From: a virus
IMG/VR virus record: IMGVR_UViG_3300044609_000595
Span: 46,320-110,319 of that record
Direction: 5' to 3' (one strand)
DNA: 64,000 nucleotides
Shown here: positions 1 to 64,000 of the stretch, in pieces
Numbering within the stretch: the first letter of the stretch is position 1
Layout of the letters: each line of letters starts with the position of its first letter
Position numbers and translations under genes: made by a program
The notes under the pieces: generated by a model
The model's database searches: none
What the model saw: the letters and a program-made list of their open reading frames with translations, nothing else
What the model was told of the DNA's origin: nothing

Positions 1-345
1 AAGGGGGATAAATCGGATGGTATTCCAAATTTTCTTTCGGATGATGATACTTTTGTAACTGAAAAAAGACAAAAACCAATCAGTCAAAAGAAACTTAATA
101 TTTGGGTTGACCAAGATCCGTCTATGTTCTGTAAAACTAAATCAGAAATAGATAACTATCATCGCAATAGAACATTAATTGATTTAGATTATATTCCAGA
201 AGAGTTAGAACAAAAAATTCTAGATGAATTTGATGGTCTAAATAGCAATGTTAAACAAGTACCATTAGATTATTTTCGTAAAAATCAATTGAATGATTTA
301 ATGGAAAATTTTTATTTTCGTAGTTCGTCACCATTTAAAAAATGA
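1..345 (+). CDS. rnh: T4-like RNase H / 5'-3' exonuclease, 3' part (runs off the window start)
   Basis: Frame 1 is open from base 1: KGDKSDGIPNFLSDDDTFV...RQKPI...YHRNRTLIDLDYIPEE, the GDxSDxIP H3TH motif and C-terminal RNxxLIDL of T4-type RNase H. Confidence 0.9.
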   Translation, partial: KGDKSDGIPNFLSDDDTFVTEKRQKPISQKKLNIWVDQDPSMFCKTKSEIDNYHRNRTLIDLDYIPEELEQKILDEFDGLNSNVKQVPLDYFRKNQLNDLMENFYFRSSSPFKK

Positions 346-773
346 AACTGTTAATTTCAGAAGTGCTCCAAAAAGTGAGCAACGCAAAAACTAAAGCTGA
401 AAAAATTAAAATTCTTCAGCAACATAATACGAATGCTCTTCGTGCTATTCTAATTGCAAACTATGATGAAAGTGTAGTTTCTATGCTGCCTGAAGGTGAA
501 GTTCCTTTTACTCCAAACGATGCTCCTAAAGGTACAGAGCATACTGTATTAGAACAAGAATACCGTAAGCTATATCTTTTCTTTAAGGGTGGTTCTAGTA
601 TTAATCAAACCACTCGTGAGAATCTATTCATTCAAATGCTTGAAGGTCTGCAGGAAGAAGAAGCAGAGCTACTTGTTCTTGTGAAAGATAAAGGTCTCCA
701 GAAAAAATATAAACTCACTAAAGCTTGTGTAGAGGAAGCTTTCCCACAAATTCAGTGGGGAGGAAGGGCTTAA
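342..773 (+). CDS. Conserved T4-like cyanophage hypothetical protein
   Basis: 143-aa ORF with ATGA overlap to rnh; LLISEVLQKV...LPEGEVPF pattern typical of the gene following rnh in cyanomyoviruses. Confidence 0.8.
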   Translation: MKLLISEVLQKVSNAKTKAEKIKILQQHNTNALRAILIANYDESVVSMLPEGEVPFTPNDAPKGTEHTVLEQEYRKLYLFFKGGSSINQTTRENLFIQMLEGLQEEEAELLVLVKDKGLQKKYKLTKACVEEAFPQIQWGGRA

Positions 774-1027
774 TGCGGATTCTTCATCAAAATTGTGATC
801 CTGAATTAGCAAAAGATAGAGGTTTACCTTACACTGCTTATCTTGTAGAGTATGAAATTGATGGAGCGATTGCATACGATATAGTTATCCCAGAAAAACA
901 ATTAGAAATTTTTGATTTTTATTGGGATAGATATAGAGAAGGTCTTAAAGGTTGGAAACAATCCGAAGGCAGAGTCAATCCAAAACTTTGGGGAAATAAA
1001 CCTAAGGAAGAAAAGAAGAGGCGCTAA
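773..1027 (+). CDS. Conserved cyanophage hypothetical protein
   Basis: ATG overlaps the upstream TAA (TAATG); MRILHQNCDPELAKDRGLPYTAYLVEY...GRVNPKLWG. Confidence 0.75.
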   Translation: MRILHQNCDPELAKDRGLPYTAYLVEYEIDGAIAYDIVIPEKQLEIFDFYWDRYREGLKGWKQSEGRVNPKLWGNKPKEEKKRR

Positions 1028-1275
1028 TGGAAAGTAGTACTAAGAATACATTTTGTATTCAATATTGGAAAGTATTGGAACCAAAAGATGTAAGAGTCCT
1101 GAAAAGGATTACTAAAAATGGTAAACCAATATCCACAAAAAAATATTCTGAAGTATTCTTTTATAGTAATTTAAAAGATGCTATCCCAGATGCCAGACAT
1201 TTAATGGAAAATGGGTATGATATTAAAATCAGAAAATGTTGCCTAGGCACTAACGATAATTTTTGGCTGATGTAA
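1027..1275 (+). CDS. Hypothetical protein
   Basis: 82-aa ORF tightly packed between its neighbours (TAATG overlap). Confidence 0.65.
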   Translation: MESSTKNTFCIQYWKVLEPKDVRVLKRITKNGKPISTKKYSEVFFYSNLKDAIPDARHLMENGYDIKIRKCCLGTNDNFWLM

Positions 1276-1602
1276 ATGGGAAAGCATTACTTATTAAACT
1301 TATACGGATGCTCGTTGTCTTTACTTGACAACGAGTTTTTTCTCTGTGATCTACTAGAGAACGCTGCTGAAGCATGTGGCGCTCATGTATTACAAACAAT
1401 GTCACATCAATTTAAACCGCAGGGTGTAACAGCAATTTGTTTGTTATCTGAAAGTCATATTAGTATTCATACGTGGCCAGAGAAAGGGGAAGCAGCAGTC
1501 GATGTATTTACTTGCGGTGAATCAGAACCAAAGATTGCTTGTGACATTATCATTGAACAACTCAAAGCAATGGATTATACCTTAGAATATATTGATCGAT
1601 AG
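1276..1602 (+). CDS. speD: S-adenosylmethionine decarboxylase proenzyme (auxiliary metabolic gene)
   Basis: GKHYLLNLYGC, HQFKPQGVT, LLSESHISIHTWPE (pyruvoyl cleavage site ES/H), DVFTCG. Confidence 0.93.
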   Translation: MGKHYLLNLYGCSLSLLDNEFFLCDLLENAAEACGAHVLQTMSHQFKPQGVTAICLLSESHISIHTWPEKGEAAVDVFTCGESEPKIACDIIIEQLKAMDYTLEYIDR

Positions 1603-1608
1603 CTACAT

Positions 1609-1642
1609 GGGGGTTGACACCCCCCTTTTTTTGTGTTATGAT
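1609..1642 (+). promoter_or_regulatory. Sigma70-type early promoter overlapping an intrinsic-terminator-like hairpin
   Basis: TTGACA 1614-1619, 17-nt spacer, TATGAT 1637-1642; the -35 box lies in the loop of a G-run/C-run hairpin followed by a T run. Confidence 0.8.
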
Positions 1643-1665
1643 ATGGACAAATCTGCTGAGATTCT

Positions 1666-1968
1666 ATGGCATCTTTAAAGCGGGCTACTAAAATGCTTAC
1701 TAAAGCATTAGATAACCCAGTATACACACATGATCAACACGTTGAAATTCTCAAGCGTCGTCATGAAATTAAGAAACTACGTCAAAACCTACAAAACTAT
1801 GAGCGAGCAACCCGTGGATTTGGATACAACATCGACCCAACTATCTTTGAACAATCAGTCAGTGAAGTTAGTGACAGTGACTCCGAAAGCGGAGGAAGCG
1901 ATGGCGTATATTGCGAGGGTGAGCAACCCGAACAACCAGGAGAACCCGAAGATTTCGGGGCTGCTTAA
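1666..1968 (+). CDS. Hypothetical protein with an acidic tail overprinting the thyX 5' end
   Basis: 100-aa ORF immediately downstream of the promoter; basic N-terminus ...RGFG then an acidic tail read in another frame over thyX. Confidence 0.6.
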   Translation: MASLKRATKMLTKALDNPVYTHDQHVEILKRRHEIKKLRQNLQNYERATRGFGYNIDPTIFEQSVSEVSDSDSESGGSDGVYCEGEQPEQPGEPEDFGAA

Positions 1969-2491
1969 GTATTGTATTGAACATGGTCACTGGAGTGTCT
2001 TTGAACAGGCACACATGACCCTAGAGATTAATACTACTCGTGGTCTGGCAGCTCAAATTTTGCGCCACCGTTCGTTCACATATCAGGAATTTTCACAACG
2101 ATATGCTGACACTAATCTTCTGACTGAAGAGATTCCTTTGCCAGAACTTCGTCGTCAAGATACCAAGAATCGTCAGAACTCTATTGATGATCTTGATCCT
2201 GAACTTGTGATTGCTTTCCAGCGACGAATGAAAATGTTGTTTGCTGAAGCCCAAGAACTATATGATGATATGCTTGGTGCTGGTGTTGCTAAAGAGTGTG
2301 CTAGATTTGTACTGCCACTCGCTGTTCCCACAAGAATTTACATGACAGGATCTGTAAGGTCGTGGGTACACTACATAGAATTACGCTCAGCAAATGGTAC
2401 TCAAAAAGAGCACATGGAAATTGCTGAGATGTGTAAAGAAATTTTCTCTACACAATTCCCGACTGTCGCCCAAGCTTTGGAGTGGAACTGA
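1799..2491 (+). CDS. thyX: Flavin-dependent thymidylate synthase ThyX (start uncertain: ATG 1799 or GTG 1862)
   Basis: AYIARVSNP, GHWSVFE, QILRHRSFTYQEFSQRY (ThyX motif), AKECARFVLP, TQKEH. Confidence 0.95.
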   Translation: MSEQPVDLDTTSTQLSLNNQSVKLVTVTPKAEEAMAYIARVSNPNNQENPKISGLLKYCIEHGHWSVFEQAHMTLEINTTRGLAAQILRHRSFTYQEFSQRYADTNLLTEEIPLPELRRQDTKNRQNSIDDLDPELVIAFQRRMKMLFAEAQELYDDMLGAGVAKECARFVLPLAVPTRIYMTGSVRSWVHYIELRSANGTQKEHMEIAEMCKEIFSTQFPTVAQALEWN

Positions 2492-2733
2492 TGCCTACTT
2501 ACCCCGTAATTCATAAAGAAACTGGAGAAACCCAGGAACTCTACCTGTCAATGAAAGAGTATGACCAATGGAAAAAAGACAATCCCGATTGGGATAAAGA
2601 CTGGTCTAAAGGTTGTGCTGGAGTAGGTGAAGTTGGAGACTGGAAAGATAAGATGAATAAAACTCACCCTGGCTGGGCTGATATTATGAAGAACAAGGTA
2701 GCGAAAGCTCCTGGTTCCCGTGTCAACTGGTAA
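2491..2733 (+). CDS. Conserved cyanophage hypothetical protein upstream of phoH
   Basis: MPTYPVIHKETGE...WKKDNPDWDKDWS; TGATG overlap with thyX. Confidence 0.75.
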   Translation: MPTYPVIHKETGETQELYLSMKEYDQWKKDNPDWDKDWSKGCAGVGEVGDWKDKMNKTHPGWADIMKNKVAKAPGSRVNW

Positions 2734-2750
2734 TTTTACAATAAACAATT

Positions 2751-3503
2751 ATGCCACGAGCAAGAAAAAGAAACACCCCCGACATTGCTGGTATGAGCAC
2801 CAAGCAAATGAAAAGGAAGAAGCCAATTAGTTCTGATTATCTTCTGAATATTGAACCGCTTACAGATAATCAGCGTATTATGTTTGAGGAGTATGGGCGA
2901 GGTCAAAACATCTTTGCCTATGGTGCTGCTGGAACTGGTAAAACATTCTTAGCTTTGTTCCTCGCTCTTCGTGATGTTCTAGATGAAAACACCCCATACG
3001 AAAAAGTATATGTGGTACGTTCTCTAGTCGCCACCAGAGAAATTGGCTTCCTTCCTGGTACACATGAAGACAAAGCATCACTTTATCAAATTCCATATAA
3101 GAATATGGTAAAGTATATGTTTGAAATGCCGAATGATGGAGCATTTGATATGCTTTATGAAAATTTAAAAGCACAGGAAACTGTCAGCTTTTGGTCTACT
3201 TCATTCCTTCGTGGTACTACACTTGATAAAGCTATTGTTATTGTAGATGAATGCCAAAACTTAAACTTCCACGAACTTGATTCTATCATCACTCGTGTTG
3301 GTGAAGATACTAAGATTATGTTCTGTGGTGATGCTAGTCAGTCTGACCTTCAGCGTAGCAATGAACGTTCGGGTATCATTGATTTCCAACGTATTCTTCA
3401 ACAGATGAAAGAGTTCTCGTTAGTAGAATATGGTGTTGATGATATTGTTCGATCTGGTCTTATCAAATCATATCTAATTGCAAAAATTAATCTAGGTCTC
3501 TAA
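2751..3503 (+). CDS. phoH: PhoH-like ATPase
   Basis: Walker A GAAGTGKT, REIGFLPG, SFLRGTT, IVDECQN, TRVGE..KIMFCGD..QSDL, DIVRSGL. Confidence 0.95.
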   Translation: MPRARKRNTPDIAGMSTKQMKRKKPISSDYLLNIEPLTDNQRIMFEEYGRGQNIFAYGAAGTGKTFLALFLALRDVLDENTPYEKVYVVRSLVATREIGFLPGTHEDKASLYQIPYKNMVKYMFEMPNDGAFDMLYENLKAQETVSFWSTSFLRGTTLDKAIVIVDECQNLNFHELDSIITRVGEDTKIMFCGDASQSDLQRSNERSGIIDFQRILQQMKEFSLVEYGVDDIVRSGLIKSYLIAKINLGL

Positions 3504-4195
3504 TGAAAATTTTTAATCATGTTGGTCTGATTGACCCAATCGAAATGAATACGGTGACTATTGATGGTAAGAGATACTATGTAACTCCCACCAACAAAAA
3601 ACATAAATCAGTTACCACTGTGATTAGTAATAACCCAGCAAAGAAAAAATCTTTGATGGAATGGAGAAAGCGGGTCGGTGAAGATAAGGCAAACCGAATC
3701 TCCACACGATCCGCTACCAGAGGCACACGGTATCATAAACTTACTGAGAATTATATTAACAATGAACATGATGATACTTTATATCAAGATGTTCCTTTGG
3801 TTTGGTTGATGTTCAATTCCTCACGTAAAATTCTTGATAACATAAATAACGTGTATCTACAAGAGGCCGCTTTATATTCTGATTATCTAAGAATCGCTGG
3901 ACGAGTTGATTGCATAGCAGAATATAATGGTAAACTTTCTATCATTGATTTCAAAACATCCGCTGAGGAAAAGAAAGAAGCATACCTTTATGATTATTAC
4001 GTTCAAGAAACAGCATACGCTTGTATGCTGCAAGAACTATATGGTCTGAAAGTTGAACAACTTGTTACAATCGTTGCTTGTGAAACTGGCGACGTTCAAG
4101 TTAGTATCGTGCCTCCTAAAAAAGAATACTTTGTTAAATTACAACAGTACATTAGGGAGTACGAAGAAACATATGAAAGAAACATTGGAGGATAA
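3503..4195 (+). CDS. PD-(D/E)XK exonuclease (Cas4/lambda-exo-like, T4-like cyanophage core)
   Basis: SVTTVI, RGTRYH, IAGRVDCIAEY, IIDFKTS, Y.VQETAY motifs; syntenic after phoH. Confidence 0.85.
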   Translation: MKIFNHVGLIDPIEMNTVTIDGKRYYVTPTNKKHKSVTTVISNNPAKKKSLMEWRKRVGEDKANRISTRSATRGTRYHKLTENYINNEHDDTLYQDVPLVWLMFNSSRKILDNINNVYLQEAALYSDYLRIAGRVDCIAEYNGKLSIIDFKTSAEEKKEAYLYDYYVQETAYACMLQELYGLKVEQLVTIVACETGDVQVSIVPPKKEYFVKLQQYIREYEETYERNIGG

Positions 4196-4418
4196 ATTTA
4201 TGACAGCTGCGAGATTTTCGCAGGATGTGGAGAAGATAGCTCACGAAAACTCAATGAATTATATTGATGCTATTGTCCACTACTGCGAAACAAATGAAAT
4301 TGAAATTGAATCAGTTCCCAAACTGATCTCTAAACCACTAAAAGAAAAACTGAAGTATGATGCTCAGAAGCTAAACTTCATGAAGAAAACATCTAGAGCA
4401 AAACTTATGCTTGTCTAA
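4173..4418 (+). CDS. gp33: Late transcription coactivator gp33
   Basis: FSQDVE...NYIDAIVHYCE.NEIEIE.VPKLISKPLKEKLKYDA..LNF. Confidence 0.88.
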   Translation: MKETLEDKFMTAARFSQDVEKIAHENSMNYIDAIVHYCETNEIEIESVPKLISKPLKEKLKYDAQKLNFMKKTSRAKLMLV

Positions 4419-4420
4419 TC

Positions 4421-4762
4421 ATGTCCGACTTTTTTAAATCAGAATTAGTGAGGGGAGACATCCAAGAAATGGCAGAACTACAAAGGTTCTGCTTTCAATC
4501 TATGGTTGCCTTCCCTGTTCTTTCTTCAGAAAAGAAGATGGAATACTTTCAAATTATGGAAACACTTATAGAAAAACAAAAGATTTTCTATACTAGATTG
4601 TGTTTAAGTGACGACCCAGAAGCCGTTGAAATGGCTGAAAATATGAAGCAAGCTGCAGTAATGATGGGTGCCACACCAGATGATAACATGAATGTTATGT
4701 TCGATGATCTGCTGGTGAAGGTAAGCAAAATGAAAGAGCAGCTAGAGGCTCAGGGGGGTTGA
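4421..4762 (+). CDS. DUF1825-like conserved cyanophage protein
   Basis: MSDFFKSELV...LIEKQKIFYTRLCLSDDPEA..M; usual position before gp32. Confidence 0.75.
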   Translation: MSDFFKSELVRGDIQEMAELQRFCFQSMVAFPVLSSEKKMEYFQIMETLIEKQKIFYTRLCLSDDPEAVEMAENMKQAAVMMGATPDDNMNVMFDDLLVKVSKMKEQLEAQGG

Positions 4763-4787
4763 CGCAGCCCTGAGCCCGTGTTATGAT
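4747..4787 (+). promoter_or_regulatory. Sigma70-type promoter for gp32 inside a hairpin
   Basis: TTGACG 4759-4764, 17 nt, TATGAT 4782-4787; GGCTCAGGG/CCCTGAGCC inverted repeat encloses the -35 box. Confidence 0.75.
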
Positions 4788-4842
4788 GATTAGGTGATCC
4801 AGCGTCACACAAGCCAAATCCAATTATCCAAGGAATATCCGT

Positions 4843-5724
4843 ATGTCATTTGCAGATCTTAAGCGCAAGTCTCAGAGCAGCTTTGAGTTTCTCCAGAAGG
4901 AACTTGAAAAGTCCAGCACCCAATCAGGTGCCGACGATAGGCTCTGGAAGCCCGAACTTGACGCTTCTGGTAACGGTTATGCTGTAATCCGTTTCCTGCC
5001 CGCTCCCGAAGGAGAGAGCGTACCCTGGGCAAAGATTTATAACCACGCATTTAAAGGTCCTGGTGGCTGGCTGATTGATAATTGTCCCACCACTAATGGT
5101 GACAAGTGCCCAGTCTGTGCTGCCAATACCAAGCTTTGGAATAGTGGTATTGAATCTGATAAAGAAGTTGCTCGTCAACGTAAGCGTAAGCTTTCTTATT
5201 ACAGCAACATCTATGTTGTCAACGATCCCAAGAATCCTGACAACAATGGAAAGGTAATGCTTTTCAAGTATGGCAAAAAGATTCACGATAAGATTCTTGC
5301 TGCTATGCAACCTGAGTTCCAAGATGAAACTCCTATCAACGTGTTTGATCTCTGGGAAGGTGCTAACTTTAAGATCAAGATCCGTACCATTGGTGGTTAT
5401 TGGAACTATGATGCTTCTGAGTTTGCTTCTCCCGCAGCTCTTAGTTCTGACGATGATGAGCTGGAACTGATTTGGAAGCAAGAGCATTCTCTGGAAGCAT
5501 TTACTTCTACTGATGAGTTTAAATCTTACGAGGAACTGGAAACTCGTATGTCTTCTGTACTTGGCACTGCTCCTGCAACCCGTCAGGCTCAGTATGATGA
5601 AGATGAAGAACCGACTCCTGTAGCTACAGCAACTGTGGCTCGTGATGTTGATCTTCCTTCTTTCAAGTCTGAAGATGATGATGATGCTCTCAGTTACTTT
5701 GCCCGACTGGCAGAGGAAGACTGA
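4843..5724 (+). CDS. gp32: Single-stranded DNA-binding protein gp32
   Basis: DDRLWKPELD.SGNGYAVIRFLPAP, HAFKGPGGW.IDNCPTT...CPVC, FKYGKKI, NYD.SEF, acidic tail DDDALSYFARLAEE. Confidence 0.96.
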   Translation: MSFADLKRKSQSSFEFLQKELEKSSTQSGADDRLWKPELDASGNGYAVIRFLPAPEGESVPWAKIYNHAFKGPGGWLIDNCPTTNGDKCPVCAANTKLWNSGIESDKEVARQRKRKLSYYSNIYVVNDPKNPDNNGKVMLFKYGKKIHDKILAAMQPEFQDETPINVFDLWEGANFKIKIRTIGGYWNYDASEFASPAALSSDDDELELIWKQEHSLEAFTSTDEFKSYEELETRMSSVLGTAPATRQAQYDEDEEPTPVATATVARDVDLPSFKSEDDDDALSYFARLAEED

Positions 5725-5731
5725 TAAAACT

Positions 5732-5758
5732 AAAGGGGGTCGTAAGACCCCCTTTTTT
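5732..5758. terminator. Bidirectional intrinsic terminator between convergent gp32 and gp53
   Basis: AAA-GGGGGTC-GTAA-GACCCCC-TTTTTT. Confidence 0.9.
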
Positions 5759-6407
5759 ATACTCCAGTTTTTTTCAAGTCATTTGATATGTAATCAGATG
5801 ACTTACTATACAGATTAGTTTTTTTGAAATCAGCAATGAATGGTTCTATGTACTGTGGTTTCAGTAAATAAATTTCTCTCTTCTTTTCATTTTCATTTGA
5901 TTCATATTCAAATACAGTAACTGGATATGATATTTCACTACCAAGAACTTCTGCAACACCATTACCATTCCAGTATTTAAATGTTGATTCATGGAATGTT
6001 TCATCAACAATCAGACCACTCTTTAATACAATAGTTCCTTGACTATTCTTTACTTCTGTTGTTTCATAATGATGAATCTCTCCATATGGATTTTCGTAAT
6101 TTGATTCGATGTGTTTTCTTAAATCATATTCTGACAGAGGCATATCAAATAAAGGATTAATCATATTATTTGTTAATACAATTACCCAGTCCATGAAAGG
6201 ATCATTGTACATTTTTTCAGCAATGCTATCTAATCTTTCTCCATTTTTTACAGCATACTTTTTAAAGTATACAGAGTAAGAGAATACATCTGGATTAATT
6301 TGGTATCTTCTAAAGAAATTTTTTGCTCGTACAAAATCAGATTCCGAAAAAGGATAACGGATTGGTTTCGTATCGTATTCAATATCTGGTATGTTTCTGA
6401 AGTACAT
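5757..6407 (-). CDS. gp53: Baseplate wedge subunit gp53
   Basis: MYFRNIPDIEY, KNFFRR, GERLDSIAEKMY.DP..DWVIVLTN, IHHYET, YE..ENEKKR.I.LLKP. Confidence 0.88.
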   Translation of the reverse strand: MYFRNIPDIEYDTKPIRYPFSESDFVRAKNFFRRYQINPDVFSYSVYFKKYAVKNGERLDSIAEKMYNDPFMDWVIVLTNNMINPLFDMPLSEYDLRKHIESNYENPYGEIHHYETTEVKNSQGTIVLKSGLIVDETFHESTFKYWNGNGVAEVLGSEISYPVTVFEYESNENEKKREIYLLKPQYIEPFIADFKKTNLYSKSSDYISNDLKKTGV

Positions 6408-6408
6408 G

Positions 6409-7488
6409 TTAGTAACTATTGCCCTCTAGATTTACGTCGTTTGCAAATAGCAGTTTGGTTTCTTTAAAACTTACTGTCAATTGTGTTGATACTGGAGATC
6501 CACCTTGGTATGTAGCATAAGCACCATCAGGTGTATAGTTAACATCAACACCAGCAATAGCACATAACTTATACATTGGTAGATACTCGTGTATTTTTCC
6601 AGCTCTCATATAAGTTACTTGACACAACTTAGGAACTGTCAATAGAGCTACGGATTCTCCGCCAAATGATTGACCACCCAATTCAGGTAGCATTGCTTTT
6701 TTAAATGTGTTACAGATTGTTTTGATATTGATTGCTTCTCCTGCAGATTTGGGTGTCATTTTAAATGTCAATCCAAACGTCCTTAGATCAGCTCCTTGGT
6801 ATAGCATTTCAGTATTGGGATTTAAAATTGTTCCTGATACAGAACCCATAAATTGATCCAAACCAATGTTGGAACCAGTCATGCTATTGATTCCTTTCAG
6901 TGCAAGATCATAGAATTTAGATTTTGTCATCCCCTCTAATGCATCAATAGCAACTTCTGGCTCTGGTAATTTTCCACCAAGACCTCTCATCATTCCTACT
7001 GCTGCAGTACCAAAGTCTGCTCCACCCCATCTAGCACCATACTGAGATTGAATATCCTCTGGCATGTAAAGTACAATTGATGCAAAACCAGATGCTTTTT
7101 TTGCCTTCTCACTTGAACCAGATGCGTTATAAAAATTGTATGCATTAGATGCACTAAATTCATCGAGACCTCCCTGACCTTTACCTTTGCCGAAGGGAGG
7201 ATTATAATCAAAGAACTCAAACACTACATAATCAGTTTCTGATGCAGTTATATTACTAGGGTATCTTAAACTGCCAGTAGAAGTATTGTTTATTGATGGT
7301 TTTAATCTAATGGTGCCATCTGTTTTTGAATCAGCAGCAAATTCTGATAATGATGTAGTAGATTCTGCGTTTGCTCTGGCTGCAGCTTCAGTTACAGGAA
7401 TAATAGGTCTGCCCTCAGTATCTCGTACTCCAGTTGTACCTGGGGTTGTTGTTGGTAAACCAAATTCTCCTGGTGTGTAATCTGACAT
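6409..7488 (-). CDS. gp48: Baseplate tail-tube cap gp48
   Basis: LRYP, IVLYMPE, ILNPNTEMLYQG..LRTF..TFKMTPKS..EA..I..I...FK, VNYTPDG.Y, ET.LL. Confidence 0.85.
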   Translation of the reverse strand: MSDYTPGEFGLPTTTPGTTGVRDTEGRPIIPVTEAAARANAESTTSLSEFAADSKTDGTIRLKPSINNTSTGSLRYPSNITASETDYVVFEFFDYNPPFGKGKGQGGLDEFSASNAYNFYNASGSSEKAKKASGFASIVLYMPEDIQSQYGARWGGADFGTAAVGMMRGLGGKLPEPEVAIDALEGMTKSKFYDLALKGINSMTGSNIGLDQFMGSVSGTILNPNTEMLYQGADLRTFGLTFKMTPKSAGEAINIKTICNTFKKAMLPELGGQSFGGESVALLTVPKLCQVTYMRAGKIHEYLPMYKLCAIAGVDVNYTPDGAYATYQGGSPVSTQLTVSFKETKLLFANDVNLEGNSY

Positions 7489-8351
7489 TACTTGATTCTC
7501 TCTATATCTTTCCTGTTGGTTCCTTTAACGATTCTTGTGCCTTTGATACGATCATTCCAGTATTGATTTGTTTCTTCCCAAACATATTCTTTTGGGTATT
7601 CAATTTTACCACCGCCTTTCATCAACACAAAATCTTCTACAGGAAGAGCAGAAGCAGTCACCCATTCTTGTTTTGCTAAATCTAAGAACAAACTTTTACA
7701 TCTTTTATAAAGATATTTATGAATGATTACCTTAGGAATGTCAATCATTCCCTTTTCTAGTTTATCAATAACTATTAATCTTTTCTTTGGTGCTAGATAA
7801 TGTAAATTGGCACCCCAAAATTCTCCTCCAGATACTTTCATCACATATAATAAAGGATACTTATCATAGTATGGAAGGTCTGGTGTCTCTGCTTTGTATT
7901 CAAAAAAGCATAGGTGTCCAGGAAATATTACACGACGATTTACATTTTGATCTTGATTAACTAACGCTCCAATCGAATCAAATTTCTCTTGCTCATTCAT
8001 GCGAGAGGGTTCTGTTTTGATTGAAGCACTTAAAGACTTTAGAGTTGTTTTATACCACGTTAAGCTTTTACTTTCTCCCTCAGTTTTATCTTTAATCTTT
8101 TCGAATATTGTTTGACTTGTTTGTTGTTTGCCTGCTTGGATAAACCCCTCGGTTTTACTAACAGCATCGGCTAACTCATTCATATCTTTGTATGAAGAGT
8201 AACGTTTTATGCCATACTTAGAAGCAAGAGCACGTATTTGATCACGAGTGTAATTACTTAAGGATGGTAACTCATGACCGCTCAAATAAGACCATCTATC
8301 AATAGCATCTTTAGCATATGATTTTGGTTTTAAATTATTCTTAGCTGCCAT
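7488..8351 (-). CDS. gp2: DNA end protector gp2 with N-terminal extension
   Basis: F.Y.A....LPYYDKYPL, FWGANLHYL, IHKYL, W..AS.LPVEDF; synteny gp4-gp2-gp48-gp53. Confidence 0.82.
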   Translation of the reverse strand: MAAKNNLKPKSYAKDAIDRWSYLSGHELPSLSNYTRDQIRALASKYGIKRYSSYKDMNELADAVSKTEGFIQAGKQQTSQTIFEKIKDKTEGESKSLTWYKTTLKSLSASIKTEPSRMNEQEKFDSIGALVNQDQNVNRRVIFPGHLCFFEYKAETPDLPYYDKYPLLYVMKVSGGEFWGANLHYLAPKKRLIVIDKLEKGMIDIPKVIIHKYLYKRCKSLFLDLAKQEWVTASALPVEDFVLMKGGGKIEYPKEYVWEETNQYWNDRIKGTRIVKGTNRKDIERIK

Positions 8352-8352
8352 G

Positions 8353-8790
8353 TTATACTCCTAGATGATCTTCTGTGAGGATTAAAAACTTCATCTGCCT
8401 ATCTTCACAGAAGTCTTCTGCTGCTGCCCACTTGGCACGATTCTTCATGTAGGTTAGGACTTCTCTTTTCCAAGCAGCAGTTTTTCTTTTTGGTTTTTCA
8501 ACTGGACCAGCAACTTGTTTCTTTGGTTTAACTTCTATCAAATACTTATTAATATTTCCTTCTTTACTTTTAACTTTGATGTAGAAGTCTGGAAAGTATC
8601 TATGAACTCTACCATCAGTAGGACAACGATAGGGAATAATTACTTCTTCACTTCCCCACTCTACAATACTATCGTTGCCATCACAAAACACCATAAATTT
8701 CCGCTCCCACATAGAACGGTAGATAATTCTCGTAGGGTTTCCTCTATATTTTTTTGGGTTCTTTGGTTTGTAAATACCAGAATACGCCAT
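8353..8790 (-). CDS. gp4: Head completion nuclease gp4
   Basis: AYSG.YKPKNP.KY.GNP..IIYRS.WE.KFM..CD, WGSEE..IPY, HRYFPDF, IEVKP, N.AKW.AA. Confidence 0.93.
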   Translation of the reverse strand: MAYSGIYKPKNPKKYRGNPTRIIYRSMWERKFMVFCDGNDSIVEWGSEEVIIPYRCPTDGRVHRYFPDFYIKVKSKEGNINKYLIEVKPKKQVAGPVEKPKRKTAAWKREVLTYMKNRAKWAAAEDFCEDRQMKFLILTEDHLGV

Positions 8791-8819
8791 AAATACATAT
8801 ACCCTCCATGTATATTTAG
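8788..8819. promoter_or_regulatory. Divergent T4-type late promoters
   Basis: CATAAATA on + (8788-8795) toward the gp54-like gene and CTAAATA on - (TATTTAG 8813-8819) toward gp4. Confidence 0.6.
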
Positions 8820-8820
8820 A

Positions 8821-9525
8821 GTGGCAAAGAACGATTCAATAGCTCAATTTATCAGCGTCATATCTCGTGGCGGTGGTATGTCCATGACAAATGGTTATGA
8901 CGTTGAGTTTGAACTGCCTTCTGAATTAGCACAAACAATTAGCAGCACGGTTAAAATTAATCCAAACACAAAAAATACTACTGAGCTTGGGTATTTAATT
9001 AGTTTACTGTGCGACGAAGCACAGCTTCCAAATATTCAAGCAGCAACTGCACAAATAACTGGAGTGCATATGGGAGAAGGCCAAGTTAGTTATCCCCACA
9101 CAAAACTATACAGTGACTTTAGTTTGAGCTGGATGTGCGATGCTAACATGACTCCATTAAAGTTTATTACCACTTGGCATAATTTCATTTTCAATGGATT
9201 ATCTACAGAGGAAATAAAAACTTTATCAAAAAATAAATTGAGCACTGTCAAAACTGTTAACCCAAATTTAATTAATAGAGCAGTTCGTTTACAATATCCA
9301 GAAAAATATTTGGCTACAGTTAGAGTAACCAAAACTGAAAAGGGAGCTAATGCTCCAAATAGTAGAGCACCAATTTCATATATCATGGAAGAATGTTATC
9401 CATATGCTATTGATGCAGTTCCTTTATCGTATGGCACTTCACAGATAACTAAAGTGACTGCTAATTTTTATTATAGAAAGCATACTGTGGCTTATAATGA
9501 TATCACCAATGGATATAAGGGATAA
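8821..9525 (+). CDS. Tail tube initiator / gp54-gp19-like protein (GTG start)
   Basis: LLCDEAQLP, PH.K.YSD.SLSW.CD, QYPE.Y, YPYAIDAVPLSYG.SQITKVTANF.Y; lies just before gp26. Confidence 0.75.
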   Translation: MAKNDSIAQFISVISRGGGMSMTNGYDVEFELPSELAQTISSTVKINPNTKNTTELGYLISLLCDEAQLPNIQAATAQITGVHMGEGQVSYPHTKLYSDFSLSWMCDANMTPLKFITTWHNFIFNGLSTEEIKTLSKNKLSTVKTVNPNLINRAVRLQYPEKYLATVRVTKTEKGANAPNSRAPISYIMEECYPYAIDAVPLSYGTSQITKVTANFYYRKHTVAYNDITNGYKG

Positions 9526-9553
9526 ATAATTACACGAATTGATTTAAAGATAC

Positions 9554-10267
9554 ATGGCATTACCTAAGCTTGGTGTACCTACATTTGAATTAGAATTACC
9601 CTCAACTAAAAAAGTTATTAAGTATAGACCTTTCATTGTTAAGGAAGAAAAGGTTTTATTGATTGCACTAGAATCGGAAGACGAAGATCAAATTTTTGCA
9701 GCGGTAAAAGATTTGATTAAAAATTGTGTGATTAGTAGAATCAAAGTAGATGATCTTCCTGCATTTGATTTGGAATATATTTTCTTGAGAATTCGTGCAG
9801 CAGCAGTAGGCGAAATTATTGATATGAATGTGACATGCACAGATGACAATGCCACTAGAGTTCAAACTCAAATTAATATTAATGATGTAGAAGTATACTT
9901 CCCAGAAGGTCATACCAATAAGGTCATGCTTACTGACAACTTGGGTATTGTTATGAAGTATCCTGGTATGCAACGTTTTATTGAAGCAGAATTTTTAGAA
10001 AAAGATATCAAGACAGAAGAAGTATTTAATTTCATTGCTGATTCTATTGAACAAATTTTTGATGCTGAAGAAGTTTATGATTCTTCTACCACATCCAAGA
10101 AAGAATTTCGAGAGTTTGTTGAAGGGTTAACAACAAAACAGTTTGAAGAAATTCAAAAATTTTATGAGACTATGCCCAAACTTCAACATAAATTTAAAGT
10201 AGTTAATCCAAATACTGGTGTCGAATCTGAGTACACTATTGAGGGTCTACAGAATTTTTTCGCATAG
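9554..10267 (+). CDS. gp26: Baseplate hub / tail assembly protein annotated gp26 in cyanophages
   Basis: MALPKL..PT.ELELPST...IKYRPF.VKEEK.LL.A.ES, FD.EYIFL.IRA..VGE, MKYP, MPKL.H...V.NP.TG, EGL..FF. Confidence 0.88.
   Translation: MALPKLGVPTFELELPSTKKVIKYRPFIVKEEKVLLIALESEDEDQIFAAVKDLIKNCVISRIKVDDLPAFDLEYIFLRIRAAAVGEIIDMNVTCTDDNATRVQTQININDVEVYFPEGHTNKVMLTDNLGIVMKYPGMQRFIEAEFLEKDIKTEEVFNFIADSIEQIFDAEEVYDSSTTSKKEFREFVEGLTTKQFEEIQKFYETMPKLQHKFKVVNPNTGVESEYTIEGLQNFFA
10255..10261 (+). other. Candidate -1 ribosomal frameshift heptamer T TTT TTC fusing gp26 to gp51
   Basis: X XXY YYZ heptamer one sense codon before the gp26 stop; the -1 frame is open from here through gp51. Confidence 0.6.
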
Positions 10268-10284
10268 CACTCTTCCAAAATAGT

Positions 10285-10446
10285 ATGGAAGGGTACTATA
10301 AAACAAATTTTGCTTTGATGCAGTATCATAAATACTCTTTGACTGAGATTGAAAATTTGATGCCGTGGGAAAGAGAAGTATATACTTCTTTATTGATGCA
10401 GTATATTCAGGAAGAAAAAGCAAAACAAGAAGCAGCTAATCGATGA
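10285..10446 (+). CDS. gp51: gp51-like baseplate hub assembly protein (53 aa; missed by the ORF track)
   Basis: MEGYYKTNFALMQYHKYSLTEIENLMPWEREVYTSLLMQYIQEE; ATGA overlap with the next gene. Confidence 0.85.
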   Translation: MEGYYKTNFALMQYHKYSLTEIENLMPWEREVYTSLLMQYIQEEKAKQEAANR

Positions 10447-13400
10447 TACCCGAAAAGGCGATAAAACCAATAAGAAAAAACGGCAGAGATAATACAGAAA
10501 TTGCTGTTGGAACTCTTATTGCTTATAGAGTTTTTCCACACACACAAGAAGGTATTCAAAAAGCAAAGGATACTATTGCTGCCAATGATAATTGGCTAGT
10601 TCCTTCATTGCTACCAGAATATTATGATGGTATTGATAGTGACTTGATGGTTGGCAAAGAGAATGATGCTATACGAGCGATCACTAGACAGTTAAAAGAA
10701 TTTTATGGTATATCTTCTGCTGGAACTGAAACTGCTGAAGATACTAAAACTCCAATAGAACCAGAACCAGTTGAGGAAATTAAAAAACCGCAGCAACGAA
10801 ATGTAAATCATCCTAAATTATATCCAGAACTACAAAAGTTTATTAAACCTCGCTATATGTGGGGTCAGAGAGGATTATATGATTTAAATTTTAAATCTGA
10901 TATTGATAAAGCAATTTATTATGCTGGGGCATCAAGTAAAAATAAACAGGGGGATATGATTTCCCCAAATGAAAAAAAATTAGCTATTAGAGAATGGATA
11001 TTTGCCGTTACTGGTTTAAATTATCGTGATGATTATGATGAATTAAAAGAATACAGAAAGAGAATTCTTGAGTATATTGTTACTGGTCTAAGAACAGATA
11101 CAATAGAAGATGATGGTGGGGAATTGATTATTCCACCAATCTATGATGGTCCATTTGATGAACCAAATCAAGAAGAAGACTATGATGAAGAGGAAGAAGA
11201 TGAAGAAGAACCAGAAGGTTTAGATGATCTACTTGATTTTGTTAAAGTAGAAGAAGAGCTACCTGAAGAAAAAGAAGTAGCAGAAAATATTGAAGAACAA
11301 ATTGTTGATGCTATAGAAGCGGATGATGATGAAGAAGGTGATATAGGATCGGAAGATGACATCCCAGATGAACTATTGCAGGATGAATTAGATCCAGAAT
11401 TTGTAGAGCAACTTGTTGTTACGGTAAACAAAAGAAAAAATAAACCAAGAAAACCAAGAACAGGAAGTTATGTAACTAACACTAAAATTTTTAAATTTTT
11501 AACCACAAATCTTTATAAAATTCAAGGTCAACTTGATAGTATTGATAAGTCATTACAGGAGCAAACACAATTAGTTCAAGCTAATTTACAAGTTACTTCT
11601 GGAATATATGAAAATTTAGATATACAAAATGAAATCATTGGTCAGAAACTAGATGCTATACTACAAGTTTTTAACAAGCAAACTGAAATATCTAAACAAT
11701 TTGCGGAGGATGAAGAGCGTCGATTAGCAGAACAAAGATTAGAAAATCAAGTTGATATTGCTGGAACAGAAACACCAGCAGATCTCAGAGGAAAGGGAGC
11801 AACTGGTAAAAAAAGACAGTCGAAAATTTCACAATACTATAGAAGAAAATTACTTAGACAAGCATATAGAAAATTACCAAAAAAACTTAGATCATTAAGA
11901 ACTGAAACAAGAAGACTACAAAAAATTCCTGGTAAAATTTCTGCAGGAATTAAATCTTCTGCTGCCAATAGAATTACTCGTATACTCCCTAAAAAAGTAT
12001 CAAACTTTACTAATAATTTGAGAGCATCTAGAGCAGCAGCTCAGGGGATGGGTGGTGTGTCGAAGTTAAAAGGTGTTGGTAGAAACATTCCTGGAATAAG
12101 ACAAGCACTTTCTGCGTTAGAATATTCTGAAAGGAAATCGGCTGGACAATCTGAGGTTCAGGCAATTGCAGGAGTGGGTGGATCACTCGCTGGGGCAGCC
12201 GCAGGAGCCGCTCTAGGCACGATGTTATTCCCTGGGGTGGGGACGGTAGCTGGTCTGTTGATCGGGGCTGCATTCAGCGCCGCAGGCAGTATGGCGGGGT
12301 CTAAAATTGCAGACATATCAACTGGAGCAGATAAAATAAATGGGGAGCATGAAGTTGGCGGACTAACCAAACCAGGAACAGCTATACTTCATGGCACAGA
12401 AGCAATCGTGGATCAAAATATTGCTAATATGCAACCAGTAGATCCAGTTGGTGGAACTATTCTTGCTGCAACAACTCAATACATTAATAAACTTGGACCA
12501 ATTGGTGCTCCTATTGCTCCTATGTTTGAGCAAGTAGCTGCTCCATTAGCAAAAGTATATGATGTACCAAGTACTTTGGTGCAAGCTAATGTGGGTGGTT
12601 CTTTACCATCACTTCAGTCTACTATAAAAAAAGTTAGAGATAAAAAAAAGAAAACTCCCGAAGAAAAGTTGGGAGCAATCGAAAAAGATCTTTTAGAAAC
12701 TAAAGATCCAGAGTCTTTTGCTGATAAACTTTTGAAGATGCTTGATCCAGAAGGAAAGTTCCAACAATTACTTAAAAATATAAATGCTACTACCACACCA
12801 ACAATAGATGGCGATTCTCTTATGGCTGAAGGTGGTTACGCAGTGGAAGCATCCGATGTAGGAGATAAATTTGGTGACAGAGGAGGAAAACATAGAGGTA
12901 TTGATATTGCAAGCAGTAGATTTACAATGGGTACACCTATCTCAATTATCAAACCAGGAACTGTAGTTGATGTTGGGAGACTTTCACAAGGATCTGGTGA
13001 TCCAGGTGGATGGGGAAATTTTGTAGTTGTTAAACATGATGATGGATTATATTCTTTGTATGGTCACTTAAGTGAAATTAATGCCGCAAAAGGACAAAGA
13101 TTGGAACCATCATCTGCTGGAGTCTTTCCAGTAATTGGTAAAATAGGAAGCACTGGAAGATCTACTGGAGCACATTTGCATTTGGAAGTTGGTACAGGAT
13201 GGTCTGGAGGAGTTTTAACTGGGCATATGAATCCTTTACCTATTGTTAATCAATTATTACGTGGTGGAGGAAATGTTAAAAAAATTGATAGACCAACGGG
13301 AACTCCAGTAAAAGTAGAAGGTCTTGGTCAACAAGGAATTATGGGAAATAAAAATCTTGGACAGGTTTCTGGTGTTGGTAATAAAGGATATTTGATTGTC

Positions 13401-14153
13401 CCTGGACATGGAGCAGGTGGTGGTGCTCCAGAAGAAAAACGTTTAGTGCAAATGTTAGCACAAAATGCGTACACAAATTTAAAAGCAAAGCATCCAAATG
13501 CAAATATTCAATATGTAAATCCAGATACTATGTTTGGTGATGATGATGCTGGCTGGAACAAGCAAAAAGAATGGTATAAACAAAAAGAAAAAGAAGGTTG
13601 GGAAATTTTAGAAGTGCATATGGATGCTTCAATGGAATCCAAACAAGGTAAAGGAAGAGGTGTAATTACTTCTAAAGCAGAATTAAACCCAGTTGAAAAA
13701 TATTTTGGTGAAAATTATGGAGCATTTGATAGAGGATTTAGAGATCTTGCTCTTCCTAATAGAGGAGGAAGTATTTTTGAATTGGGTAATATGTCTCCTG
13801 AATTACAACAATTAGTTAAATCTGGGAAAGTATCTAAAGAACAATTGAATGCTTTAACTGCGCCATTTGAAAGTTCTATTGCTGCTGGATTAAACTTACA
13901 ACAATCAATAGCTCCACCAACTCAAAGGCAGCCAGCTCAATCTAAGTATTACTTGAGACAAGGTGCAGATAAAAAAACAGATACTCAAATTATTATGATA
14001 CCCGCTAGTAGTAATGCAGGCAAGGCACTTGAAAAGAATGCAACTACAGAAGGTGTTAGGTTTAGTTATAATAAAAATTATAATACGTTCGACACTTCGG
14101 AAATACCTTCTTCCACAAGGGCACTTGTGCTGCGTCGTTTAGGTCTTAACTAA
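10443..14153 (+). CDS. Tape-measure-like tail protein with M23 peptidase and amidase_3-like domains
   Basis: Coiled coil plus Gly/Ala hydrophobic segment; M23 motifs HRGID, YGHL, GSTGRSTGAHLHLE; amidase-like LIVPGHG...E, EVHMDA, IFELGNM. Confidence 0.75.
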   Translation: MIPEKAIKPIRKNGRDNTEIAVGTLIAYRVFPHTQEGIQKAKDTIAANDNWLVPSLLPEYYDGIDSDLMVGKENDAIRAITRQLKEFYGISSAGTETAEDTKTPIEPEPVEEIKKPQQRNVNHPKLYPELQKFIKPRYMWGQRGLYDLNFKSDIDKAIYYAGASSKNKQGDMISPNEKKLAIREWIFAVTGLNYRDDYDELKEYRKRILEYIVTGLRTDTIEDDGGELIIPPIYDGPFDEPNQEEDYDEEEEDEEEPEGLDDLLDFVKVEEELPEEKEVAENIEEQIVDAIEADDDEEGDIGSEDDIPDELLQDELDPEFVEQLVVTVNKRKNKPRKPRTGSYVTNTKIFKFLTTNLYKIQGQLDSIDKSLQEQTQLVQANLQVTSGIYENLDIQNEIIGQKLDAILQVFNKQTEISKQFAEDEERRLAEQRLENQVDIAGTETPADLRGKGATGKKRQSKISQYYRRKLLRQAYRKLPKKLRSLRTETRRLQKIPGKISAGIKSSAANRITRILPKKVSNFTNNLRASRAAAQGMGGVSKLKGVGRNIPGIRQALSALEYSERKSAGQSEVQAIAGVGGSLAGAAAGAALGTMLFPGVGTVAGLLIGAAFSAAGSMAGSKIADISTGADKINGEHEVGGLTKPGTAILHGTEAIVDQNIANMQPVDPVGGTILAATTQYINKLGPIGAPIAPMFEQVAAPLAKVYDVPSTLVQANVGGSLPSLQSTIKKVRDKKKKTPEEKLGAIEKDLLETKDPESFADKLLKMLDPEGKFQQLLKNINATTTPTIDGDSLMAEGGYAVEASDVGDKFGDRGGKHRGIDIASSRFTMGTPISIIKPGTVVDVGRLSQGSGDPGGWGNFVVVKHDDGLYSLYGHLSEINAAKGQRLEPSSAGVFPVIGKIGSTGRSTGAHLHLEVGTGWSGGVLTGHMNPLPIVNQLLRGGGNVKKIDRPTGTPVKVEGLGQQGIMGNKNLGQVSGVGNKGYLIVPGHGAGGGAPEEKRLVQMLAQNAYTNLKAKHPNANIQYVNPDTMFGDDDAGWNKQKEWYKQKEKEGWEILEVHMDASMESKQGKGRGVITSKAELNPVEKYFGENYGAFDRGFRDLALPNRGGSIFELGNMSPELQQLVKSGKVSKEQLNALTAPFESSIAAGLNLQQSIAPPTQRQPAQSKYYLRQGADKKTDTQIIMIPASSNAGKALEKNATTEGVRFSYNKNYNTFDTSEIPSSTRALVLRRLGLN

Positions 14154-14177
14154 ATATCAACATAGGAAAGTAATCTA

Positions 14178-16757
14178 ATGGCAGCAGGAACAGAAACAGC
14201 TATAGATACTAGGCAATATAATGGAACCAATTATGTTGGTAACATTGTAGAGAAAATTTTATTAGCTAGACAGTTAGCTAAAAACGAAAGACAATTTGCT
14301 GCTAAACAAGCAGAGCAAGCGGGCACATCATTAGAAGAAGCTGGTATTAAAAGGGGGCACTTTTTCAGAAGAGCTTTAGCAGGACAATTTGGTGGTAATT
14401 ATATTGATAAGAAGAAAGAACAACTTAAAAATGTAAATAAAAAATATAAAATAGCAAAACGTATAGGTAAAAATCCAAGATCAACTTTAAAATTTATTAA
14501 ACCTTTACTAGGAAGGAAGGTATCGTCAGCTCAAACAAAAATGTTTAGAGCAAAATTTGATTATGGTTATCAGGATAATATTAATAGACCTACACCCCAG
14601 AGTCCAATCGTTGGATCTAGAGTAAAGAAGATACAAAAAGCGACTGGTGGCAGAAGTAAAAGAGTTAGTAAAGAAGAGATACTATCTACTCTAACTGATA
14701 TTGTAGATTCTCTAAACAAGACAGCAGAATCTATTGGGAAAACTACAGCGGGAATTTCTGCTGGAATTGTTAGTGCTGCTAAAGCGCAAGTAGAATTAGT
14801 AGAACAATTAAAATTAAGAAATACAACGTTAGAAGATAAGCTTGATCAAATTGCTACTGCTATTTCAAATCAAACACAATCACAAAAACGTACAGTAGCA
14901 AAGATTACTGCTAAAAAACAAGAAGATAAATTAGAAGCAATTAAAGATATTGCTAAGACAGAAGTTCCTGATGACACTCAAACGGAGATTAATGAAACAA
15001 TATTATCTCAATTATCAGAAAATGTTGAGCCAACTACTAATATTATCAATGCTCCAACAATAGAAAGACCTGCTGGTGGGTATCCTTCTTTCTCTAGCAT
15101 AGCAAAGCCAGGAATGGATATACCACAAGCAGAAACTGGTGGTATTATTTCTGGTCCCGACAGTGGCTATCTTGCCAAGCTTCATGGCAATGAAATGGTA
15201 ATCCCCCTTGACAATAATTATACACAGGGAGAACCTAGTGCTATGGATGGCAAGGTAAGACCTAAGCCAAAGAAATTACCTACTTACGAAAAAGGTACAC
15301 CGAAGTCTTCTGTTGGAGGACGATTTGGATTTGGTATTACTAATATGACAGGAATTGCTTCTGGTGGAACAACGCAATCATCAGCAATGGCACAACCATT
15401 AGTAGATGCTATGTCACTACCAATGATGGCTGCTGGCGGTTCTATTTTAGCTGCTGTTTCTAGACTCACTAGTAGCCTAGGAAGCGAAGGAGAAAATATT
15501 GCTCCAGAGATAGAAAAAATATCAAGACCAATAGCAGATGTATTTGGACTGCCTCAATCAATTGTAAACAAAACTAAACCAAGTGTCACTGGTAAGCCAG
15601 GTGAAGGAAAAGATACTGAAGAAGATGGAGAATCTAAAAAAGATTTGCTAGCTAAAATGATGGATGGTTTTGGTTCATTCCTTAATAAACTTGGCGAAAG
15701 TATTAATACCACACCACCTCCACCACCAGGAGGAACAGCACAACCAGCAGATATTACTGGAAATGAAAAAGAATTATTAAAAAGATTGATGATTGCCGAA
15801 GCTGGTGGTGAAGGAATAGAAGGTATGGCTATGGTTGGTCAATCCGTTTTAAATAGAGCTTCTCTTATTCAATCTGGAACTGTTGGTGCAGGACAATTTA
15901 ATGCCGCCAGTGGTAGTGTAACTGATGTTATTCAAGGTAAAAATCAGTATCAACCATATGCAGAAGGAAAACTTAATAGAGCTTTGTCTGCTGAAGAAAA
16001 TGCTAGAGCAGAAGAAGCTTATAATTTATTGATGAATATGCCAGAATTTAAAAAAAGAATTAAACAGGCATTTAATTTATCTGACAGACAAGTTCAATTA
16101 GGTGCTGCCTCTACTGGATTTAGAAATTATGATGCTGGTGCTGGTACTGATACATCTCAGCAAGTAAATGAATTTAGAGCAGGAAGACATACATTTAATA
16201 CTGCAGGAAACGTTGGATTGAGAACAGCATCTTCTGATGTTAAAGTTGCTCAACCAACTACTACTCAACAAACTTCGCCTGGAACTGCAACACAATTGGG
16301 TCAAGCAATCACAAATAATTATGGATTGCAAGTGGGAGAAGAAAGACAATTTACTCACCCACAATATGGCGTAATTAAAGCACATAAAACTACAAAAGGT
16401 TTTGATTTTTATAGGGGTGCTGAAAAACTTAACATGGCTCCTTCAAAACCACAAGCAAAAAGTATTGTGGAGTATTTTGAATCAACCAATGGAGGTAGAG
16501 TTACTACTGGAATCGGTCCTCAAGCATCCATTGCTCCTCCACCAGGAGCAAACAAACAAGTGCAAACAGAAGCTATCGCTCAAGAGATAGATAGTAAAGC
16601 AGGTAGTGCAAATTTTGTTGCCATGATGATGCCAGGACAAACACCTAAGATGGCATCAACTTCACTACCTTCAACTGCAGAATCTACTGCTGCATCTCCA
16701 GGCACTAATCCTATTTTAAATTCTGGTTTATTCAATTCAGATATAATGGCTACCTAA
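14178..16757 (+). CDS. Tape-measure-like tail protein with a SleB/Hydrolase_2-type cell-wall hydrolase domain
   Basis: Coiled coils; LLKRLMIAEAGGEG.EGM.MVG.SVLNR...VI...NQYQP...HTF. Confidence 0.72.
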   Translation: MAAGTETAIDTRQYNGTNYVGNIVEKILLARQLAKNERQFAAKQAEQAGTSLEEAGIKRGHFFRRALAGQFGGNYIDKKKEQLKNVNKKYKIAKRIGKNPRSTLKFIKPLLGRKVSSAQTKMFRAKFDYGYQDNINRPTPQSPIVGSRVKKIQKATGGRSKRVSKEEILSTLTDIVDSLNKTAESIGKTTAGISAGIVSAAKAQVELVEQLKLRNTTLEDKLDQIATAISNQTQSQKRTVAKITAKKQEDKLEAIKDIAKTEVPDDTQTEINETILSQLSENVEPTTNIINAPTIERPAGGYPSFSSIAKPGMDIPQAETGGIISGPDSGYLAKLHGNEMVIPLDNNYTQGEPSAMDGKVRPKPKKLPTYEKGTPKSSVGGRFGFGITNMTGIASGGTTQSSAMAQPLVDAMSLPMMAAGGSILAAVSRLTSSLGSEGENIAPEIEKISRPIADVFGLPQSIVNKTKPSVTGKPGEGKDTEEDGESKKDLLAKMMDGFGSFLNKLGESINTTPPPPPGGTAQPADITGNEKELLKRLMIAEAGGEGIEGMAMVGQSVLNRASLIQSGTVGAGQFNAASGSVTDVIQGKNQYQPYAEGKLNRALSAEENARAEEAYNLLMNMPEFKKRIKQAFNLSDRQVQLGAASTGFRNYDAGAGTDTSQQVNEFRAGRHTFNTAGNVGLRTASSDVKVAQPTTTQQTSPGTATQLGQAITNNYGLQVGEERQFTHPQYGVIKAHKTTKGFDFYRGAEKLNMAPSKPQAKSIVEYFESTNGGRVTTGIGPQASIAPPPGANKQVQTEAIAQEIDSKAGSANFVAMMMPGQTPKMASTSLPSTAESTAASPGTNPILNSGLFNSDIMAT

Positions 16758-16758
16758 T

Positions 16759-18192
16759 ATGTCAGAAAAAACACCATACGCTTCTAGTTTTATATTAAAA
16801 AAAGCAAATATAACTGATGTAAAAGGATCTAAAACAGTTGATATCACTGATTTAGTTGTCAGATTTGATTACTTCGAAAATATTTCACTGCCTACTGTGT
16901 CCGCTAAGCTAACTTTGGTTGATGCTGGAGCAAACTTGATTGCAAATTTACCTATACAAGGATTTGAAAAGGTAGATCTTGTCATCGAAGCATCAGATGA
17001 GCAGACATATCAATATAAAATGAGAGTATATAAAATTGGAAGTAGATTTACTGGCGATAGATTTCAAACTTATTCGCTAGGTTTGATTTCTGAAGAAGCA
17101 TTATTGAATGAAGGTGTTCGTGTAGCAAAAACATTAAAAGGAAAGCCAGATAAAATTGTATCAGATTTACTTAAGCAGTATTTAAAAACCAATAAAGATG
17201 TCATAGTTGATCCATCTGTCTATAATATTATCTTTAACCCAGGAAAAAAATCTCCATTTAGTATTATTGATAGCATCAAATTAAAATCTGTACCTCGTGG
17301 AGGAAATGTAGAACCAAAAACTAATAAAAATAAATCTAAATTTAATACAGGTGGCAATAAAACAGATGTAACTTCTTCTGTTCCACCAATATCAAATTCA
17401 GATTACACGAAAACAAAAGGCACTAGTGGCTATATGTTTTTCGAAAATCGTAGAGGATTTATTTTTAAATCAATTGATACATTATGTTCCGCAGACAAAT
17501 ACAATGGATCCCCTGCAGTAGCTACGTACATACAGGAAAATAATGACATTGGTGGTCCACCAAATAGAAAAATTATTGACATTGATTTTGTTGAAGAAAT
17601 TGACATTATGACAAAGTTAAGAATGGGAGCATTCTCATCGTTAATTTGTTTTTATAATTACAGCACAGGAAGATACGAAGAATATGTTTATTCTCTTGCT
17701 GATTCGTATGATAGCATGGGTCATTCTGGATCACAAAAAGGATTGCCTTATGGCCAAAAAGAATTATCTAAGTATCCCACTCGCATAATGAGTGCTCTTA
17801 TAGATCATGAAACTTGGTATGATGGTATTGATATAGCGTCACCCGAAAAAGCAGACGGTGCCAATGGTTCGACGACAAACTTTCCTGACTTTCAAAAACA
17901 TTACATGTCTCAGTCTATATCAAGAGTCAATTCTTTGGTTAATCAAAAGGTAAAAATTACCGTCACTGGAAATCCTAATTTAACAGTTGGAGATAAAATT
18001 GAAATTAAAATACCAAATCAAATTCCTTCCGCCGATAGAACTCAACAACAATATGATACGGAACATAGTGGAGTTTATTTAATTTCAGAAGTTAATCATG
18101 TCTTTATTCCTAAGGAAAAATTAACCACAACATTTTTGACATTAATTAGAGACTCATATGGTAGTCCCGATGGTACATCTAAAGTACAATAA
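16759..18192 (+). CDS. Baseplate hub protein (gp27-like)
   Basis: YFENI..PTV.A.L...D.G, FFENR.GF.FKSID.L, ITV.GN..L.VGD.I.I, SG.YLI..V.H, L.L.RDS; immediately before gp5. Confidence 0.7.
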   Translation: MSEKTPYASSFILKKANITDVKGSKTVDITDLVVRFDYFENISLPTVSAKLTLVDAGANLIANLPIQGFEKVDLVIEASDEQTYQYKMRVYKIGSRFTGDRFQTYSLGLISEEALLNEGVRVAKTLKGKPDKIVSDLLKQYLKTNKDVIVDPSVYNIIFNPGKKSPFSIIDSIKLKSVPRGGNVEPKTNKNKSKFNTGGNKTDVTSSVPPISNSDYTKTKGTSGYMFFENRRGFIFKSIDTLCSADKYNGSPAVATYIQENNDIGGPPNRKIIDIDFVEEIDIMTKLRMGAFSSLICFYNYSTGRYEEYVYSLADSYDSMGHSGSQKGLPYGQKELSKYPTRIMSALIDHETWYDGIDIASPEKADGANGSTTNFPDFQKHYMSQSISRVNSLVNQKVKITVTGNPNLTVGDKIEIKIPNQIPSADRTQQQYDTEHSGVYLISEVNHVFIPKEKLTTTFLTLIRDSYGSPDGTSKVQ

Positions 18193-18214
18193 ATAAAAAT
18201 AAAACGTGTGATAT

Positions 18215-21139
18215 ATGGATCAAGCGTTATCATCATTATTTCCTGTACATCAAATAGGTTCTGACGGATTTAATTGGTGGGTTGGACAAGTAGAGAGCAA
18301 GAAAGGAGACGACCCTAAAGAATCTGGTAGGTATCGTGTACGTATTGTAGGTCAGCATCTAAAAGATTGTGATGCCGTTCCTACTAATGAATTGCCATGG
18401 GCAAATGTAATGATGCCCGTCACTACTCCATACACTGATGGATTAACTACGGGAGCTTCTGTTGGTCTCGAACCTGGATGTTGGGTACTTGGTTTTTATC
18501 TTGATAATGATAAACAAAAACCAATTATCATGGGATCAATTGGTCACACAAAATACTCAACAGTTTTAAAAAATATTGATCCCAATCCATCAGGTAAGTG
18601 TAAATCATTTACTACCTTCACATCTAATGAAGTAAAACCACAAGTACACTACCCAACAAAGGCACAGAGTGGTGTTGACAAAGAAACTAAAGCAAATGTT
18701 TCTTCTGCTGGTCCCCCTGCTGCAGATGGCGCTACTAAACCAGATGGTGCTCCCCCAGTTTTGCTAGCTGCTTTATCACAATACAGCGAAACAAATCCCA
18801 TTGGTGGTAAAAGTTGTAACATCATTGCCAATCCTAAATGTGGTCAAGAAAAAAATTTAAAAAATAGTATCACTAATATTATAGGTGATCTTCTTGCAGC
18901 TAATCAAGCTTCTAGTGGACAACTGGGAGATTATTATGTTAGTAAAGTTACTGGATTTTTGTATGATAAAGTAGAAATTGCTCGTTATCATATTAGTAGA
19001 CTTACTAGACTTGTTCGTAGCTTTGTTGCTAGAATTAAAGGAGAAGTTATTAAATATATTCGCAAAGGTGTTGATGAATTAGTTAAATTAATTATTGGTA
19101 CTGAAGCAGCCGTCGATGAATTAGGTAATGTAAATACAGGACCACTTGCTGATCCAGAAAAAGCTTTTAAACCAGTAACACCAAAAGGAAATAGATTAAA
19201 AACAATTAAGAAAATTTTTGATAAAATTTTTGCTCAACTTGGTTGTGCTATCGAAGATTTAACAGATAGAATAACTCAATTCATAACTGATCTTATCTTT
19301 GGATTTTTATCAGATCTTTTTTATCAAGCTACCTGTGCTATAGATACAATTGTTCAGGGTATTTTGAATGAAATACTTTCGTTGTTTGATGGTCTTATTG
19401 CACAAATTTTAGGACCACTTCAAGAACTCTTGGGAGTATTTGCTAACCCTTTAAATTTGATCGGTGGTATTCTTAATAATATATTAAGTTTACTAGGCAT
19501 TTCTTGTTCTGGACCAGCAGCAAACTGCGAAGCTATTCAAAAAAAATGTACTGATTGTGGTCAAAATAAAGAAGATGATTTAGATAGATTAATTAAAGCT
19601 ATTGAAGATGGTGCTTTAGATAATGGTGGTGGCGTTTGTGAAGAGGGAAGAACTGTACCTCCAGCAGAACCAACTGAGGTGGATTTTATCGGCGGTGTGT
19701 TTGAAGAATCAACTCCAGATGTAGCAGAAGAACCACCAGGAAATGAAAATACTCCAGATTCTTTCTTCCCTGGTGGTACAGACATTGCAGATGATGCTTT
19801 CCCAGAAGTAGGAACTCCAGAAGAATATGATGATCCATTTAATGATGATGATTTACCCACTCCATCTGGTGATTCTTTTCCTGATGCGGACGCAACGGAT
19901 AATCCATATTATAGTGTAACAGCTGACAAAACTGTAGTAAATGAAGGAGATACTGTAACATTTACTATCAGAACCATTAATGTTCCAGTAGGAACAGTAC
20001 TTAATTACACTTTGTCGGGTGCAAGTATCACCGCATCTGATATTGAAGGTGGAAATTTAACAGGTTCTGTAACAATGTCAACCAGTACAGAAGATGTACA
20101 GATTACAATTGCAGTAGATGATACTGTAGAAACTACGCCAGAAGCATTAACATTCTCAATTGATGATACAGAAGCTTCCGCTACGGTTATAATTGATTCT
20201 GAATTTGAGTTGGTTCCTGGGATCAATGACAATATTGTATTACAACCAACATATTCTGTGGTTGCTGACAAAGCAAGCTATAGTGAAGGCGAAGATATTA
20301 TCTACACTATTACTACAACTAATGTTACTGATGGAACAGTATTAAATTACACTCTAACTGGTGTTGATATTATTCCAAGTTTCTTTATTAATAATACATT
20401 GTCTGGCTCCTTTATTGTAGAAAATAATACGGCACAAGTAGTTGTTGGTATTGCCGAAAATATTGGATGGACTAATAATTATATTCTTTCTTTTATTATT
20501 AATAGTACTGGAGCATTTACTGATTCTGTTTTATTAGCTGATGAGAACGCTGTTGTTCCAGGACAAGATACCATTGGAACTGATGGTGGTATCAAGGAAC
20601 CTAAAATTGGAAAGCCTGTAGCTGGAACACCTATTACTGATGGTAATGGTTCTATTATTAGTATACCAATTTTAAATCCAGGTGATCCCTATCAAAAAGC
20701 ACCTCAAGTTATCATTACTGGAAAGGGATATGGTGCTACTGGAATAGCATTGTTAGATGATAAAGGATACGTATCTGAAATAAGAGTGACAAGAACTGGA
20801 GCAAATTACAAAGTAAATACTCCAACAGAAAGTAATACTCAATGCATCATAGATTCTTTCACTTTAATTTCTCCTGGTGTTGGATACGAAACTGCACCAA
20901 CAGTATACATTAATGGTGATCCGACCATTGCTAAAGCTATTGTTGAAAATGGTTATGTGATTAGTGTAGAAATTGTTGATAGAAATAAAACATATTTAAG
21001 TTTGCCTGAAGTTTTAATCTTGGGAGAGGACGGAGCTGGCGCTAAAGTATTGCCTAATTTATTCTGCCTAGATATACAAGAACTTGAACGTAAAGGATAC
21101 GCCAAGATCGGCACTGGTAAATATATCGATTGTCCATAA
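18215..21139 (+). CDS. gp5: Baseplate hub gp5 (N-terminal OB fold) with added Ig/Calx-beta-like repeats
   Basis: GSDGFNWWVGQVE, GRYRVRIVG.H, LPWA.VMMP.T, G.WVLGF.LD.D.Q.P.IMGSI; ends in YIDCP; no lysozyme domain recognised. Confidence 0.82.
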   Translation: MDQALSSLFPVHQIGSDGFNWWVGQVESKKGDDPKESGRYRVRIVGQHLKDCDAVPTNELPWANVMMPVTTPYTDGLTTGASVGLEPGCWVLGFYLDNDKQKPIIMGSIGHTKYSTVLKNIDPNPSGKCKSFTTFTSNEVKPQVHYPTKAQSGVDKETKANVSSAGPPAADGATKPDGAPPVLLAALSQYSETNPIGGKSCNIIANPKCGQEKNLKNSITNIIGDLLAANQASSGQLGDYYVSKVTGFLYDKVEIARYHISRLTRLVRSFVARIKGEVIKYIRKGVDELVKLIIGTEAAVDELGNVNTGPLADPEKAFKPVTPKGNRLKTIKKIFDKIFAQLGCAIEDLTDRITQFITDLIFGFLSDLFYQATCAIDTIVQGILNEILSLFDGLIAQILGPLQELLGVFANPLNLIGGILNNILSLLGISCSGPAANCEAIQKKCTDCGQNKEDDLDRLIKAIEDGALDNGGGVCEEGRTVPPAEPTEVDFIGGVFEESTPDVAEEPPGNENTPDSFFPGGTDIADDAFPEVGTPEEYDDPFNDDDLPTPSGDSFPDADATDNPYYSVTADKTVVNEGDTVTFTIRTINVPVGTVLNYTLSGASITASDIEGGNLTGSVTMSTSTEDVQITIAVDDTVETTPEALTFSIDDTEASATVIIDSEFELVPGINDNIVLQPTYSVVADKASYSEGEDIIYTITTTNVTDGTVLNYTLTGVDIIPSFFINNTLSGSFIVENNTAQVVVGIAENIGWTNNYILSFIINSTGAFTDSVLLADENAVVPGQDTIGTDGGIKEPKIGKPVAGTPITDGNGSIISIPILNPGDPYQKAPQVIITGKGYGATGIALLDDKGYVSEIRVTRTGANYKVNTPTESNTQCIIDSFTLISPGVGYETAPTVYINGDPTIAKAIVENGYVISVEIVDRNKTYLSLPEVLILGEDGAGAKVLPNLFCLDIQELERKGYAKIGTGKYIDCP

Positions 21140-22218
21140 TGAGCAAAAACGTACAAAAGCCTTCGCCAAATCAACAAGATTTCCAAGCGAAAGGAGCTGC
21201 TAGACCAGAAGGAGCTGATGAATTAGAAAAGGGACAGTTTTGTAACGCAGATTTTAATGTCATCACAACCAAACATGGTTGGACGATGGGAACTTACTCC
21301 AATAATGATGGAACATCTGGTTATATTCTTACTAATGGTACATCAATTTTCCATTTTGATACTGCTGGTAACATTATTCTTTCTACAGGCAAACCTGCTC
21401 AAGCTGGTTGTGGTGGCAAAGTAATTATTAGAGCAGAAGATAAACAAGAAAAAGCAAAAACCACAAGCATTCATATCACGGGAAACGATGACCAAAAGAC
21501 TCGAAAGCCTGATGGTTCTGGTGGAGAAACTGTAGAAGAGTATCCTCCGTATTCTTTGTTTGTTGAAGGTGACATTGCGATTGAATCTCAGGGTGGAGAA
21601 GTTGCTATTAAAGGAGATAACATTACTTTAAATGCAACAAATGTACTTACTCTAAGAGCTGGCGAAGCAATTAATCTAGAGGCTGGTCAAGGAGGAGGAA
21701 AAGTTAACGTTCTTGCTGGCGATTATAATATTAATGCTTCATTTTCAAACAACACTATTACTGGTGGGCATTATATTGATAACACAGGAGAGACAACAGT
21801 TAATCAAGTTGTTCCTGGAACTACAACCTCTATCAATACTTTAGGTGGAGTGAATTATCTTGTTCGTGGTGCATATAACGTCGGTATTCTTGGAGATTAT
21901 AACGTAGCAGCAAAAGGAAATATTTTATTTGGTTCTTTGACAGGTGGTTTGGGTACTAGAATTGTCGGCAAATCATATGAATTTGTTGGTGGAAATAAAA
22001 AAAGTATCATCATGGGTAAACCATTGTCTGGTATAGATCCTCCAACAGAAACATATCAGCAAACTATTTCTGGTGCAGCAGCAGTTTCGTATGCTCTCAG
22101 AACCACTCAAAAAATAGAAAATAAAAGCTTAGGCGGATGGTCTTTGTTAACATCAGGACCAGTAGATATTAAAGGTAGCTTAGTTACAATCAAAGGAGCT
22201 TCTATTTTCCTGAATTGA
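21130..22218 (+). CDS. Spike / gp5 C-terminal beta-helix-like protein
   Basis: Short beta-strand repeats (V.GD..IE..GG, I.G.NI.L.A, G.YNV...G.Y) ending KGASIFLN; overlaps the gp5 stop. Confidence 0.6.
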   Translation: MSIMSKNVQKPSPNQQDFQAKGAARPEGADELEKGQFCNADFNVITTKHGWTMGTYSNNDGTSGYILTNGTSIFHFDTAGNIILSTGKPAQAGCGGKVIIRAEDKQEKAKTTSIHITGNDDQKTRKPDGSGGETVEEYPPYSLFVEGDIAIESQGGEVAIKGDNITLNATNVLTLRAGEAINLEAGQGGGKVNVLAGDYNINASFSNNTITGGHYIDNTGETTVNQVVPGTTTSINTLGGVNYLVRGAYNVGILGDYNVAAKGNILFGSLTGGLGTRIVGKSYEFVGGNKKSIIMGKPLSGIDPPTETYQQTISGAAAVSYALRTTQKIENKSLGGWSLLTSGPVDIKGSLVTIKGASIFLN

Positions 22219-22285
22219 AATTCAAAACTCAATTACATGAAATCGGGAAAAAAATTCCCAGTAAAAAATCAATAAAAAAGTTGAG
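22217..22285. repeat. Phased A-tract element, copy 1
   Basis: 69-nt ungapped match to 25215-25283 (GAAATT..AAA...CATGAAA..GGGAAAAAA.T..C...AAAAAATC...AAAAAAGT.GAG). Confidence 0.75.
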
Positions 22286-22313
22286 TATAGTTATCCTGAA
22301 CCCTGACAGAGCC

Positions 22314-22381
22314 ATCCTACTGAGATTTCTTGGGTTTGTCAAGGGGTTGACAGGCCGCCCCTGATGGTGCTACTATAAATA
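22314..22381. promoter_or_regulatory. Back-to-back sigma70 promoters plus an overlapping late promoter
   Basis: Minus: TTGACA (22342-22337), 17 nt, TAGGAT (22319-22314); plus: TTGACA 22347-22352, 18 nt, TG-C-TACTAT 22371-22376, overlapped by TATAAATA 22374-22381. Confidence 0.7.
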
Positions 22382-22402
22382 CATACACGGGTCGAGGAAA
22401 CG

Positions 22403-22534
22403 ATGAAAGTTCCAAACTGGCAACACCACAGCAAGAAAGAACAGAAGCGCCACCTCAAGCCCCAAGCATTGAGAGCTGCTAAAAAGCGTAGGCAGGCACT
22501 GAAGAACCTCTTGACAGCAACAGGACGAATATGA
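22403..22534 (+). CDS. Small basic cyanophage protein (43 aa)
   Basis: MKVPNWQHHSKKEQKRHLKPQALRAAKKRRQALKNLLTATGRI, GAGG Shine-Dalgarno upstream, directly behind the promoters. Confidence 0.65.
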   Translation: MKVPNWQHHSKKEQKRHLKPQALRAAKKRRQALKNLLTATGRI

Positions 22535-22558
22535 TACCATAGATCGGTATCTATTCAT

Positions 22559-22630
22559 GGGAATATAGCTTAATGGTTAGAGCGGGCTCCTTATAAGGGC
22601 TTAGTCTGGGTTCAACTCCCAGTATTCCTA
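22559..22630 (+). tRNA. trnI: tRNA-Ile(TAT)
   Basis: Acceptor GGGAATA/TATTCCT, D arm GCTT..GAGC, anticodon loop CTTATAA, T arm CTGGG-TTCAACT-CCCAG. Confidence 0.88.
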
Positions 22631-22636
22631 CCTAAT

Positions 22637-22709
22637 GCTGGTTTAGCAATCTGGCGAATGCAATCGACTCATAATCGATGGGAGGCGAGTTCGATCCTCG
22701 CAACCAGCA
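22637..22709 (+). tRNA. trnM: tRNA with CAT anticodon (elongator Met, or Ile2; not initiator)
   Basis: GCTGGTT/AACCAGC acceptor, ATCGA-CTCATAA-TCGAT, GCGAG-TTCGATC-CTCGC; no C1:A72 mismatch and no GGG/CCC anticodon stem. Confidence 0.85.
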
Positions 22710-22710
22710 C

Positions 22711-22739
22711 TTGACAATCTCAGCAAACCATGCTATGAT
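22711..22739 (+). promoter_or_regulatory. Sigma70-type promoter for tRNA-Leu(TAA)
   Basis: TTGACA, 17 nt, TG-C-TATGAT. Confidence 0.75.
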
Positions 22740-22752
22740 TGTCAGATACCAC

Positions 22753-22836
22753 GGGGATGTGGTGGAAGTGGTAGACACACCAGACTTAAAATCTGTTGGG
22801 AGTAATCCCGTGGGGGTTCAAGTCCCCCCGTCCCTA
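22753..22836 (+). tRNA. trnL: tRNA-Leu(TAA)
   Basis: GGGGATG/CGTCCCT acceptor, CAGA-CTTAAAA-TCTG, long variable arm GGGA-GTAA-TCCC, GGGGG-TTCAAGT-CCCCC. Confidence 0.92.
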
Positions 22837-22854
22837 TTATTTTAATAATTGTTT

Positions 22855-23496
22855 ATGACATATCAAATATATGACTTGTTTCCAACACCATTGTTTACCC
22901 AACAAAATTTTCTTTCTGAAGAACATCTTAAACAAGTACAAAATCTCATAATTAATTCTGAATTTTTTGATCATTCTGATGATAACTATGGAGTTAATCC
23001 AACTGCATCTAAAAATATTTTAAAATCACTTCCTGAAGTTAAACAGGAAATTATGGAAACATTTAAAGAATATGCTAGAAATATTCTTCGAATAGATTTT
23101 AGCATAGATTTTGCGATGGGATCTTGTTGGGGTACTTTGACAAAACCAGGACAAAAATCTAAACCTCATATACATTCAAATTATTATTACAGTGGTTGTT
23201 ATTATATTTCTGATGAACCATCAGCCATAGAATTTCATTTGGGACCCTCGGTTTATAATCATCATGAACGTTTTATGTTTAAGTATCTTGAACATAATGC
23301 ATACAATAATAACAAATTAATTTATTATCCAGTTAAAAATGAAATCATATTTTTTCCAGCTTATTTGAAACATCAAATAACTAAAAATACATCAGATAAA
23401 AATAGATACTCAGTAGCGTTTAATATTCATCCATCTGGAGTTTATGGACGCCACGATAGTCAGTTACACATTCAAGTTATTGATGATTTAGATTAA
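22855..23496 (+). CDS. 2OG-Fe(II) oxygenase (TIGR02466-like)
   Basis: LFPTPL, HIHSN..YSGCYY, IIFFPAYLKHQI, RYSVAFN. Confidence 0.85.
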   Translation: MTYQIYDLFPTPLFTQQNFLSEEHLKQVQNLIINSEFFDHSDDNYGVNPTASKNILKSLPEVKQEIMETFKEYARNILRIDFSIDFAMGSCWGTLTKPGQKSKPHIHSNYYYSGCYYISDEPSAIEFHLGPSVYNHHERFMFKYLEHNAYNNNKLIYYPVKNEIIFFPAYLKHQITKNTSDKNRYSVAFNIHPSGVYGRHDSQLHIQVIDDLD

Positions 23497-23513
23497 AACC
23501 TGCTTAAATAGTA

Positions 23514-23798
23514 ATGAACAGGTTGTGTAACATGAAATACATTCTTTCCCAATCTTATTGCTTCTATATGGGAGAAGTTGTTAGAATGTATTTTATCCAA
23601 GGTATGCCATATACCTTCGACGAACTTCCTGCTCTTATTCAAGACCACCCATCAGTTCAAACTGAAGCATTGAGTAATCGTGATTTTGATGACGAAGATT
23701 TGTATACTTGGTCCAATTATTTGATGATGGAAGAAGCCCACCCTCTAATGTTTGAATTAGAATTTGAAAATCCTGAGTTATTGCCTAAAGATGATTAA
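23514..23798 (+). CDS. Conserved cyanophage hypothetical protein (start may be ATG 23532)
   Basis: VRMYFIQGMPYTFDELP...YLMMEEAHPL.FE; preceded by a late-like TTAAATA; overlaps the cpeT start. Confidence 0.7.
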   Translation: MNRLCNMKYILSQSYCFYMGEVVRMYFIQGMPYTFDELPALIQDHPSVQTEALSNRDFDDEDLYTWSNYLMMEEAHPLMFELEFENPELLPKDD

Positions 23799-24312
23799 CG
23801 AATTTTTTAGATTAATTGAAGGACGTTTTGAAAATAAAACTCAAGCAATGACATATCCTTCGAGATATGCTATGATTAGAGTTACCCATGTCAATCTTGG
23901 TGGTGGTTTAATTTATGGAGAACAAGCTTACAATTATCAACTAAATAAACCGTACCGTCAATTTGTTCTTCGGCCTGTAGAAGAAAACGGTCAAATTCAT
24001 ATCTATAATTATGAATTGATTGATAAAGAAAACTACACTGGCTTCAAAAGACTTGACGAAATAGACCAGGATGTGCTAAGATTAAGGAGTGGTTGCGATG
24101 TCTTCATGACACCAAAAAACAATTCTTTCGTGGGGGGTATCCAAGGATGTGATTGTATGGTAGACTGGATGGGTCGTCAAACCTACCTCCAAAACGAAAT
24201 TGAGATAACACCATCTCATTATTATGTTATGGATCGTGGATTCTGTGCTGAACATAAACATCAGCTCTGGGGTTCTAAATATGGTAGGTTTGAATTTGTT
24301 AGAATGTCATGA
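23791..24312 (+). CDS. cpeT: CpcT/CpeT-family (T-type) phycobiliprotein lyase
   Basis: G.F.N..QA..YP..YA.I...H, YGEQAY.Y....PYRQ, GCD, F.G...GC.C, DRGF....QLWGS..G.FEF. Confidence 0.9.
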   Translation: MINEFFRLIEGRFENKTQAMTYPSRYAMIRVTHVNLGGGLIYGEQAYNYQLNKPYRQFVLRPVEENGQIHIYNYELIDKENYTGFKRLDEIDQDVLRLRSGCDVFMTPKNNSFVGGIQGCDCMVDWMGRQTYLQNEIEITPSHYYVMDRGFCAEHKHQLWGSKYGRFEFVRMS

Positions 24313-24710
24313 AAAATCCTTGGAAAGCTTTAATAGCTAAAGCAAAAACAGCAGCCAGACCTGGACAAGAGAAAAAAAATGGTATCAAACGAACTGAACC
24401 ATTAGATGTTACTATTGATGAACTTTATTTGAGAAATCAATTTGCTGAACAAAATGGTAAATGTTATTGGACTGAATTTCCCATAGACCCCTTTGGTGTG
24501 TATGAAAAAAGTAATCCACTAAGTCCAAGTTTAGAAAGGCTTGATGAATCATTGGGATATATTCCTGGAAACGTAGTCATTGCTTTAAGGTTATTTAATC
24601 TTGGTAGGCAAAGATGTCCAGAAAAAAAATTTAGAAATCAAGTAGAAAAATTAAAAAAACATTTTCAAGGAAAGCAAGTGACTTCTAATTTACATAATTT
24701 TTTGTGTTAA
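24309..24710 (+). CDS. HNH-like (beta-beta-alpha-Me) endonuclease, possibly homing
   Basis: EQNGKCYWT...SPSLERLDESLGYIPGNVV....FNLGR resembles the QxGxCxxT..SLDRID..GY..GNV...N family. Confidence 0.6.
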   Translation: MKNPWKALIAKAKTAARPGQEKKNGIKRTEPLDVTIDELYLRNQFAEQNGKCYWTEFPIDPFGVYEKSNPLSPSLERLDESLGYIPGNVVIALRLFNLGRQRCPEKKFRNQVEKLKKHFQGKQVTSNLHNFLC

Positions 24711-24720
24711 ATAATTATAT

Positions 24721-24792
24721 GCCCTTGTAGCTCAGTGGTAGAGCAACGGTTTTGTAAACCGTTGGTCGTCTGTTCGAATCAGATCGGGGGCT
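24721..24792 (+). tRNA. trnT: tRNA-Thr(TGT)
   Basis: GCCCTTG/CGGGGGC acceptor, GCTC-AGTGGTA-GAGC, ACGGT-TTTGTAA-ACCGT, GTCTG-TTCGAAT-CAGAT. Confidence 0.92.
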
Positions 24793-24832
24793 TTGGTAGT
24801 CGTTAGGCACATAGCTTAGAAAGACGCCAAAC

Positions 24833-24923
24833 GTAGGTGCCAAAACCGCTCCTCAGTCCTAGTATTCTGTGTCTGAGTGAATGTAAAGAGTGGGGACATA
24901 GGTAAAGTCCTCGACGCCTACCA
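24833..24923 (+). ncRNA. Putative structured ncRNA with pseudoknot
   Basis: Closing stem GTAGGTG/CGCCTAC, inner stems CCGCTC/GAGTGG, CTCAG/CTGAG, TATTC/GAATG, GGAC/GTCC; GC-rich, no credible ORF, between tRNAs. Confidence 0.55.
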
Positions 24924-24926
24924 CAA

Positions 24927-24998
24927 CTTCTGGTAGTCTATTGGTAAGGACGGGTGGACAACACACATGGAAACTAGGTTCGATTCCTAGACAGAGGA
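24927..24998 (+). ncRNA. tRNA-like element with aberrant anticodon arm
   Basis: 72 nt; CTTCTG/CAGAGG acceptor, D arm GTCT-ATTGGTAA-GGAC, perfect T arm CTAGG-TTCGATT-CCTAG; anticodon arm only GTG/CAC around GACAACA. Confidence 0.6.
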
Positions 24999-25001
24999 AA
25001 T

Positions 25002-25112
25002 AAGGTAAGGAAAGTAAAAGGAGCATGGGAACCGTATGGAGATACCGCACCTGCCTTGTTAACACCCCTCAAGCCTATCTCGGGACGCCGAATGATGCTC
25101 AAACAGAGGGGT
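25002..25112 (+). ncRNA. Putative two-domain structured RNA
   Basis: AAGGTAAGG/CCTGCCTT and ACCCCTC/GAGGGGT closed domains; cross-complementary GAGCAT/ATGCTC and GAGATA/TATCTC. Confidence 0.45.
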
Positions 25113-25116
25113 CACT

Positions 25117-25196
25117 GCCCAAGTGGTGAAATTGGTATACACGCATGACTTAGGATCATGTGCTTCGGCGTGGAGGTTCGAGTCCTCTCTTGGGCA
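25117..25196 (+). tRNA. trnL: tRNA-Leu(TAG)
   Basis: GCCCAAG/CTTGGGC acceptor, CATGA-CTTAGGA-TCATG, variable arm GC-TTCG-GC, GGAGG-TTCGAGT-CCTCT. Confidence 0.92.
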
Positions 25197-25214
25197 CTTC
25201 GGATTCTGTAATCC

Positions 25215-25283
25215 GAAATTGAAAAACTAAATCCATGAAACGGGGAAAAAATTCTCCGCCAAAAAATCGTCAAAAAAGTCGAG
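25215..25283. repeat. Phased A-tract element, copy 2
   Basis: Ungapped match to 22217-22285; preceded by the hairpin TTCGGATT-CTGT-AATCCGAA. Confidence 0.75.
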
Positions 25284-25292
25284 GGTAAAAAA

Positions 25293-25436
25293 ATGAGCTT
25301 ACTTTCTAAAAAAGATCACGAAATAGTCATCGAGGCACTAGAAACCCTAATTCAATCAAAAGAGGAATCTGACGATAAATTTGAATACTATAATTTACTC
25401 AATTGGGTAAAACTTAAATCAAAAGATAAATTTTGA
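25293..25436 (+). CDS. Small hypothetical protein (47 aa)
   Basis: MSLLSKKDHEIVIEALE...YYNLLNWVKLK; GAGG upstream. Confidence 0.55.
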   Translation: MSLLSKKDHEIVIEALETLIQSKEESDDKFEYYNLLNWVKLKSKDKF

Positions 25437-25443
25437 TAATTAT

Positions 25444-25515
25444 TGGAGTGTAGCTCAGTGGTAGAGCGGTCGGCTGTTAACCGATTGGTCGTAGGTTCGA
25501 ATCCCACCACTCCAG
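25444..25515 (+). tRNA. trnN: tRNA-Asn(GTT)
   Basis: TGGAGTG/CACTCCA acceptor, G discriminator, GTCGG-CTGTTAA-CCGAT, GTAGG-TTCGAAT-CCCAC. Confidence 0.92.
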
Positions 25516-25556
25516 TTGGCGATACTGTCAAACCAGACCCCTTCCGTGTGACTTTG

Positions 25557-25581
25557 AAACCTCCCTTCTATGGGGGGTTTT
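25557..25581 (+). terminator. Intrinsic terminator closing the tRNA island
   Basis: AAACCTCCC-TTCTAT-GGGGGGTTTT. Confidence 0.7.
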
Positions 25582-25585
25582 ATTG

Positions 25586-25593
25586 TATAAATA
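25586..25593 (+). promoter_or_regulatory. T4-type late promoter for the giant structural gene
   Basis: Perfect TATAAATA 40 nt upstream of ATG 25634. Confidence 0.85.
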
Positions 25594-25633
25594 CTCGTAA
25601 GAAGAAAAACGTAACTACAAGGTCTGAGTAATT

Positions 25634-28600
25634 ATGGCTCTTACAAGACTTGATAATCTTTACTCAAGTAAAACTGGCAGATATTTATATGTTTCACCAG
25701 ATGATTTTAATGCTACTGATGAATTAGACAATCGAGGAAATTCTCCTCTACGTCCATTTAAAACAATCCAGAGAGCCTTTATCGAAGTAGCTCGTTATTC
25801 ATACCTCCCAGGTAGAAATAACGATAGATTTGACCAGTTCAGCATCATGTTGATGCCTGGTAATCACTATATCGACAACCGCCCAGGTGTAGTTGGTGTT
25901 ACTAACACAGAACCAAGATATCTTGACGGTGCTAATTTAATCGAAGCAAACCGCCAAGAAATTATTGACAGAGCATTTGCTGAAATTGCTGTTGAATATG
26001 ACGAATCTCTTTGGGGAACTGATTGGGTAGTTCCTGGGGATCCCATCAACAGCGATTTAAACAGAGGATTCGATTCATATAGATTAATCCAAAAAAATCG
26101 TTTAGACATTATTGATGAAGCCTTCAACACAATGTTGGCTTTTAATCCAGGATTTGAAGTTCCTAATGGTGATGCAAAATGTAAGAGAGATATTGGATAT
26201 TTTGTTGATGCCGTATCTTTAGACATCCTTTTGGGTGGCAGTAACAAGTATACTCGCAAGTTTATTCAAAATTATTTTAATTCCACTGGCACTGCTTGGC
26301 TTTCCAACACGTTACAAGGTGAGCAAACGCAATCAATTCAAGCATTTAATGCTGCCAGAGATTTGATGAATGAAGCTGTAACCAATCAGCTAGATTACAA
26401 AGATTTAACTCTTACTGCAGATCCCCTAGTTGGTTCTAATGTAAATATAAATTCTTGTGCAAACATCAGATCTGCTATTACTTCTCTCACTACATTAGTT
26501 ACTGATAGAATTACTGCAAATTCTCTAAATGGTCTTCCTGCAGAAACCCCAGGCATCTTAATCGGTCCAGGTCAATCAATTTGCCAACGTGATATTGGCT
26601 ATATTGTTGATGCTGTTGTTGCTGACCTTAAAACTGGTGGAAATAGCAATTCAGTTCAAGCTGCTAGATCATATTTTGATAGAAATGGTGATCCAATTGC
26701 CAATGGTTTGATTGGAGAAGAATCTCAATCAATTATTGCATTCGATGCAGCTAAAGTTATGATGAAAAAGGCTGTAACCAACCAGCTGTATTCTAAAGAT
26801 TTAACTTTGCTAGAAGGTCCTTCTATTGCAAACGCTTCCACAGAGATTCAACCAATTCTTCCTTCTGGCAATGAATTAAGCTGTGTTGATGTTCAAAATA
26901 GCATCGAAACTCTAATTGCTATTATCACTAGTGTAATTGCTGATGGTAATTTAACCAGTCTAGCTGATATTCAAATTACTGGTGATATTCCTGTATTTAA
27001 TTACAATCAAGCTTTAGAAGAGTGGAATGACAACAGCATTCTAGATCTTTCTAACCCAGATAACGTTCTCTACAAATTTAACGCTGCCACTGGCGGTGCT
27101 ATCGTGCCCAGAGGCTGCTCTCTAATCGGCTACGACCTGCGTAGAACTATTGTACGACCTCTTTATGTACCTGATCCTGCAGACGGCACACAGGCCCGTA
27201 CATCGATCTTTAACCTAACTGGTGGTTGCTACATTTGGCAGTTTACAATTAAGGATGGTGATCTTTCTGCTAATTCTCCTTTGTTTGATGAAACAAATGG
27301 TGTAGGTAAAGTATATTTCCAAAAAGGAAATACAGTAAATCTTGCGATACCTGAGTATTCGCACCATAAGATTACTATCATGACTTATGCTGATAGTGAT
27401 GATTTAACAGATTATTACACTAAAATTGGCAGGGCGTTTGCTAAATTCCAGCCATCTATTGATAATGCTGGAGAATTTGATGCTCTAGTACAAGAAAATA
27501 GAATTGTAGGACCTTTATCAGATACTAGAAGAATTGACAGCATTCAAGTGTTTGATTCTTCTCCAGCAGGAACCTTAACTCTTCGTGTAACCACTAAGAT
27601 TGACCATGGTTACTTTGTAGACCAATATGTTGCTATTTTAAATACTGGATTAGATGAAGCTATCAACGGTACAGTAAAAGTTACTGCAATTGACAATAGC
27701 AATCCTAGAGTATTTGAATACGAAATTAATGCAACTACTGCTGCTCTTGGATTAGTTAGCGGTCAAATTTATACTGCTGCTAGCGGTCTTAGTACCAATG
27801 CAGTTTCTCAAGCAGAAATTGACTCAGTAGAATCTGCTTCTCCATATGTATTCAACTGCTCAATTCGCTCCACCTGGGGTATTTGTGGCATGTGGGCGGA
27901 TGGATCTAAAGCAACTGGATTCAAGTCGATGGTTGTTGCCCAGTATACTGGTGTTTCACTACAGAGAGATGACAGAGCATTTATTCGTTATGATAGATTT
28001 ACCAATACTTGGAATCAAGCATCACTGACTGATGCGTTTGCTACTGTAGCTTATCACACCAAGGGCGATGCTTACTGGAAGGATGACTGGAGAAACTTCC
28101 ACATTCGTGCTTCTGACGATTCCTTCATTCAGTGTGTTTCGGTCTTTGCTGTAGGATTCTTTGATCACTTCTTAATGGAATCTGGTGGTGACATGTCCAT
28201 CACCAACTCCAACTCCAACTTCGGTAATACTTCACTTCACGCTGTAGGATTTAAAGGATTCTCGTTCAATCAGGATAAAGGTGGTTATATCACTGATATT
28301 ATCCCACCAAGAACTATTAATAGTTCACCAAGCAACGAAGAAAAAATACAGTATTATACGCTTGATATTCAAGCATCTAATGCACAAAACAATCATACCA
28401 GACTTTATATTGGTTCAGATGATGCTACCGATCCAGCAGATCGCCCAGCAGCAACAGTAAGTGGTTACAGAATTGGTGCCAGAAGTAATGAAAAACTTTA
28501 TGTAAAATTAGATGATGGAACATATAATGTTACCCTTGAACCAAATGGTTTTGTTTCTTATAAAGCATCGCTAGAAACTCTAAACCCAGCTGGTATTCAA

Positions 28601-31600
28601 ATTGATAACGTAGCTCAAGACGCTGCTAATAGAATTGAAGATAACAAAACATTAATTCAAAACGAAGCTTACAATTATATCATTGCTAAGTATCCATATC
28701 TACTAACCAGACAAAGCATCACAATTGCTAAATGTGAAAGAGACATCGGCTATTTTGTTGATGCTGTAGTACAAGATCTTAGACTTGGTGGTAATGTAAA
28801 CACCATTCAAGCTGCCGAAGGTTATTACGTTGGTGGTTCTTTAGCCTACATTAATAGTGAATTAGACGAAACTATCGAAGCTCTTGATTATGTCAAGAAC
28901 ATGTGTATCGCAGCAATGCGTAACTTTGATGTTCTTATTAGAAATTGTGAGACAGAAGCTGGTTCTGCGATTGTAAATGTTGGTGATACAACAGGTCTTC
29001 TGGTTGGTATGTCAGTTGCTGAATACAATCCATCAGCATTTGTCAATAATAAACTGACTAGTGGGATTTCCCCAATCACTTCTAATATTCCAACAAATAC
29101 TTACATTAAGAGAATTCTTGATGATCAAAGAATTGAATTAGGAGAATCTTCTTCCAAATTAACCGCTGGCAATACAATTGATGCTCAGCAATCATCATCA
29201 ACTGCATACCTCTATTTTGATTATCAATTCGGTGCATGGTCTAGCCTACAACCAACCAAAGATGATAGCTTAATTCAAGATACCAATTATCCAGAATGTG
29301 CTGATATTGCAACTACGATTTCACAATATTTTAGTGACATATTTGTTGTAATAAATCAAGGATTAACTCCTCTTGGTGGCAGAGAAATTGATGCACATAA
29401 CTTAATTTTAGCAAACAAAGAATTGATTGCTGAAGTTGCTGTTGACAGAATGTTAACAAATTATCCTGGTTTTGTTATTCCAAACGGAAATCAAAACTGT
29501 GTGGATGATATTATTGATGTTATGGAAGCAATTGCTTTTAACGTCAAATATGGTGGTAATAATAAAGTATATGAAGCTGGCGAAATTTATATCAGTGGAC
29601 AGCATGTTGAAGGAGAGGAAGATCAAGCAGTTTATGCATTCTTGCAGGCTAAAGACATTGCCATTCAAGTAATGAGAAATGAACCAGTAACTATTACTGG
29701 TTCAACTAGAACTCAATTTATTGATTCTACTATTGTAGTAGATCCACAATCACCAACTTGTGCAAATATTGCTTCTGCAATTACGAACTTAACTTCTATT
29801 ATTACACAATCTATTGGCACATCAACAGTTTCTGGTAGCTTAGTTGGAATTACTAAATCAATTCCAACTATCACATCAGTAAATAAAATTGAACCAATTA
29901 TTGATTTTAATGGTCTTTCTAAGAGAGCAACATTATTCACAATTAACACTGGGGAAGCAACTTCCAACCCACACCAATTTGAAACTGGAACTCCAGTTAA
30001 ACTTATTCCTAAGGCAAAAGAAGGAACTAATCCAGATAAGAGAGTTATTCGTCTACCAAAAGGATTTAGCACCAACACCAAGTATTATGTAATTGCTCCT
30101 GGTAGATTTACTCAGCCAGAAGATTACTCTGGCACCACATATTTTGATGGCTCGGATCAGACCAAATTGATGCTGGCTGCTACAAAAGAGAATGCTGCTG
30201 CTGGTATCTTTATTTACTCACCAGAAACAGATTCTGTAGATCCTGATGTAGAAATTGAAGTTCAAAGATACATTCTTGACAATACATATGATCTACACAA
30301 ATACAGATGTAATGTTGCTGGTGCTGGAGAAATTGAAACTGACGTTGCACATATCTTTGATCTTCCTAGCAATTCAGTAACTCCTCAGCTAGTATTCTTC
30401 CGTGTTGCAAATGATATTCTTGGTTCCGATCTTCCAGAAATCGCTGGTGCAGGAACTATCAATACACAAACATATTATTATGCTAGATTTATCTCACCAA
30501 AGAAATTTAGTATTCACACAACATTTGCTGATGCAATTGCTGGAGTAAATGCGGTTTCGTTTGTTCCTGGTAGTGGGCAGAACTTCTATGTATTTGCTAA
30601 CAAGCGTACCAGCCCACTAAGATTTGAAGCTGCTCCTAGAGATGAAGATGGACTATTACTGAATACCAGTGGTCTTTGGTACTTACAAGTTAAAGATGAA
30701 ACATCAAGCAATCCAAATACAGAAAGCATTCTGTATCGTTTCAAGGATATTGCTGCTTACGGTCCTGGTTCTGGCAAAATAAGAACACTTGATACTTGGT
30801 TTACTAGATTACAAGATACCAGAGGTAAAGAAGATCGTGTTTATAGATTACGTTATGTAATTCCTAAGTATCTTGAAACTGTTCGTGATCCTCTCAACGG
30901 TTTTGTTATCAAAGTTCGTACAGACGATAAGAGACGTTTAGTTCCACAAAAATTTGTACTTAAGCCAATTGGCGGTGCTCCATCTGTAGCTAGATTTGAC
31001 AACCCAGAACAGATTGGCGAAAGAATTGGCTATACCAAAACTGAACTTCTCGAAGATTATGGTATTGCTAATCCTACTTACGATCCATACTTAGCACCTA
31101 AAGTAATTGGTAGCGAAAGAACTCAGAGTAAGATTGCCTTTACAATTCAGTCTGCTAGAAAAATTGAAGATGAAAGTACAGAATATCTAGAAATCACCGC
31201 ATTTGATCATGCTATCACGAATGAAGGACTGAAAAATGAAATTTTCAGTGTTGTTGAAATTAATTTCCCTCAGGGTGGAACATTCTCGGTTAATAATGTT
31301 GGCGCTGGATTATCAAATCTAGTAACCTGGAATGGCTTCTCTAGTGGAAGTGGTTATATCCAAGGATATTTCGAAGAAAATAATAATTATTATCTAGTAA
31401 TCAAAAATATCACTGGTCAGATTAAATATAGCAGCATTGTTTCTACTAGATTTACTCAGGGTGATGTATTTGCTGATCTAATGGCTAAACCCAATAGCAT
31501 GGGTGATCCGAATGGCAAGGATAAGTCTGATCGCAGAGATTATCTGTACAGAATTGAAGGAGCCAATGTTTATACTTTAGTTCCAGGAGATATTATTACT

Positions 31601-34600
31601 GATGATGCTAATAATCAGTATAGAATTGAAAATGTTCGTGACGCTGGAAATCTTGAAGATAGTTTCTACATCTTCGACATCGACACAATTCAAGAGAGAA
31701 TTGCTGGTCAACAAGATGGTATTTACTATCTAACTTGCCTTCGTGGTAACATTTCTCCATTCCCAACTGGAGCTGGTGTTGGTACAAACTTCAGAAACTT
31801 TAAGTTCTCGCAGCCAATTTCACAACTATATCCACAGAATTATAAGAATGATCCTACGTGGTTCAAGCAAGTTAATTCTGTATACAATGATCCCCCTGCA
31901 TCTATTGCTGCAGCAGACAACTATATTCATGGTTTAGTTACTATCAACGATGCTAAAAATAGCGAAACTAAAGAATTGGTTCAGGATTTAATTCTGCAGC
32001 CAGCATTAACTAATTTCACTTTTGTTAAGGCAGAATCTTTAAGTTCCGCAACTTTAAATCCAGTTGGTGGTTCTAATATCATCGAAGCTCAGGAAGGTAA
32101 TGCTACTTCTGGTTCGGAAGATAGATACATTCCTATTGCTGGTGATTCTGATTTCCCAACCGAAGGAAAACTTTATGTAGAACTACGTAGACCTTCTATT
32201 GCACGTTCGGGCAACCATACATTTGAATACCTAGGTTTCGGTCCTGGTAACTACTCAACTGGCTTCCCACTTCGCCAGGAAGTTGTTCTTGCCGATGTTC
32301 AAGACTTCTATGCTCAGTCTAAGAGAGAAGACGGTGGTATCGTATTCTATACTGGTCTAAACTCCAACGGCGATCTTTACATTGGCAACAGAAAAGTCAA
32401 CGCTATTACTGGCGAAGAAACTTTCCTTGAAAGAGCAGTTCTAGAAGAATCTGCTGATGACGGTGGAGATGATTTGGGTGGTCTAGTTACAACCTTCGAC
32501 ACTCCTGTAACATTTAATGATAGAATTACTGTTGAAGGTAATGCTAATTTTAACAATCCTGTAGAGATTAGTGTTGCTGCAAACGAAGGAACTCCTCTTA
32601 GAATCTTCAGTGTAGTTAATGCTGATCTTGGCGATGATATTACATTAGGAAGAGCACAATTCCCTCAATCTAATGATGGTGACATTACTCTAGGTAAGAA
32701 TAGAATTAATGCTGCAGTATATGGAATTACTCCAAGACAAGTTCTTGGTTTAGATGGTCAAGCATATTCTATTAGAACTCACTTTGTAAATGGTCTTGGA
32801 CCATCGAATACAACTCCAGATCAAAATGCAACATTCAGTTCTCTGCAGGCAGTATCCTATAGTTCTACTCAAAATCCAAAGCCAGGTGATATTTTACTAA
32901 AAGGCAGTGAAGTAGGACGTTCAGGTTCACTTGGTTGGATATATGCCAACTATTATGCTGAAATTGCTGATGCCAGCATTCAAACAATTGTTAGTGATGG
33001 CATTCGCATGACAATTGAATGGGCTCCTGGCATAACAAATGCTGATGTTAACGTCATTGCAGGTGCTCAGCTAAGAATTACAAACTTCGGCACGAATCCA
33101 AATCTTAACGGCATTTGGACTGTTCTTTCTAATGGATTTAGTTCCAGTGGTACTTCATGCCAAATTCAAATTATTATAACTCCAGCAGTTGGTGTTCTTT
33201 ATACTTGGTCTACCGTTCCTGGTGCCAAGATGGAAGTTGCCCGCTCCAATTGGAAGGAAACTGGACTACTTGGTGCAGAAGCACTCAGAACTGAGACAGA
33301 AACCTGGGGCGATTATAAGTTAGGTATCAACACTCTTTCTAGAGCTTCTGATCTTGCTTACTTGAATGGATTTGTTCAAACTCAAACACAACCAAGAGCT
33401 AATCTTGATGTTGTTGGTGATGCATTTATTAGCGGTACAAATACTGCAATTACTGTAACAAATACAGGAAATCAAGTTAAGACTACAACTAAACTAGATA
33501 ATGCTTTCTTAGTTGGTGGAAATAGTGCTTCTCCAAACCAAGCTGCAACACTAAGAGTTGCAACTATTGATATCCCATCTGGTAGTAGAGCAACAACTAC
33601 TTATAGAGACGGTGGAAGATTTGGTATTAATACAACAATTAATACTAATGCATCAACTGATCTAGATAGAAACTTAGTTGTTGTTGGTGATGGTAGAATT
33701 ACAGGCAATCTGTTAATTCAAGATGATATTAGTGTAAACGGTGGAGATATTAACACCACTAACAATGTATTCAATTTTGTTAACAATAATGCTACTATAT
33801 TGAATATTGCTGGTAGCGGTGAAATCTTTAGCATTGGTAATAATGCTGCTGGCTCACAAAATGTTAATATTGGCAATAATGCTTCATCTCAAGTAATTGA
33901 AATTGGTGGCAATGCAACAATTACCAGACTTGGTATTCACAAAAATTCTCTTGACGCTAGCGTTGATATTGCCTCTGTAAATGATAATGCTGCTAACAAG
34001 GCAAACATCGTTATTGGTGGTGCCTGGGGCAATCTGAACAGCCAAACAACAATTGGTACATTCCAAACCAAGGTTGCTGGTCAACTTGAAATTGGTACTA
34101 AGTATGCTCCAGGAACAAGCACTGCTAGATTGTTCACTCAAGCAAGAACAGTAAATCTATTTGATGGAGACCAAACAACTACAGTTAACTTTGGTCCAAA
34201 CGCTACCAAGATGTCAATTGGTTCTGTTGGTGGTAATACTTACATCAGAAACACTCTCAATGTTGATGCTAGCACAATTCTTAATTCTGAATTGAGACTA
34301 TCTGGTGGTCTCAAGTCTGGCATCATTCAAATTCAAAGAGGAAGATTCTCTACAACTCCAGCTGCTCATGTTGTTGGTAGCCTAGAGAATCCAAATATTG
34401 ATTTCTATAGATACGAAACATTAGGTAGAAAAATTGATACTGCTGGTGAAACTTTATGGGGTGGTCCAGCATTCTTGATTGCTGGTGGTCAAATTGCAGG
34501 AATTGATACTATTGGTGCCGTAAGTCCATCCAGATTACCAGGAACATATACTTTTATTGCTCCAACGGGTGGAACTGGCACTGGCGCTACTTTCAACATT

Positions 34601-36226
34601 ACAATTACAATTGTAGGCGAAATTAGTATTGAATTAGTAAGTGCTGGTACTGGATACAGCGATAATGATGTTTTAACTGTAACAGATAATTTACTCGGTG
34701 GTGGTGGAGCGCCTGCTCTAACATTCCAAGTAAACGGAGTAAATGCTGCTGGTTCTAATTTCTACTTACCAATCACTGTACCAGCTACAACCGATTTTGC
34801 AATTGGTGATCTACTGTTAATTGACAGAGGAAATGCTATTTCTCCAGATGCTGTTGGTGATGGTAGTGGTGGTCAAATCACTGGATTGAGAAATCAAGCC
34901 TACAGTGAAATTGTTCGTGTGGTTGGTTTAACAAACGTTAGCAATCCTTCTGATATAAATGGCTACCGAATTGAAGTTGTTCGTGCTCAAGAAGGAACTC
35001 AAGCAAGAACAGATCACCCAGATGCTTGTGTAATTGCTAAGCTTAATAAGCAAGCAAATGCTAGCTTTATTACTGGATCTGATCTTGATGGTAACGGTGT
35101 ATTAGAATTCCCACCAAATGGTATTACCGCAAATGGTAATAATGTAAACATTGGAGTTGCTGAATTTGGTGGTGTTATTACAACCAATGATTTCTTCCGC
35201 TTGAGTGATTCAGAAATTGTTAAAGTTGCCCAAGTTGTTAGCACCGAAATTCAATCATTAATTATTACTGATGGTGGTGTACCAGAATCCGAAGTATTTA
35301 AAGTTGAATCTACAACTGGTAATACTAAGCTACTAGGAAACCTATCTGTTGGTTTTGGATTCAATAAGTTAACGGTAGACGGAAGCACTGGCAATACTAA
35401 TATTGCTGGAACTCTTACCTCTAATGGCACTCTAACTCTTCGTGGTTCTACCGTAGTTAATAACCAATTCTTTACTATCACAAATGGTGGAGCTACTGGA
35501 GTTACTGAAAGAACTACATTCCAAATTGATAGTGCTAATGGCAATCTAACTCTAAATGGTGGTTCGATTAACATCTACGGTACAGATGGAACTACTCCAA
35601 GACTTACATTCAATAATTCTTCTGGTGATTTTACAACTTATGGTTCGTTCTCTGCTCTTGGCACAGGAACCAGCACATTTGGCGGAGGAATTCTTGTTCA
35701 AGGAGATGCCACTATCAATGGTGGAGATCTAACTGTAAATTCTGGAGGAGCTTTATCATTCAAGGTAAGCAATGATAGATCAGTTACTTTAGCTGGCATT
35801 CCTTACTTCTACAACCAAAATGGTGGTAGAAAGTGGATTTATACCGATGAAAGCGTAATTGATGCTACATCAAATATTAATATCTTTGTTAATGCTCTAA
35901 GCAATACCTTAATTAAGCTACCAAGTAATCCTAGAATGGGTGATATGATTAGAATTGTTGATGTTGGAGGAAACCTCAACAACATTAATAGCCTTGTCGT
36001 TAGAGCACCTGATGGCATTCGTGTACAAGGAACGTTAACAAATACAGCAAGAACTCTTCTTACTGGAGTTGGCTCCTCAACTACCTTTATAAATTATAAT
36101 GGAGGCGAATTAGTTGTTCAAACTCCATTTGCTGGATTTGCCTTGGTTTACCTATCCCAAGCTAATCCCGATGGAACTGCTGGCGGTCCTTCATCTAAGG
36201 TAGGTTGGTATTTAACCGAAGTATAA
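25634..36226 (+). CDS. Giant virion structural / fibre-like protein (3530 aa) with phycobiliprotein-like repeats
   Basis: Late promoter; N-terminus MALTRLDNL..KTGRYLYV.P.DF.ATD...N.GNS..RPFKTIQRA typical of cyanomyovirus giant structural proteins; beta-rich C-terminal half ending GW.L.EV. Confidence 0.85.
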   Translation: MALTRLDNLYSSKTGRYLYVSPDDFNATDELDNRGNSPLRPFKTIQRAFIEVARYSYLPGRNNDRFDQFSIMLMPGNHYIDNRPGVVGVTNTEPRYLDGANLIEANRQEIIDRAFAEIAVEYDESLWGTDWVVPGDPINSDLNRGFDSYRLIQKNRLDIIDEAFNTMLAFNPGFEVPNGDAKCKRDIGYFVDAVSLDILLGGSNKYTRKFIQNYFNSTGTAWLSNTLQGEQTQSIQAFNAARDLMNEAVTNQLDYKDLTLTADPLVGSNVNINSCANIRSAITSLTTLVTDRITANSLNGLPAETPGILIGPGQSICQRDIGYIVDAVVADLKTGGNSNSVQAARSYFDRNGDPIANGLIGEESQSIIAFDAAKVMMKKAVTNQLYSKDLTLLEGPSIANASTEIQPILPSGNELSCVDVQNSIETLIAIITSVIADGNLTSLADIQITGDIPVFNYNQALEEWNDNSILDLSNPDNVLYKFNAATGGAIVPRGCSLIGYDLRRTIVRPLYVPDPADGTQARTSIFNLTGGCYIWQFTIKDGDLSANSPLFDETNGVGKVYFQKGNTVNLAIPEYSHHKITIMTYADSDDLTDYYTKIGRAFAKFQPSIDNAGEFDALVQENRIVGPLSDTRRIDSIQVFDSSPAGTLTLRVTTKIDHGYFVDQYVAILNTGLDEAINGTVKVTAIDNSNPRVFEYEINATTAALGLVSGQIYTAASGLSTNAVSQAEIDSVESASPYVFNCSIRSTWGICGMWADGSKATGFKSMVVAQYTGVSLQRDDRAFIRYDRFTNTWNQASLTDAFATVAYHTKGDAYWKDDWRNFHIRASDDSFIQCVSVFAVGFFDHFLMESGGDMSITNSNSNFGNTSLHAVGFKGFSFNQDKGGYITDIIPPRTINSSPSNEEKIQYYTLDIQASNAQNNHTRLYIGSDDATDPADRPAATVSGYRIGARSNEKLYVKLDDGTYNVTLEPNGFVSYKASLETLNPAGIQIDNVAQDAANRIEDNKTLIQNEAYNYIIAKYPYLLTRQSITIAKCERDIGYFVDAVVQDLRLGGNVNTIQAAEGYYVGGSLAYINSELDETIEALDYVKNMCIAAMRNFDVLIRNCETEAGSAIVNVGDTTGLLVGMSVAEYNPSAFVNNKLTSGISPITSNIPTNTYIKRILDDQRIELGESSSKLTAGNTIDAQQSSSTAYLYFDYQFGAWSSLQPTKDDSLIQDTNYPECADIATTISQYFSDIFVVINQGLTPLGGREIDAHNLILANKELIAEVAVDRMLTNYPGFVIPNGNQNCVDDIIDVMEAIAFNVKYGGNNKVYEAGEIYISGQHVEGEEDQAVYAFLQAKDIAIQVMRNEPVTITGSTRTQFIDSTIVVDPQSPTCANIASAITNLTSIITQSIGTSTVSGSLVGITKSIPTITSVNKIEPIIDFNGLSKRATLFTINTGEATSNPHQFETGTPVKLIPKAKEGTNPDKRVIRLPKGFSTNTKYYVIAPGRFTQPEDYSGTTYFDGSDQTKLMLAATKENAAAGIFIYSPETDSVDPDVEIEVQRYILDNTYDLHKYRCNVAGAGEIETDVAHIFDLPSNSVTPQLVFFRVANDILGSDLPEIAGAGTINTQTYYYARFISPKKFSIHTTFADAIAGVNAVSFVPGSGQNFYVFANKRTSPLRFEAAPRDEDGLLLNTSGLWYLQVKDETSSNPNTESILYRFKDIAAYGPGSGKIRTLDTWFTRLQDTRGKEDRVYRLRYVIPKYLETVRDPLNGFVIKVRTDDKRRLVPQKFVLKPIGGAPSVARFDNPEQIGERIGYTKTELLEDYGIANPTYDPYLAPKVIGSERTQSKIAFTIQSARKIEDESTEYLEITAFDHAITNEGLKNEIFSVVEINFPQGGTFSVNNVGAGLSNLVTWNGFSSGSGYIQGYFEENNNYYLVIKNITGQIKYSSIVSTRFTQGDVFADLMAKPNSMGDPNGKDKSDRRDYLYRIEGANVYTLVPGDIITDDANNQYRIENVRDAGNLEDSFYIFDIDTIQERIAGQQDGIYYLTCLRGNISPFPTGAGVGTNFRNFKFSQPISQLYPQNYKNDPTWFKQVNSVYNDPPASIAAADNYIHGLVTINDAKNSETKELVQDLILQPALTNFTFVKAESLSSATLNPVGGSNIIEAQEGNATSGSEDRYIPIAGDSDFPTEGKLYVELRRPSIARSGNHTFEYLGFGPGNYSTGFPLRQEVVLADVQDFYAQSKREDGGIVFYTGLNSNGDLYIGNRKVNAITGEETFLERAVLEESADDGGDDLGGLVTTFDTPVTFNDRITVEGNANFNNPVEISVAANEGTPLRIFSVVNADLGDDITLGRAQFPQSNDGDITLGKNRINAAVYGITPRQVLGLDGQAYSIRTHFVNGLGPSNTTPDQNATFSSLQAVSYSSTQNPKPGDILLKGSEVGRSGSLGWIYANYYAEIADASIQTIVSDGIRMTIEWAPGITNADVNVIAGAQLRITNFGTNPNLNGIWTVLSNGFSSSGTSCQIQIIITPAVGVLYTWSTVPGAKMEVARSNWKETGLLGAEALRTETETWGDYKLGINTLSRASDLAYLNGFVQTQTQPRANLDVVGDAFISGTNTAITVTNTGNQVKTTTKLDNAFLVGGNSASPNQAATLRVATIDIPSGSRATTTYRDGGRFGINTTINTNASTDLDRNLVVVGDGRITGNLLIQDDISVNGGDINTTNNVFNFVNNNATILNIAGSGEIFSIGNNAAGSQNVNIGNNASSQVIEIGGNATITRLGIHKNSLDASVDIASVNDNAANKANIVIGGAWGNLNSQTTIGTFQTKVAGQLEIGTKYAPGTSTARLFTQARTVNLFDGDQTTTVNFGPNATKMSIGSVGGNTYIRNTLNVDASTILNSELRLSGGLKSGIIQIQRGRFSTTPAAHVVGSLENPNIDFYRYETLGRKIDTAGETLWGGPAFLIAGGQIAGIDTIGAVSPSRLPGTYTFIAPTGGTGTGATFNITITIVGEISIELVSAGTGYSDNDVLTVTDNLLGGGGAPALTFQVNGVNAAGSNFYLPITVPATTDFAIGDLLLIDRGNAISPDAVGDGSGGQITGLRNQAYSEIVRVVGLTNVSNPSDINGYRIEVVRAQEGTQARTDHPDACVIAKLNKQANASFITGSDLDGNGVLEFPPNGITANGNNVNIGVAEFGGVITTNDFFRLSDSEIVKVAQVVSTEIQSLIITDGGVPESEVFKVESTTGNTKLLGNLSVGFGFNKLTVDGSTGNTNIAGTLTSNGTLTLRGSTVVNNQFFTITNGGATGVTERTTFQIDSANGNLTLNGGSINIYGTDGTTPRLTFNNSSGDFTTYGSFSALGTGTSTFGGGILVQGDATINGGDLTVNSGGALSFKVSNDRSVTLAGIPYFYNQNGGRKWIYTDESVIDATSNINIFVNALSNTLIKLPSNPRMGDMIRIVDVGGNLNNINSLVVRAPDGIRVQGTLTNTARTLLTGVGSSTTFINYNGGELVVQTPFAGFALVYLSQANPDGTAGGPSSKVGWYLTEV
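25925..29816 (+). repeat. Four helical protein repeats (A 25925-26940 with B 26072-26512 nested inside, C 28619-29360, D 29390-29816)
   Basis: Shared pattern D...I..N...I...A...C.(R/D)DI...(V/M)(D/E)A......GG...E......A...............N...C.(N/D)(I/V)...I. Confidence 0.8.
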
Positions 36227-36227
36227 T

Positions 36228-37475
36228 ATGGCTTTTTATCAGCAAACAAGAACAGCTAAAGCTGCCGCTATTGGCACAATCATGCCCTGGACTGGGGGTG
36301 TATCAAACATCCCCAAAGGCTGGATTCTTTGTGATGGAACACCAATAACGGCAGCAAGTTATCCCCTTTTGGCTAGAGCAATTGGGGATACTTATAATAA
36401 TGGTCCATCATCATTTGCAGGTAGTTTTCCAAATTATGCTGGCAATATAGTTCTTCCTAATTTAACTAATAAAACCCTTATTGATATTGAAACTTCTTAT
36501 TTTGGGGCTGGAGGAACTGGAGAAACACAAGATTTAGATTCAAAAGCAGCCACTGCTGTCACACCTCTCATTGGAGCCAATACAGACAATGGAGTAAAAA
36601 CAATTTATAATGATATTACTACTGATGTAGTTTTTACTCTTAATGACAGATCAGGATATTCTGGAAGAGCTTCTGGCAATACAATTGGTGGTGGCGAAGG
36701 AGTAAGTAAAACTGTGTATATTAGCCCAAGAAAATTGGGAAGAGATCATATTAAACCACACAATCATCCTGGAAGATATGAATCTCTTAGTTATACTAAC
36801 CCACAACGACCTGGAGCAGGAGTAATTCCTTACTCTTCATTCACATATCAATTTTATTCTTACATTGATTATGATGATGGAGATATTTTATATGGTGGCT
36901 CTTCTGACACTGAAACTGGAGTTTCGATTACTTTTGAAGGTCCTAATGCTAGAGGTGATGTCAATGGGTTTGGAAATGGAAGCCCTGGAAGAGTTGTTGC
37001 TGGGATCAATGCAGAAAATCCTCCAATCAATTACACTCCATTTAATGTTAAATTAAGTCCACTGCAAACGTTCATGACCAACCCTGCAGTTGATCAATCT
37101 ACTCCTATACCATATGGTTTGCAAGGAGTTAATCTTAATTTACCTGCTGGATCCAGAAATTATTATCCAGATATTACAAATTCTATAACACAAGCTAATA
37201 CATTTGATACACTAACAACTCCAGCAGCGTATGATTTTAATCAAATTACTCAAAGTCCTGGAACATCTGATGTAATAGTGCCACACATTCATGATGAATT
37301 TGACGTAGAATTTGTCAGGGGAACTTTAAGACCAAATAGTACTATTACTGTTAATGTAGAGGCACCTAATGCTAATCTAAGTTTAGATAATCAATCTAAT
37401 CAAGCTGCTTTGCAAATTAACTTTAATACGTCGCAGCCAGGATTAACATGTATATACATCATTAGAGCATACTAA
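36228..37475 (+). CDS. Tail collar domain fibre protein
   Basis: IGTIMPWTG....IPKGWILCDG......YPLLA.AIG.TY, LPNL, C-terminal QP.L...YIIRAY. Confidence 0.8.
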   Translation: MAFYQQTRTAKAAAIGTIMPWTGGVSNIPKGWILCDGTPITAASYPLLARAIGDTYNNGPSSFAGSFPNYAGNIVLPNLTNKTLIDIETSYFGAGGTGETQDLDSKAATAVTPLIGANTDNGVKTIYNDITTDVVFTLNDRSGYSGRASGNTIGGGEGVSKTVYISPRKLGRDHIKPHNHPGRYESLSYTNPQRPGAGVIPYSSFTYQFYSYIDYDDGDILYGGSSDTETGVSITFEGPNARGDVNGFGNGSPGRVVAGINAENPPINYTPFNVKLSPLQTFMTNPAVDQSTPIPYGLQGVNLNLPAGSRNYYPDITNSITQANTFDTLTTPAAYDFNQITQSPGTSDVIVPHIHDEFDVEFVRGTLRPNSTITVNVEAPNANLSLDNQSNQAALQINFNTSQPGLTCIYIIRAY

Positions 37476-37476
37476 A

Positions 37477-38361
37477 ATGGCAAATTACGCTAGAGAAAGA
37501 TCTAAATTTGGTGGTTATGTTGGATCTATACAAATCCACACTAGTGCTGGATTAGGATCTGACCCATCTTCTGCTGTATTTAATGATATTTTGCCAGCTG
37601 GATTTTTGCGATGCAATGGAAGTATTTTAGAAGCACGAGATTACTTATCGTTATCACAAATTCTTGGTGTTGGTGATGCATCAAGATTTGCTAAAGAAGG
37701 AGCACTACTCAGAAATGCAGATCCAACTACAGGAGATTTGGGAACATTTCAATTACCTGATTTAGGATCTAAAGTTATTATTCCTAGTAGAGGATCTGGA
37801 GATTATGTTAATGATGTGGTAGATTCTACGGGAGAACCCAGAGTTGGACCAGAAATATCTGCTTTTAGTAATGTTGGAAATAGGATTGAAATAGGTTACA
37901 TTGGAAATTTTAGGGGCCAGGCTCAAACAAATATTGATTTAAATTCTAACTCTACTTATGACATGCCAAGAAGCACTGTTTCTGCAGCATTAGATATTAA
38001 CAATTTTCAAGGTCATGCACATAATTCCACAGCAACTTATTTAAATTATACTACAAATCATGCTGCTGGAGAACCAGCGGGAGCTGTCGGGTCTGGTAAA
38101 GATAATGGAGAACTCACTGGTAATAGTGGAGCGGGAATGTATCTTGATCTTACTCAACCAAATACTTCAGCTGAATCATTGCATTCTCATAGATTAAGTA
38201 AACCAGCTATTTACACACACAATTTTAGATATTCTTTTGGAAATTTTGATATCCCAGCAGATCAAGTATCATCATATGTTGATGTTGATTTTACCAGAGA
38301 TAGAAAATTAGACACTACAGTTTCTCCATTTATTTTAGTGGAATATATTATTAAGTATTAA
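37477..38361 (+). CDS. Tail collar domain protein
   Basis: PAGFLRCNGS, FQLPDLGSK, H.H motifs, PFILVEYIIKY. Confidence 0.78.
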   Translation: MANYARERSKFGGYVGSIQIHTSAGLGSDPSSAVFNDILPAGFLRCNGSILEARDYLSLSQILGVGDASRFAKEGALLRNADPTTGDLGTFQLPDLGSKVIIPSRGSGDYVNDVVDSTGEPRVGPEISAFSNVGNRIEIGYIGNFRGQAQTNIDLNSNSTYDMPRSTVSAALDINNFQGHAHNSTATYLNYTTNHAAGEPAGAVGSGKDNGELTGNSGAGMYLDLTQPNTSAESLHSHRLSKPAIYTHNFRYSFGNFDIPADQVSSYVDVDFTRDRKLDTTVSPFILVEYIIKY

Positions 38362-38363
38362 TC

Positions 38364-39737
38364 ATGGCAATTATCTGGAATACTAGGGATAATTCTGGCG
38401 GGTTTGGCGGATATACTAATGGTGCTTGGAGTTCTTTTATGAACACCTATGCCGTTAGATTTACTTCCGCATCTTCTGGTACTGGTAGTGCTTTTAATGG
38501 TAGTACATTTAATAGAAGTTATTCTGTTTATTTTCCCAATTCAGGAAATTACACAATTACAGCTGCAGCAGATGATAACGGCAGTTTAAATGTAGGTGGT
38601 GTAAATTGTTCTGTAGCTGGGTTCAGTGGATCTTCATCTACTACTAGATTTTATAATAGAGGAACATACACTGTTTCGTTATCTGTTTACAATCAATCAA
38701 ACGGAAATGATTTTTCATCGAATCCATATGGAATTGCAGTTACTATTGATGCTCCACCAGTTCCTCCACCGCCATCAGTAACATTTTCAGTAAGCCCAAA
38801 TTCTATATGTAATGGAAGCACTGCAACTCTTTCTTGGTCAGTTTCTGGAATAGTTGATAGTGTGAGCATTAATAATGGTATTGGGTCTGTAGCAACATCA
38901 GGATCTAGACTTGTTGCTCCTTCTAGCAATACAACTTATACTTTAACTGCATCTGGCGAAGGTGGAACTAATTCGCAATCGATAAATTTACAGATAAAAC
39001 AGCCAACTCAAACTAGCATAACAGTAGATGATCCTACTATTATTAGAGGTGAAACAACCACATTGAGGTGGGTAACGACAGGAGAATCTACATCAGCAAC
39101 TATTTCTCCTGGCATTGGATCAGTGAATATAAATGGTTTAGCTAACATTTCTCCAACAGAAACAGTAACATATCAAATTTATGCTACTGGAGTTTGTACT
39201 GATGATTCCGATACAGTGACTGTAACTGTTTATCAGCCACCGACTGCTAGTTTAAGTGGACCAGAATCTCTCGATTATGGTCAGCAAGGAACTTTAATAT
39301 ATGAAGCAACTTATGCAGACTCAAATCTAGAAATTCAGCCAGTTTATAATTATAAAACAGGATCTGTAAATGGCACTATTATCACACTACCAACAGGAGC
39401 TAGTTCATCAGGAACTGTAGATACTGAAATACCATATAATGATAATGGACCATTTTCGGTCGAATATACTATAATTGCAATGGGCAATGGAGGACAAGAA
39501 TCTGATAATATTTTAATACCTATAAATGTTGACGAAACTCCAGAAAATTTTTTAGTTCCCGAATCAGAAGAATTATTTAAAGATCAGGAACCAATTTATA
39601 CACCTGATGCCACAATAACATCATATGAAATTTTGGTAAATAATATAGATGTTCCTGTAGAAATTAAATCAAATAGACCCATACAGGTTGAAATTAATGA
39701 TGACCAAGTTTGGAATTCAATTAGACCCATAGAATAA
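38364..39737 (+). CDS. Tail-associated protein, paralog 1 (PA14-like N-terminus, Ig/PKD-like repeats)
   Basis: YTITAAADDNGSL, TLSWSV/TLRW repeats, C-terminal DETPENFLVPE...IDVPVEIKS..PIQV. Confidence 0.7.
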   Translation: MAIIWNTRDNSGGFGGYTNGAWSSFMNTYAVRFTSASSGTGSAFNGSTFNRSYSVYFPNSGNYTITAAADDNGSLNVGGVNCSVAGFSGSSSTTRFYNRGTYTVSLSVYNQSNGNDFSSNPYGIAVTIDAPPVPPPPSVTFSVSPNSICNGSTATLSWSVSGIVDSVSINNGIGSVATSGSRLVAPSSNTTYTLTASGEGGTNSQSINLQIKQPTQTSITVDDPTIIRGETTTLRWVTTGESTSATISPGIGSVNINGLANISPTETVTYQIYATGVCTDDSDTVTVTVYQPPTASLSGPESLDYGQQGTLIYEATYADSNLEIQPVYNYKTGSVNGTIITLPTGASSSGTVDTEIPYNDNGPFSVEYTIIAMGNGGQESDNILIPINVDETPENFLVPESEELFKDQEPIYTPDATITSYEILVNNIDVPVEIKSNRPIQVEINDDQVWNSIRPIE

Positions 39738-41404
39738 TGCCGATTAACATAGTTGCAAATTCATCTCAAAGTGTATCAATACCCGAAGACGCTGCTAACG
39801 TCAACATTAAGCTATTTGGGGGTAGTGGTGGAGGAGAATTTGTTGATCAATATACTCTTGTTTCTACCGCTGGAACCAGTGGAGGAATAACATCGTTTAT
39901 TGGATTAAATGCTAATGGTGGTCAAGGAGGAGGAATTGGTGGCAAAAATCAAGGTGGTAATGGAGGTTCGGCAAATCAAACTGTAAATTGGAGTTCTTTG
40001 GGAGCTTCTGTTAGCACTGTGAATGGTTCTTCTGGACAATTATCTGCTGGAGGTACTGGCGGAACCATACCTGGATATTCTTCGATCAATGGTGGCAATG
40101 GCACTCCACTTCAGGTTAGTTACACTTCTAATGTTTATCATGTTTTTAACGATGATACAGATACACATATAGTTACCCAAAGTAGTCCAGATATTATTGT
40201 TGGTTTTGAATCACAATATGCTCCAGGTGCCCCCTGCAATACTAGTCTTGCTTACAAACATTATAGTGTCAATTTTGTTGCTCCATATGATGACGCAAAT
40301 TATTCGATCAATATTTTTAGTGTTTGTCAACAAGCTGCAGCGGGTGGTACAGCAGGACCTTTTTATGTTTATGGTATAGATTACAAAACTAGATTTGGGT
40401 TTAGAATTTGGTTTTGTAGAGCAGGAAATAATAGTTATGTTAGGTGTTTTTCCTTTACCACTACTGGCAATAGAACTCCGTTGGTTGGTAGAGGCGGTGG
40501 TGGTTCTGGATTTATTGAAGCAAATATAAGTAGAGCACAACTTATTGAAAGTAGCATATATCGTCCTGGCACTTCACATCAATTAACTATTGGTGGTGCG
40601 GGATCGAGAGGTGGCACAACTGCAGAAAATGGATCGAGTGGAAGAGCATTTTTGACTATCGTTTTAGAGCCAAGAATATCTGTGTCTTTGGATGATACAA
40701 CGATAATTCGTGGAGAGTGTACGACCTTACGATGGTCTGTTACAGGTGATGTTAGTCAGGTATCTATATCTCCTGGTATAGGCACAGTAAATATTAGTGG
40801 AACCAGGCAAGTATGTCCAACAGAAACTGTAACATATATTGTTACTGCTACTGGAATGGGTGGTACTGACGTAAAACAGGTAACATTAACCGTCTATCAA
40901 CCACCAACAGTTAACTTATCTGGACCAGAATCTCTTAATTATGGTCAGCAAGGAACTTTGGTTTATGAATCTACTGACGTAGATGTTAGTTTTGTATTAG
41001 AACCAACGTATACCTACAGAAATGGTTCTACTGGAGGAGCAATGTTTAATACTAATTTACCGTTGGGTGCTATTTCAAACGGAACAATAACCACAAATAT
41101 ACCATATAATGATTATGGTCCCACTAGCGTAACATATACTTTGACTGGTACTGGAAATGGCGGTCAAGAAACAAAACAAATAACAGTACCAATTATTATT
41201 GATGAAACACCAGAAAACTTTTTAGTTCCCGAAACTGATGATGCATTTAAATCTCAAGAACCTATCTACAGTCCAAATTCAGATGTAACATCTTATGAAA
41301 TTATAGTTGATGGTGTAGATATTCCTGTGGAAATTAAAGCTGATAAACCAATATTGGTTGAAATTAATAATGACGATACTTGGGATCAAATCAGGAGTAT
41401 ATAA
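39737..41404 (+). CDS. Tail-associated protein, paralog 2 (Gly-rich N-terminus with lectin-like insert)
   Basis: Same C-terminal ~230 aa as its neighbours; Gly-rich domain with insert SVNFVAPY.DANYSI...KTRFGFRI. Confidence 0.7.
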   Translation: MPINIVANSSQSVSIPEDAANVNIKLFGGSGGGEFVDQYTLVSTAGTSGGITSFIGLNANGGQGGGIGGKNQGGNGGSANQTVNWSSLGASVSTVNGSSGQLSAGGTGGTIPGYSSINGGNGTPLQVSYTSNVYHVFNDDTDTHIVTQSSPDIIVGFESQYAPGAPCNTSLAYKHYSVNFVAPYDDANYSINIFSVCQQAAAGGTAGPFYVYGIDYKTRFGFRIWFCRAGNNSYVRCFSFTTTGNRTPLVGRGGGGSGFIEANISRAQLIESSIYRPGTSHQLTIGGAGSRGGTTAENGSSGRAFLTIVLEPRISVSLDDTTIIRGECTTLRWSVTGDVSQVSISPGIGTVNISGTRQVCPTETVTYIVTATGMGGTDVKQVTLTVYQPPTVNLSGPESLNYGQQGTLVYESTDVDVSFVLEPTYTYRNGSTGGAMFNTNLPLGAISNGTITTNIPYNDYGPTSVTYTLTGTGNGGQETKQITVPIIIDETPENFLVPETDDAFKSQEPIYSPNSDVTSYEIIVDGVDIPVEIKADKPILVEINNDDTWDQIRSI

Positions 41405-41406
41405 CA

Positions 41407-43107
41407 ATGGCAACGTTTAGTCAGACATATACTAGTAATACATCTGTAACTATACCAGCGTTTTCTCAAGACATTACTTTGGTTGTTGTTGGAGCCAGTG
41501 GAGGAAGTGGAGGTTATGATGCTGGTTCTCCTGGAGGTTCTAGTGGACCTGGCAGATATGGTGTATTTACTTTACCAAATTCTATAGGTAGAACTCTTAC
41601 TTTTAGTATGGGCGGACAAGGTTCCAATGGAGTAAGTAGTCAAAGTAGTGCTCCAGGGGGAAGTGGTGGCAGTGGAGTTGCTTCTGGTGGAACAGGTGGT
41701 CGTGCTGGTCCTAGTGGATCATCTGGTGGCGGTGGTGGCGGTGGTGGTGCCACTGGTGTTTATGATAGTTATTCCAATTCTTGGATCATTGTTGCTGGCG
41801 GCGGTGGCGGCGGCGGTGGAGCTGCATATCCAAGCGTTCCTGGCATAGACGGTGGAGCTGGTCTTGGATGGGGAGGCTCTGGTGGAACTGTCCCCACAAT
41901 TAGTAGTGGAGGATCTGGTGGGAATTGTCCTACTGATGGATCTGGTGGTGGCGGCGGTGGTGGTGGAGCCAGTGGTGGTGGTGGTGGAAACAATGGTTAT
42001 GATGCTGGTTCTGGTAATGTAAGAGCTGGTGGTGGCGGTGGCGGTGGGTCTGGATATAGATCTGCGTATTGCACATGGACTGGAGGAACCGCAACATATT
42101 TTGGTAGTGGATATGTTACCCTCAGTTATACATTATCTCCTCCAACTATTTCTTTTTCTGTATCTCCTACTTCAATTATTAGAGGCCAAACTGCTACATT
42201 ATCTTGGAATGTCACTGGAAATATTGATAGTATTAGTATTAATCAAGGTATTGGTGCGGTAAATTCTTCTGGAACGTTAACAGTATCTCCACAAAATACA
42301 ACTTTATATACTATAACTGCTACTGGTCCTGGAGGAACAGTATCTTCAACAGCTAATCTAACAGTTTATATTCCACCACAAACGACACTATCTTTAGATG
42401 ATTCTTCTATAATTAGGGGAGAATGTACAACATTAAGGTGGGTCACTACTGGCGATGCTACTTCAGCAACTATAAATCCAGCAATTGGACCAGTTAATAT
42501 TAATGGATTAAGGCAAGTGTGTCCCACCGAAACTATAACCTACGATATTTTTGTTACTGGTACTGGAGGTACAGATTCTGACAGTATAACTTTAACAGTT
42601 TATCAACCACCAACAGTTAATTTGTCTGGTCCAGAATCTTTAAATTATGGTCAACAAGGAACTTTAACATATGAAGCAACTTATGTAGATATATCATTAG
42701 TAATAACACCAACATACACATTTAGGGGGTCTACCGTAACTGGAACTTCAGTAAATTTATCCACAGGAGATTCAGTAAATAGTACGATTCAAACTCAAAT
42801 ACCCTATGGAGATACTGGACCATTTTCTGTAACTTATACCATAGTTGCTACAGGAAATGGTGGTCAAGAAACAAAACAAATTATTATTCCCATAAATATT
42901 GATGAAACACCAGAAAATTTTTTAGTACCCGAGTCGGAAGAATTATACAAAGATCAAAATCCAATTTATACTCCAGATACAATTCTAACTAATTACAAAA
43001 TATTAATTGGGGGAGTTGACATTCCTGTTGAAATCAAAGCAGATAAACCGATTTTGGTAGATTTAAATGAACAAGATGCTTGGGAACAAATAAGGAGAAT
43101 AGAATAG
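41407..43107 (+). CDS. Tail-associated protein, paralog 3 (poly-Gly domain)
   Basis: GGGGGGAT..., IIVAGGGGGGGG glycine-rich domain plus the shared C-terminal module. Confidence 0.7.
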   Translation: MATFSQTYTSNTSVTIPAFSQDITLVVVGASGGSGGYDAGSPGGSSGPGRYGVFTLPNSIGRTLTFSMGGQGSNGVSSQSSAPGGSGGSGVASGGTGGRAGPSGSSGGGGGGGGATGVYDSYSNSWIIVAGGGGGGGGAAYPSVPGIDGGAGLGWGGSGGTVPTISSGGSGGNCPTDGSGGGGGGGGASGGGGGNNGYDAGSGNVRAGGGGGGGSGYRSAYCTWTGGTATYFGSGYVTLSYTLSPPTISFSVSPTSIIRGQTATLSWNVTGNIDSISINQGIGAVNSSGTLTVSPQNTTLYTITATGPGGTVSSTANLTVYIPPQTTLSLDDSSIIRGECTTLRWVTTGDATSATINPAIGPVNINGLRQVCPTETITYDIFVTGTGGTDSDSITLTVYQPPTVNLSGPESLNYGQQGTLTYEATYVDISLVITPTYTFRGSTVTGTSVNLSTGDSVNSTIQTQIPYGDTGPFSVTYTIVATGNGGQETKQIIIPINIDETPENFLVPESEELYKDQNPIYTPDTILTNYKILIGGVDIPVEIKADKPILVDLNEQDAWEQIRRIE

Positions 43108-45915
43108 ATGGCATATCAGTTTTCTAGTGATCCACTCTTTGTAAGAGAAGGTGATGTAATCCAATTTAAGTATAAAGCGCCTGATACGTGGGATACGACA
43201 GAAACTGTCACTATTCAGGTTGGTCTTCTTACGCAATTTTGGTTTATTACTACAATCCCAGAAGACTTTCAGCCAGATCCTTTCCCATTACAACCAGTAG
43301 CAAATGCTGATTTAGATACTGTTTATACTTACGGAGATGGAACAAGACCTGGAGAAAATATTATTGTTGTTTCTGGTTTAACTCCAACAACAGTAGTTCC
43401 TATATCCGTTTCAGCTAATGACTTTCCTGATATTAACAGATATTCTGTAAGTATTAACGGAGGTGCTTTTGTATTACTTCCAGAAAATACTACTGTACAA
43501 AATGGAGACACAATTCAATTAAGAGCAAGAACTTTTAATTCGCCCGCACAAACTCTTAGAATAAGTTTAACTGTTGGATTGGCTCAAGAAACTTGGGAAT
43601 TAACTACAAAACAAACTCCAATCAATAAACCAAATCCAGCTCCAGTATTTACGCCATTAAATAATCTTCCTTTAAATTCTCCTGTATACAGTAACGTAGT
43701 TGTAGTACAGGGATTAACTGGTTCTGGACAAGTTAGTGCTGGTTTTGGTACATTAGTTGGTGTTTCTAGTACAAATACAACACAAACCAATGCCGAAGGA
43801 TATGATGTTTTATCTGGTGTAACGTTTGCTTCTTCTGCCACTATTTCAAATGGTAAATACTTACAATTATTAGCAACGTCTCCAATTAATCCGAACACAT
43901 CATTACCAATCGCTGTAGATATTGCTGAGGGAATTGGAGTAAGTACGTGGACAATACAAACAGGTGCTGCATTATCTACAACTCCTACCAATTTCAGTTT
44001 CCCGAATATAACTAATGTAGCTCCAGGAGTAACTGTTCAATCTCAATCCAGACCTGTAGGTGGAATTGGTGGATTGAGTGCTGGTGTTTCTGTTCCAGTT
44101 GAATTAGTTTCCACTAGTGGCACAGAGCCAAGAATTAGAATTAATGATGGATCTATTGGAGTATTCCCGACAACTGTGCAGAATGGGGATGTTATTACTT
44201 TATACAATAAATCATCAACAACTTTTGGTGGAAATGTAGAAACTGCAATTAAAGTTGGAACAAGAATTATTACTACTTGGAGTATTGACACTTACTTAAC
44301 TCCAGACTCAATTCCATCATTCACTGCTCCTCCTAATTTAACAAATAGAGTACCAGATACATTTATTTCTAGTGCTGTTGTAGGACTGACAGATTTTAAC
44401 GTTCCAATTACTATCACTGCTACCAATGGAGCATTAATTTCTATTGATTATGACACACCAGTTGCTGGACCAAGAACTTTTGATCCACTAGTAAATCAGT
44501 TAATTTTCTTAGTTTTAAAGACACAAAACGCTTTGAGTGCTAGTTCCAGTACCACAGTAACTATTGGAGATGCTACACCATTTACGTGGACAGTATCAAC
44601 ATATGCTGTTGCTCCTCCCCCTCCATCTAATCTTAGCACTTGGTACAGCATTAAAACTAAAAAATATGATGGTTTTTCGATTGGAACTGTTGTACAAATA
44701 TTGAAAGAAAACGTTGTCAATGAATATGGTGATATTGAAGATAGATTCCCAGGATTCCTTGAATGTGATGGAAGTTCTTATCCAGTCGCACAATATTCTG
44801 ATTTATGGAACATTATCGGTAATACTTATGGTGGTAATGGAGATTATAATGAGACTACATTAACCTACAGTGGCACATTTAATGTTCCTGATTACAGAAA
44901 TAAAAGAATATGTGGAATTGGAGCACTAGATGCTAACTTTGGTGGTTCTCCTTTCTTACCTGTTGACACAGGCAGTATTAATCAAGTTGGATCCACTGGA
45001 GGATATTGGTATATTGACAGATCTGGCATTGCTGGCCCATTACCTTTAGAACAAGTTTATACTGGAGGAACCGAAAGTCCATTCTTTAGTTTAGGAACAG
45101 TCAAAACTATCGGAACCGAGCAACTTACAGGGGAATTGACATTTAATATTACTGGATCAATTAATGCTATTCTTGGTCCAGTTGGAGAAATTAGTGTGAA
45201 TGTTCCAGCACACGATCACGTTTATTGGTCTTCTACTGTAGAATCTGATTCTGGAGAGCCAGTAATACCATGGGGCACTAGAGCCATGTATGGTTTTAGT
45301 GGATCTTCGAGTTCTTATAGTGGTAGAGGAGTTGCTGACTCTGCTGGTCAATCTTCAGTTATTTCTCAGTTTAGAAATATTGCTGGATCTACATTTATTT
45401 CTGAGGTACAAAGAACTGGACTGGAATTTGACAGTATACTTCCACTTGATTCTAGTGAAGATATTAAATTTGGTAACTGGTGGGCTAGCCCAATTTCCAC
45501 ACTCCAAAGTCTTGCTGGTGGTAGAATATATGATACTGGATCAGCTGCTGCTAACGATGCTGGTGTTATTGATACGCAAGCATCTACAATGAGAATTTCT
45601 CCGTATGCTTCTCCAGGAACATTAAAAACACACTCACACCTCATGAGTCTTGATGCTGCTACTAATCCACAAACAGACTTTACCTATGGTAATGTTAATG
45701 GAGTAGGAACAAAATATGCAGGATCTCTTCCAACAGCAAATACTTCTCTAGAAGTTACTTTTAACCAAAGTGAAGTTCTTCTTGAATTAAATCCAGCTAC
45801 ATTTACTTTCAACTCTAGTATCAAACCAATTCCTACTGTAGAATTGCAACCAACTAAAACTGTACCACTCGTAACACCATTCCACAAAGTAAAATATATA
45901 ATAAAAGCATACTAA
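43108..45915 (+). CDS. Tail fibre protein with collar domain
   Basis: Ig-like repeats (TVQNGD.I.L twice), PGFLECDGS.Y....Y.DLW.IIGNTYGG, FNVPDYR, H.H motifs, KYIIKAY end. Confidence 0.78.
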   Translation: MAYQFSSDPLFVREGDVIQFKYKAPDTWDTTETVTIQVGLLTQFWFITTIPEDFQPDPFPLQPVANADLDTVYTYGDGTRPGENIIVVSGLTPTTVVPISVSANDFPDINRYSVSINGGAFVLLPENTTVQNGDTIQLRARTFNSPAQTLRISLTVGLAQETWELTTKQTPINKPNPAPVFTPLNNLPLNSPVYSNVVVVQGLTGSGQVSAGFGTLVGVSSTNTTQTNAEGYDVLSGVTFASSATISNGKYLQLLATSPINPNTSLPIAVDIAEGIGVSTWTIQTGAALSTTPTNFSFPNITNVAPGVTVQSQSRPVGGIGGLSAGVSVPVELVSTSGTEPRIRINDGSIGVFPTTVQNGDVITLYNKSSTTFGGNVETAIKVGTRIITTWSIDTYLTPDSIPSFTAPPNLTNRVPDTFISSAVVGLTDFNVPITITATNGALISIDYDTPVAGPRTFDPLVNQLIFLVLKTQNALSASSSTTVTIGDATPFTWTVSTYAVAPPPPSNLSTWYSIKTKKYDGFSIGTVVQILKENVVNEYGDIEDRFPGFLECDGSSYPVAQYSDLWNIIGNTYGGNGDYNETTLTYSGTFNVPDYRNKRICGIGALDANFGGSPFLPVDTGSINQVGSTGGYWYIDRSGIAGPLPLEQVYTGGTESPFFSLGTVKTIGTEQLTGELTFNITGSINAILGPVGEISVNVPAHDHVYWSSTVESDSGEPVIPWGTRAMYGFSGSSSSYSGRGVADSAGQSSVISQFRNIAGSTFISEVQRTGLEFDSILPLDSSEDIKFGNWWASPISTLQSLAGGRIYDTGSAAANDAGVIDTQASTMRISPYASPGTLKTHSHLMSLDAATNPQTDFTYGNVNGVGTKYAGSLPTANTSLEVTFNQSEVLLELNPATFTFNSSIKPIPTVELQPTKTVPLVTPFHKVKYIIKAY

Positions 45916-45921
45916 AATATT

Positions 45922-46596
45922 ATGACTGTGCAACCATACAGACCTCTCGAATTGATGAGAGATCCAAAGCTGACTAAATTTGAATTAACAGATTTTATCG
46001 GTGTCTGGGAAAATTTTGTTCCAGCAAATTTTTGTGATCAACTGATAGAATTTTTTGAGCATACTATTAACAATACTGCAGATTATATTGAACCATCTAG
46101 CCCAGTTCCAGAAAAACAAACGGAAGCTTTGGTATTGAACGGTGATGTTCAATATAAAGGTAATTTAAATAGAAAAGATACTTCCATTCTATTAAACTAC
46201 ACCAATGACACTTATAGCTATCAGGTAAATCAATTTTTGAAATCATGTGTTTTACATTACATTGATAATTTTTCTCAATTGAGTAAACTTGCCATGATTT
46301 CTTCTGACATCAAATTCCAAAAAACAGAACCAGAAGGTGGATATCATTTATGGCATTATGAAAATGCTGCTCTCGAATATGCTGCCAGAGAATTAACGTG
46401 GATGGTTTATTTAAATGATATTCCTGACGGAGAAGGAGAAACTGAATTTTTATATCAGCGTAGAAGAATTAAACCAACCAAAGGAACTGTAGTTATATTC
46501 CCTGCTGGAATGACTCACGTACATAAGGGTAATACAATATTCACGACGAATAAATACATTTTGACTGGATGGTATATAAAAACTGCTAGAGTTTAA
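45922..46596 (+). CDS. 2OG-Fe(II) oxygenase (prolyl-4-hydroxylase-like)
   Basis: QKT.P.GGYH.WH.E, WMVYLND..GEGETEFLYQ, FPAG.THVH.G, KYI.TGW. Confidence 0.88.
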   Translation: MTVQPYRPLELMRDPKLTKFELTDFIGVWENFVPANFCDQLIEFFEHTINNTADYIEPSSPVPEKQTEALVLNGDVQYKGNLNRKDTSILLNYTNDTYSYQVNQFLKSCVLHYIDNFSQLSKLAMISSDIKFQKTEPEGGYHLWHYENAALEYAARELTWMVYLNDIPDGEGETEFLYQRRRIKPTKGTVVIFPAGMTHVHKGNTIFTTNKYILTGWYIKTARV

Positions 46597-46598
46597 AT

Positions 46599-47507
46599 AT
46601 GGAACAACAAATGTTAAAGCCGAATATTGAGATTGATTTTCTCAATAAGTATATTTTTACTCCATCAGACGATTTAACGTCTTCTGTTGCCAGTGTTAAA
46701 ACCATCGATGAAAATCTATTAGTAAAATTCTTTGATAATATTGATCCATTTTGGCATACTGAAAACGATCAACTACAATATTTCATTCAATATAATAATG
46801 GAGAATATTTTTGTCAAAGAAGAAAATTAAAATATGATTTTGCTACTAAAACTAGTTACTGGCAAACATATAACTTAAAAAATATTCCTGCAGATAAAAT
46901 TAATCAATTAGTTGAAAGAATTGAGGCGTTTGTTATTCTTAATGCCGATGTCAAAAAGTTTTTAGCTATCAATGAAGTTAAAGAAGTTGGTCAAGAATCT
47001 CTTTTCTACGAAAGAAGATTGCTTAAAAAGCTTGCTGAAAAAAACTCTATGCTATCAGCATCTGATTGGAGAGTTCTTCCTGACGTAGTTGATACTTATC
47101 CTGGTGAAAAAGACATGTGGATGAAGTGGAGAAATACTCTACGTCAAGAAGTAATTCAAAGACCAGAAAATTTTGAAAATCCACTAGAATTTCTAAAGTA
47201 TCTTTATGATTTAAAATATCCAGTTGATCCAAAACTATATTTTAAAATGTATCCAGAAGGAAAAGATGAAGAAGGAAACGAAGTAGAATATCTTTCAACT
47301 CCAGAACAATGGGTTAGATACGATGTTGAAGCATCTACTGACTTCATCACTGCTAACGCTGTTAGAGTATTGAATTACACTAAAGGTTATATCGAAGCTA
47401 GAATTAGAGTTAAGAAAAATATTCTTAATGTTCTTAAAGAGTTTGATGTCAGCGACATTTATCCTGAGTATGATATTGATAAATTTGAAGAGGAAACTGC
47501 GGAATGA
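46599..47507 (+). CDS. Protein containing a phage tail-fibre assembly chaperone-like motif
   Basis: KNSMLSASDWRVLPD...W.KWR.TLR resembles the RN.LL..SDW..LPD...W..YR..LR chaperone motif. Confidence 0.55.
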   Translation: MEQQMLKPNIEIDFLNKYIFTPSDDLTSSVASVKTIDENLLVKFFDNIDPFWHTENDQLQYFIQYNNGEYFCQRRKLKYDFATKTSYWQTYNLKNIPADKINQLVERIEAFVILNADVKKFLAINEVKEVGQESLFYERRLLKKLAEKNSMLSASDWRVLPDVVDTYPGEKDMWMKWRNTLRQEVIQRPENFENPLEFLKYLYDLKYPVDPKLYFKMYPEGKDEEGNEVEYLSTPEQWVRYDVEASTDFITANAVRVLNYTKGYIEARIRVKKNILNVLKEFDVSDIYPEYDIDKFEEETAE

Positions 47508-48160
47508 TATTAGAAATTGAATTATTACAAGATTATGAAATTCTAACAATCCAAAATCTTTTAAGCACAGCAGCATATAAGCCAGGAAAACTCTCCACTG
47601 GAGAAAACACTGACGTTAAAGTATCTGCTGTGGTTGATCAAAATACTTTAGAGTACAAAAAAGTATACGAAATTTTATCTAGAGCAATCTCTAATAATAT
47701 TACTTTTTCTTCTTTATTATCAACTAAAAAAATAACACCACCTGTCATCGTAAACTACGAAACGGGTGGTTTTTATGATTGGCATATTGATGAAATAGAA
47801 ATAGGTAGTGTTTTAACTCACTACAGTATGACAATATTTTTAAATAATCCAGATGAATATGGTGGCGGTGAATTAATTTTAATTAGAGATGGTAAAGAAG
47901 AACAATACAAATTGCAGGCAGGTAAAGCTTTAATATATTCTACTGGTATGCTACATAAAGTTGCTCCTGTTAAAACAGGAAACAGATTAGTTTCTGTTTC
48001 TTGGTTAGAATCATTGATTAAAGATGAATTTGTTAGAAACTGTATATTCAATCTTGGTAAAATCAACAAGGAACTTCTGAACGATAAAGTAGATAGTAAC
48101 AAGGTATTGAGTTTGGAACAACTTAGAATTAATATGTTGAGGCAGTATGGAAACTTTTAG
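47504..48160 (+). CDS. PKHD-type 2OG-Fe(II) hydroxylase (YbiX/PiuC-like)
   Basis: Y..GGFYDWHID, S.TIFLN.PDEY.GGEL, KL.AG.A.IY....LH.V.PV..G.R.V.V.W.ES. Confidence 0.85.
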   Translation: MILEIELLQDYEILTIQNLLSTAAYKPGKLSTGENTDVKVSAVVDQNTLEYKKVYEILSRAISNNITFSSLLSTKKITPPVIVNYETGGFYDWHIDEIEIGSVLTHYSMTIFLNNPDEYGGGELILIRDGKEEQYKLQAGKALIYSTGMLHKVAPVKTGNRLVSVSWLESLIKDEFVRNCIFNLGKINKELLNDKVDSNKVLSLEQLRINMLRQYGNF

Positions 48161-48668
48161 TAGAGATCAAATTCTATCATATAGAAATATTTTTTCTGTA
48201 GATGATTACTGGAAAATAATAGAATATGTAAATAGACCTCAGTGGGCATTTGGTCATGGTTCAAATAATTCTGAACCAACTACACCATTTTGGGTTATGA
48301 ATTTGAATGACGAACCATTCTTTACAGACTATCTACTAAATATTATACAAGAAAAAACAAATAAAAAGTTTGATCTGGAACGAGTGTATGCCAACGGGCA
48401 TATGTTCGGAACTCAAGGAGAACCTCATCAAGATGGTTATTCTGAAAACGCTAGAACATTTTTATTTTATGCTGTAAAAAATTGGAGAGTTGATTGGTCT
48501 GGAAAAACTGTTTATATATTAAATAGAAATGAACAACATTATGAATTACCTGAACCAAATAAAGGAGTTCTTTTTCCAGGTAAAATGTTTCATTATGCTG
48601 AACAAACAACTAGAAAATTTACTGGTCTTAGAGTCACAATAGCTTGGAAATTGCACATAAAGGAGTAA
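48147..48668 (+). CDS. 2OG-Fe(II) oxygenase
   Basis: RVYANGH..G..G.PHQD, W..DW.G.T, PN.GVLFPG...H, R.TIAWK. Confidence 0.82.
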   Translation: METFSRDQILSYRNIFSVDDYWKIIEYVNRPQWAFGHGSNNSEPTTPFWVMNLNDEPFFTDYLLNIIQEKTNKKFDLERVYANGHMFGTQGEPHQDGYSENARTFLFYAVKNWRVDWSGKTVYILNRNEQHYELPEPNKGVLFPGKMFHYAEQTTRKFTGLRVTIAWKLHIKE

Positions 48669-48669
48669 A

Positions 48670-49014
48670 ATGATAATTTCAGAATACAATTGCATTTACT
48701 TTGATGATATGGTAGCTAAGTATGTCACCATGCTTGGCAAACCAGTAATTTTTATTAGAGCCTACGGGTGGAATAACGGTGCTGAGGAACAAAAAATTCA
48801 ACAGTCAAAAGAAATATACAAAAACTCACTGCCATTAGATGTATACACAACAATGGATCAATGTGAATTTTCTGTGATTGAAATTGCTGATGTTGAAGAA
48901 GCAATTCAATTTTGTGAAGATAGTTTCCCTGAGTCATCTGACAAATGTGATCCAGAACTTTATGTACATTATAAAGTTTTTAATGCCCAAGGACAAGTTG
49001 TAGCAAGTAACTAA
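48670..49014 (+). CDS. Hypothetical protein
   Basis: 114-aa ORF with AAGGAG Shine-Dalgarno. Confidence 0.7.
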   Translation: MIISEYNCIYFDDMVAKYVTMLGKPVIFIRAYGWNNGAEEQKIQQSKEIYKNSLPLDVYTTMDQCEFSVIEIADVEEAIQFCEDSFPESSDKCDPELYVHYKVFNAQGQVVASN

Positions 49015-49015
49015 A

Positions 49016-49936
49016 ATGTTTTCTGATAAATTTACTGAAATAAAGAACTATAGTTTGGTTCATAAAAAATATTTGGATACTTCTTCCATAATGCCTTGGA
49101 GATATACTTCTGTGTTTGATAGTAATTACAAACCAGAAATTAGTGAAGAAGTTAAGAATAAATTTCAGCTATTTTTTTATTATAGATTGCAATACGCTGC
49201 TCAAATTTTAGAAGATGATAGAAAATATCTAGAAATAACTCACGAGAATAATATCGTTAAAGAGTATAGAGCAATTAATCCAATCAAATTGCCATTTTTT
49301 ATTGATTCTGGCGAATGGAATCATTTCATTCATACGCTAGAAATTTCTAATTTGGATAATTGTAGACAAAGAATATTTGATTATGTTGGTGAATCTGTTG
49401 TGATGGCAAGTATTACTTCAGTGACATACGATTCAAATTGTAACGCCACTGGATTATATTTTCTTCATGATCCATCAATTTCATTAAATCATTCGGAATT
49501 GGCAAATAAACTTTGTAATGCGTCGTATTCAATTAATAGGGCAACCCCAACCGTATACATTAATCCACTTAATAATCAAATTAGTTATAATATATCTTTG
49601 CCATATGGCGCTAGGTCATTTAGATATGCTAAAATTTCTGGAAAAACTATGTTTGATTCTTCTGAATGTATTCCAACTAGAATAAAAAATCAACCACAGA
49701 CAAATAGAGTAATTAATACTTTGGTAGAGCATAAATTGATTACTGATGAAATGGTAGATTATATAAAGGAAGTTATTCCAGAAGATACTAAACTTGAGTT
49801 TGAGTATTCTATTGATGAAGATGGAAGTTTAATTGATATTATTGCTAAAAATATTGTGATTGAAGAATTTCATGATGTCGCTAAAGAAAATGATCATCCA
49901 ATGTATGATATATTTGAAAAAAGAAACTTAATTTGA
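49016..49936 (+). CDS. Hypothetical protein
   Basis: 306-aa ORF tightly packed in the operon. Confidence 0.7.
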   Translation: MFSDKFTEIKNYSLVHKKYLDTSSIMPWRYTSVFDSNYKPEISEEVKNKFQLFFYYRLQYAAQILEDDRKYLEITHENNIVKEYRAINPIKLPFFIDSGEWNHFIHTLEISNLDNCRQRIFDYVGESVVMASITSVTYDSNCNATGLYFLHDPSISLNHSELANKLCNASYSINRATPTVYINPLNNQISYNISLPYGARSFRYAKISGKTMFDSSECIPTRIKNQPQTNRVINTLVEHKLITDEMVDYIKEVIPEDTKLEFEYSIDEDGSLIDIIAKNIVIEEFHDVAKENDHPMYDIFEKRNLI

Positions 49937-49965
49937 ATGTCAGGAGACAATCACACTACTGGCAC

Positions 49966-50002
49966 AGGGGGTTGACGGACCCTCTTTTTTGTGAGATACT
50001 AT
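49966..50002 (+). promoter_or_regulatory. Terminator-like hairpin containing an early promoter -35 box
   Basis: AGGGGGTT-GACG-GACCCTCT-TTTTT with TTGACG 49972-49977 and a GATACT/TACTAT -10 candidate. Confidence 0.65.
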
Positions 50003-50023
50003 CTGTATCGAAACGCTTTTGAC

Positions 50024-51250
50024 ATGCAACTCCGCCCCCACCAGCAGCGAGCACTTGACGCCCTCCAGAAATACCAGTTCGGGCAGATCATCGCTCCAAC
50101 TGGTGCTGGCAAAACTCTTATTATGATTTTCGATGCCATGCGTCGGATGCGTGAATCTACCACACCACAGACCATTGTGATCTGTGCCCCCCGTATCCTT
50201 CTAGCAGAGCAATTGTCCAGTGAGTTTCTTGAGTTTATTGATAATGCTAACGTTATTCACGTTCACAGTGGAGAGACGCATCATAAAAGCACCACCAACC
50301 CGCAAGTAATTGCTACTTGGGATGAGGTTGTTGATAATCATAAACTTATCTTCACTACTTACAATTCTCTGCGTCGTCTCAACGAGTCTGAGATCAATAT
50401 CGACGTTGCCTATTTTGATGAAGCACACAATGCAGTCCGTACCGACTTTTTTGATTCTGTGGCATCTTGCAATGCTACTAATTACTATTATTTTACTGCT
50501 ACACCCAAGCATCGTCGTTCTTCTCTTGGAACTGGCATGAACAACAGCATGGTTTTTGGTCAGATCATTGCCAACGTTCCTGCACCTGAACTTGTGGATC
50601 AGGGAAGCATTCTGCGTCCTACCATTCAGATTCATGAAGTTGATTATGAGCGTCAGAAAGGTCTCACCGCTGCCGACAACGACGCCAGCACCCTGATCGA
50701 CATGATCGACGGACTGGACGCTAGGAACGCCCAGAAGGTGCTTGTGGCTGCTCCCAGCAGCAAAGTCTTGTGGCAGATGCTGTCGAGCACCAAGGTGCTC
50801 TCAGACCTCGCTCAGCGTGGTTTTGATGTTCTTCACATCACCAGCAAGTTTGGTGCTTATGTCAACCAAACCAAAGTTGATCGTGAGACATTCTTCGATA
50901 CCTTCAACACCTGGGGTCAAGATCCTGAGCGTAAGTTTATCATCTTCCACTACAGCATTCTGTCCGAAGGTATCAACGTTCATGGTCTGACTCACACCAT
51001 TCTGCTTCGCAATCTTCCCATCGTTGAGATGGCACAAACCATCGGTCGTGTTATTCGTCTTAACAAAGATGATGCAAAAGACATTGCTTGTGGTAAGATT
51101 GAGGCAGGTAATTTCGATATGTATCGGAAATCCACAGGGTTTGTGACCGTCCCTGTGTTCAAGAACTACGGTAAGAAAACACAGCATCGTCTGGAAGAAG
51201 TCGTAGATACCATTTTTGTTAAAGGTCAACCCGCTATTGATGTTCGCTAA
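50024..51250 (+). CDS. Superfamily 2 helicase (DEAH, ResIII-like)
   Basis: LRPHQ, APTGAGKT, FDEAH, FTATP, LSEGINV, QTIGRVIR. Confidence 0.9.
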   Translation: MQLRPHQQRALDALQKYQFGQIIAPTGAGKTLIMIFDAMRRMRESTTPQTIVICAPRILLAEQLSSEFLEFIDNANVIHVHSGETHHKSTTNPQVIATWDEVVDNHKLIFTTYNSLRRLNESEINIDVAYFDEAHNAVRTDFFDSVASCNATNYYYFTATPKHRRSSLGTGMNNSMVFGQIIANVPAPELVDQGSILRPTIQIHEVDYERQKGLTAADNDASTLIDMIDGLDARNAQKVLVAAPSSKVLWQMLSSTKVLSDLAQRGFDVLHITSKFGAYVNQTKVDRETFFDTFNTWGQDPERKFIIFHYSILSEGINVHGLTHTILLRNLPIVEMAQTIGRVIRLNKDDAKDIACGKIEAGNFDMYRKSTGFVTVPVFKNYGKKTQHRLEEVVDTIFVKGQPAIDVR

Positions 51251-51257
51251 TTACCCC

Positions 51258-51446
51258 ATGTATGAAACTCTTACAGAATTTGAAAGAGCCCTTGCTCGAT
51301 TCGGAGACAAAGTTGCTCTTATTGCTGGACTTGAAGTATCTGATAAAATCTCTCCCGAAGAAGCTTATCAGCAAATTAAAACTCTCTATAAAGAACTTAA
51401 ACAACTTAGGAAAAAAGAAAAATCTGAGTGGGATGGAGAATACTAA
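51258..51446 (+). CDS. Conserved cyanophage hypothetical protein
   Basis: FERALARFGDKV.LIAGLE...KISPEEAYQ.IK.LYKELK. Confidence 0.7.
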   Translation: MYETLTEFERALARFGDKVALIAGLEVSDKISPEEAYQQIKTLYKELKQLRKKEKSEWDGEY

Positions 51447-51594
51447 TAAGCAGAGAACTTGTGCTCGCTGCCAGCAAACAAAACCAATGACAAAAGATTA
51501 CTACGAAATCGTCAAAACTTTCCGCTCTGGTTTCTCTTATTATTGTAATGATTGCTCAGTTGAAATGAAGAAAACTAAGGCACCACCTAAATAA
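51433..51594 (+). CDS. Small zinc-finger protein
   Basis: CARC...KP.....Y.........SYYCNDC. Confidence 0.6.
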   Translation: MENTNKQRTCARCQQTKPMTKDYYEIVKTFRSGFSYYCNDCSVEMKKTKAPPK

Positions 51595-51613
51595 TTTTAC
51601 TTGGAGAAAATCT

Positions 51614-51931
51614 ATGTTATCATCTCAAACTCGACTGCGATTGGAAGAAATTTGTTCTAGAATTAAAAAGGGCGAACCAGTCTCATTCGAGGAAATGACA
51701 TGGGCACAGAAATGGGCGGATCACAATAGAAGTGCTGCCACAATTCTAAGCAAAGCAAGAAGAATTAGTATTCAGGGTGAGGCAGAGGAAGGTAGTTTAG
51801 ATGAACTACTTCAAGGTCTCGATCTCGGTGATCCAGATCCATCTAATCATTTGATTGGTCCCCAAGATCCAGAAACTCTTGGTGAATGGTTCAAGCAAGA
51901 CAAAAGAGATGACTGGAGACAGAGGGATTGA
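51614..51931 (+). CDS. Conserved cyanophage hypothetical protein
   Basis: MLSSQTRLRLE.IC.RI...LDLGDPDPSNH...DWRQRD; GGAG upstream. Confidence 0.72.
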   Translation: MLSSQTRLRLEEICSRIKKGEPVSFEEMTWAQKWADHNRSAATILSKARRISIQGEAEEGSLDELLQGLDLGDPDPSNHLIGPQDPETLGEWFKQDKRDDWRQRD

Positions 51932-52197
51932 TCATGAACATATATTATTACTACGCCATCATTGCTGTCGCTGCTGTCATTGCTTATATGATGGCAGTTG
52001 ATAAAAATGTGGCGATTTTTATTGATTTGATGATACGCTACGCTTGGGTTCAAGTCAAGCGAGCATGGTGGATTGTCAGATTTCACCCAATCAACCCAAT
52101 CCCACGCTGGACTCTCAACTGGAGAGTCGAGAGGATGACCAGGCAACTGGAAAAAGATCTTAAGATCAACACAAAGGACTTGACAGACCCCGACTGA
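51928..52197 (+). CDS. Small membrane protein
   Basis: N-terminal hydrophobic helix; FHP.NP motif. Confidence 0.6.
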   Translation: MIMNIYYYYAIIAVAAVIAYMMAVDKNVAIFIDLMIRYAWVQVKRAWWIVRFHPINPIPRWTLNWRVERMTRQLEKDLKINTKDLTDPD

Positions 52198-52208
52198 GCT
52201 GCTACGAT
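52180..52208 (+). promoter_or_regulatory. Sigma70-type early promoter
   Basis: TTGACA 52180-52185, 17 nt, TG-C-TACGAT 52203-52208. Confidence 0.7.
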
Positions 52209-52230
52209 ACCAGTATCAACAAAATTCGCC

Positions 52231-52413
52231 ATGACAAAGTACGACAGACTAATGGATGCTATTAAAGATCATCTGTATGGTTACTACATCAGTGGTCAGC
52301 AAAAAGATGGGTGGGATGAAGCAGATGCTAAAGAATCTGCTCATATGATTCTTCAGGCAGTTGAAGAGTATCAATCTTCTCCTCTAGCTAAAAACTGGAG
52401 GGCATCTGACTGA
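52231..52413 (+). CDS. Hypothetical protein
   Basis: 60-aa ORF directly after the promoter. Confidence 0.6.
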   Translation: MTKYDRLMDAIKDHLYGYYISGQQKDGWDEADAKESAHMILQAVEEYQSSPLAKNWRASD

Positions 52414-52562
52414 TGGGACATTTAAAAGTGATGAATCTCCTCAATTCGTTGGCATCAGCTAAACAAATTTTGGGTGAGATGGGAGAGTATGATGATTATG
52501 ACTTGGTGGAGCTTCTCGAAATGAAATACGAGAAGATCTACGTTCAACTATCCAAAAACTGA
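52413..52562 (+). CDS. Small hypothetical protein (49 aa)
   Basis: TGATG overlap; MGHLKVMNLLNSL... Confidence 0.5.
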   Translation: MGHLKVMNLLNSLASAKQILGEMGEYDDYDLVELLEMKYEKIYVQLSKN

Positions 52563-52574
52563 CTTTACTTTATC

Positions 52575-52802
52575 ATGGACATCCGTATTCACAACAAGTC
52601 TGGCGACTACGTTTCTATTGAAGATTACATTCAAGAAATGGAAAGCACCATCATTACTCTTCAAGCAACCATTGTTCAGCTTGAGTATCAAATGAAGACT
52701 CACACTCCAGCGGAACCCAAGGAAGCTCCCAAAACTGATTACGAAAAACTCAAAGAAGAAATTCTCGAAGAAGTAAACCTTGTTATTTCAGATCTGCTAT
52801 GA
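52575..52802 (+). CDS. Hypothetical coiled-coil protein
   Basis: 75-aa ORF with ATGA coupling to the next gene. Confidence 0.6.
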   Translation: MDIRIHNKSGDYVSIEDYIQEMESTIITLQATIVQLEYQMKTHTPAEPKEAPKTDYEKLKEEILEEVNLVISDLL

Positions 52803-53185
52803 CATTCTCAGAACCTGTTCTTGGCACTGCCACTAAAAAAATCAAACTTAACTGGTGGGAATACTGGATTGGTCATTGTTGGATGACTGGATGGCAAAGT
52901 ATTGGCGGAGCATTTCGTATCTGGTCAGATTTGATGACAGATAACTTTGCTGACTATGCTCTACCACGAACTGTAGAAGATCCATTTGAGGAGTGTCGTG
53001 ATTGGTTTTGGGTATCTCTTGGTGAAGATAATGTATATCCCCGAGAGTTTCTTGAGTATCTACAGCAGATGGTGGATGACATTGAGACAGGTAAAGAAGA
53101 ACTGATTCCACTGGACGAAGATTTCTTTGAACGCTTGAAAGAACTTGTTGCTGATGTTGATTTAGAAGAGGATGATTTACGATAA
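52799..53185 (+). CDS. Conserved cyanophage hypothetical protein (Trp-rich)
   Basis: NWWEYWIGHCWMTGWQSI..AFRIW.DLM...YP.EFLEYL.QM. Confidence 0.7.
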   Translation: MTFSEPVLGTATKKIKLNWWEYWIGHCWMTGWQSIGGAFRIWSDLMTDNFADYALPRTVEDPFEECRDWFWVSLGEDNVYPREFLEYLQQMVDDIETGKEELIPLDEDFFERLKELVADVDLEEDDLR

Positions 53186-53666
53186 CGACAAGCTAAACGA
53201 AATTTACCACGCCACTTGGCCAAATTTAGGATGGGCAAACCGTATGACTGAACACAATCTCCCTGTGCCCGATGATATGTGCTGGGTTAATCTTACTCAA
53301 GAAGAAATACAAGAACTTCGTAACAAAAAACACGAACTTACTGAATACGGAAAAGAACAACTGAAGAAACTTATGACACACGAAGAAATGCTTGATGAAG
53401 CAGAGCGTCGTGAGAAAAGCAATCGTGTTCTTCAACGATATAATGATTACTACAATATGGAATGTGCTGGACTTCCTCACGGCACACCAATCACACCAGA
53501 ACATCAACAAATGATTACACTCCAGTGTATGATTGATGCTCTACGTTGTGAGAACCTCAACCGTGAGTATAATGAGATTGCTATCACAGATATTGAAGAT
53601 CTGATTGAACAATTAGACAATCAGGCAACCAAGTTTTTACAACGAGTGAGGGAAAACAATGAGTGA
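53172..53666 (+). CDS. Hypothetical protein
   Basis: 164-aa ORF overlapping its neighbours; start uncertain. Confidence 0.55.
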   Translation: MIYDNDKLNEIYHATWPNLGWANRMTEHNLPVPDDMCWVNLTQEEIQELRNKKHELTEYGKEQLKKLMTHEEMLDEAERREKSNRVLQRYNDYYNMECAGLPHGTPITPEHQQMITLQCMIDALRCENLNREYNEIAITDIEDLIEQLDNQATKFLQRVRENNE

Positions 53667-53961
53667 TAAACCATTCTATCGTTTCTTTGCCATTGATTAC
53701 TTCGCCACAGGTGAAGGTAGGTCTTATTGGTTGAAGATCTGCCGTAACTATATTCCTATTGATGGGAGAGATCGTGAATATGAAAAGTTTGCCATGTTTG
53801 TTGGCGATGATCATTATCTTCACGGTTTTGACGAACTCACAGAAGAAGAGTTTATGGAGAAATATGCTGAACTGATTCCACATCATGTAAAAGTTCATGT
53901 ACATCGTAGAGACCAACCCTTCTTTACTTGGGAAACACACTTACACTTTAACTATTCATGA
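53659..53961 (+). CDS. Hypothetical protein
   Basis: DYFATGEGRS.W; GAGGG upstream. Confidence 0.65.
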   Translation: MSDKPFYRFFAIDYFATGEGRSYWLKICRNYIPIDGRDREYEKFAMFVGDDHYLHGFDELTEEEFMEKYAELIPHHVKVHVHRRDQPFFTWETHLHFNYS

Positions 53962-54158
53962 CTGACAAAGAACTCCACAACCCAGACGAGTTTTTGCTTG
54001 ACAATATCAAAGCATACCATTACGAGGTGATGGATGAGGGGCACCATGTCTGGATGGCATTCTATTTTGAGGATAATAGGACTGGGCACTTGAATATTTT
54101 CACGAATGGTGGTAAGATCAAAACACGTTATGAGGAATGGACTGATGACCTTGATTGA
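53958..54158 (+). CDS. Hypothetical protein
   Basis: NPDE..L..I...HYE.MDEG.HVW...Y. Confidence 0.6.
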   Translation: MTDKELHNPDEFLLDNIKAYHYEVMDEGHHVWMAFYFEDNRTGHLNIFTNGGKIKTRYEEWTDDLD

Positions 54159-54501
54159 AAAAATCAAATTGGCGTGGGAGATTTTCTTCCCACCCATGTC
54201 TACTGAAGATAATTCAACTCTCGAAGTCGATGTAGATCAAAAAGCATTTTCTATCACAATTGATGAACTGTTTGATGTGGTTACAAAAATCGTAGCACAT
54301 CCTCATACTGCTATTGTTTCTCACGACAAGCACAGAGCAGCAAAGATCTTCCTTGCCCTACAAGATTATATTGGTAATCACGTTCAAGGGATTGAAGGTT
54401 TTGGTCATTTTGTATACTCAGAACCCGCTCTTGATTTTGATACCTTTGTGGAGAATAACTTCAATGAAAAAGAACTGGAACAAATTCATAGCATGGGTTG
54501 A
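54145..54501 (+). CDS. Hypothetical protein
   Basis: ORF in the early-gene chain. Confidence 0.55.
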   Translation: MTLIEKIKLAWEIFFPPMSTEDNSTLEVDVDQKAFSITIDELFDVVTKIVAHPHTAIVSHDKHRAAKIFLALQDYIGNHVQGIEGFGHFVYSEPALDFDTFVENNFNEKELEQIHSMG

Positions 54502-54685
54502 AGATGCTTATTGGGCATGTGGTAATGTAATTCATTTTCGTACTGACATTTACGAAACTAAAATAGATTACTGTGCCTTTTGGGAAGAAATAAACTGTGG
54601 GTGGTATCAAATGTATATCTATCCATATGATGATTGGTATAACCCTACCATATCAAAAGAACGTAAATTCAGAATAGGAAAATGA
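54464..54685 (+). CDS. Trp-rich hypothetical protein
   Basis: FWEEINCGWYQM motif; ATGA overlap with the next gene. Confidence 0.55.
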   Translation: MKKNWNKFIAWVEDAYWACGNVIHFRTDIYETKIDYCAFWEEINCGWYQMYIYPYDDWYNPTISKERKFRIGK

Positions 54686-54888
54686 CTGACAGAGCACAAA
54701 AATTAATGGATTCCGTTTGGCAAGAGCGGAACACATGGGCGGACAGCGAGCAAAAACTCGTTGCCGCCATTATTCGTAAGACAATGGAATATGTGAAAAC
54801 CATGACAGCACAAAAGTTAAACAACTTGACAGTGCTGGATAGGAGTGATATGATGGCATTATCCAAAGAAGTGGAGAATCTCCCATGA
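54682..54888 (+). CDS. Small helical hypothetical protein
   Basis: MTDRAQKLMD...LVAAIIR...MALSKEVENL; AGGA upstream. Confidence 0.6.
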   Translation: MTDRAQKLMDSVWQERNTWADSEQKLVAAIIRKTMEYVKTMTAQKLNNLTVLDRSDMMALSKEVENLP

Positions 54889-55133
54889 AACTGTTTGACT
54901 ATTTCCATCAATACGATTATGGTCACGAATGGTATTTGAATGTATTTTGTACCAGATTGTTTAACCTGTTTCAGTTTAACTTAGATTGGTCTGCTTGGGC
55001 ATGTAGACCCATTTTTCTGCTGAATATTTTTGGTGAAAGTTTGTTTGGGTTTAATATTTCTGTCTACAAATTTTCATTCTCTTTTGATTTCCTCGCTTAT
55101 CGTCAACGTCAGTTAGATTGGTATCGCCAATGA
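54885..55133 (+). CDS. Hypothetical protein (aromatic, beta-rich)
   Basis: ATGA overlaps on both sides. Confidence 0.55.
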   Translation: MKLFDYFHQYDYGHEWYLNVFCTRLFNLFQFNLDWSAWACRPIFLLNIFGESLFGFNISVYKFSFSFDFLAYRQRQLDWYRQ

Positions 55134-55495
55134 ACTTTCCAGCGTTTTTAAATAAATGGATAATTGGATTTGAACCGATTAAGTATACAATTTTTTGGTA
55201 TTGGTATCGTCTTATCAATCATGATAACTGGCGTATGGATGACCACCAACGATATGCTGATTTCTGGTTAAATCTCAATCATGGTTGGGATCATATGAAT
55301 TATGTTCATAAATTTGAAGAATACTGGGGTAAAGGTTCTTATCCACCAGAACGTATCATAGTATCAGAAGAAACATATGATGCTTTGATTGAACGTATTA
55401 ATGCTCCACCCGATCCAAAAGTACAAGAGAGATTTCGTGAGATATTAAACAAAAAAGCACCCTGGGACGATGACTATGAGCAACCCACTACTTGA
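55130..55495 (+). CDS. Hypothetical protein
   Basis: FW.NLN.GW..M and C-terminal VSEE.YD.L.E.IN.PP...KAPWD. Confidence 0.6.
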   Translation: MNFPAFLNKWIIGFEPIKYTIFWYWYRLINHDNWRMDDHQRYADFWLNLNHGWDHMNYVHKFEEYWGKGSYPPERIIVSEETYDALIERINAPPDPKVQERFREILNKKAPWDDDYEQPTT

Positions 55496-55994
55496 TAAAT
55501 TTGACGAAATATACGGAAAATCTAAGGTAGAAACTGAGAAAGAAACTAAGGAAGAACCTGTAGATAAAAGAAAAGAAATTCTTGAAGAAGCAGAAGAAGA
55601 ATTTGATAGAATCATAGGCGGTAACATCCCATTTACTATATCAAATACTCCTATTAATTCTATTTCTGCCCCAGCAAAAGGAACACTTTCTATTAACGGT
55701 GGGGGTGAACTAACAGTATTTGATGGTAGCAATAATGTTGTGATACCTACAGGAACTGTAAGTAATGGTTCTTTACACATGGATGGTAGTTGGGTGACGC
55801 CAAATACCATAACATCTCATGTTGTTAAACAAAAGATGTTTACTATAGATCCTCAAAATGAAATAGAAGAACAATTTTGTAGAATTCTTCGTGATGTCAC
55901 CGATAAAAGAGCAATTATAACAGGATTGACTGTTAATTCTGACGGTGGCGGAAGATTAAATTACTCTATTGAAATCGCTGGGACATATCCGTAA
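55470..55994 (+). CDS. Hypothetical protein
   Basis: 174-aa ORF. Confidence 0.6.
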   Translation: MTMSNPLLDKFDEIYGKSKVETEKETKEEPVDKRKEILEEAEEEFDRIIGGNIPFTISNTPINSISAPAKGTLSINGGGELTVFDGSNNVVIPTGTVSNGSLHMDGSWVTPNTITSHVVKQKMFTIDPQNEIEEQFCRILRDVTDKRAIITGLTVNSDGGGRLNYSIEIAGTYP

Positions 55995-56007
55995 AACTTA
56001 TCAGTGC

Positions 56008-56036
56008 TTGACAGACCACGATCACCCTGTTATTTT
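56008..56036 (+). promoter_or_regulatory. Sigma70-type promoter for the RNA repair cassette
   Basis: TTGACA 56008-56013, 17 nt, TG-T-TATTTT. Confidence 0.55.
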
Positions 56037-56056
56037 AATTGAAATTAATCAAGACC

Positions 56057-57226
56057 ATGAACTACGATTTTCCTGAAATTAATCATATTGACGATGTGAT
56101 TCCTCACATTGAAGATCTCCCTGAGTTCAAGGTGATGGTCAAGGATTGGTACACTGTCATCAATTATATGGTGGCGTTTGATGAAACGTTCTCGCTTGTT
56201 CGTGAGCGTAGTCATCATAACATGAAGATTCGCCGTGAATGTCGTGGTCTAATCTTTGATACTGCTACTGGGAAACTGATCTCTCGCCCTTACCATAAAT
56301 TCTTTAATGTGGGTGAGCGAGAAGAAACTGCTATTAACAAGGTTAATCTGTATGAACCTCATGTAGTTCTGGAGAAGTTGGACGGTTCTATGATCCGTCC
56401 GATTCCTACAAAAGAAGGTTTTCGTCTTGCTACCAAAGCAGGTGTTACTGATGTAGCAATGAATGCTGAGGTGTTTATTGCTGACAAGACTAACTATCGT
56501 GAGTTCATTCTTGAACTAATTGATGATCGTAAGACACCAATCTTTGAGTGGTGTTCTCGTAAGAATCGTATCGTTGTAGATTATCCTGAAGATCGTCTTA
56601 TTCTCACTGCTATTCGTGATAACGAAAATGGTAGTTATGTGCCGTATTATAAAATGGTATCGGCAGCTGGTTACGCTGACATTCCTGTTGTAAAAGCACT
56701 TGCTGGACTTGCTGTTCAAAACATTGATTTGTTTGTCAATCAGGTTCGGGAATGGGATGATGGCGAGGGTGTTGTACTACGATTTGATAGTGGGCACATG
56801 GTTAAAGTAAAAGCAGATGAGTATGTGCTTCGACACAAATCTAAAGAGCAGATCAGTCAGGAGAAAAACGTCCTCCAGACCATCCTAAATGACTCTGTAG
56901 ACGACGTTGTGCCGTTGCTCACCCCTGACGACGCTACCCGTCTTAAAGCATTCCAGACGGCTTTCTGGGCGTCTGTGGACGATTTGGCGTATGAAATGGC
57001 ACAGATTTATCTGGGTGGTAATACCGTGTATCCCGATAAGAAAGATTTCGCTGTGGAATTTGTTCAAAAACGGATCTTGCCGATTCATGCTCCGATCATG
57101 TATGCTATGAAAGGTGGCAAGGGTTCCCGTGCTACCATTATAGATATGATCAGCAAGTCGCTAACGACTCAAACTAAAATTGAACAAAATCGCTGGTTGT
57201 GGGGAGGTCTCAAATGGAATGTGTGA
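56057..57226 (+). CDS. rnlA: RNA ligase 1 (T4 Rnl1 family)
   Basis: RECRGLIF, SRPYHKFFN, motif I EKLDGSM, FEWCS..N.IV..Y, EGVV, KVK...Y. Confidence 0.88.
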   Translation: MNYDFPEINHIDDVIPHIEDLPEFKVMVKDWYTVINYMVAFDETFSLVRERSHHNMKIRRECRGLIFDTATGKLISRPYHKFFNVGEREETAINKVNLYEPHVVLEKLDGSMIRPIPTKEGFRLATKAGVTDVAMNAEVFIADKTNYREFILELIDDRKTPIFEWCSRKNRIVVDYPEDRLILTAIRDNENGSYVPYYKMVSAAGYADIPVVKALAGLAVQNIDLFVNQVREWDDGEGVVLRFDSGHMVKVKADEYVLRHKSKEQISQEKNVLQTILNDSVDDVVPLLTPDDATRLKAFQTAFWASVDDLAYEMAQIYLGGNTVYPDKKDFAVEFVQKRILPIHAPIMYAMKGGKGSRATIIDMISKSLTTQTKIEQNRWLWGGLKWNV

Positions 57227-57723
57227 TGCTATGTGGTATACCAACGTCAGGTAAATCTACATTTGTTGAACGTCTTCTCAAAACAGATTATTGGAAAAAT
57301 TGTGTAGTGCTGTCCACAGATTACTACATTGATTACTATGCCAAGAAACTTGGGAAGACATACAATGAAGTGTTTGATGATTACATTGATGAAGCAACTC
57401 AAAGCATGAACAAATGCTTGGCACATGCTATCGAAAATGAGAAGCATATCATCTGGGATCAAACTAATCTTGGTGTGAAAGCACGAAGAAAGAAACTGAA
57501 TAAACTTCCGTCACATTGTCACAGAGGAGCAATCTATTTTGAAGTTCCTTTGGAAGAAGCAATGGAACGTAATGAACACCGTGAAGGTAAGTTCATTCCA
57601 AAAAGCATTCTTCATAGAATGTATCACCAATTTGAAATTCCCACTGTAGCAGAAGGATTTGATTATGTCGAATGTGGAACTGAAGAAATGCTTCGTCTTC
57701 GATCTCGATGGCACTATTTGTGA
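57214..57723 (+). CDS. Polynucleotide kinase (AAA_33 / PseT kinase domain)
   Basis: CGIPTSGKST, LSTD, IWDQTN....R, ERN..R. Confidence 0.82.
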   Translation: MECVMLCGIPTSGKSTFVERLLKTDYWKNCVVLSTDYYIDYYAKKLGKTYNEVFDDYIDEATQSMNKCLAHAIENEKHIIWDQTNLGVKARRKKLNKLPSHCHRGAIYFEVPLEEAMERNEHREGKFIPKSILHRMYHQFEIPTVAEGFDYVECGTEEMLRLRSRWHYL

Positions 57724-58126
57724 TGTTCGCCATCGAAGACAATTTGTAGCAACGAAACCCCGTAACTGGGATGCTTGGAATGCTGGTCTGGTAAATGATA
57801 CACCTAATATAGCAGTTCAAATAGTATTTCAAGCACTTCGTAATGATCAGGAAGTTGACTTGATTATTGTTTCTGGTCGTTCAGATGACTACAAGGAACA
57901 AACGATCAAGTGGTTGACTGACAACGAAATCTTCTACGATGAGATCTATATGAGAAAGTACAAGGATCATCGTGATGATGCTGTTGTCAAAGGTGAAATT
58001 GCTGACGAAATTGAGAAGACCCATCAAATTCTTGGTGTGTTTGATGATCGGCAGCGTGTTGTCAACATGTGGATCGAGCGTGGCATCTGGGTGTTTGATG
58101 TGGGGCAAGGCAAGGGACAGTTTTGA
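57665..58126 (+). CDS. HAD-family 3'-phosphatase (PseT phosphatase domain)
   Basis: FDLDGT, VSGRS, T..WL, MR...D.R.D..VK, FDDR..VV.MW...G. Confidence 0.88.
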   Translation: MSNVELKKCFVFDLDGTICDVRHRRQFVATKPRNWDAWNAGLVNDTPNIAVQIVFQALRNDQEVDLIIVSGRSDDYKEQTIKWLTDNEIFYDEIYMRKYKDHRDDAVVKGEIADEIEKTHQILGVFDDRQRVVNMWIERGIWVFDVGQGKGQF

Positions 58127-58170
58127 AACTGACACAGGGGCTTGACAGCCCCTTTTTTATGGTCTATACT
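58116..58170 (+). promoter_or_regulatory. Early promoter within a terminator hairpin, with an upstream GACA..ACTG.CACA box
   Basis: AGGGGCT-TGAC-AGCCCCT-TTTTT; TTGACA 58142-58147, 17 nt, TATACT 58165-58170. Confidence 0.8.
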
Positions 58171-58193
58171 GTTTTCAGTTCAAACAAAAACAC

Positions 58194-58394
58194 ATGTCCA
58201 GTTCTTCCTCTTCCTCCAGCGGTATCGGTTTCCCTGGTCTGCTGACTGTTCTGTTTGTTGGTCTGAAACTTACTGGTCATATCACTTGGCCCTGGGTGTG
58301 GGTGCTGTCTCCGCTGTGGATTAGTGCTCTTATCTTTCTTTGTGCTGTTGCCACTATCGTGATTGTTGGTGTCATTACTGGTGCTTTCAAATGA
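58194..58394 (+). CDS. Small two-helix membrane protein
   Basis: Ser-rich start, GIGF.GLLT.LF..LKL.G.I.W.W.WVLSPLWI. Confidence 0.7.
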   Translation: MSSSSSSSSGIGFPGLLTVLFVGLKLTGHITWPWVWVLSPLWISALIFLCAVATIVIVGVITGAFK

Positions 58395-58573
58395 AACCAA
58401 AGTATCATGTGATTCTTGAAATGGCAATCGAGCAGGGTGTTCAGCGTGGTTGGCGTCTTGCTCACAAACATGTAGAAAATCCTGAAGAGTATGTAATCAT
58501 TGAGCGTATTAATGATGAAGTGATGTCTGCTATTACTGACTATTTTACCTTTGAAGATTTTGATTTCGTATGA
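58391..58573 (+). CDS. Conserved hypothetical protein
   Basis: MKPK...ILE.AIE.GV.RGW..AHKH.ENP; ATGA overlaps. Confidence 0.65.
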   Translation: MKPKYHVILEMAIEQGVQRGWRLAHKHVENPEEYVIIERINDEVMSAITDYFTFEDFDFV

Positions 58574-59613
58574 ACACCGTCCGTAAACTTGCTTCGATCA
58601 AACCTATCACCTACATCAAACCCATTGAGGGTGCTGATGCTATTGAGTGTGCCATTGTTGATGGTGGTTGGCCAGTAGTTGTCAAGAAGGGTGAGTATAA
58701 TGTTGGTGATATTGCTATCTACCTTGAGATTGATAGTTGGGTTCCTCACGAACTCGCTCCATTCCTCAGTAAGGGTCAAGAACCCCGTGAGTATAATGGT
58801 GTGAAAGGTGAACGCCTCAAAACTGTTAAACTTCGTGGTCAAGTAAGTCAGGGTCTTTTGCTGCCGATTGAACTTACTTTCTGGCGTGATATTGGCACCG
58901 ACCTTACCGAATCGCTGGGTATTCAGAAGTGGGAACCGCCCATCCCTGCTCAACTTCAGGGAACGATGAAGGGTAACTTCCCCCACTTCATTCCTAAAAC
59001 TGACCAGGAGCGTTGCCAGAACCTTCGTAAAGACATCTTTGAGGAGCACGAAGGTGAAACCTATGAAGTAACTCTCAAACTTGATGGTAGCAGCACCACT
59101 ATCTACATCAAAGATGGTGAAGTTGGTGTGTGTTCTCGGAACATTGACTTGAAGGAAACTGAAGGTAATAGTTTCTGGAAAGCAGCACGGGACCAGAATA
59201 TCATCGAACCTTTGCTTGAACTGAGCAAAGAGAAAGGTGAAGAGTATGCCATCCAAGGTGAGTTGATTGGTGAGGGTATTCAGGGTAATCCCGAAAAACT
59301 CAAAGGTCAGCGTTTCTATCTGTTTGACATCTACAGCATCACTGAAGGTCGTTATTTTGAACCATTTGAGCGTTATACCGTTCTTGACCAACTGAGGATG
59401 CTTGGTGCTGATGTGGAGCATGTTCCTATCATTGACCAACACGTTTTTGTTACCCAACAATACGAAACCATTGACGACCTTCTTAACTTTGCTGAAGGTC
59501 CATCGCTGAATCCACAAACCAAACGTGAAGGTATCGTATTCAAATCGTGGGATAGTGATTTCACTTTCAAAGCGATTGCTAACTCGTATCTCCTAAAGCA
59601 TAAAGACCGATGA
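58570..59613 (+). CDS. RNA ligase, DRB0094/Rnl5 family
   Basis: RKLASI..I..I.PIEGADAIE.A.V.GW.VVV.KG, LRGQ.SQGLL, PKTDQER.QN, KLDGSS, QGEL.G.GIQ.N, EGIVFK, FKAI.N.YL. Confidence 0.9.
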   Translation: MNTVRKLASIKPITYIKPIEGADAIECAIVDGGWPVVVKKGEYNVGDIAIYLEIDSWVPHELAPFLSKGQEPREYNGVKGERLKTVKLRGQVSQGLLLPIELTFWRDIGTDLTESLGIQKWEPPIPAQLQGTMKGNFPHFIPKTDQERCQNLRKDIFEEHEGETYEVTLKLDGSSTTIYIKDGEVGVCSRNIDLKETEGNSFWKAARDQNIIEPLLELSKEKGEEYAIQGELIGEGIQGNPEKLKGQRFYLFDIYSITEGRYFEPFERYTVLDQLRMLGADVEHVPIIDQHVFVTQQYETIDDLLNFAEGPSLNPQTKREGIVFKSWDSDFTFKAIANSYLLKHKDR

Positions 59614-59891
59614 ATGAAGAAGAACTCCCAGTATCAAACGAATTCATCACATTCGTAAAAATTCAACTGAACCACGAACAAAAGCAACAACTCAATCGTT
59701 TCCTAAATTTCCACTATCTTGGTGATGTTCACTGTAATGAATATGATGAGAACTTCAAACTTGTTCCCAAATATCCAGAGAAAGAAACTGAAGAGTTCAA
59801 AGATGCTTTTTGGAGAGCAAATATGTGTGTAGATTATCAAGTCAAAGTGGTTTATGATGTGAATGGTAATTGTAAATTGGAGTTGCTATGA
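59610..59891 (+). CDS. Hypothetical protein
   Basis: ATGA coupling. Confidence 0.55.
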   Translation: MNEEELPVSNEFITFVKIQLNHEQKQQLNRFLNFHYLGDVHCNEYDENFKLVPKYPEKETEEFKDAFWRANMCVDYQVKVVYDVNGNCKLELL

Positions 59892-60145
59892 AGTTATTTC
59901 AATACGATAAGAAAGTTTGGGAAGGTGGTGAAACCTCACACACTTGGCAGTTTGGTATCATCAAAAATCATTCATTCCTGTGGGTGAATTATGAAAATCC
60001 TACCGCTCATCATTGGTCTTCTGGTGGATTTCATATCACACTTTCTTTTCTTGCCAGTTCTTTTTTTGGTGTAGAACTTAATAACGACAAACAATCTCTT
60101 GCTTTTGAATTTTTCACAGAATACTTTGATGGGTGGAATGAATGA
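59888..60145 (+). CDS. Hypothetical protein (aromatic, beta-rich)
   Basis: GGAG upstream, ATGA coupling. Confidence 0.55.
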   Translation: MKLFQYDKKVWEGGETSHTWQFGIIKNHSFLWVNYENPTAHHWSSGGFHITLSFLASSFFGVELNNDKQSLAFEFFTEYFDGWNE

Positions 60146-60366
60146 CTAACCAACAACGAGCAGAAGAACTCTTAAAAGTTATTTGTAAAAGTGAAGCACA
60201 CAATACTGCTTGGATGCTTCAAGAAGTTCTTCAACAACTTCGTAAGCAACTATCAGGAACGAATAAGATTGATTTTACTGATGAACTGGATGTAATGTTT
60301 AATGCTGGATGGGATGAATGTCTCAAAGAGATTGATGCCATTTGTGATGAACTTTTAGAACTATGA
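60142..60366 (+). CDS. Small helical hypothetical protein
   Basis: MTNQQRAEELL...IDAICDELLEL. Confidence 0.55.
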   Translation: MTNQQRAEELLKVICKSEAHNTAWMLQEVLQQLRKQLSGTNKIDFTDELDVMFNAGWDECLKEIDAICDELLEL

Positions 60367-60519
60367 TACTAAAAGATAGGATTGTATATTATAGTGCTTG
60401 GGTAGTTTGGATTTCTTGTTGTCTATCTCCTACATTTTTTGTTGCATATCTTTCGCATCAACAGTATGATTTTGATATAAAAATGAATGAATTAAGAACA
60501 GAACTTATAGGAGTAAAAA

Positions 60520-60726
60520 ATGACTAACACAGCATACCAAATCTGGGAAACATTCAAAGCAGAATTGATTGTAGAACCCACAGATGATATGAAAGAAGCA
60601 TTAGCATCTTCTATCCGTGTGATTTCTTCTATCATTCATAGAGATGGAGTGCTTGCAAATGAACCTTGGCTTACTCATACTGCTCAAGAACTAAATGAGA
60701 TTGCTGATGATATGGAGGCACTATGA
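60520..60726 (+). CDS. Small helical hypothetical protein
   Basis: AGGAG upstream; ...ALASSIR...LNEIADDMEAL. Confidence 0.6.
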   Translation: MTNTAYQIWETFKAELIVEPTDDMKEALASSIRVISSIIHRDGVLANEPWLTHTAQELNEIADDMEAL

Positions 60727-60893
60727 CTGAAAGAGCAAAAAAGATTATGGAAGCATACGAAGCAGAGGATACATACAACTTTCCAAAGGATGGAGTTGTT
60801 GCTGCTCTTCGTAAAGTTGTAGAGGAACTCAAGTATATCGGTATTACTGAAAAGAACATCCTTGAACTTGCTGATGAACTGGAAAAACTATGA
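60723..60893 (+). CDS. Small helical hypothetical protein (56 aa; missed by the ORF track)
   Basis: GGAGG upstream; MTERAKKIMEAY...VVAALRKVVEEL...ILELADELEKL. Confidence 0.6.
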   Translation: MTERAKKIMEAYEAEDTYNFPKDGVVAALRKVVEELKYIGITEKNILELADELEKL

Positions 60894-61111
60894 AAAACTT
60901 TAATGAAATCACTTGGGCAGTTTTGTCTTTCTTTTTTATTATAATCGTTGCTGGTGCTATCATCACCTATGATGCCCAACAACAACGAGTATTATTCCAA
61001 CAAACATACAATAAAAACTTGGAGTGTCGTCAAGCACTCAAAGACCAAACAGTAGGAAGAGTGAATGAGATTTGTGGCGATGTTCCTGCTATTGGAGCTT
61101 TTGTGAAATGA
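60890..61111 (+). CDS. Small membrane-anchored protein
   Basis: Hydrophobic N-terminal helix, two Cys. Confidence 0.55.
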   Translation: MKNFNEITWAVLSFFFIIIVAGAIITYDAQQQRVLFQQTYNKNLECRQALKDQTVGRVNEICGDVPAIGAFVK

Positions 61112-61293
61112 GAGAAGTAAAGTTTACTACAATCACCCGTGTGATTGACCCTAAGACACGAATCCATTACATTGATGCCATTGATGAGGATGGTATTCAC
61201 TGGATGGCACAGATGGATCATAAAACAGAACCACATCTGTGCTTCATAAGAGAATGGAGAAAAGACCCACAGCAACCCAGAATCTATGATTAA
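61108..61293 (+). CDS. Hypothetical protein
   Basis: RVIDPKTRIHY.DAIDEDG.HW.A.M. Confidence 0.55.
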   Translation: MREVKFTTITRVIDPKTRIHYIDAIDEDGIHWMAQMDHKTEPHLCFIREWRKDPQQPRIYD

Positions 61294-61453
61294 AATTCAA
61301 AAAACTTACCATCTTGCACTTACAGAAGACCAAGCAAAAGAACTCTACCAACTTCTACGAACTGAAAGGGATAGTGGATGTCTAACACCTGATAAAGAAC
61401 TGGTGCTTGTTTATCACGAACTCAAAAACCTCTTTGATACTGGAATACGATGA
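61286..61453 (+). CDS. Small hypothetical protein (55 aa)
   Basis: MIKIQKTYHLALTEDQAKELYQLL...; ATGA coupling to the next gene. Confidence 0.5.
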   Translation: MIKIQKTYHLALTEDQAKELYQLLRTERDSGCLTPDKELVLVYHELKNLFDTGIR

Positions 61454-61704
61454 CTGATATATCCCCAGAACTTATGGATGAAATAGTTGATAGGATGGTG
61501 AAAAAACACCAAGCACAAAAACTCTACCATAGATTGTATGATGAACTTGGTTATGATTTTGATACTTGTAATGATATTGTAGATTTGGTGGAAGATTGGT
61601 TGCCTAAGGAACAATCTGCTGCTGGTTCTCAGAACGTAAATACTGAGTTACTTGTGGAAGGATTTAATCACTGTTTACAAAAAATGAAGGAGATGTTACG
61701 ATGA
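61450..61704 (+). CDS. Hypothetical protein
   Basis: IVDLVEDWLPKEQSAAGSQN.....LVEGFN.C. Confidence 0.6.
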   Translation: MTDISPELMDEIVDRMVKKHQAQKLYHRLYDELGYDFDTCNDIVDLVEDWLPKEQSAAGSQNVNTELLVEGFNHCLQKMKEMLR

Positions 61705-62027
61705 CTAAAGAACAAATAGAGCAACTGCGAGCACTGATTCAGTGTGAGATTAACTATGCCTTACAGGAAGAAAGTGGGTATCGTTTCTCCTATGAAACCA
61801 AAGAGTTTAATGATACAGCATGGGAAACCTTCATAGATAGTTTCAAATTTAGAATGACAACAACATGACCGAACAAACTAAATCTATCCTTGCTGGAATG
61901 CAAATCGAAAACATTTGTAAATTACTTGATGGTGAGGTACAATACTACCAATGCTCCGATCTTCATTCAGAGCACAAGAAAATTGTAATTATCTACGACA
62001 AAAAGAAGAGAGGTGATAGCCTTGGGA

Positions 62028-62417
62028 ATGTTTGATTATTTTAGATCATCATATGATCTAGGAGAACAATTTACGAATGTAGAGTGTCAAACCAAAGACA
62101 TGGAGGAGGGTATTGGCGGCACCATGTCACACTACTGGTTAGATCCCAGTGGAGTTTTGTGGTATCCAGATTATGTTGGTACAAATACATTTGAGGTTAT
62201 TGAGGAAGATGATCCTAGATATGATCAAACTAGGAAGTTTTTAAACTTCGAATGGGTGCCGACAGGAAAACGTGGCGTATATAGACCATATCTTATAACA
62301 AGATATGTTGAAGTATATCCTGCCGCTTGGCAGGGACAATGGGAGGACTGGCCCAGGTTGAAAATCCACTTCAAACGTGGTATACTACAAGACTACGAGG
62401 AGGTTACTCGATCATGA
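62028..62417 (+). CDS. Conserved cyanophage hypothetical protein
   Basis: MFDYFRSSYDLG..FT....QTKD.....GGTM..YWLDP.G.LW. Confidence 0.7.
   Translation: MFDYFRSSYDLGEQFTNVECQTKDMEEGIGGTMSHYWLDPSGVLWYPDYVGTNTFEVIEEDDPRYDQTRKFLNFEWVPTGKRGVYRPYLITRYVEVYPAAWQGQWEDWPRLKIHFKRGILQDYEEVTRS
62358..62386 (+). promoter_or_regulatory. Internal sigma70-type promoter
   Basis: TTGAAA, 17 nt, TG-G-TATACT, followed by GAGGAGG and ATG 62414. Confidence 0.55.
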
Positions 62418-62791
62418 CTGACACAAACGACAAATTTCCCCACACTGGCTTCCCCATCCGCCTGGAGCACCAGGATGGCAAGGAACGTAGAATCTGCTGG
62501 TTTCAATGCCAGAACCATCTTGACAAGCATCTGACTCGTTACAAGATCAAAGCAAAGGATGTTACCATCCTCTATCAAGATCCTGCTCTAGCCATGCCAC
62601 TTCCTGTAGTGGACAAGGAAGAACCTGTAGAAACACCGAAGAAACGTGGCAGAAAACCCAAGCAGCAACTATTCTCTTCACTAGACCAATTCTTTGAACC
62701 AAATGAAAAAACTGTGGCACCTGTGGGCACTAGCACTGGGGGAGAAAGCACACAAAAAAGACGACGTGGCCGACCGAGTAGCAATCGTTAG
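62414..62791 (+). CDS. Hypothetical protein with AT-hook-like basic motifs
   Basis: FP.RLEH....ICWFQC..HL.KH..RY; PKKRGRKPK and KRRRGRPS. Confidence 0.65.
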   Translation: MTDTNDKFPHTGFPIRLEHQDGKERRICWFQCQNHLDKHLTRYKIKAKDVTILYQDPALAMPLPVVDKEEPVETPKKRGRKPKQQLFSSLDQFFEPNEKTVAPVGTSTGGESTQKRRRGRPSSNR

Positions 62792-62930
62792 GACTATTAT
62801 ATTTGTCACATATTTCGTGACAAATGCCTTTATCATCGCTGGTGTAGTTCGACACTGGAATGATCAACCAGCACAAATTATTATTGAAGGAGTACCTGAT
62901 GAGCAACCAACAAGAGCAAACTTTCTATGA
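62703..62930 (+). CDS. Conserved small cyanophage membrane protein
   Basis: WHLWA.ALGEKA...D..AD.VA.VRT.IF..Y..TN.FI.AGV.RHWN. Confidence 0.65.
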   Translation: MKKLWHLWALALGEKAHKKDDVADRVAIVRTIIFVTYFVTNAFIIAGVVRHWNDQPAQIIIEGVPDEQPTRANFL

Positions 62931-63120
62931 TGAGGGAGCATTTTATTTGAAGCAAACTCCGTATGGACTTTGGCACTCTTTTGACAAAGATGGGAAGCCT
63001 ATCATCACTTCTCTCACAGAAGAAGAATGTGTTAATGCTACTCGATGCTATCTTAAATGGCTTCAAGAAGGATTCCCCGAAGCACAAACACACGAAGGAG
63101 TGGTGGGAGGTAAATTGTGA
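62899..63120 (+). CDS. Hypothetical protein
   Basis: AAGGAG upstream; W.S.D.DG...ITSLTEE.C..ATR.YLK...VGGKL. Confidence 0.6.
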   Translation: MSNQQEQTFYDEGAFYLKQTPYGLWHSFDKDGKPIITSLTEEECVNATRCYLKWLQEGFPEAQTHEGVVGGKL

Positions 63121-63341
63121 CTGAAGCAACTGTAATTTATCCAAAATACGAAGAATACAAAGACACTATTGTAATTGATTTTGGAAAAAATGGAATCAGT
63201 AGTTATTATATGGATAATTGGGATTTGAATGAACTGTATGAATATCTTCAAGAAAAATTTCAAAGACATCCAATTAGTAATGCAGAGCAAGTGTTAAATA
63301 AAGTTCAAGAAATTTTTATTCAGTATCATACACAGAAATGA
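63117..63341 (+). CDS. Hypothetical protein
   Basis: GTGA overlap, GGAGG upstream. Confidence 0.5.
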   Translation: MTEATVIYPKYEEYKDTIVIDFGKNGISSYYMDNWDLNELYEYLQEKFQRHPISNAEQVLNKVQEIFIQYHTQK

Positions 63342-63505
63342 AAAAAATCAATGAACAAATATATCATGTTTTGGACCCAACAACACCTTGGCATGATTGG
63401 TTGTGTTACTGTGAAATCTGTCATCAGTTACAAATTGTGAATCAACCCAGTCTCGGGCGATTTATGCGTTATCGTAATTACTTGAAAGAAGTTGGTGTTC
63501 TATGA
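63338..63505 (+). CDS. Small hypothetical protein (55 aa)
   Basis: HVLDPTTPW.DWL.YCEIC.QL....PSL.RFMRYRNYLKEVG. Confidence 0.55.
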   Translation: MKKINEQIYHVLDPTTPWHDWLCYCEICHQLQIVNQPSLGRFMRYRNYLKEVGVL

Positions 63506-64000
63506 ACATTTTTGTCACAAATCAGTTTCCTGCCGAAAGTGCTATTTGCTTACCAGACAAACATATTGTCAAAATGCCGTTGGAATGTTGCCAGATGCTC
63601 AGCATCGTTGCTTCTTCTTGGTATCATAATTACGGTCCATTACATAAAAAAGATGGTACACCATATGCCACAAAGAAAGGTGCATTTCGTAACCACCCCT
63701 GCACACAATGGGCAGCACAAACAATTGACAATGCTTATTGGTTAATTAAACATGGCATGAATTTATGTGATGAATATATTATTCGTTATAACAAAGTTCA
63801 TTCATGCTATAATACTTTACTTGAAGCATATTATCTGTTTCCGAAAGGTAAGATTACCAACGTAACACCATTCGCCCGTGCTATGCCAGATGAATTTAAA
63901 CTTGACACAAGCATTGACACTTTTACTGCTTACAAGATGTATATTTCGTCCAAACCTTGGGTTGCATCTAATTATCTTCGTATGCCAGAACGTAAGCCTG
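63502..64000 (+). CDS. Pyrimidine-dimer DNA glycosylase-like protein (DenV/Pyr_excise family), truncated by the window end
   Basis: MNIFVT...P..SA..LPDKHIVKMPLECCQMLS, NHPCT.W, LC.EY..RY.K.H, PF.RAMP. Confidence 0.75.
   Translation, partial: MNIFVTNQFPAESAICLPDKHIVKMPLECCQMLSIVASSWYHNYGPLHKKDGTPYATKKGAFRNHPCTQWAAQTIDNAYWLIKHGMNLCDEYIIRYNKVHSCYNTLLEAYYLFPKGKITNVTPFARAMPDEFKLDTSIDTFTAYKMYISSKPWVASNYLRMPERKP

Follow-up and report, generated by a model that had tools for sequence, protein, structure and literature searches.

A T-type bilin lyase gene upstream of a giant phage tail protein with phycobiliprotein beta-like repeats

The window analyzed here, a stretch of 64,000 nucleotides of the IMG/VR virus record IMGVR_UViG_3300044609_000595, carries a T-type phycobilin lyase gene (cpeT) and, further downstream on the same strand, the gene of a giant tail protein with phycobiliprotein-like repeats (Table 1). 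The first-pass annotation had proposed that the two form a lyase/substrate pair. It had put cpeT about 1.3 kb upstream of the giant protein gene, which holds (1322 nt from the end of cpeT to the ATG), and among structural genes, which is true of the wider surroundings with gp5-like genes upstream and fiber genes downstream but not of the direct neighbors, i.e., the oxygenase gene, a homing-endonuclease-like ORF, and tRNAs. Among the 36 loci with at least 5 kb of sequence on both sides of cpeT, the two gp5-like genes (phrog_1922, E 7e-262; phrog_4540, E 4e-103) lie upstream in 35 and 28, respectively. A homolog of the oxygenase gene is found in just 3 of 80 cpeT loci and the homing-endonuclease-like ORF, which also matches HNH and endonuclease VII families, in none of these 80 related loci; the latter is, judged by its sequence, a mobile insert in the cpeT slot.

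Table 1. Features around cpeT in the window (positions in window numbering).
Feature	Position	Strand	Basis
Two gp5-like baseplate hub / tail lysozyme genes, 974 aa and 362 aa	18215-21139, 21130-22218	+	PHROG matches
Exact T4-type late promoter motif TATAAATA, before tRNA cluster and oxygenase gene	22374-22381	+	Motif scan
tRNA cluster after TATAAATA	22559-22836	+	ARAGORN
2OG-Fe(II) oxygenase gene, variable slot content	22849-23496	+	PF13759, E 6.9e-16
TTAAATA late-type promoter-like motif (23504-23510) within 6-bp inverted repeat AACCTG...CAGGTT	23497-23524	+	Sequence
88-aa ORF, phrog_4134, constant upstream partner of cpeT	23532-23798	+	phrog_4134, E 5e-41
cpeT, T-type phycobilin lyase, long phage type, 173 aa	23791-24312	+	PF06206, 4o4o homology
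Homing-endonuclease-like ORF, 133 aa, ATGA overlap with cpeT stop	24309-24710	+	phrog_3322 endonuclease, E 1e-37
Four tRNA(-like) genes (Thr, Leu-caa, Leu-tag, Asn) and short ORF, between cpeT and giant gene	24721-25516	+	ARAGORN, sequence
Terminator-like hairpin and T-run	25561-25585	+	Sequence
Exact TATAAATA directly after hairpin/T-run, 41 nt ahead of giant gene ATG	25586-25593	+	Motif scan
Giant tail protein, 3530 aa, phrog_4527 "short tail fiber" family, S-PM2p218 homolog	25634-36226	+	PHROG, Pfam
Repeat R1; Cys84-like C183 (26180-26182, AKCKRDIGY), Cys155-like C275 (26456-26458)	26024-26557	+	
Repeat R2; C317 (26582-26584, ICQRDIGY), C417 (26882-26884)	26531-27055	+	
Repeat R3, long insertion ahead of helix H; C1034 (28733-28735, KCERDIGY), C1222 (29297-29299)	28589-29377	+	
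Repeat R4, type B (NCVDDI; Arg lost, Asp kept); C1289 (29498-29500), C1376 (29759-29761)	29342-29947	+	

As previously annotated, cpeT overlaps the end of the preceding gene, here by 8 nt (ATGATTAA). This phrog_4134 ORF accompanies cpeT in 78 of the 80 loci, and its AF2 model (pLDDT 95.6) has no structural neighbor in the PDB; comparison of motif and start positions across 67 related loci places its start at ATG 23532 rather than 23514. The late-like TTAAATA noted ahead of it is present and, with 27 matches in the window versus 28 expected, is no more frequent than chance by itself. At 63 of 67 distinct related loci NTAAATA lies 25 to 37 nt ahead of the homologous ORF start, usually enclosed by a similar inverted repeat, and Syn9 has CTAAATA at the equivalent place; this fixed spacing to the start codon marks it as a conserved element. 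By sequence, cpeT and the overlapping ORF are thus a small cassette preceded by a conserved late-type promoter motif. In phage P-HM2, cpeT, psbA, and psbD fall in the middle-gene class rather than the late one, and the gene after cpeT is late (PMC5082946, supplementary file 3). Sequence motifs likewise suggest that the giant gene has a late promoter of its own, a hairpin and T-run being followed by TATAAATA shortly before its ATG, so that cpeT and the giant gene appear to be separate transcription units. Where the sequence extends at least 5 kb past a long-type cpeT (59 loci), the repeat gene always follows on the same strand, sometimes within about 15 to 165 nt.

The identification of cpeT as a genuine T-type bilin lyase gene is well founded, given that its predicted product matches Pfam PF06206 (E 3.6e-39; 134.9 bits at a cut-off of 21) and aligns over its full length with the solved CpcT structure 4o4o (E 1e-23). 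Residues Y55, R56, D148, and W160 correspond to Y65, R66, D163, and W175 of CpcT and are invariant in 33 phage sequences, and the protein looks like an active bilin-binding lyase. With 42% to 54% identity to the annotated cpeT of S-PM2, S-RSM4, S-CAM, and S-RIM phages it represents the same gene, and its known relatives are the cyanobacterial T-type lyases CpcT/CpeT (PF06206; 4O4O) and, among phages, PhiCpeT of P-HM1 (5HI8). The latter is a protein of 136 aa that matches residues 1 to 58 only (E 1e-4), unlike the long type encoded here. For PhiCpeT of P-HM1, transfer of phycoerythrobilin (PEB) to the host beta subunit reportedly did not occur, and the phycoerythrin of its host MED4 presumably has no beta-155 site, leaving no obvious host substrate there. 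In contrast to host cpeT, phage cpeT comes without cpeE/S/R (PMC3037559), and the long phage type further differs from it by being coupled, inside a tail module, to the 88-aa ORF of unmatched fold. What the phage gains from cpeT is described as unsettled, as it is for ho1, pebS, and pcyA, the host-derived pigment genes of T4-like cyanophages (PMC3037559). T-type lyases are moderately specific for the protein but highly specific for the site, and beta-155 is the sole site known for them (PMC2327270).

No ho1, pebS, or pcyA was found in this record (110 kb, 57% complete). Bilin synthesis and repeats do not depend on each other, given that phage P-SSM2 carries bilin-synthesis genes (PMC2984593) but neither cpeT nor repeats. 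As a separate observation, cpeT and repeats are both present in S-PM2 and P-HM1/2, phages whose adsorption requires light, and both absent from the dark-adsorbing P-SSM2.

The giant protein, whose gene is followed by a short-tail-fiber gene (phrog_4591), matches the Pfam Phycobilisome family PF00502 (E 5.9e-11) and contains four phycobiliprotein beta-like repeats. The AF2 model of R1 reaches a pLDDT of 83.5, and the AlphaFold repeat model superposes on phycoerythrin (PE) and phycocyanin (PC) beta chains with VIA Z 17.4 and an rmsd of 1.9 to 2.1 A over 137 residues (model 12-166 on chain 32-177 of PE beta or 32-172 of PC beta), with beta subunits only among the top matches. Model C147 falls on beta-Cys158/153 (consensus beta-155) and C55 on beta-Cys82, while an HMM alignment places kC.RDigY on Cys84 of CpcA. 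As in phycobiliprotein beta chains (PF00502; PE, PC, cryptophyte), the globin-like helices A-H are modeled with one cysteine at 82/84 in CxRD and another at 153/158 just ahead of helix H, so that the repeats are, by sequence and predicted fold, phycobiliprotein beta-like domains with their second cysteine at the T-lyase site. They differ in lacking the X/Y helices (the alignment starts at chain residue 32), in a B-E loop shorter by 7 residues and a long, variable G-H loop, in their identity of about 20%, and in forming putative chromophore domains in tandem inside virion proteins.

Retention of the second cysteine in every repeat, as claimed at first pass, holds for all four repeats here, and 96.9% of 457 repeats elsewhere have it. 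Over these 457, the Cys84-like site keeps its cysteine in 97.2%, the bilin-contacting Arg in 80%, and the bilin-contacting Asp in 98.9%. The repeats are otherwise 25% to 50% identical to each other. Within the repeat, conservation is highest at KCxRDIGY, which is also where it most resembles genuine phycobiliproteins. A single cysteine is lost in 17 repeats and both in 5, about 12 times more often than the roughly 0.4 expected for independent loss, with Phe, Trp, or Tyr often as replacements. Repeats occur in 1 to 36 tandem copies in virion proteins of 1100 to 7900 aa. Both cysteines are under strong selection, independent of phage cpeT.

Across 20 isolate genomes, cpeT and repeats occur together in 14, neither in 3, repeats alone in 3, and cpeT alone in none (naive one-sided Fisher p 0.018, kinship ignored). 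A tree of g23 groups five of the six isolates without cpeT in a single clade (SH-aLRT 99), and the co-occurrence therefore rests on 1 to 2 independent events. B3 and DSL-LC03 have repeats with both cysteines and no cpeT, S-BM3 (with a single repeat) and an 83%-complete IMG/VR genome also have repeats without cpeT, and P-SSM4 has cpeT along with three repeats that all lack both cysteines; five added Sullivan-set phages each have at least 2 repeats with both. These exceptions show that the two are in part distributed independently. Syn9 and P-HM1 have cpeT in the same slot between gp5 and fiber genes, yet the fiber genes next downstream have no repeats, which lie 35 to 58 kb from cpeT in other ORFs of 4400 to 7300 aa. 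The adjacency of cpeT and repeats hence seems positional.

On this mixed genomic evidence it is plausible, though not the reading we favor, that phage CpeT acts on the virion repeats as the lyase of their Cys155-like site and that tail and baseplate proteins leave the cell with a covalent bilin, in which case loading of the Cys84-like site would fall to S-type lyases of the host or be autocatalytic. We know of no report of a pigmented cyanophage virion. The modeled match to beta subunits, the superposition of both cysteines on chromophore sites, and their retention at about 97% in otherwise divergent repeats all fit this proposal, as do the site specificity of T-type lyases (PMC2327270), the CpcT-aligned residues kept by CpeT, the isolate counts, the Sullivan-set phages, the conserved late-type motif, and the unsettled role of phage cpeT (PMC3037559). 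Lyase recognition is nevertheless not assured for repeats with no X/Y helices and a shortened B-E loop, and B3, DSL-LC03, P-SSM4, the positional adjacency, the few events on the g23 tree, and the middle-gene class of P-HM2 cpeT speak against it. A far less probable variant is that CpeT does not act on the repeats directly but holds a bilin pool, as PhiCpeT is reported to do, and that the Cys84-like pocket of the virion repeats is loaded from this pool, either by S-type lyases of the host or by the repeats on their own. The strong conservation of KCxRDIGY, the broad protein range but Cys84 specificity of S/U-type lyases (PMC9705338), spontaneous bilin binding by most apoproteins in vitro (PMC2327270), and a PEB-pool role for which Gasper 2017 is cited in PMC13041748 would agree with it; it meets the same distribution exceptions and leaves the equal conservation of the Cys155-like residue unexplained.

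The cysteines may also have nothing to do with bilins and instead form inter-repeat or inter-chain disulfides or a metal ligand outside the cell, with the fold as a building block, a possibility that we take seriously while stopping short of favoring it. Exactly two conserved cysteines per extracellular repeat are a classic disulfide signature, their joint loss is in excess, and tandem arrays of up to 36 repeats would permit head-to-tail links, for which the single repeat of S-BM3 is no good fit. In the phycobiliprotein fold, however, the Cys84-type and Cys155-type sites lie at opposite domain ends, and single losses outnumber double ones, a pattern not expected of an obligate disulfide within the domain. 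A disulfide also offers no reason why the bilin-contacting Asp is kept better than the adjoining cysteine.

We lean toward the view, in line with the usual assumption about phage CpeT, that CpeT serves host phycobiliprotein sites and that its adjacency to the repeat gene is positional. Several observations speak against it: none of the 20 isolates has cpeT without repeats, a repeat gene follows at every one of the 59 long-type loci, the second cysteine sits exactly at the T-type lyase site, the Cys84-like site retains its bilin-contacting Arg and Asp, the cassette has a conserved late-type motif, and the P-HM1/MED4 system would offer no obvious host substrate. In its favor, the slot is the same in P-HM1 and Syn9 ahead of repeat-free fibers, synteny covers the whole block with variable, mobile content in the gap between cpeT and the giant gene, and the hairpin at 25561, with a TATAAATA for the giant gene right behind it, suggests separate units. 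The repeats found without cpeT, the cpeT kept beside cysteine-less repeats in P-SSM4, the 1 to 2 events behind the co-occurrence table, and the middle-gene class in P-HM2 (PMC5082946) agree with host-directed activity, and so does the literature: the rise of phycoerythrin during S-PM2 infection has been ascribed to cpeT (PMC2984593), and PMC13041748 cites Gasper 2017 for help in fast assembly of host phycobiliprotein. The cassette would then occupy a slot that is fixed in the baseplate/tail-fiber module of T4-like cyanophages and prone to insertions, with gp5-like hub genes on one side and fiber genes on the other, and the next fiber gene downstream in this clade would merely happen to carry beta-like repeats. 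Rather than being a dedicated virion modifier, CpeT would capture phycoerythrobilin or phycocyanobilin inside the infected cell and serve host phycobiliprotein sites or feed other lyases that do.

The window derives from a T4-like cyanomyovirus whose 110-kb IMG/VR record is 57% complete and, over that portion, contains no bilin-synthesis genes; the closest isolates to this record are Synechococcus phages Sf-FR1 and S-PM2, and the gene order around cpeT (see the table) is shared with S-PM2 from p210 to p219. The first-pass annotation had placed cpeT among structural genes and overlapping the end of the preceding gene, and both observations stand, with gp5-like genes on its 5' side, two genes of 'short tail fiber' type on its 3' side and an overlap of 8 nt. 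The interval between cpeT and the giant gene is taken up by the homing-endonuclease-like ORF that follows cpeT, which has a homolog in none of 80 related cpeT loci, and by four tRNA(-like) genes, a content that identifies this interval as a hot spot for insertions. The arrangement of sequence motifs suggests that cpeT is transcribed separately from the giant gene here. The S-PM2 record AJ630128 places 16 tRNA features inside the coding sequence for the giant protein S-PM2p218 (locus L213, 168556-173383), apparently through an error in the annotated coordinates. Both the giant ORF (locus L003, 8962-18383) and cpeT (locus L018, 3573-4051) of a close relative, IMGVR_UViG_3300008261_000807, are each split into two overlapping frames, which points to frameshifts introduced by sequencing or to a copy in decay.

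Features around cpeT in the window and cysteine positions in the giant protein
Feature	Position	Remark
Two gp5-like baseplate-hub genes		upstream of cpeT
6-bp inverted repeat around TTAAATA (23504-23510)	23497-23524	AACCTG...CAGGTT
88-aa ORF (phrog_4134)	23532-23798	ATG at 23532
cpeT	23791-24312 (+)	first 8 nt inside upstream ORF; stop overlaps ATG of homing-endonuclease-like ORF
Homing-endonuclease-like ORF	24309-24710	after cpeT
Four tRNA(-like) genes	24721-25516	between cpeT and giant gene
Terminator-like hairpin	25561	5' of giant gene
Exact TATAAATA	25586	between hairpin and giant ORF
Giant ORF, 3530 aa	25634-36226 (+)	phrog_4527 'short tail fiber'
First Cys of repeats R1-R4	C183, C317, C1034; C1289	KCxRDIGY-type; NCVDDI
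Second Cys of repeats R1-R4	C275, C417, C1222, C1376	87-188 residues after first Cys
Short-tail-fiber gene (phrog_4591)		3' of giant ORF

The cpeT gene is genuine, as first annotated, and its predicted product is a T-type bilin lyase of the CpcT/CpeT family: the Pfam profile CpeT (PF06206) is matched at 134.9 bits (cut-off 21) over the whole domain (profile positions 2-181 of 181), and the match to CpcT (4o4o) likewise spans the whole length (residues 7-172, E 1e-23). Residues Y55, R56, D148 and W160 align to Y65, R66, D163 and W175 of CpcT and are all invariant across the 33 phage sequences of our CpeT alignment (A3); work by Zhou and colleagues in 2014 reportedly implicated these CpcT residues in bilin binding and catalysis. 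The site specificity of T-type lyases is for beta-Cys153/155/158 (PMC2327270). Our search for related loci was run from a 12-row alignment. Two cpeT genes are found in some cyanophage genomes (the IMG/VR records behind loci L023, L024 and L096); genomes G008 and G009 have a long-type cpeT by the giant fiber gene and a second, weaker-matching copy ca. 39 kb off, and a further genome, G029, has two weak-matching copies ca. 107 kb apart.

The four repeats of the giant protein (R1 to R4) are, as judged from their modeled structure, genuine phycobiliprotein beta-like domains. Pfam profile Phycobilisome (PF00502) matches the giant protein with an E-value of 5.9e-11, and a template-free AlphaFold2 model of R1 based on a 35-repeat alignment (pLDDT 83.5, pTM 0.82) is assigned to phycobiliprotein beta chains with a Foldseek probability of 1.00 and superposes on them with Z 17.4 and an rmsd of 1.9-2.1 Å over 137 residues. 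The top Foldseek and VIA-align matches are essentially only phycoerythrin (PE), phycocyanin (PC) and cryptophyte beta chains, and the best 50 structural matches (Z 15.5-17.6) are all PE, PC, PEC or cryptophyte beta chains with exception of the fluorescent-protein entry 8u0f_C. While the predicted globin-like A-H helical fold is common to the repeats and PF00502, the repeats lack the N-terminal X/Y helices that make the alpha-beta monomer, with the best alignments beginning at chain residue 32, and have a shorter B-E loop; many of them start merely ca. 10 residues ahead of the first cysteine.

Model residues 12-166 correspond to chain residues 32-177 of PE beta or 32-172 of PC beta, and these range offsets, used in place of a residue-level superposition, would put C55 on beta-Cys82 and C147 on beta-Cys158 (PE) or beta-Cys153 (PC), the latter being the site that T-type lyases serve (PMC2327270). 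In the model, the G-H loop ends with C147, immediately before helix H (148-167), and the repeat profile HMM aligns the kC.RDigY motif around the first cysteine to Cys84 of CpcA. The giant protein has only 19 cysteines among its 3530 residues, and the earlier claim that a second cysteine is retained in every repeat holds for all four of its repeats and nearly throughout the family: among 457 distinct full-span repeats drawn from 234 loci and isolates, the second cysteine is retained in 96.9%, the first in 97.2%, and the Arg and Asp that follow the first in 80.3% and 98.9%, respectively. Cysteine loss affects 22 repeats (17 single, 5 double), with double loss ca. 12 times commoner than chance and Phe, Trp or Tyr often substituting for the lost residue. 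Judging by this conservation, the putative bilin-contacting residues of the repeats are under strong selection. The family comprises 1454 clusters at 50% identity with at most 36 repeats per protein and is confined to cyanophages within the phage collection (349 records). A complex prediction of CpeT (A3) with R1 (repeat alignment A1) gave a score of 0.29 and a mark of 0.32, without controls. We consider it quite possible, if not quite an even bet, that the repeats bind bilin at all.

Upstream, cpeT is accompanied or overlapped by an ORF of phrog_4134 in 78 of 80 IMG/VR loci, whose start in the window was set to yield 88 aa because its homologs begin MKY.... The AlphaFold model of this protein (pLDDT 95.6) has three strands and helices, residues H70-P71 are invariant, an NPELLP motif is present at the C terminus, and searches for a PDB fold neighbor found none (Foldseek E above 0.5; best Z of 2.1 in the wide VIA search). 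We considered NblA-, CpeR- and CpeS-like identities for it and rejected them on the lack of a Pfam match or PDB fold neighbor and on finding nothing in the viral NblA preprint; the protein may be a partner of CpeT. Ahead of this cassette of 88-aa ORF and cpeT lies a candidate T4-type late promoter (TATAAATA/NATAAATA-like) that is conserved and at promoter distance: NTAAATA is found 25-37 nt before the start of the 88-aa ORF in 63 of 67 distinct loci, and on this ground the 'late-like' TTAAATA of the first-pass annotation is real as a conserved motif, though its function is a prediction from sequence. The TTAAATA of the window differs at one base from NATAAATA, the late-promoter consensus of S-PM2 (PMC2984593). 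TTAAATA by itself was rejected as evidence, with 27 matches in the window versus 28 expected, and exact TATAAATA is likewise not enriched there (3 versus 6.9 expected). NTAAATA usually resides within an inverted repeat of 5-9 bp, as in the window and in loci L098-L177 (one example being TTCCAC-TAAATA-...-GTGGAA), suggesting that the promoter is embedded in a hairpin or that the 5' end of the transcript carries an RNA element. The motif is also present in Syn9 and absent in P-HM1 and P-HM2; in P-HM2, cpeT has been classed as 'Mid' and the next gene as 'Late' (PMC5082946 supplement).

The proximity of cpeT to the giant gene had led to the proposal that phage CpeT is the lyase for the Cys155-like site of the virion repeats. 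Across 20 complete isolate genomes, cpeT and repeats occur together in 14 (P-HM1, P-HM2, P-SSM4, P-SSM7, P-RSM4, Syn9, Syn19, Syn33, S-PM2, S-SM1, S-ShM2, S-SSM5, S-WAM1 and S-SZBM1) and are both missing from three (P-SSM2, S-SM2 and S-SSM7); repeats alone occur in another three (B3, DSL-LC03 and S-BM3) and cpeT alone in none. Naive Fisher tests give p = 0.0015 for the 17 unselected isolates and p = 0.018 for all 20, values that we downgrade because a single clade of the g23 tree (SH-aLRT 99) holds five of the six cpeT-less phages, including the three repeat-less phages (loci L179, L215 and L218), which group with B3 and DSL-LC03, so that the table reduces to one or two evolutionary events.

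We lean toward a reading in which the 88-aa ORF and cpeT form a cassette that would hold a constant position, prone to insertions, in the tail module and act on the bilin pool of the cell or on host phycobiliproteins, its closeness to a repeat-bearing fiber being a matter of position; this seems slightly more probable than not, and more probable than the pairing of lyase and virion substrate. The latter is a live rival that we regard as plausible but less likely, despite a target cysteine exactly at the right site, the strong selection on the bilin-contacting residues and the presence of repeats in every cpeT-bearing isolate. It is further favored by the biochemistry of PhiCpeT, which, as reported by Gasper and colleagues (2017), leaves the substrate open. 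However, the target cysteines are not kept only in company of the lyase, as the pairing would have it: B3 and DSL-LC03 have both cysteines in every repeat yet no cpeT, repeats without cpeT also occur in an IMG/VR genome that is 83% complete, and P-SSM4 carries cpeT while both cysteines are gone from its three repeats.

Gene neighborhood at first sight speaks for the pairing, since all long-type cpeT loci that extend at least 5 kb further downstream (59 of 59) have a repeat-bearing ORF there on the same strand, in some of them after a gap of only about 15-165 nt. Yet this adjacency is not specific to a substrate gene: the gp5-like flank of cpeT is conserved as well as the repeat-gene flank, and in P-HM1 and Syn9 cpeT sits in the same slot beside downstream fibers without repeats, their repeats belonging to other giant ORFs at a distance of 35-58 kb. 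The reduction of the co-occurrence to one or two events and the apparently separate transcription units also weigh against the pairing and leave the cassette in a tail-module slot as our preferred reading.

A more speculative extension, which we regard as improbable, is that the repeats of tail and baseplate proteins carry bilins, attached by CpeT at the Cys155-like site and by S-type lyases of the host at the Cys84-like site, which would make the virion a photoreceptor and provide the long-sought basis of light-dependent cyanomyovirus adsorption. Such a photoreceptor would also explain why ho1, pebS and cpeT occur in phages that infect Prochlorococcus, which has no phycobilisomes. S-PM2, P-HM1 and P-HM2 all have cpeT and cysteine-bearing repeats while P-SSM2 has neither, a comparison of only three independent phages that nevertheless makes a long-standing question accessible to direct experiment. 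Liu et al. (2019) observed no adsorption of P-HM1 and P-HM2 in the dark, while P-SSM2 did adsorb (PMC6628666). S-PM2 also fails to adsorb in the dark; its requirement for light is independent of host photosynthesis and might have its seat in the tail fibers (PMC6628666). For S-BM3, we found no adsorption phenotype in the literature.

Carriage of cpeT by cyanophages is well known, and our literature search found no paper that reports structural proteins of cyanophages with phycobiliprotein-like domains or that proposes such domains as a CpeT substrate. To our knowledge, phage cpeT, ho1 and pebS have counted as textbook auxiliary metabolic genes for two decades with no benefit demonstrated. The role of phage cpeT has been called unresolved (PMC3037559). 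Even if the pairing is wrong, a large family of virion repeats with both bilin cysteines ca. 97% conserved stands, as does a conserved cassette of 88-aa ORF and cpeT with a late-type promoter motif, and B3, DSL-LC03, S-BM3, P-SSM4 and P-SSM2 remain as natural contrasts that are cheap to test. If the virion is indeed the substrate of the lyase, cpeT would be a structural rather than a metabolic gene and the virions of cyanophages would become the first chromophorylated ones. There would then also be a concrete molecular candidate behind the unexplained dependence of S-PM2 and P-HM1/2 adsorption on light.

What the first reader, a model, noticed from the sequence alone, without database searches (positions are those of the whole stretch)
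25925..29816. Phycobiliprotein-like domains with both bilin-attachment cysteines built into a giant virion protein
Seen: the 3530-aa late structural protein has four helical repeats. Repeat C reads DAANRIEDNKTLIQNEAYNYIIAKYPYL...AKCERDIGYFVDAVVQDLRLGG...TIEALDYVK...PECADIATTISQYF. Established knowledge (phycocyanin sequences recalled from memory): the alpha subunit reads [26 protein letters not shown]...[21 protein letters not shown]...YVEALKYIK, and the beta subunit has DAVNRITSN and ends GDCSALASEIASYF around Cys155. The C-to-GG spacing is identical and the GG-to-EAL spacing differs by one residue. All four repeats keep a Cys84-like residue (C183, C317, C1034, C1289); three have the full C-x-R-D, whose Asp and Arg contact the bilin in phycobiliproteins. 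All four also keep a Cys155-like residue (C275, C417, C1222, C1376). The N-terminal X/Y dimerisation helices are missing. Inference: these are phycobiliprotein-derived globin cores displayed on the virion and possibly carrying bilins, giving a pigmented, photoprotected or light-sensing phage particle. Light-dependent adsorption is known for some cyanomyoviruses. I do not know of this having been described.
Basis: partly seen in the sequence, partly recalled or inferred. Interest (0 to 1): 0.92.

Follow-up and report, generated by a model that had tools for sequence, protein, structure and literature searches.

The report
Phycobiliprotein-like domains in cyanophage tail protein
A giant tail or baseplate protein of a virus of marine cyanobacteria contains four domains that are true relatives of its host's light-harvesting pigment proteins and keep the pigment-attachment residues, beside the virus's own pigment-lyase gene, so it can now be tested whether the virus particle carries pigment and senses light; pigment binding itself is not shown.

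Summary
The 3530-aa ORF (25634..36226, +) of this T4-like cyanomyovirus holds four repeats, at aa 98-294, 294-435, 991-1245 and 1246-1394. They are genuine phycobiliprotein (PBP) family domains:
- Pfam PF00502 scores 43 bits against a cut-off of 22.
- A reciprocal profile search of the PDB returns only PBPs.
- hhalign gives 95% probability.
- Template-free AlphaFold models superpose on PBP beta chains at Z 15-18, rmsd about 2.1 A over about 130 residues.

The first cysteine aligns with Cys82/84, and its Arg and Asp align with the bilin-contacting pair. The second cysteine falls at the position of beta-Cys153/155.

Across 1587 repeats from 184 relatives, the Cys, Arg and Asp are kept in 98%, 94% and 99%. 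In 72% of repeats this is the only cysteine, so an intra-repeat disulfide is not the general explanation.

The domain was found only in cyanophages. The T-type bilin lyase gene cpeT lies 1.3 kb upstream. In 15 isolate genomes, cpeT never occurs without these repeats.

Bilin attachment and light sensing remain untested inferences. I found no paper describing this. This scan has already noted the same feature on other cyanophage DNA, in at least 31 genomes.

The parts
25634..36226 (+). Giant ORF, 3530 aa: tail/baseplate fibre-type virion protein that carries the four PBP-like repeats
   Evidence: ORF list and translation. phrog_4527 'short tail fiber', 5178 bits, plus other tail-fibre PHROGs. 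Homologues are annotated as tail protein, virion structural protein, putative fiber or gp7-like in S-PM2, S-CAM1/3, Syn9 and P-HM1.
25925..26515 (+). Repeat A (aa 98-294). The PBP-fold core is aa ~143-294. It is preceded by an extra helix pair (aa 98-135) that probably belongs to the next domain.
   Evidence: PF00502 27.3 bits on its own. AlphaFold model pLDDT 80.9, pTM 0.77. Foldseek top ~50 hits are all PBPs. VIA-align Z 16-18, rmsd 2.0-2.3 A over 130-137 residues, model 45..197 against PBP beta 34..172/177.
26180..26191 (+). Cys183-Lys-Arg185-Asp186 of repeat A, equivalent to PBP Cys82/84, Arg and Asp (bilin thioether, propionate contact and pyrrole-N contact)
   Evidence: hhalign of A2 against ten host PBPs gives prob 95.2%, E 2.5e-8, and aligns these residues with the invariant C82, R84 and D85. 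The Cys and Asp are invariant and the Arg nearly so in A2.
26456..26458 (+). Cys275, the second cysteine of repeat A, at the N-cap of the last helix
   Evidence: It lies 19 residues before the model residue that aligns to the PBP beta C-terminus, which places it at beta-Cys153 (PC) or Cys158 (PE).
26513..26938 (+). Repeat B (aa 294-435), with Cys317-x-Arg-Asp and Cys417. It lacks its own first helix.
   Evidence: 40% identical to repeat A. Family HMM score 127.6 bits over states 63-193 only. Cysteine positions.
27002..28624 (+). Non-PBP domain between the two repeat pairs (aa 457-997)
   Evidence: phrog_529 tail fiber protein, 992 bits. No Pfam match. Not studied further.
28604..29368 (+). Repeat C (aa 991-1245), with Cys1034-x-Arg-Asp and Cys1222. 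A beta-strand insertion of about 100 aa (aa ~1099-1196, nt 28928-29221) sits between helices G and H.
   Evidence: phmmer against the PDB matches phycoerythrin and phycocyanin alpha chains, E 7e-4, over PBP residues 38-137. PF00502 19.6 bits. AlphaFold model of C+D has pLDDT 77.7. VIA-align model 7..259 against 4h0m_B 31..172, Z 14.8, rmsd 2.3 A over 132 residues.
29369..29815 (+). Repeat D (aa 1246-1394), with Cys1289-Val-Asp-Asp (the Arg is replaced) and Cys1376
   Evidence: VIA-align model 265..413 against PBP beta 33..172/177, Z 15-16.5, rmsd 2.0-2.3 A over 129-134 residues. PF00502 15.1 bits, below the cut-off. Family HMM 113 bits.
23764..24312 (+). cpeT: T-type phycobiliprotein lyase homologue, 1.3 kb upstream of the giant gene
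   Evidence: PF06206 134.9 bits against a cut-off of 21. phrog_488 CpeT-like. The same neighbourhood is seen in S-PM2 and in 11 of 20 related IMG/VR loci.
25586..25593 (+). T4-type late-promoter-like octamer, 41 nt upstream of the giant gene's ATG
   Evidence: Exact TATAAATA match. There are only 3 in the window, which is not more than chance, so position is the only argument.
24721..25516 (+). Four tRNA genes (Thr, Leu, Leu, Asn) between cpeT and the giant gene
   Evidence: ARAGORN.
18215..21139 (+). gp5-like baseplate hub gene upstream (virion-module context)
   Evidence: PF06714 Gp5_OB and phrog_1922.
36228..38361 (+). Two tail-collar-domain fibre genes directly downstream (gp12-like short tail fibre and tail collar protein)
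   Evidence: PF07484 Collar, phrog_4591 and phrog_4714. Same order in S-PM2.

Best explanation
The four repeats are true phycobiliprotein-family domains. A host antenna-protein fold was captured long ago by T4-like cyanophages and multiplied inside giant tail/baseplate fibre proteins (shown). They have lost the X/Y helices and the residues that PBPs use to form alpha-beta pairs. They have kept, more strictly than anything else in the domain, the Cys-x-Arg-Asp triad that in PBPs holds the bilin (shown). Most likely the domains are therefore still chromophorylated while the virion is assembled in the bilin-rich host cytoplasm (inferred). The Cys84-type site would be filled autocatalytically or by host S/U- or E/F-type lyases. 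The second cysteine present in all four repeats here sits at the beta-Cys153/155 position, the site served by T-type lyases, and would be filled by the phage's own CpeT, encoded 1.3 kb upstream. The released particle would then carry bilins on its adsorption apparatus. The most likely use is as a light-responsive element in adsorption or baseplate triggering (speculative). My odds are: PBP homology above 95%, bilin actually bound about 50%, a role in light-dependent adsorption about 25%.
For: Homology: PF00502 scores 43 bits. The phage-repeat profile finds only PBP-type chains in the PDB, best E 1.5e-5. Repeat C alone matches PE/PC alpha chains at E 7e-4. hhalign gives 95.2%, E 2.5e-8.
Fold: Foldseek top hits are all PBPs. 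VIA-align gives Z 15-18 and rmsd about 2.1 A over about 130 residues for repeats A, C and D.
Site conservation: in 1587 repeats from 184 proteins the Cys is kept in 98%, the Arg in 94% and the Asp in 99%, the highest values in the domain apart from one Asp and one Tyr; 72% of repeats have this cysteine only. The PBP-invariant positions R91 and Y95 are occupied by Asp and Leu in the phage alignment.
Second cysteine: in A, C and D it lies exactly 19 residues before the residue aligned to the PBP beta C-terminus, which is the position of Cys153 in the host CpcB.
Distribution: 409 of 409 matching phage records are cyanophages, even at E<=1. Of 201 cyanobacterial genomes searched, the only match is a binned phage contig.
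Lyase link: cpeT lies next to the gene here, in S-PM2 and in 11 of 20 related loci. In 15 isolate genomes, 10 have repeats and cpeT, 2 have repeats and no cpeT detected, 3 have neither, and none has cpeT alone. My hand calculation gives a one-sided Fisher p of about 0.02, without phylogenetic correction.
Phenotype: S-PM2, P-HM1 and P-HM2 have repeats and are reported to adsorb only in light. P-SSM2 has none and adsorbs in the dark (PMC6628666). The authors of that paper name light-sensitive tail fibres as one untested possibility.
From memory, not held here: Gasper et al. 2017 (J Biol Chem 292:3089) found that phage CpeT binds phycoerythrobilin tightly but does not transfer it to the host beta subunit, which leaves its substrate open.
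Against: No chromophore was observed; everything about bilin binding is inferred from sequence. I could not inspect model coordinates, so pocket shape and Cys-Cys distances are unmeasured. The second cysteine is present in only 39% of the repeats that reach that position, and its sequence-level alignment to beta-Cys153 is not significant on its own. Repeat D has lost the Arg. Some relatives carry up to 35 repeats, which looks more like a building block than a sensor. cpeT is adjacent to the gene only in the S-PM2-like lineage; in P-HM2 and Syn9 it lies 35-58 kb away, and T4-like cyanophage gene order is conserved anyway. S-ShM2, and by my threshold also P-SSM7, have repeats without a detected cpeT. 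The phenotype correlation rests on four phages, two of which belong to one species. As far as I know, coloured or fluorescent cyanophage preparations have never been reported.
Confidence: 0.5

Rival explanations
1. Purely structural exaptation. The PBP fold is used as a compact, stable helical bead to build and lengthen fibres or side arms, and no bilin is bound. The conserved cysteine would form disulfides between neighbouring repeats or chains, or be kept for folding reasons. The Arg and Asp would be kept as internal salt-bridge or helix-capping residues.
For: Copy number varies from 2 to 35 per protein, as expected of a modular spacer. The domains occur in different carrier proteins, annotated as fibre-like or gp7-like. 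Repeats are nested or carry inserted beta domains. The alpha-beta assembly features of PBPs are lost. Virions are extracellular, where disulfides are common.
Against: A spacer role does not explain why exactly the three bilin-holding residues are the best conserved over 1587 repeats while most of the rest drifts, nor why 72% of repeats have one unpaired cysteine. It also leaves the cyanophage-only distribution and the cpeT co-occurrence unexplained.
Confidence: 0.3
2. An intracellular role rather than a virion-borne one. During assembly the PBP-like domains would bind or soak up free bilins, or dock onto host lyases, linkers or phycobilisomes. That could serve as a bilin sink, a decoy, or an anchor that places assembly near the thylakoids. 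Any pigment on the free particle would be incidental.
For: The domains keep the bilin-site residues. Cyanophages carry several genes that manipulate phycobilisomes and bilins, such as cpeT, pebS, pcyA, ho1 and nblA.
Against: The carrier is a late structural protein in the baseplate/fibre module. A cytoplasmic task would not need fusion into a 3530-aa fibre protein. There is no evidence of contact with host proteins.
Confidence: 0.1
3. The pocket has been re-used for another ligand or for host-surface recognition, for example a different tetrapyrrole, a metal, or a receptor epitope. The cysteine would serve that new chemistry.
For: The phage clade is separated from all host PBP classes by a very long branch. 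It has its own strictly conserved residues, an Asp 14 positions and a Tyr 30 positions after the cysteine at 98-99%, which have no conserved PBP counterpart.
Against: The residues retained are those specific to bilin binding in PBPs. No other ligand is suggested by any search.
Confidence: 0.08
4. The similarity is chance or compositional, and the repeats are unrelated helical bundles.
For: Identity to PBPs is only 12-22% in the structural alignments. The tool notes warn that helical bundles can reach Z about 13-14 by arrangement alone.
Against: Independent significant matches come from Pfam, from a reverse profile search and from hhalign. Every top structural hit is a PBP, at Z 15-18 over the whole core. 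The functional triad is aligned exactly.
Confidence: 0.02

Closest known systems
Phycobiliprotein beta subunits (CpcB, CpeB, cryptophyte beta chains; Pfam PF00502)
   Same: Same fold from helix A/B to helix H (Z 15-18, rmsd about 2.1 A). Cys-x-Arg-Asp at the Cys82/84 site. A second cysteine at the Cys153/155/158 position in these four repeats.
   Different: No X/Y helices. The PBP-invariant R91 and Y95 are replaced. The domains are present as 2-35 repeats inside giant phage structural proteins rather than as 17-20 kDa subunits. They form a monophyletic phage clade on a long branch. They were found only in cyanophages. Chromophore not demonstrated.
Phycocyanin and phycoerythrin alpha subunits (CpcA, CpeA)
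   Same: These are the best sequence matches for repeats A+B and for repeat C, and for the 1587-repeat profile (CpcA 25.3 bits). The match includes the helix-B motif, the loop before the cysteine and the F-helix motif.
   Different: Alpha subunits have no Cys155-type site, and the structural matches are better to beta chains. Whether the phage clade derives from the alpha or the beta lineage is unresolved.
ApcE (core-membrane linker) PBP-like domain (from my own knowledge)
   Same: It is a precedent for a PBP domain embedded in a large multidomain protein, one that attaches its bilin without a separate lyase.
   Different: ApcE is a cellular phycobilisome component with one PBP domain, and its cysteine is at a different position. 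No direct comparison was run here.
Giant structural/fibre proteins of T4-like cyanophages (S-PM2 YP_195253, Syn9 gp101 'putative fiber', P-HM1/P-HM2 gp7-like)
   Same: They belong to the same protein family and carry the same repeats: 10 in S-PM2, 3 in Syn9, 5 each in P-HM1 and P-HM2. Genomic context is the same in S-PM2.
   Different: They are annotated only as tail, fibre, structural or hypothetical proteins. Neither the records I saw nor the papers I could search mention the PBP relationship.
Cyanophage T-type lyase CpeT (Gasper et al. 2017, recalled from memory; paper not held)
   Same: The neighbouring gene is a clear CpeT/CpcT family member. T-type lyases serve the beta-Cys153/155 position (review PMC10452541).
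   Different: Its accepted but unproven role is to help the host's phycoerythrin. A virion protein as its substrate has not been proposed in anything I could find.

Membership tests
Phycobiliprotein family (Pfam PF00502 Phycobilisome protein) | Sequence match to the family profile above the curated threshold | tested here: met
   The whole protein scores 43 bits and repeat A alone 27.3 bits, against a cut-off of 22.2. Repeats C (19.6) and D (15.1) are below the cut-off and repeat B is not detected. B, C and D are tied to A by 29-40% identity and by the family HMM.
Phycobiliprotein family (Pfam PF00502 Phycobilisome protein) | Globin-like PBP core fold (helices A/B, E, F, G, H) | tested here: met
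   These are template-free AlphaFold models. For repeat A, Z is 16-18 and rmsd 2.0-2.3 A over 130-137 residues. For repeat D, Z is 15-16.5; for repeat C, Z is 14.8. All top Foldseek hits are PBPs. Repeat B was not modelled.
Phycobiliprotein family (Pfam PF00502 Phycobilisome protein) | Chromophore-site triad: Cys82/84 with Arg and Asp two and three residues later | tested here: met
   hhalign places phage C183, R185 and D186 on the invariant C82, R84 and D85 of ten host PBPs. Repeats A, B and C have the full triad. Repeat D has Asp in place of Arg. Family-wide the residues are kept in 98%, 94% and 99%.
Phycobiliprotein family (Pfam PF00502 Phycobilisome protein) | N-terminal X/Y helices and conserved alpha-beta interface residues (Asp13, Arg91/93, Tyr95/97; their role is recalled from the literature) | tested here: not met
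   The tight alignments begin at PBP residue 34-35. The positions aligned to the invariant R91 and Y95 hold Asp and Leu.
Phycobiliprotein family (Pfam PF00502 Phycobilisome protein) | Covalently bound bilin chromophore | not testable with these tools
   This needs spectroscopy, Zn-fluorescence or mass spectrometry of virions or recombinant protein.
Phycobiliprotein family (Pfam PF00502 Phycobilisome protein) | Assembly into (alpha-beta)3 discs of a phycobilisome | not testable with these tools
   No multimer modelling was available. Such assembly is not expected, given the loss of the interface features.
PBP beta-subunit class | Second bilin site at Cys153/155/158 in the G-H loop, served by T-type lyases | tested here: met
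   In repeats A, C and D the second cysteine lies exactly 19 residues before the model residue aligned to the beta-chain C-terminus, as Cys153 does in the host CpcB. Two caveats apply. This is derived from the end points of the alignment ranges and assumes an ungapped last helix. The sequence-only alignment of this stretch is not significant.
CpeT/CpcT T-type bilin lyase (Pfam PF06206), for the upstream gene | Profile match above the curated threshold | tested here: met
   134.9 bits against a cut-off of 21, covering profile positions 2-181 of 181. Activity and substrate were not tested.
T4 gp12 short tail fibre (the RefSeq label of homologues) | Homology to gp12 or a phage tail-collar domain | tested here: not met
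   The giant protein has no Pfam match other than PF00502. The Collar-domain, gp12-like gene is the next ORF, 36228..37475. The label comes from the PHROG/RefSeq naming of phrog_4527.

The most novel reading that the evidence does not exclude
The virion's tail/baseplate fibres carry covalently bound bilins, attached by the phage's own CpeT and by host lyases, and act as a virus-borne photoreceptor that gates adsorption or baseplate triggering by light. This would explain three open puzzles together: light-dependent adsorption of cyanomyoviruses, the missing substrate of phage CpeT, and part of the reason why phages carry bilin-synthesis genes. It would be the first photoreceptor built into a virus particle.
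Probability: 0.25. Interest if true: 0.97.

Novelty: new variant of a known kind. Interest (0 to 1): 0.86.

Why it matters
Phycobiliproteins are known as antenna subunits of cyanobacteria, red algae and cryptophytes. A large, phage-only branch of the family, built into virus particles, is unexpected: 1299 representative proteins match at E<=1e-3.

It turns two long-standing open questions into bench experiments with named residues and genes. The first is why some cyanomyoviruses adsorb only in the light, independently of photosynthesis; the authors of PMC6628666 name light-sensitive tail fibres as an untested possibility. The second is what the widespread phage cpeT gene is for; Sullivan et al. 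2010 call its role unresolved.

If bilins are bound, cyanophage particles would be pigmented, with consequences for diel infection dynamics, UV or light decay of virions, and possibly optical detection of cyanophages. If they are not bound, it is still a clear case of a host photosynthesis protein fold recruited as a virion building block.

Tried and rejected
- Intra-repeat disulfide between the two cysteines: rejected as a general explanation. 1075 of 1501 repeats have a single cysteine, and 367 of 606 repeats that cover both positions keep only the first. I could not measure distances in the models because coordinates are not exposed.
- Occurrence outside cyanophages: tblastn of repeats A+B at E<=1e-3 and of C+D at E<=1 found only cyanophage records. 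The Methylophilales and Pelagibacter phage hits obtained with the metagenomic relative P0066 match only its N-terminal residues 30-93, not the repeats.
- Stand-alone small homologues: only 34 proteins of 87-510 aa were found, mostly fragments on short contigs. True PBPs do not reach significance in a 5.8-billion-sequence search.
- A 38-aa query of the last helix of repeat C against the PDB found nothing.
- The search for related loci with alignment A2 on genome contigs failed because no stretch was conserved enough.
- tblastn with this phage's CpeT finds only 67 records and is too insensitive to list all phage cpeT genes. I therefore used the Pfam model on 15 whole genomes.
- Origin within the PBP tree: the phage repeats are monophyletic on a long branch. 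Their attachment point between alpha-rod PBPs and the rest is weakly supported and unrooted, so I drew no conclusion.
- No ho1, pebS or pcyA was found in the 110-kb, 57%-complete record. This is uninformative.
- The papers of Jia et al. 2010 and Gasper et al. 2017 are not held. What I say about them is from memory or from papers that cite them.

Full report
**What is there.** The window is part of a 110-kb IMG/VR record of a T4-like cyanomyovirus. Its nearest isolates are S-PM2, S-CAM1/3 and S-RSM4. ORF 25634..36226 (+) encodes 3530 aa. It belongs to the tail-fibre PHROGs and sits in a virion module. A gp5-like hub lies upstream and two tail-collar-domain fibre genes lie directly downstream. 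The order is the same as in S-PM2. A T4-type late-promoter octamer lies 41 nt before the ATG; this is weak evidence from position only.

A family HMM finds exactly four repeats: aa 98-294, 294-435, 991-1152 plus a distal last helix, and 1222-1394. These are the finding's coordinates.

**Homology to phycobiliproteins.**
- Pfam PF00502 matches the protein at 43 bits, E 5.9e-11, against a cut-off of 22.2. Repeat A alone passes at 27.3 bits. C and D score 19.6 and 15.1, and B is not detected.
- The four repeats are 29-40% identical to each other.
- In the reverse direction I built a profile from repeat A, 14 metagenomic homologues and repeats B-D (alignment A2). Searched against all PDB sequences, it returns 120 matches at E<=1. 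The 60 listed are all phycobiliprotein-type chains, best E 1.5e-5.
- Repeat C alone matches phycoerythrin and phycocyanin alpha chains at E 7e-4 over PBP residues 38-137.
- I extracted ten PBP genes (ApcA/B/D/F, CpcA/B, CpeA/B, MpeA/B) from a Synechococcus genome. hhalign of A2 against them gives 95.2% probability and E 2.5e-8. It places phage C183, R185 and D186 on the invariant C82, R84 and D85.
- The PBP-invariant R91 and Y95 align with Asp and Leu in the phage. From my knowledge of the literature, these two residues take part in alpha-beta pairing.

**Fold.**
- A template-free AlphaFold model of repeat A has pLDDT 80.9 and pTM 0.77. It finds only phycobiliproteins among its top ~50 Foldseek hits in the PDB, with prob 1.0 and TM 0.55-0.66.
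- VIA-align gives Z 16-18 with rmsd 2.0-2.3 A over 130-137 residues. Model 45..197 lies on beta-chain 34..172/177, which is the whole core without the X/Y helices.
- A model of repeats C+D has pLDDT 77.7. It gives Z 15-16.5 for D (265..413 on 33..172/177) and Z 14.8 for C (7..259 on 31..172).
- In all three modelled repeats the second cysteine lies exactly 19 residues before the residue aligned to the beta-chain C-terminus. This is where Cys153 sits in the host CpcB. The sequence-only alignment of that stretch is not significant, and I could see only range end points, not coordinates.

**Family-wide conservation.**
- The A2 profile finds 1299 representative proteins at E<=1e-3 among 1.84 billion, and 430 at E<=1e-30. 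Most are giant proteins with 2-35 repeats.
- I analysed 1587 repeat instances from the 184 proteins held. The cysteine is kept in 1469 of 1501, the Arg in 1417 of 1502 and the Asp in 1489 of 1503. Only one further Asp and one Tyr are as conserved.
- The second cysteine is present in 247 of the 628 instances that reach that position.
- 1075 of 1501 repeats contain a single cysteine.
- So the bilin-holding triad is the most conserved feature of the family, and the cysteine is usually unpaired within its repeat.

**Distribution.**
- tblastn of repeats A+B (E<=1e-3) and C+D (E<=1) against 50,697 phage records hits 346 and 409 records. Every one is a Synechococcus, Prochlorococcus or 'Cyano' phage, or a marine single-cell virus.
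- A divergent 16-repeat metagenomic relative also points to cyanophages. Its few hits to Methylophilales and Pelagibacter phages involve only its N-terminal 30-93 residues.
- In 201 cyanobacterial genomes, the only matches at E<=1e-8 lie on a 194-kb phage contig binned into one MAG.
- In a tree, 28 phage repeats form one clade (100/100) separated from all ten host PBPs by a long branch. This is an old capture, not a recent transfer of a modern PBP gene. Its alpha or beta origin is unresolved.

**Link to cpeT.**
- ORF 23764..24312 is a clear T-type lyase homologue (PF06206, 134.9 bits). It lies 1.3 kb upstream, separated from the giant gene by an endonuclease-like ORF and four tRNA genes.
- The same neighbourhood exists in S-PM2, in 11 of 20 related IMG/VR loci with cpeT down to 53% identity, and in the S-CAM, S-RIM32/44 and ACG-2014e/i/j group. 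It does not exist in P-HM2 or Syn9.
- I searched 15 isolate genomes with both models.

| Repeats | cpeT | Phages |
|---|---|---|
| present | present | S-PM2, P-HM1, P-HM2, Syn9, S-SM1, S-SSM5, Syn19, Syn33, P-SSM4, P-RSM4 |
| present | not detected | S-ShM2, P-SSM7 |
| absent | absent | P-SSM2, S-SM2, S-SSM7 |
| absent | present | none |

- By hand, the chance that all ten cpeT carriers fall among the twelve repeat carriers is 66/3003, or 0.022. This has no phylogenetic correction.
- Sullivan et al. 2010 list cpeT in 12 of 16 cyanophages and call its role unresolved.
- T-type lyases serve the beta-Cys153 position (review).

**Phenotype.** Liu et al. 2019 report that P-HM1 and P-HM2 do not adsorb in the dark and that P-SSM2 does. 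They cite S-PM2 as light-dependent and independent of photosynthesis, and suggest light-sensitive receptors and/or tail fibres. The three light-dependent phages have the repeats and P-SSM2 has none. This covers four phages and three lineages, so it is a lead and not a test.

**Mechanism and rivals.**
- My best reading is that the domains still bind bilin and that the assembled fibre carries it. Homology, fold, site conservation and distribution are shown. Chromophorylation, the lyase assignment and any light response are inferred.
- The main rival is a purely structural bead whose cysteine serves inter-repeat disulfides. This fits the variable copy number, but it does not explain the selective retention of the triad, the host restriction or the cpeT pattern.
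- A rough estimate from my own arithmetic shows why pigment could have been overlooked. About 100-200 bilins per particle at 1e12 particles per ml gives an absorbance near 0.03.

**Novelty.**
- Full-text searches for cyanophage with phycobilisome or phycobiliprotein, virion, tail fibre, PF00502 or globin found no description of these domains.
- Neither Sullivan et al. 2010, nor the Clokie et al. 2010 review, nor the Rockwell et al. 2023 study of PBP origins mentions them.
- Database records call the proteins tail, fibre or structural proteins.
- This scan's earlier notes describe the same feature in at least 31 other cyanophage genomes, with the same conclusion. These are unchecked AI notes and not independent evidence.

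**Limits.**
- Repeat B was not modelled.
- Two key papers were not held.

Noticed in passing
window 25925-26938 (aa 98-435): Repeats A and B look nested rather than tandem. Repeat A is preceded by an extra first-helix unit (aa 98-135) that has low pLDDT in the model. Repeat B starts at the loop before the Cys helix and lacks its own first helix (HMM states 63-193 only). The outer domain is probably aa 98-135 plus ~300-435, with the repeat A core inserted in its B-E loop. Earlier notes of this scan describe such 'Russian-doll' nesting in other cyanophages.
   Followed up: partly
window 28928-29221 (aa ~1099-1196): A beta-strand domain of about 100 residues is inserted between helices G and H of repeat C. 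It is modelled with pLDDT 85-95, and its fold was not identified.
   Followed up: no
window 22559-25516: Seven tRNA genes in two clusters, a 2OG-Fe(II) oxygenase (22849..23496), cpeT and an endonuclease-like ORF (24309..24710, phrog_3322) fill the gap between the gp5 module and the giant gene. This matches the 'near gp5 with tRNAs' hot-spot of Sullivan et al. 2010. The endonuclease may mark a mobile cassette.
   Followed up: no
L025 / G001 contig C1 (194 kb): A MAG labelled Synechococcus sp. CUG2217 contains a 193,981-bp contig that is a T4-like cyanophage genome. It holds cpeT and three giant ORFs with 13 PBP-like repeats. It is either a binning artefact or an infecting phage.
   Followed up: partly
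L026 (CAJXMP010000233.1): A cpeT-like gene (44% identity) lies on a 4.4-kb contig binned into an 'uncultured Lewinella' MAG. This is probably cyanophage DNA mis-binned into a Bacteroidota genome.
   Followed up: no
L041 (S-PM2 NC_006820, 165928-177267): The RefSeq record places 16 tRNA features inside the giant CDS and gives that CDS a tRNA-style locus tag. The coordinates look stale or wrong. The product name 'short tail fiber protein' for the giant ORF is also doubtful, because the gp12-like gene is the next one.
   Followed up: no
   Followed up: no
family HMM states 99 and 115 (in repeat A: the Asp 14 and the Tyr 30 residues after Cys183): Two residues are as conserved as the bilin triad (98-99% of about 1500 repeats) but have no conserved counterpart in PBPs. 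They are candidates for phage-specific pocket or packing residues.
   Followed up: no
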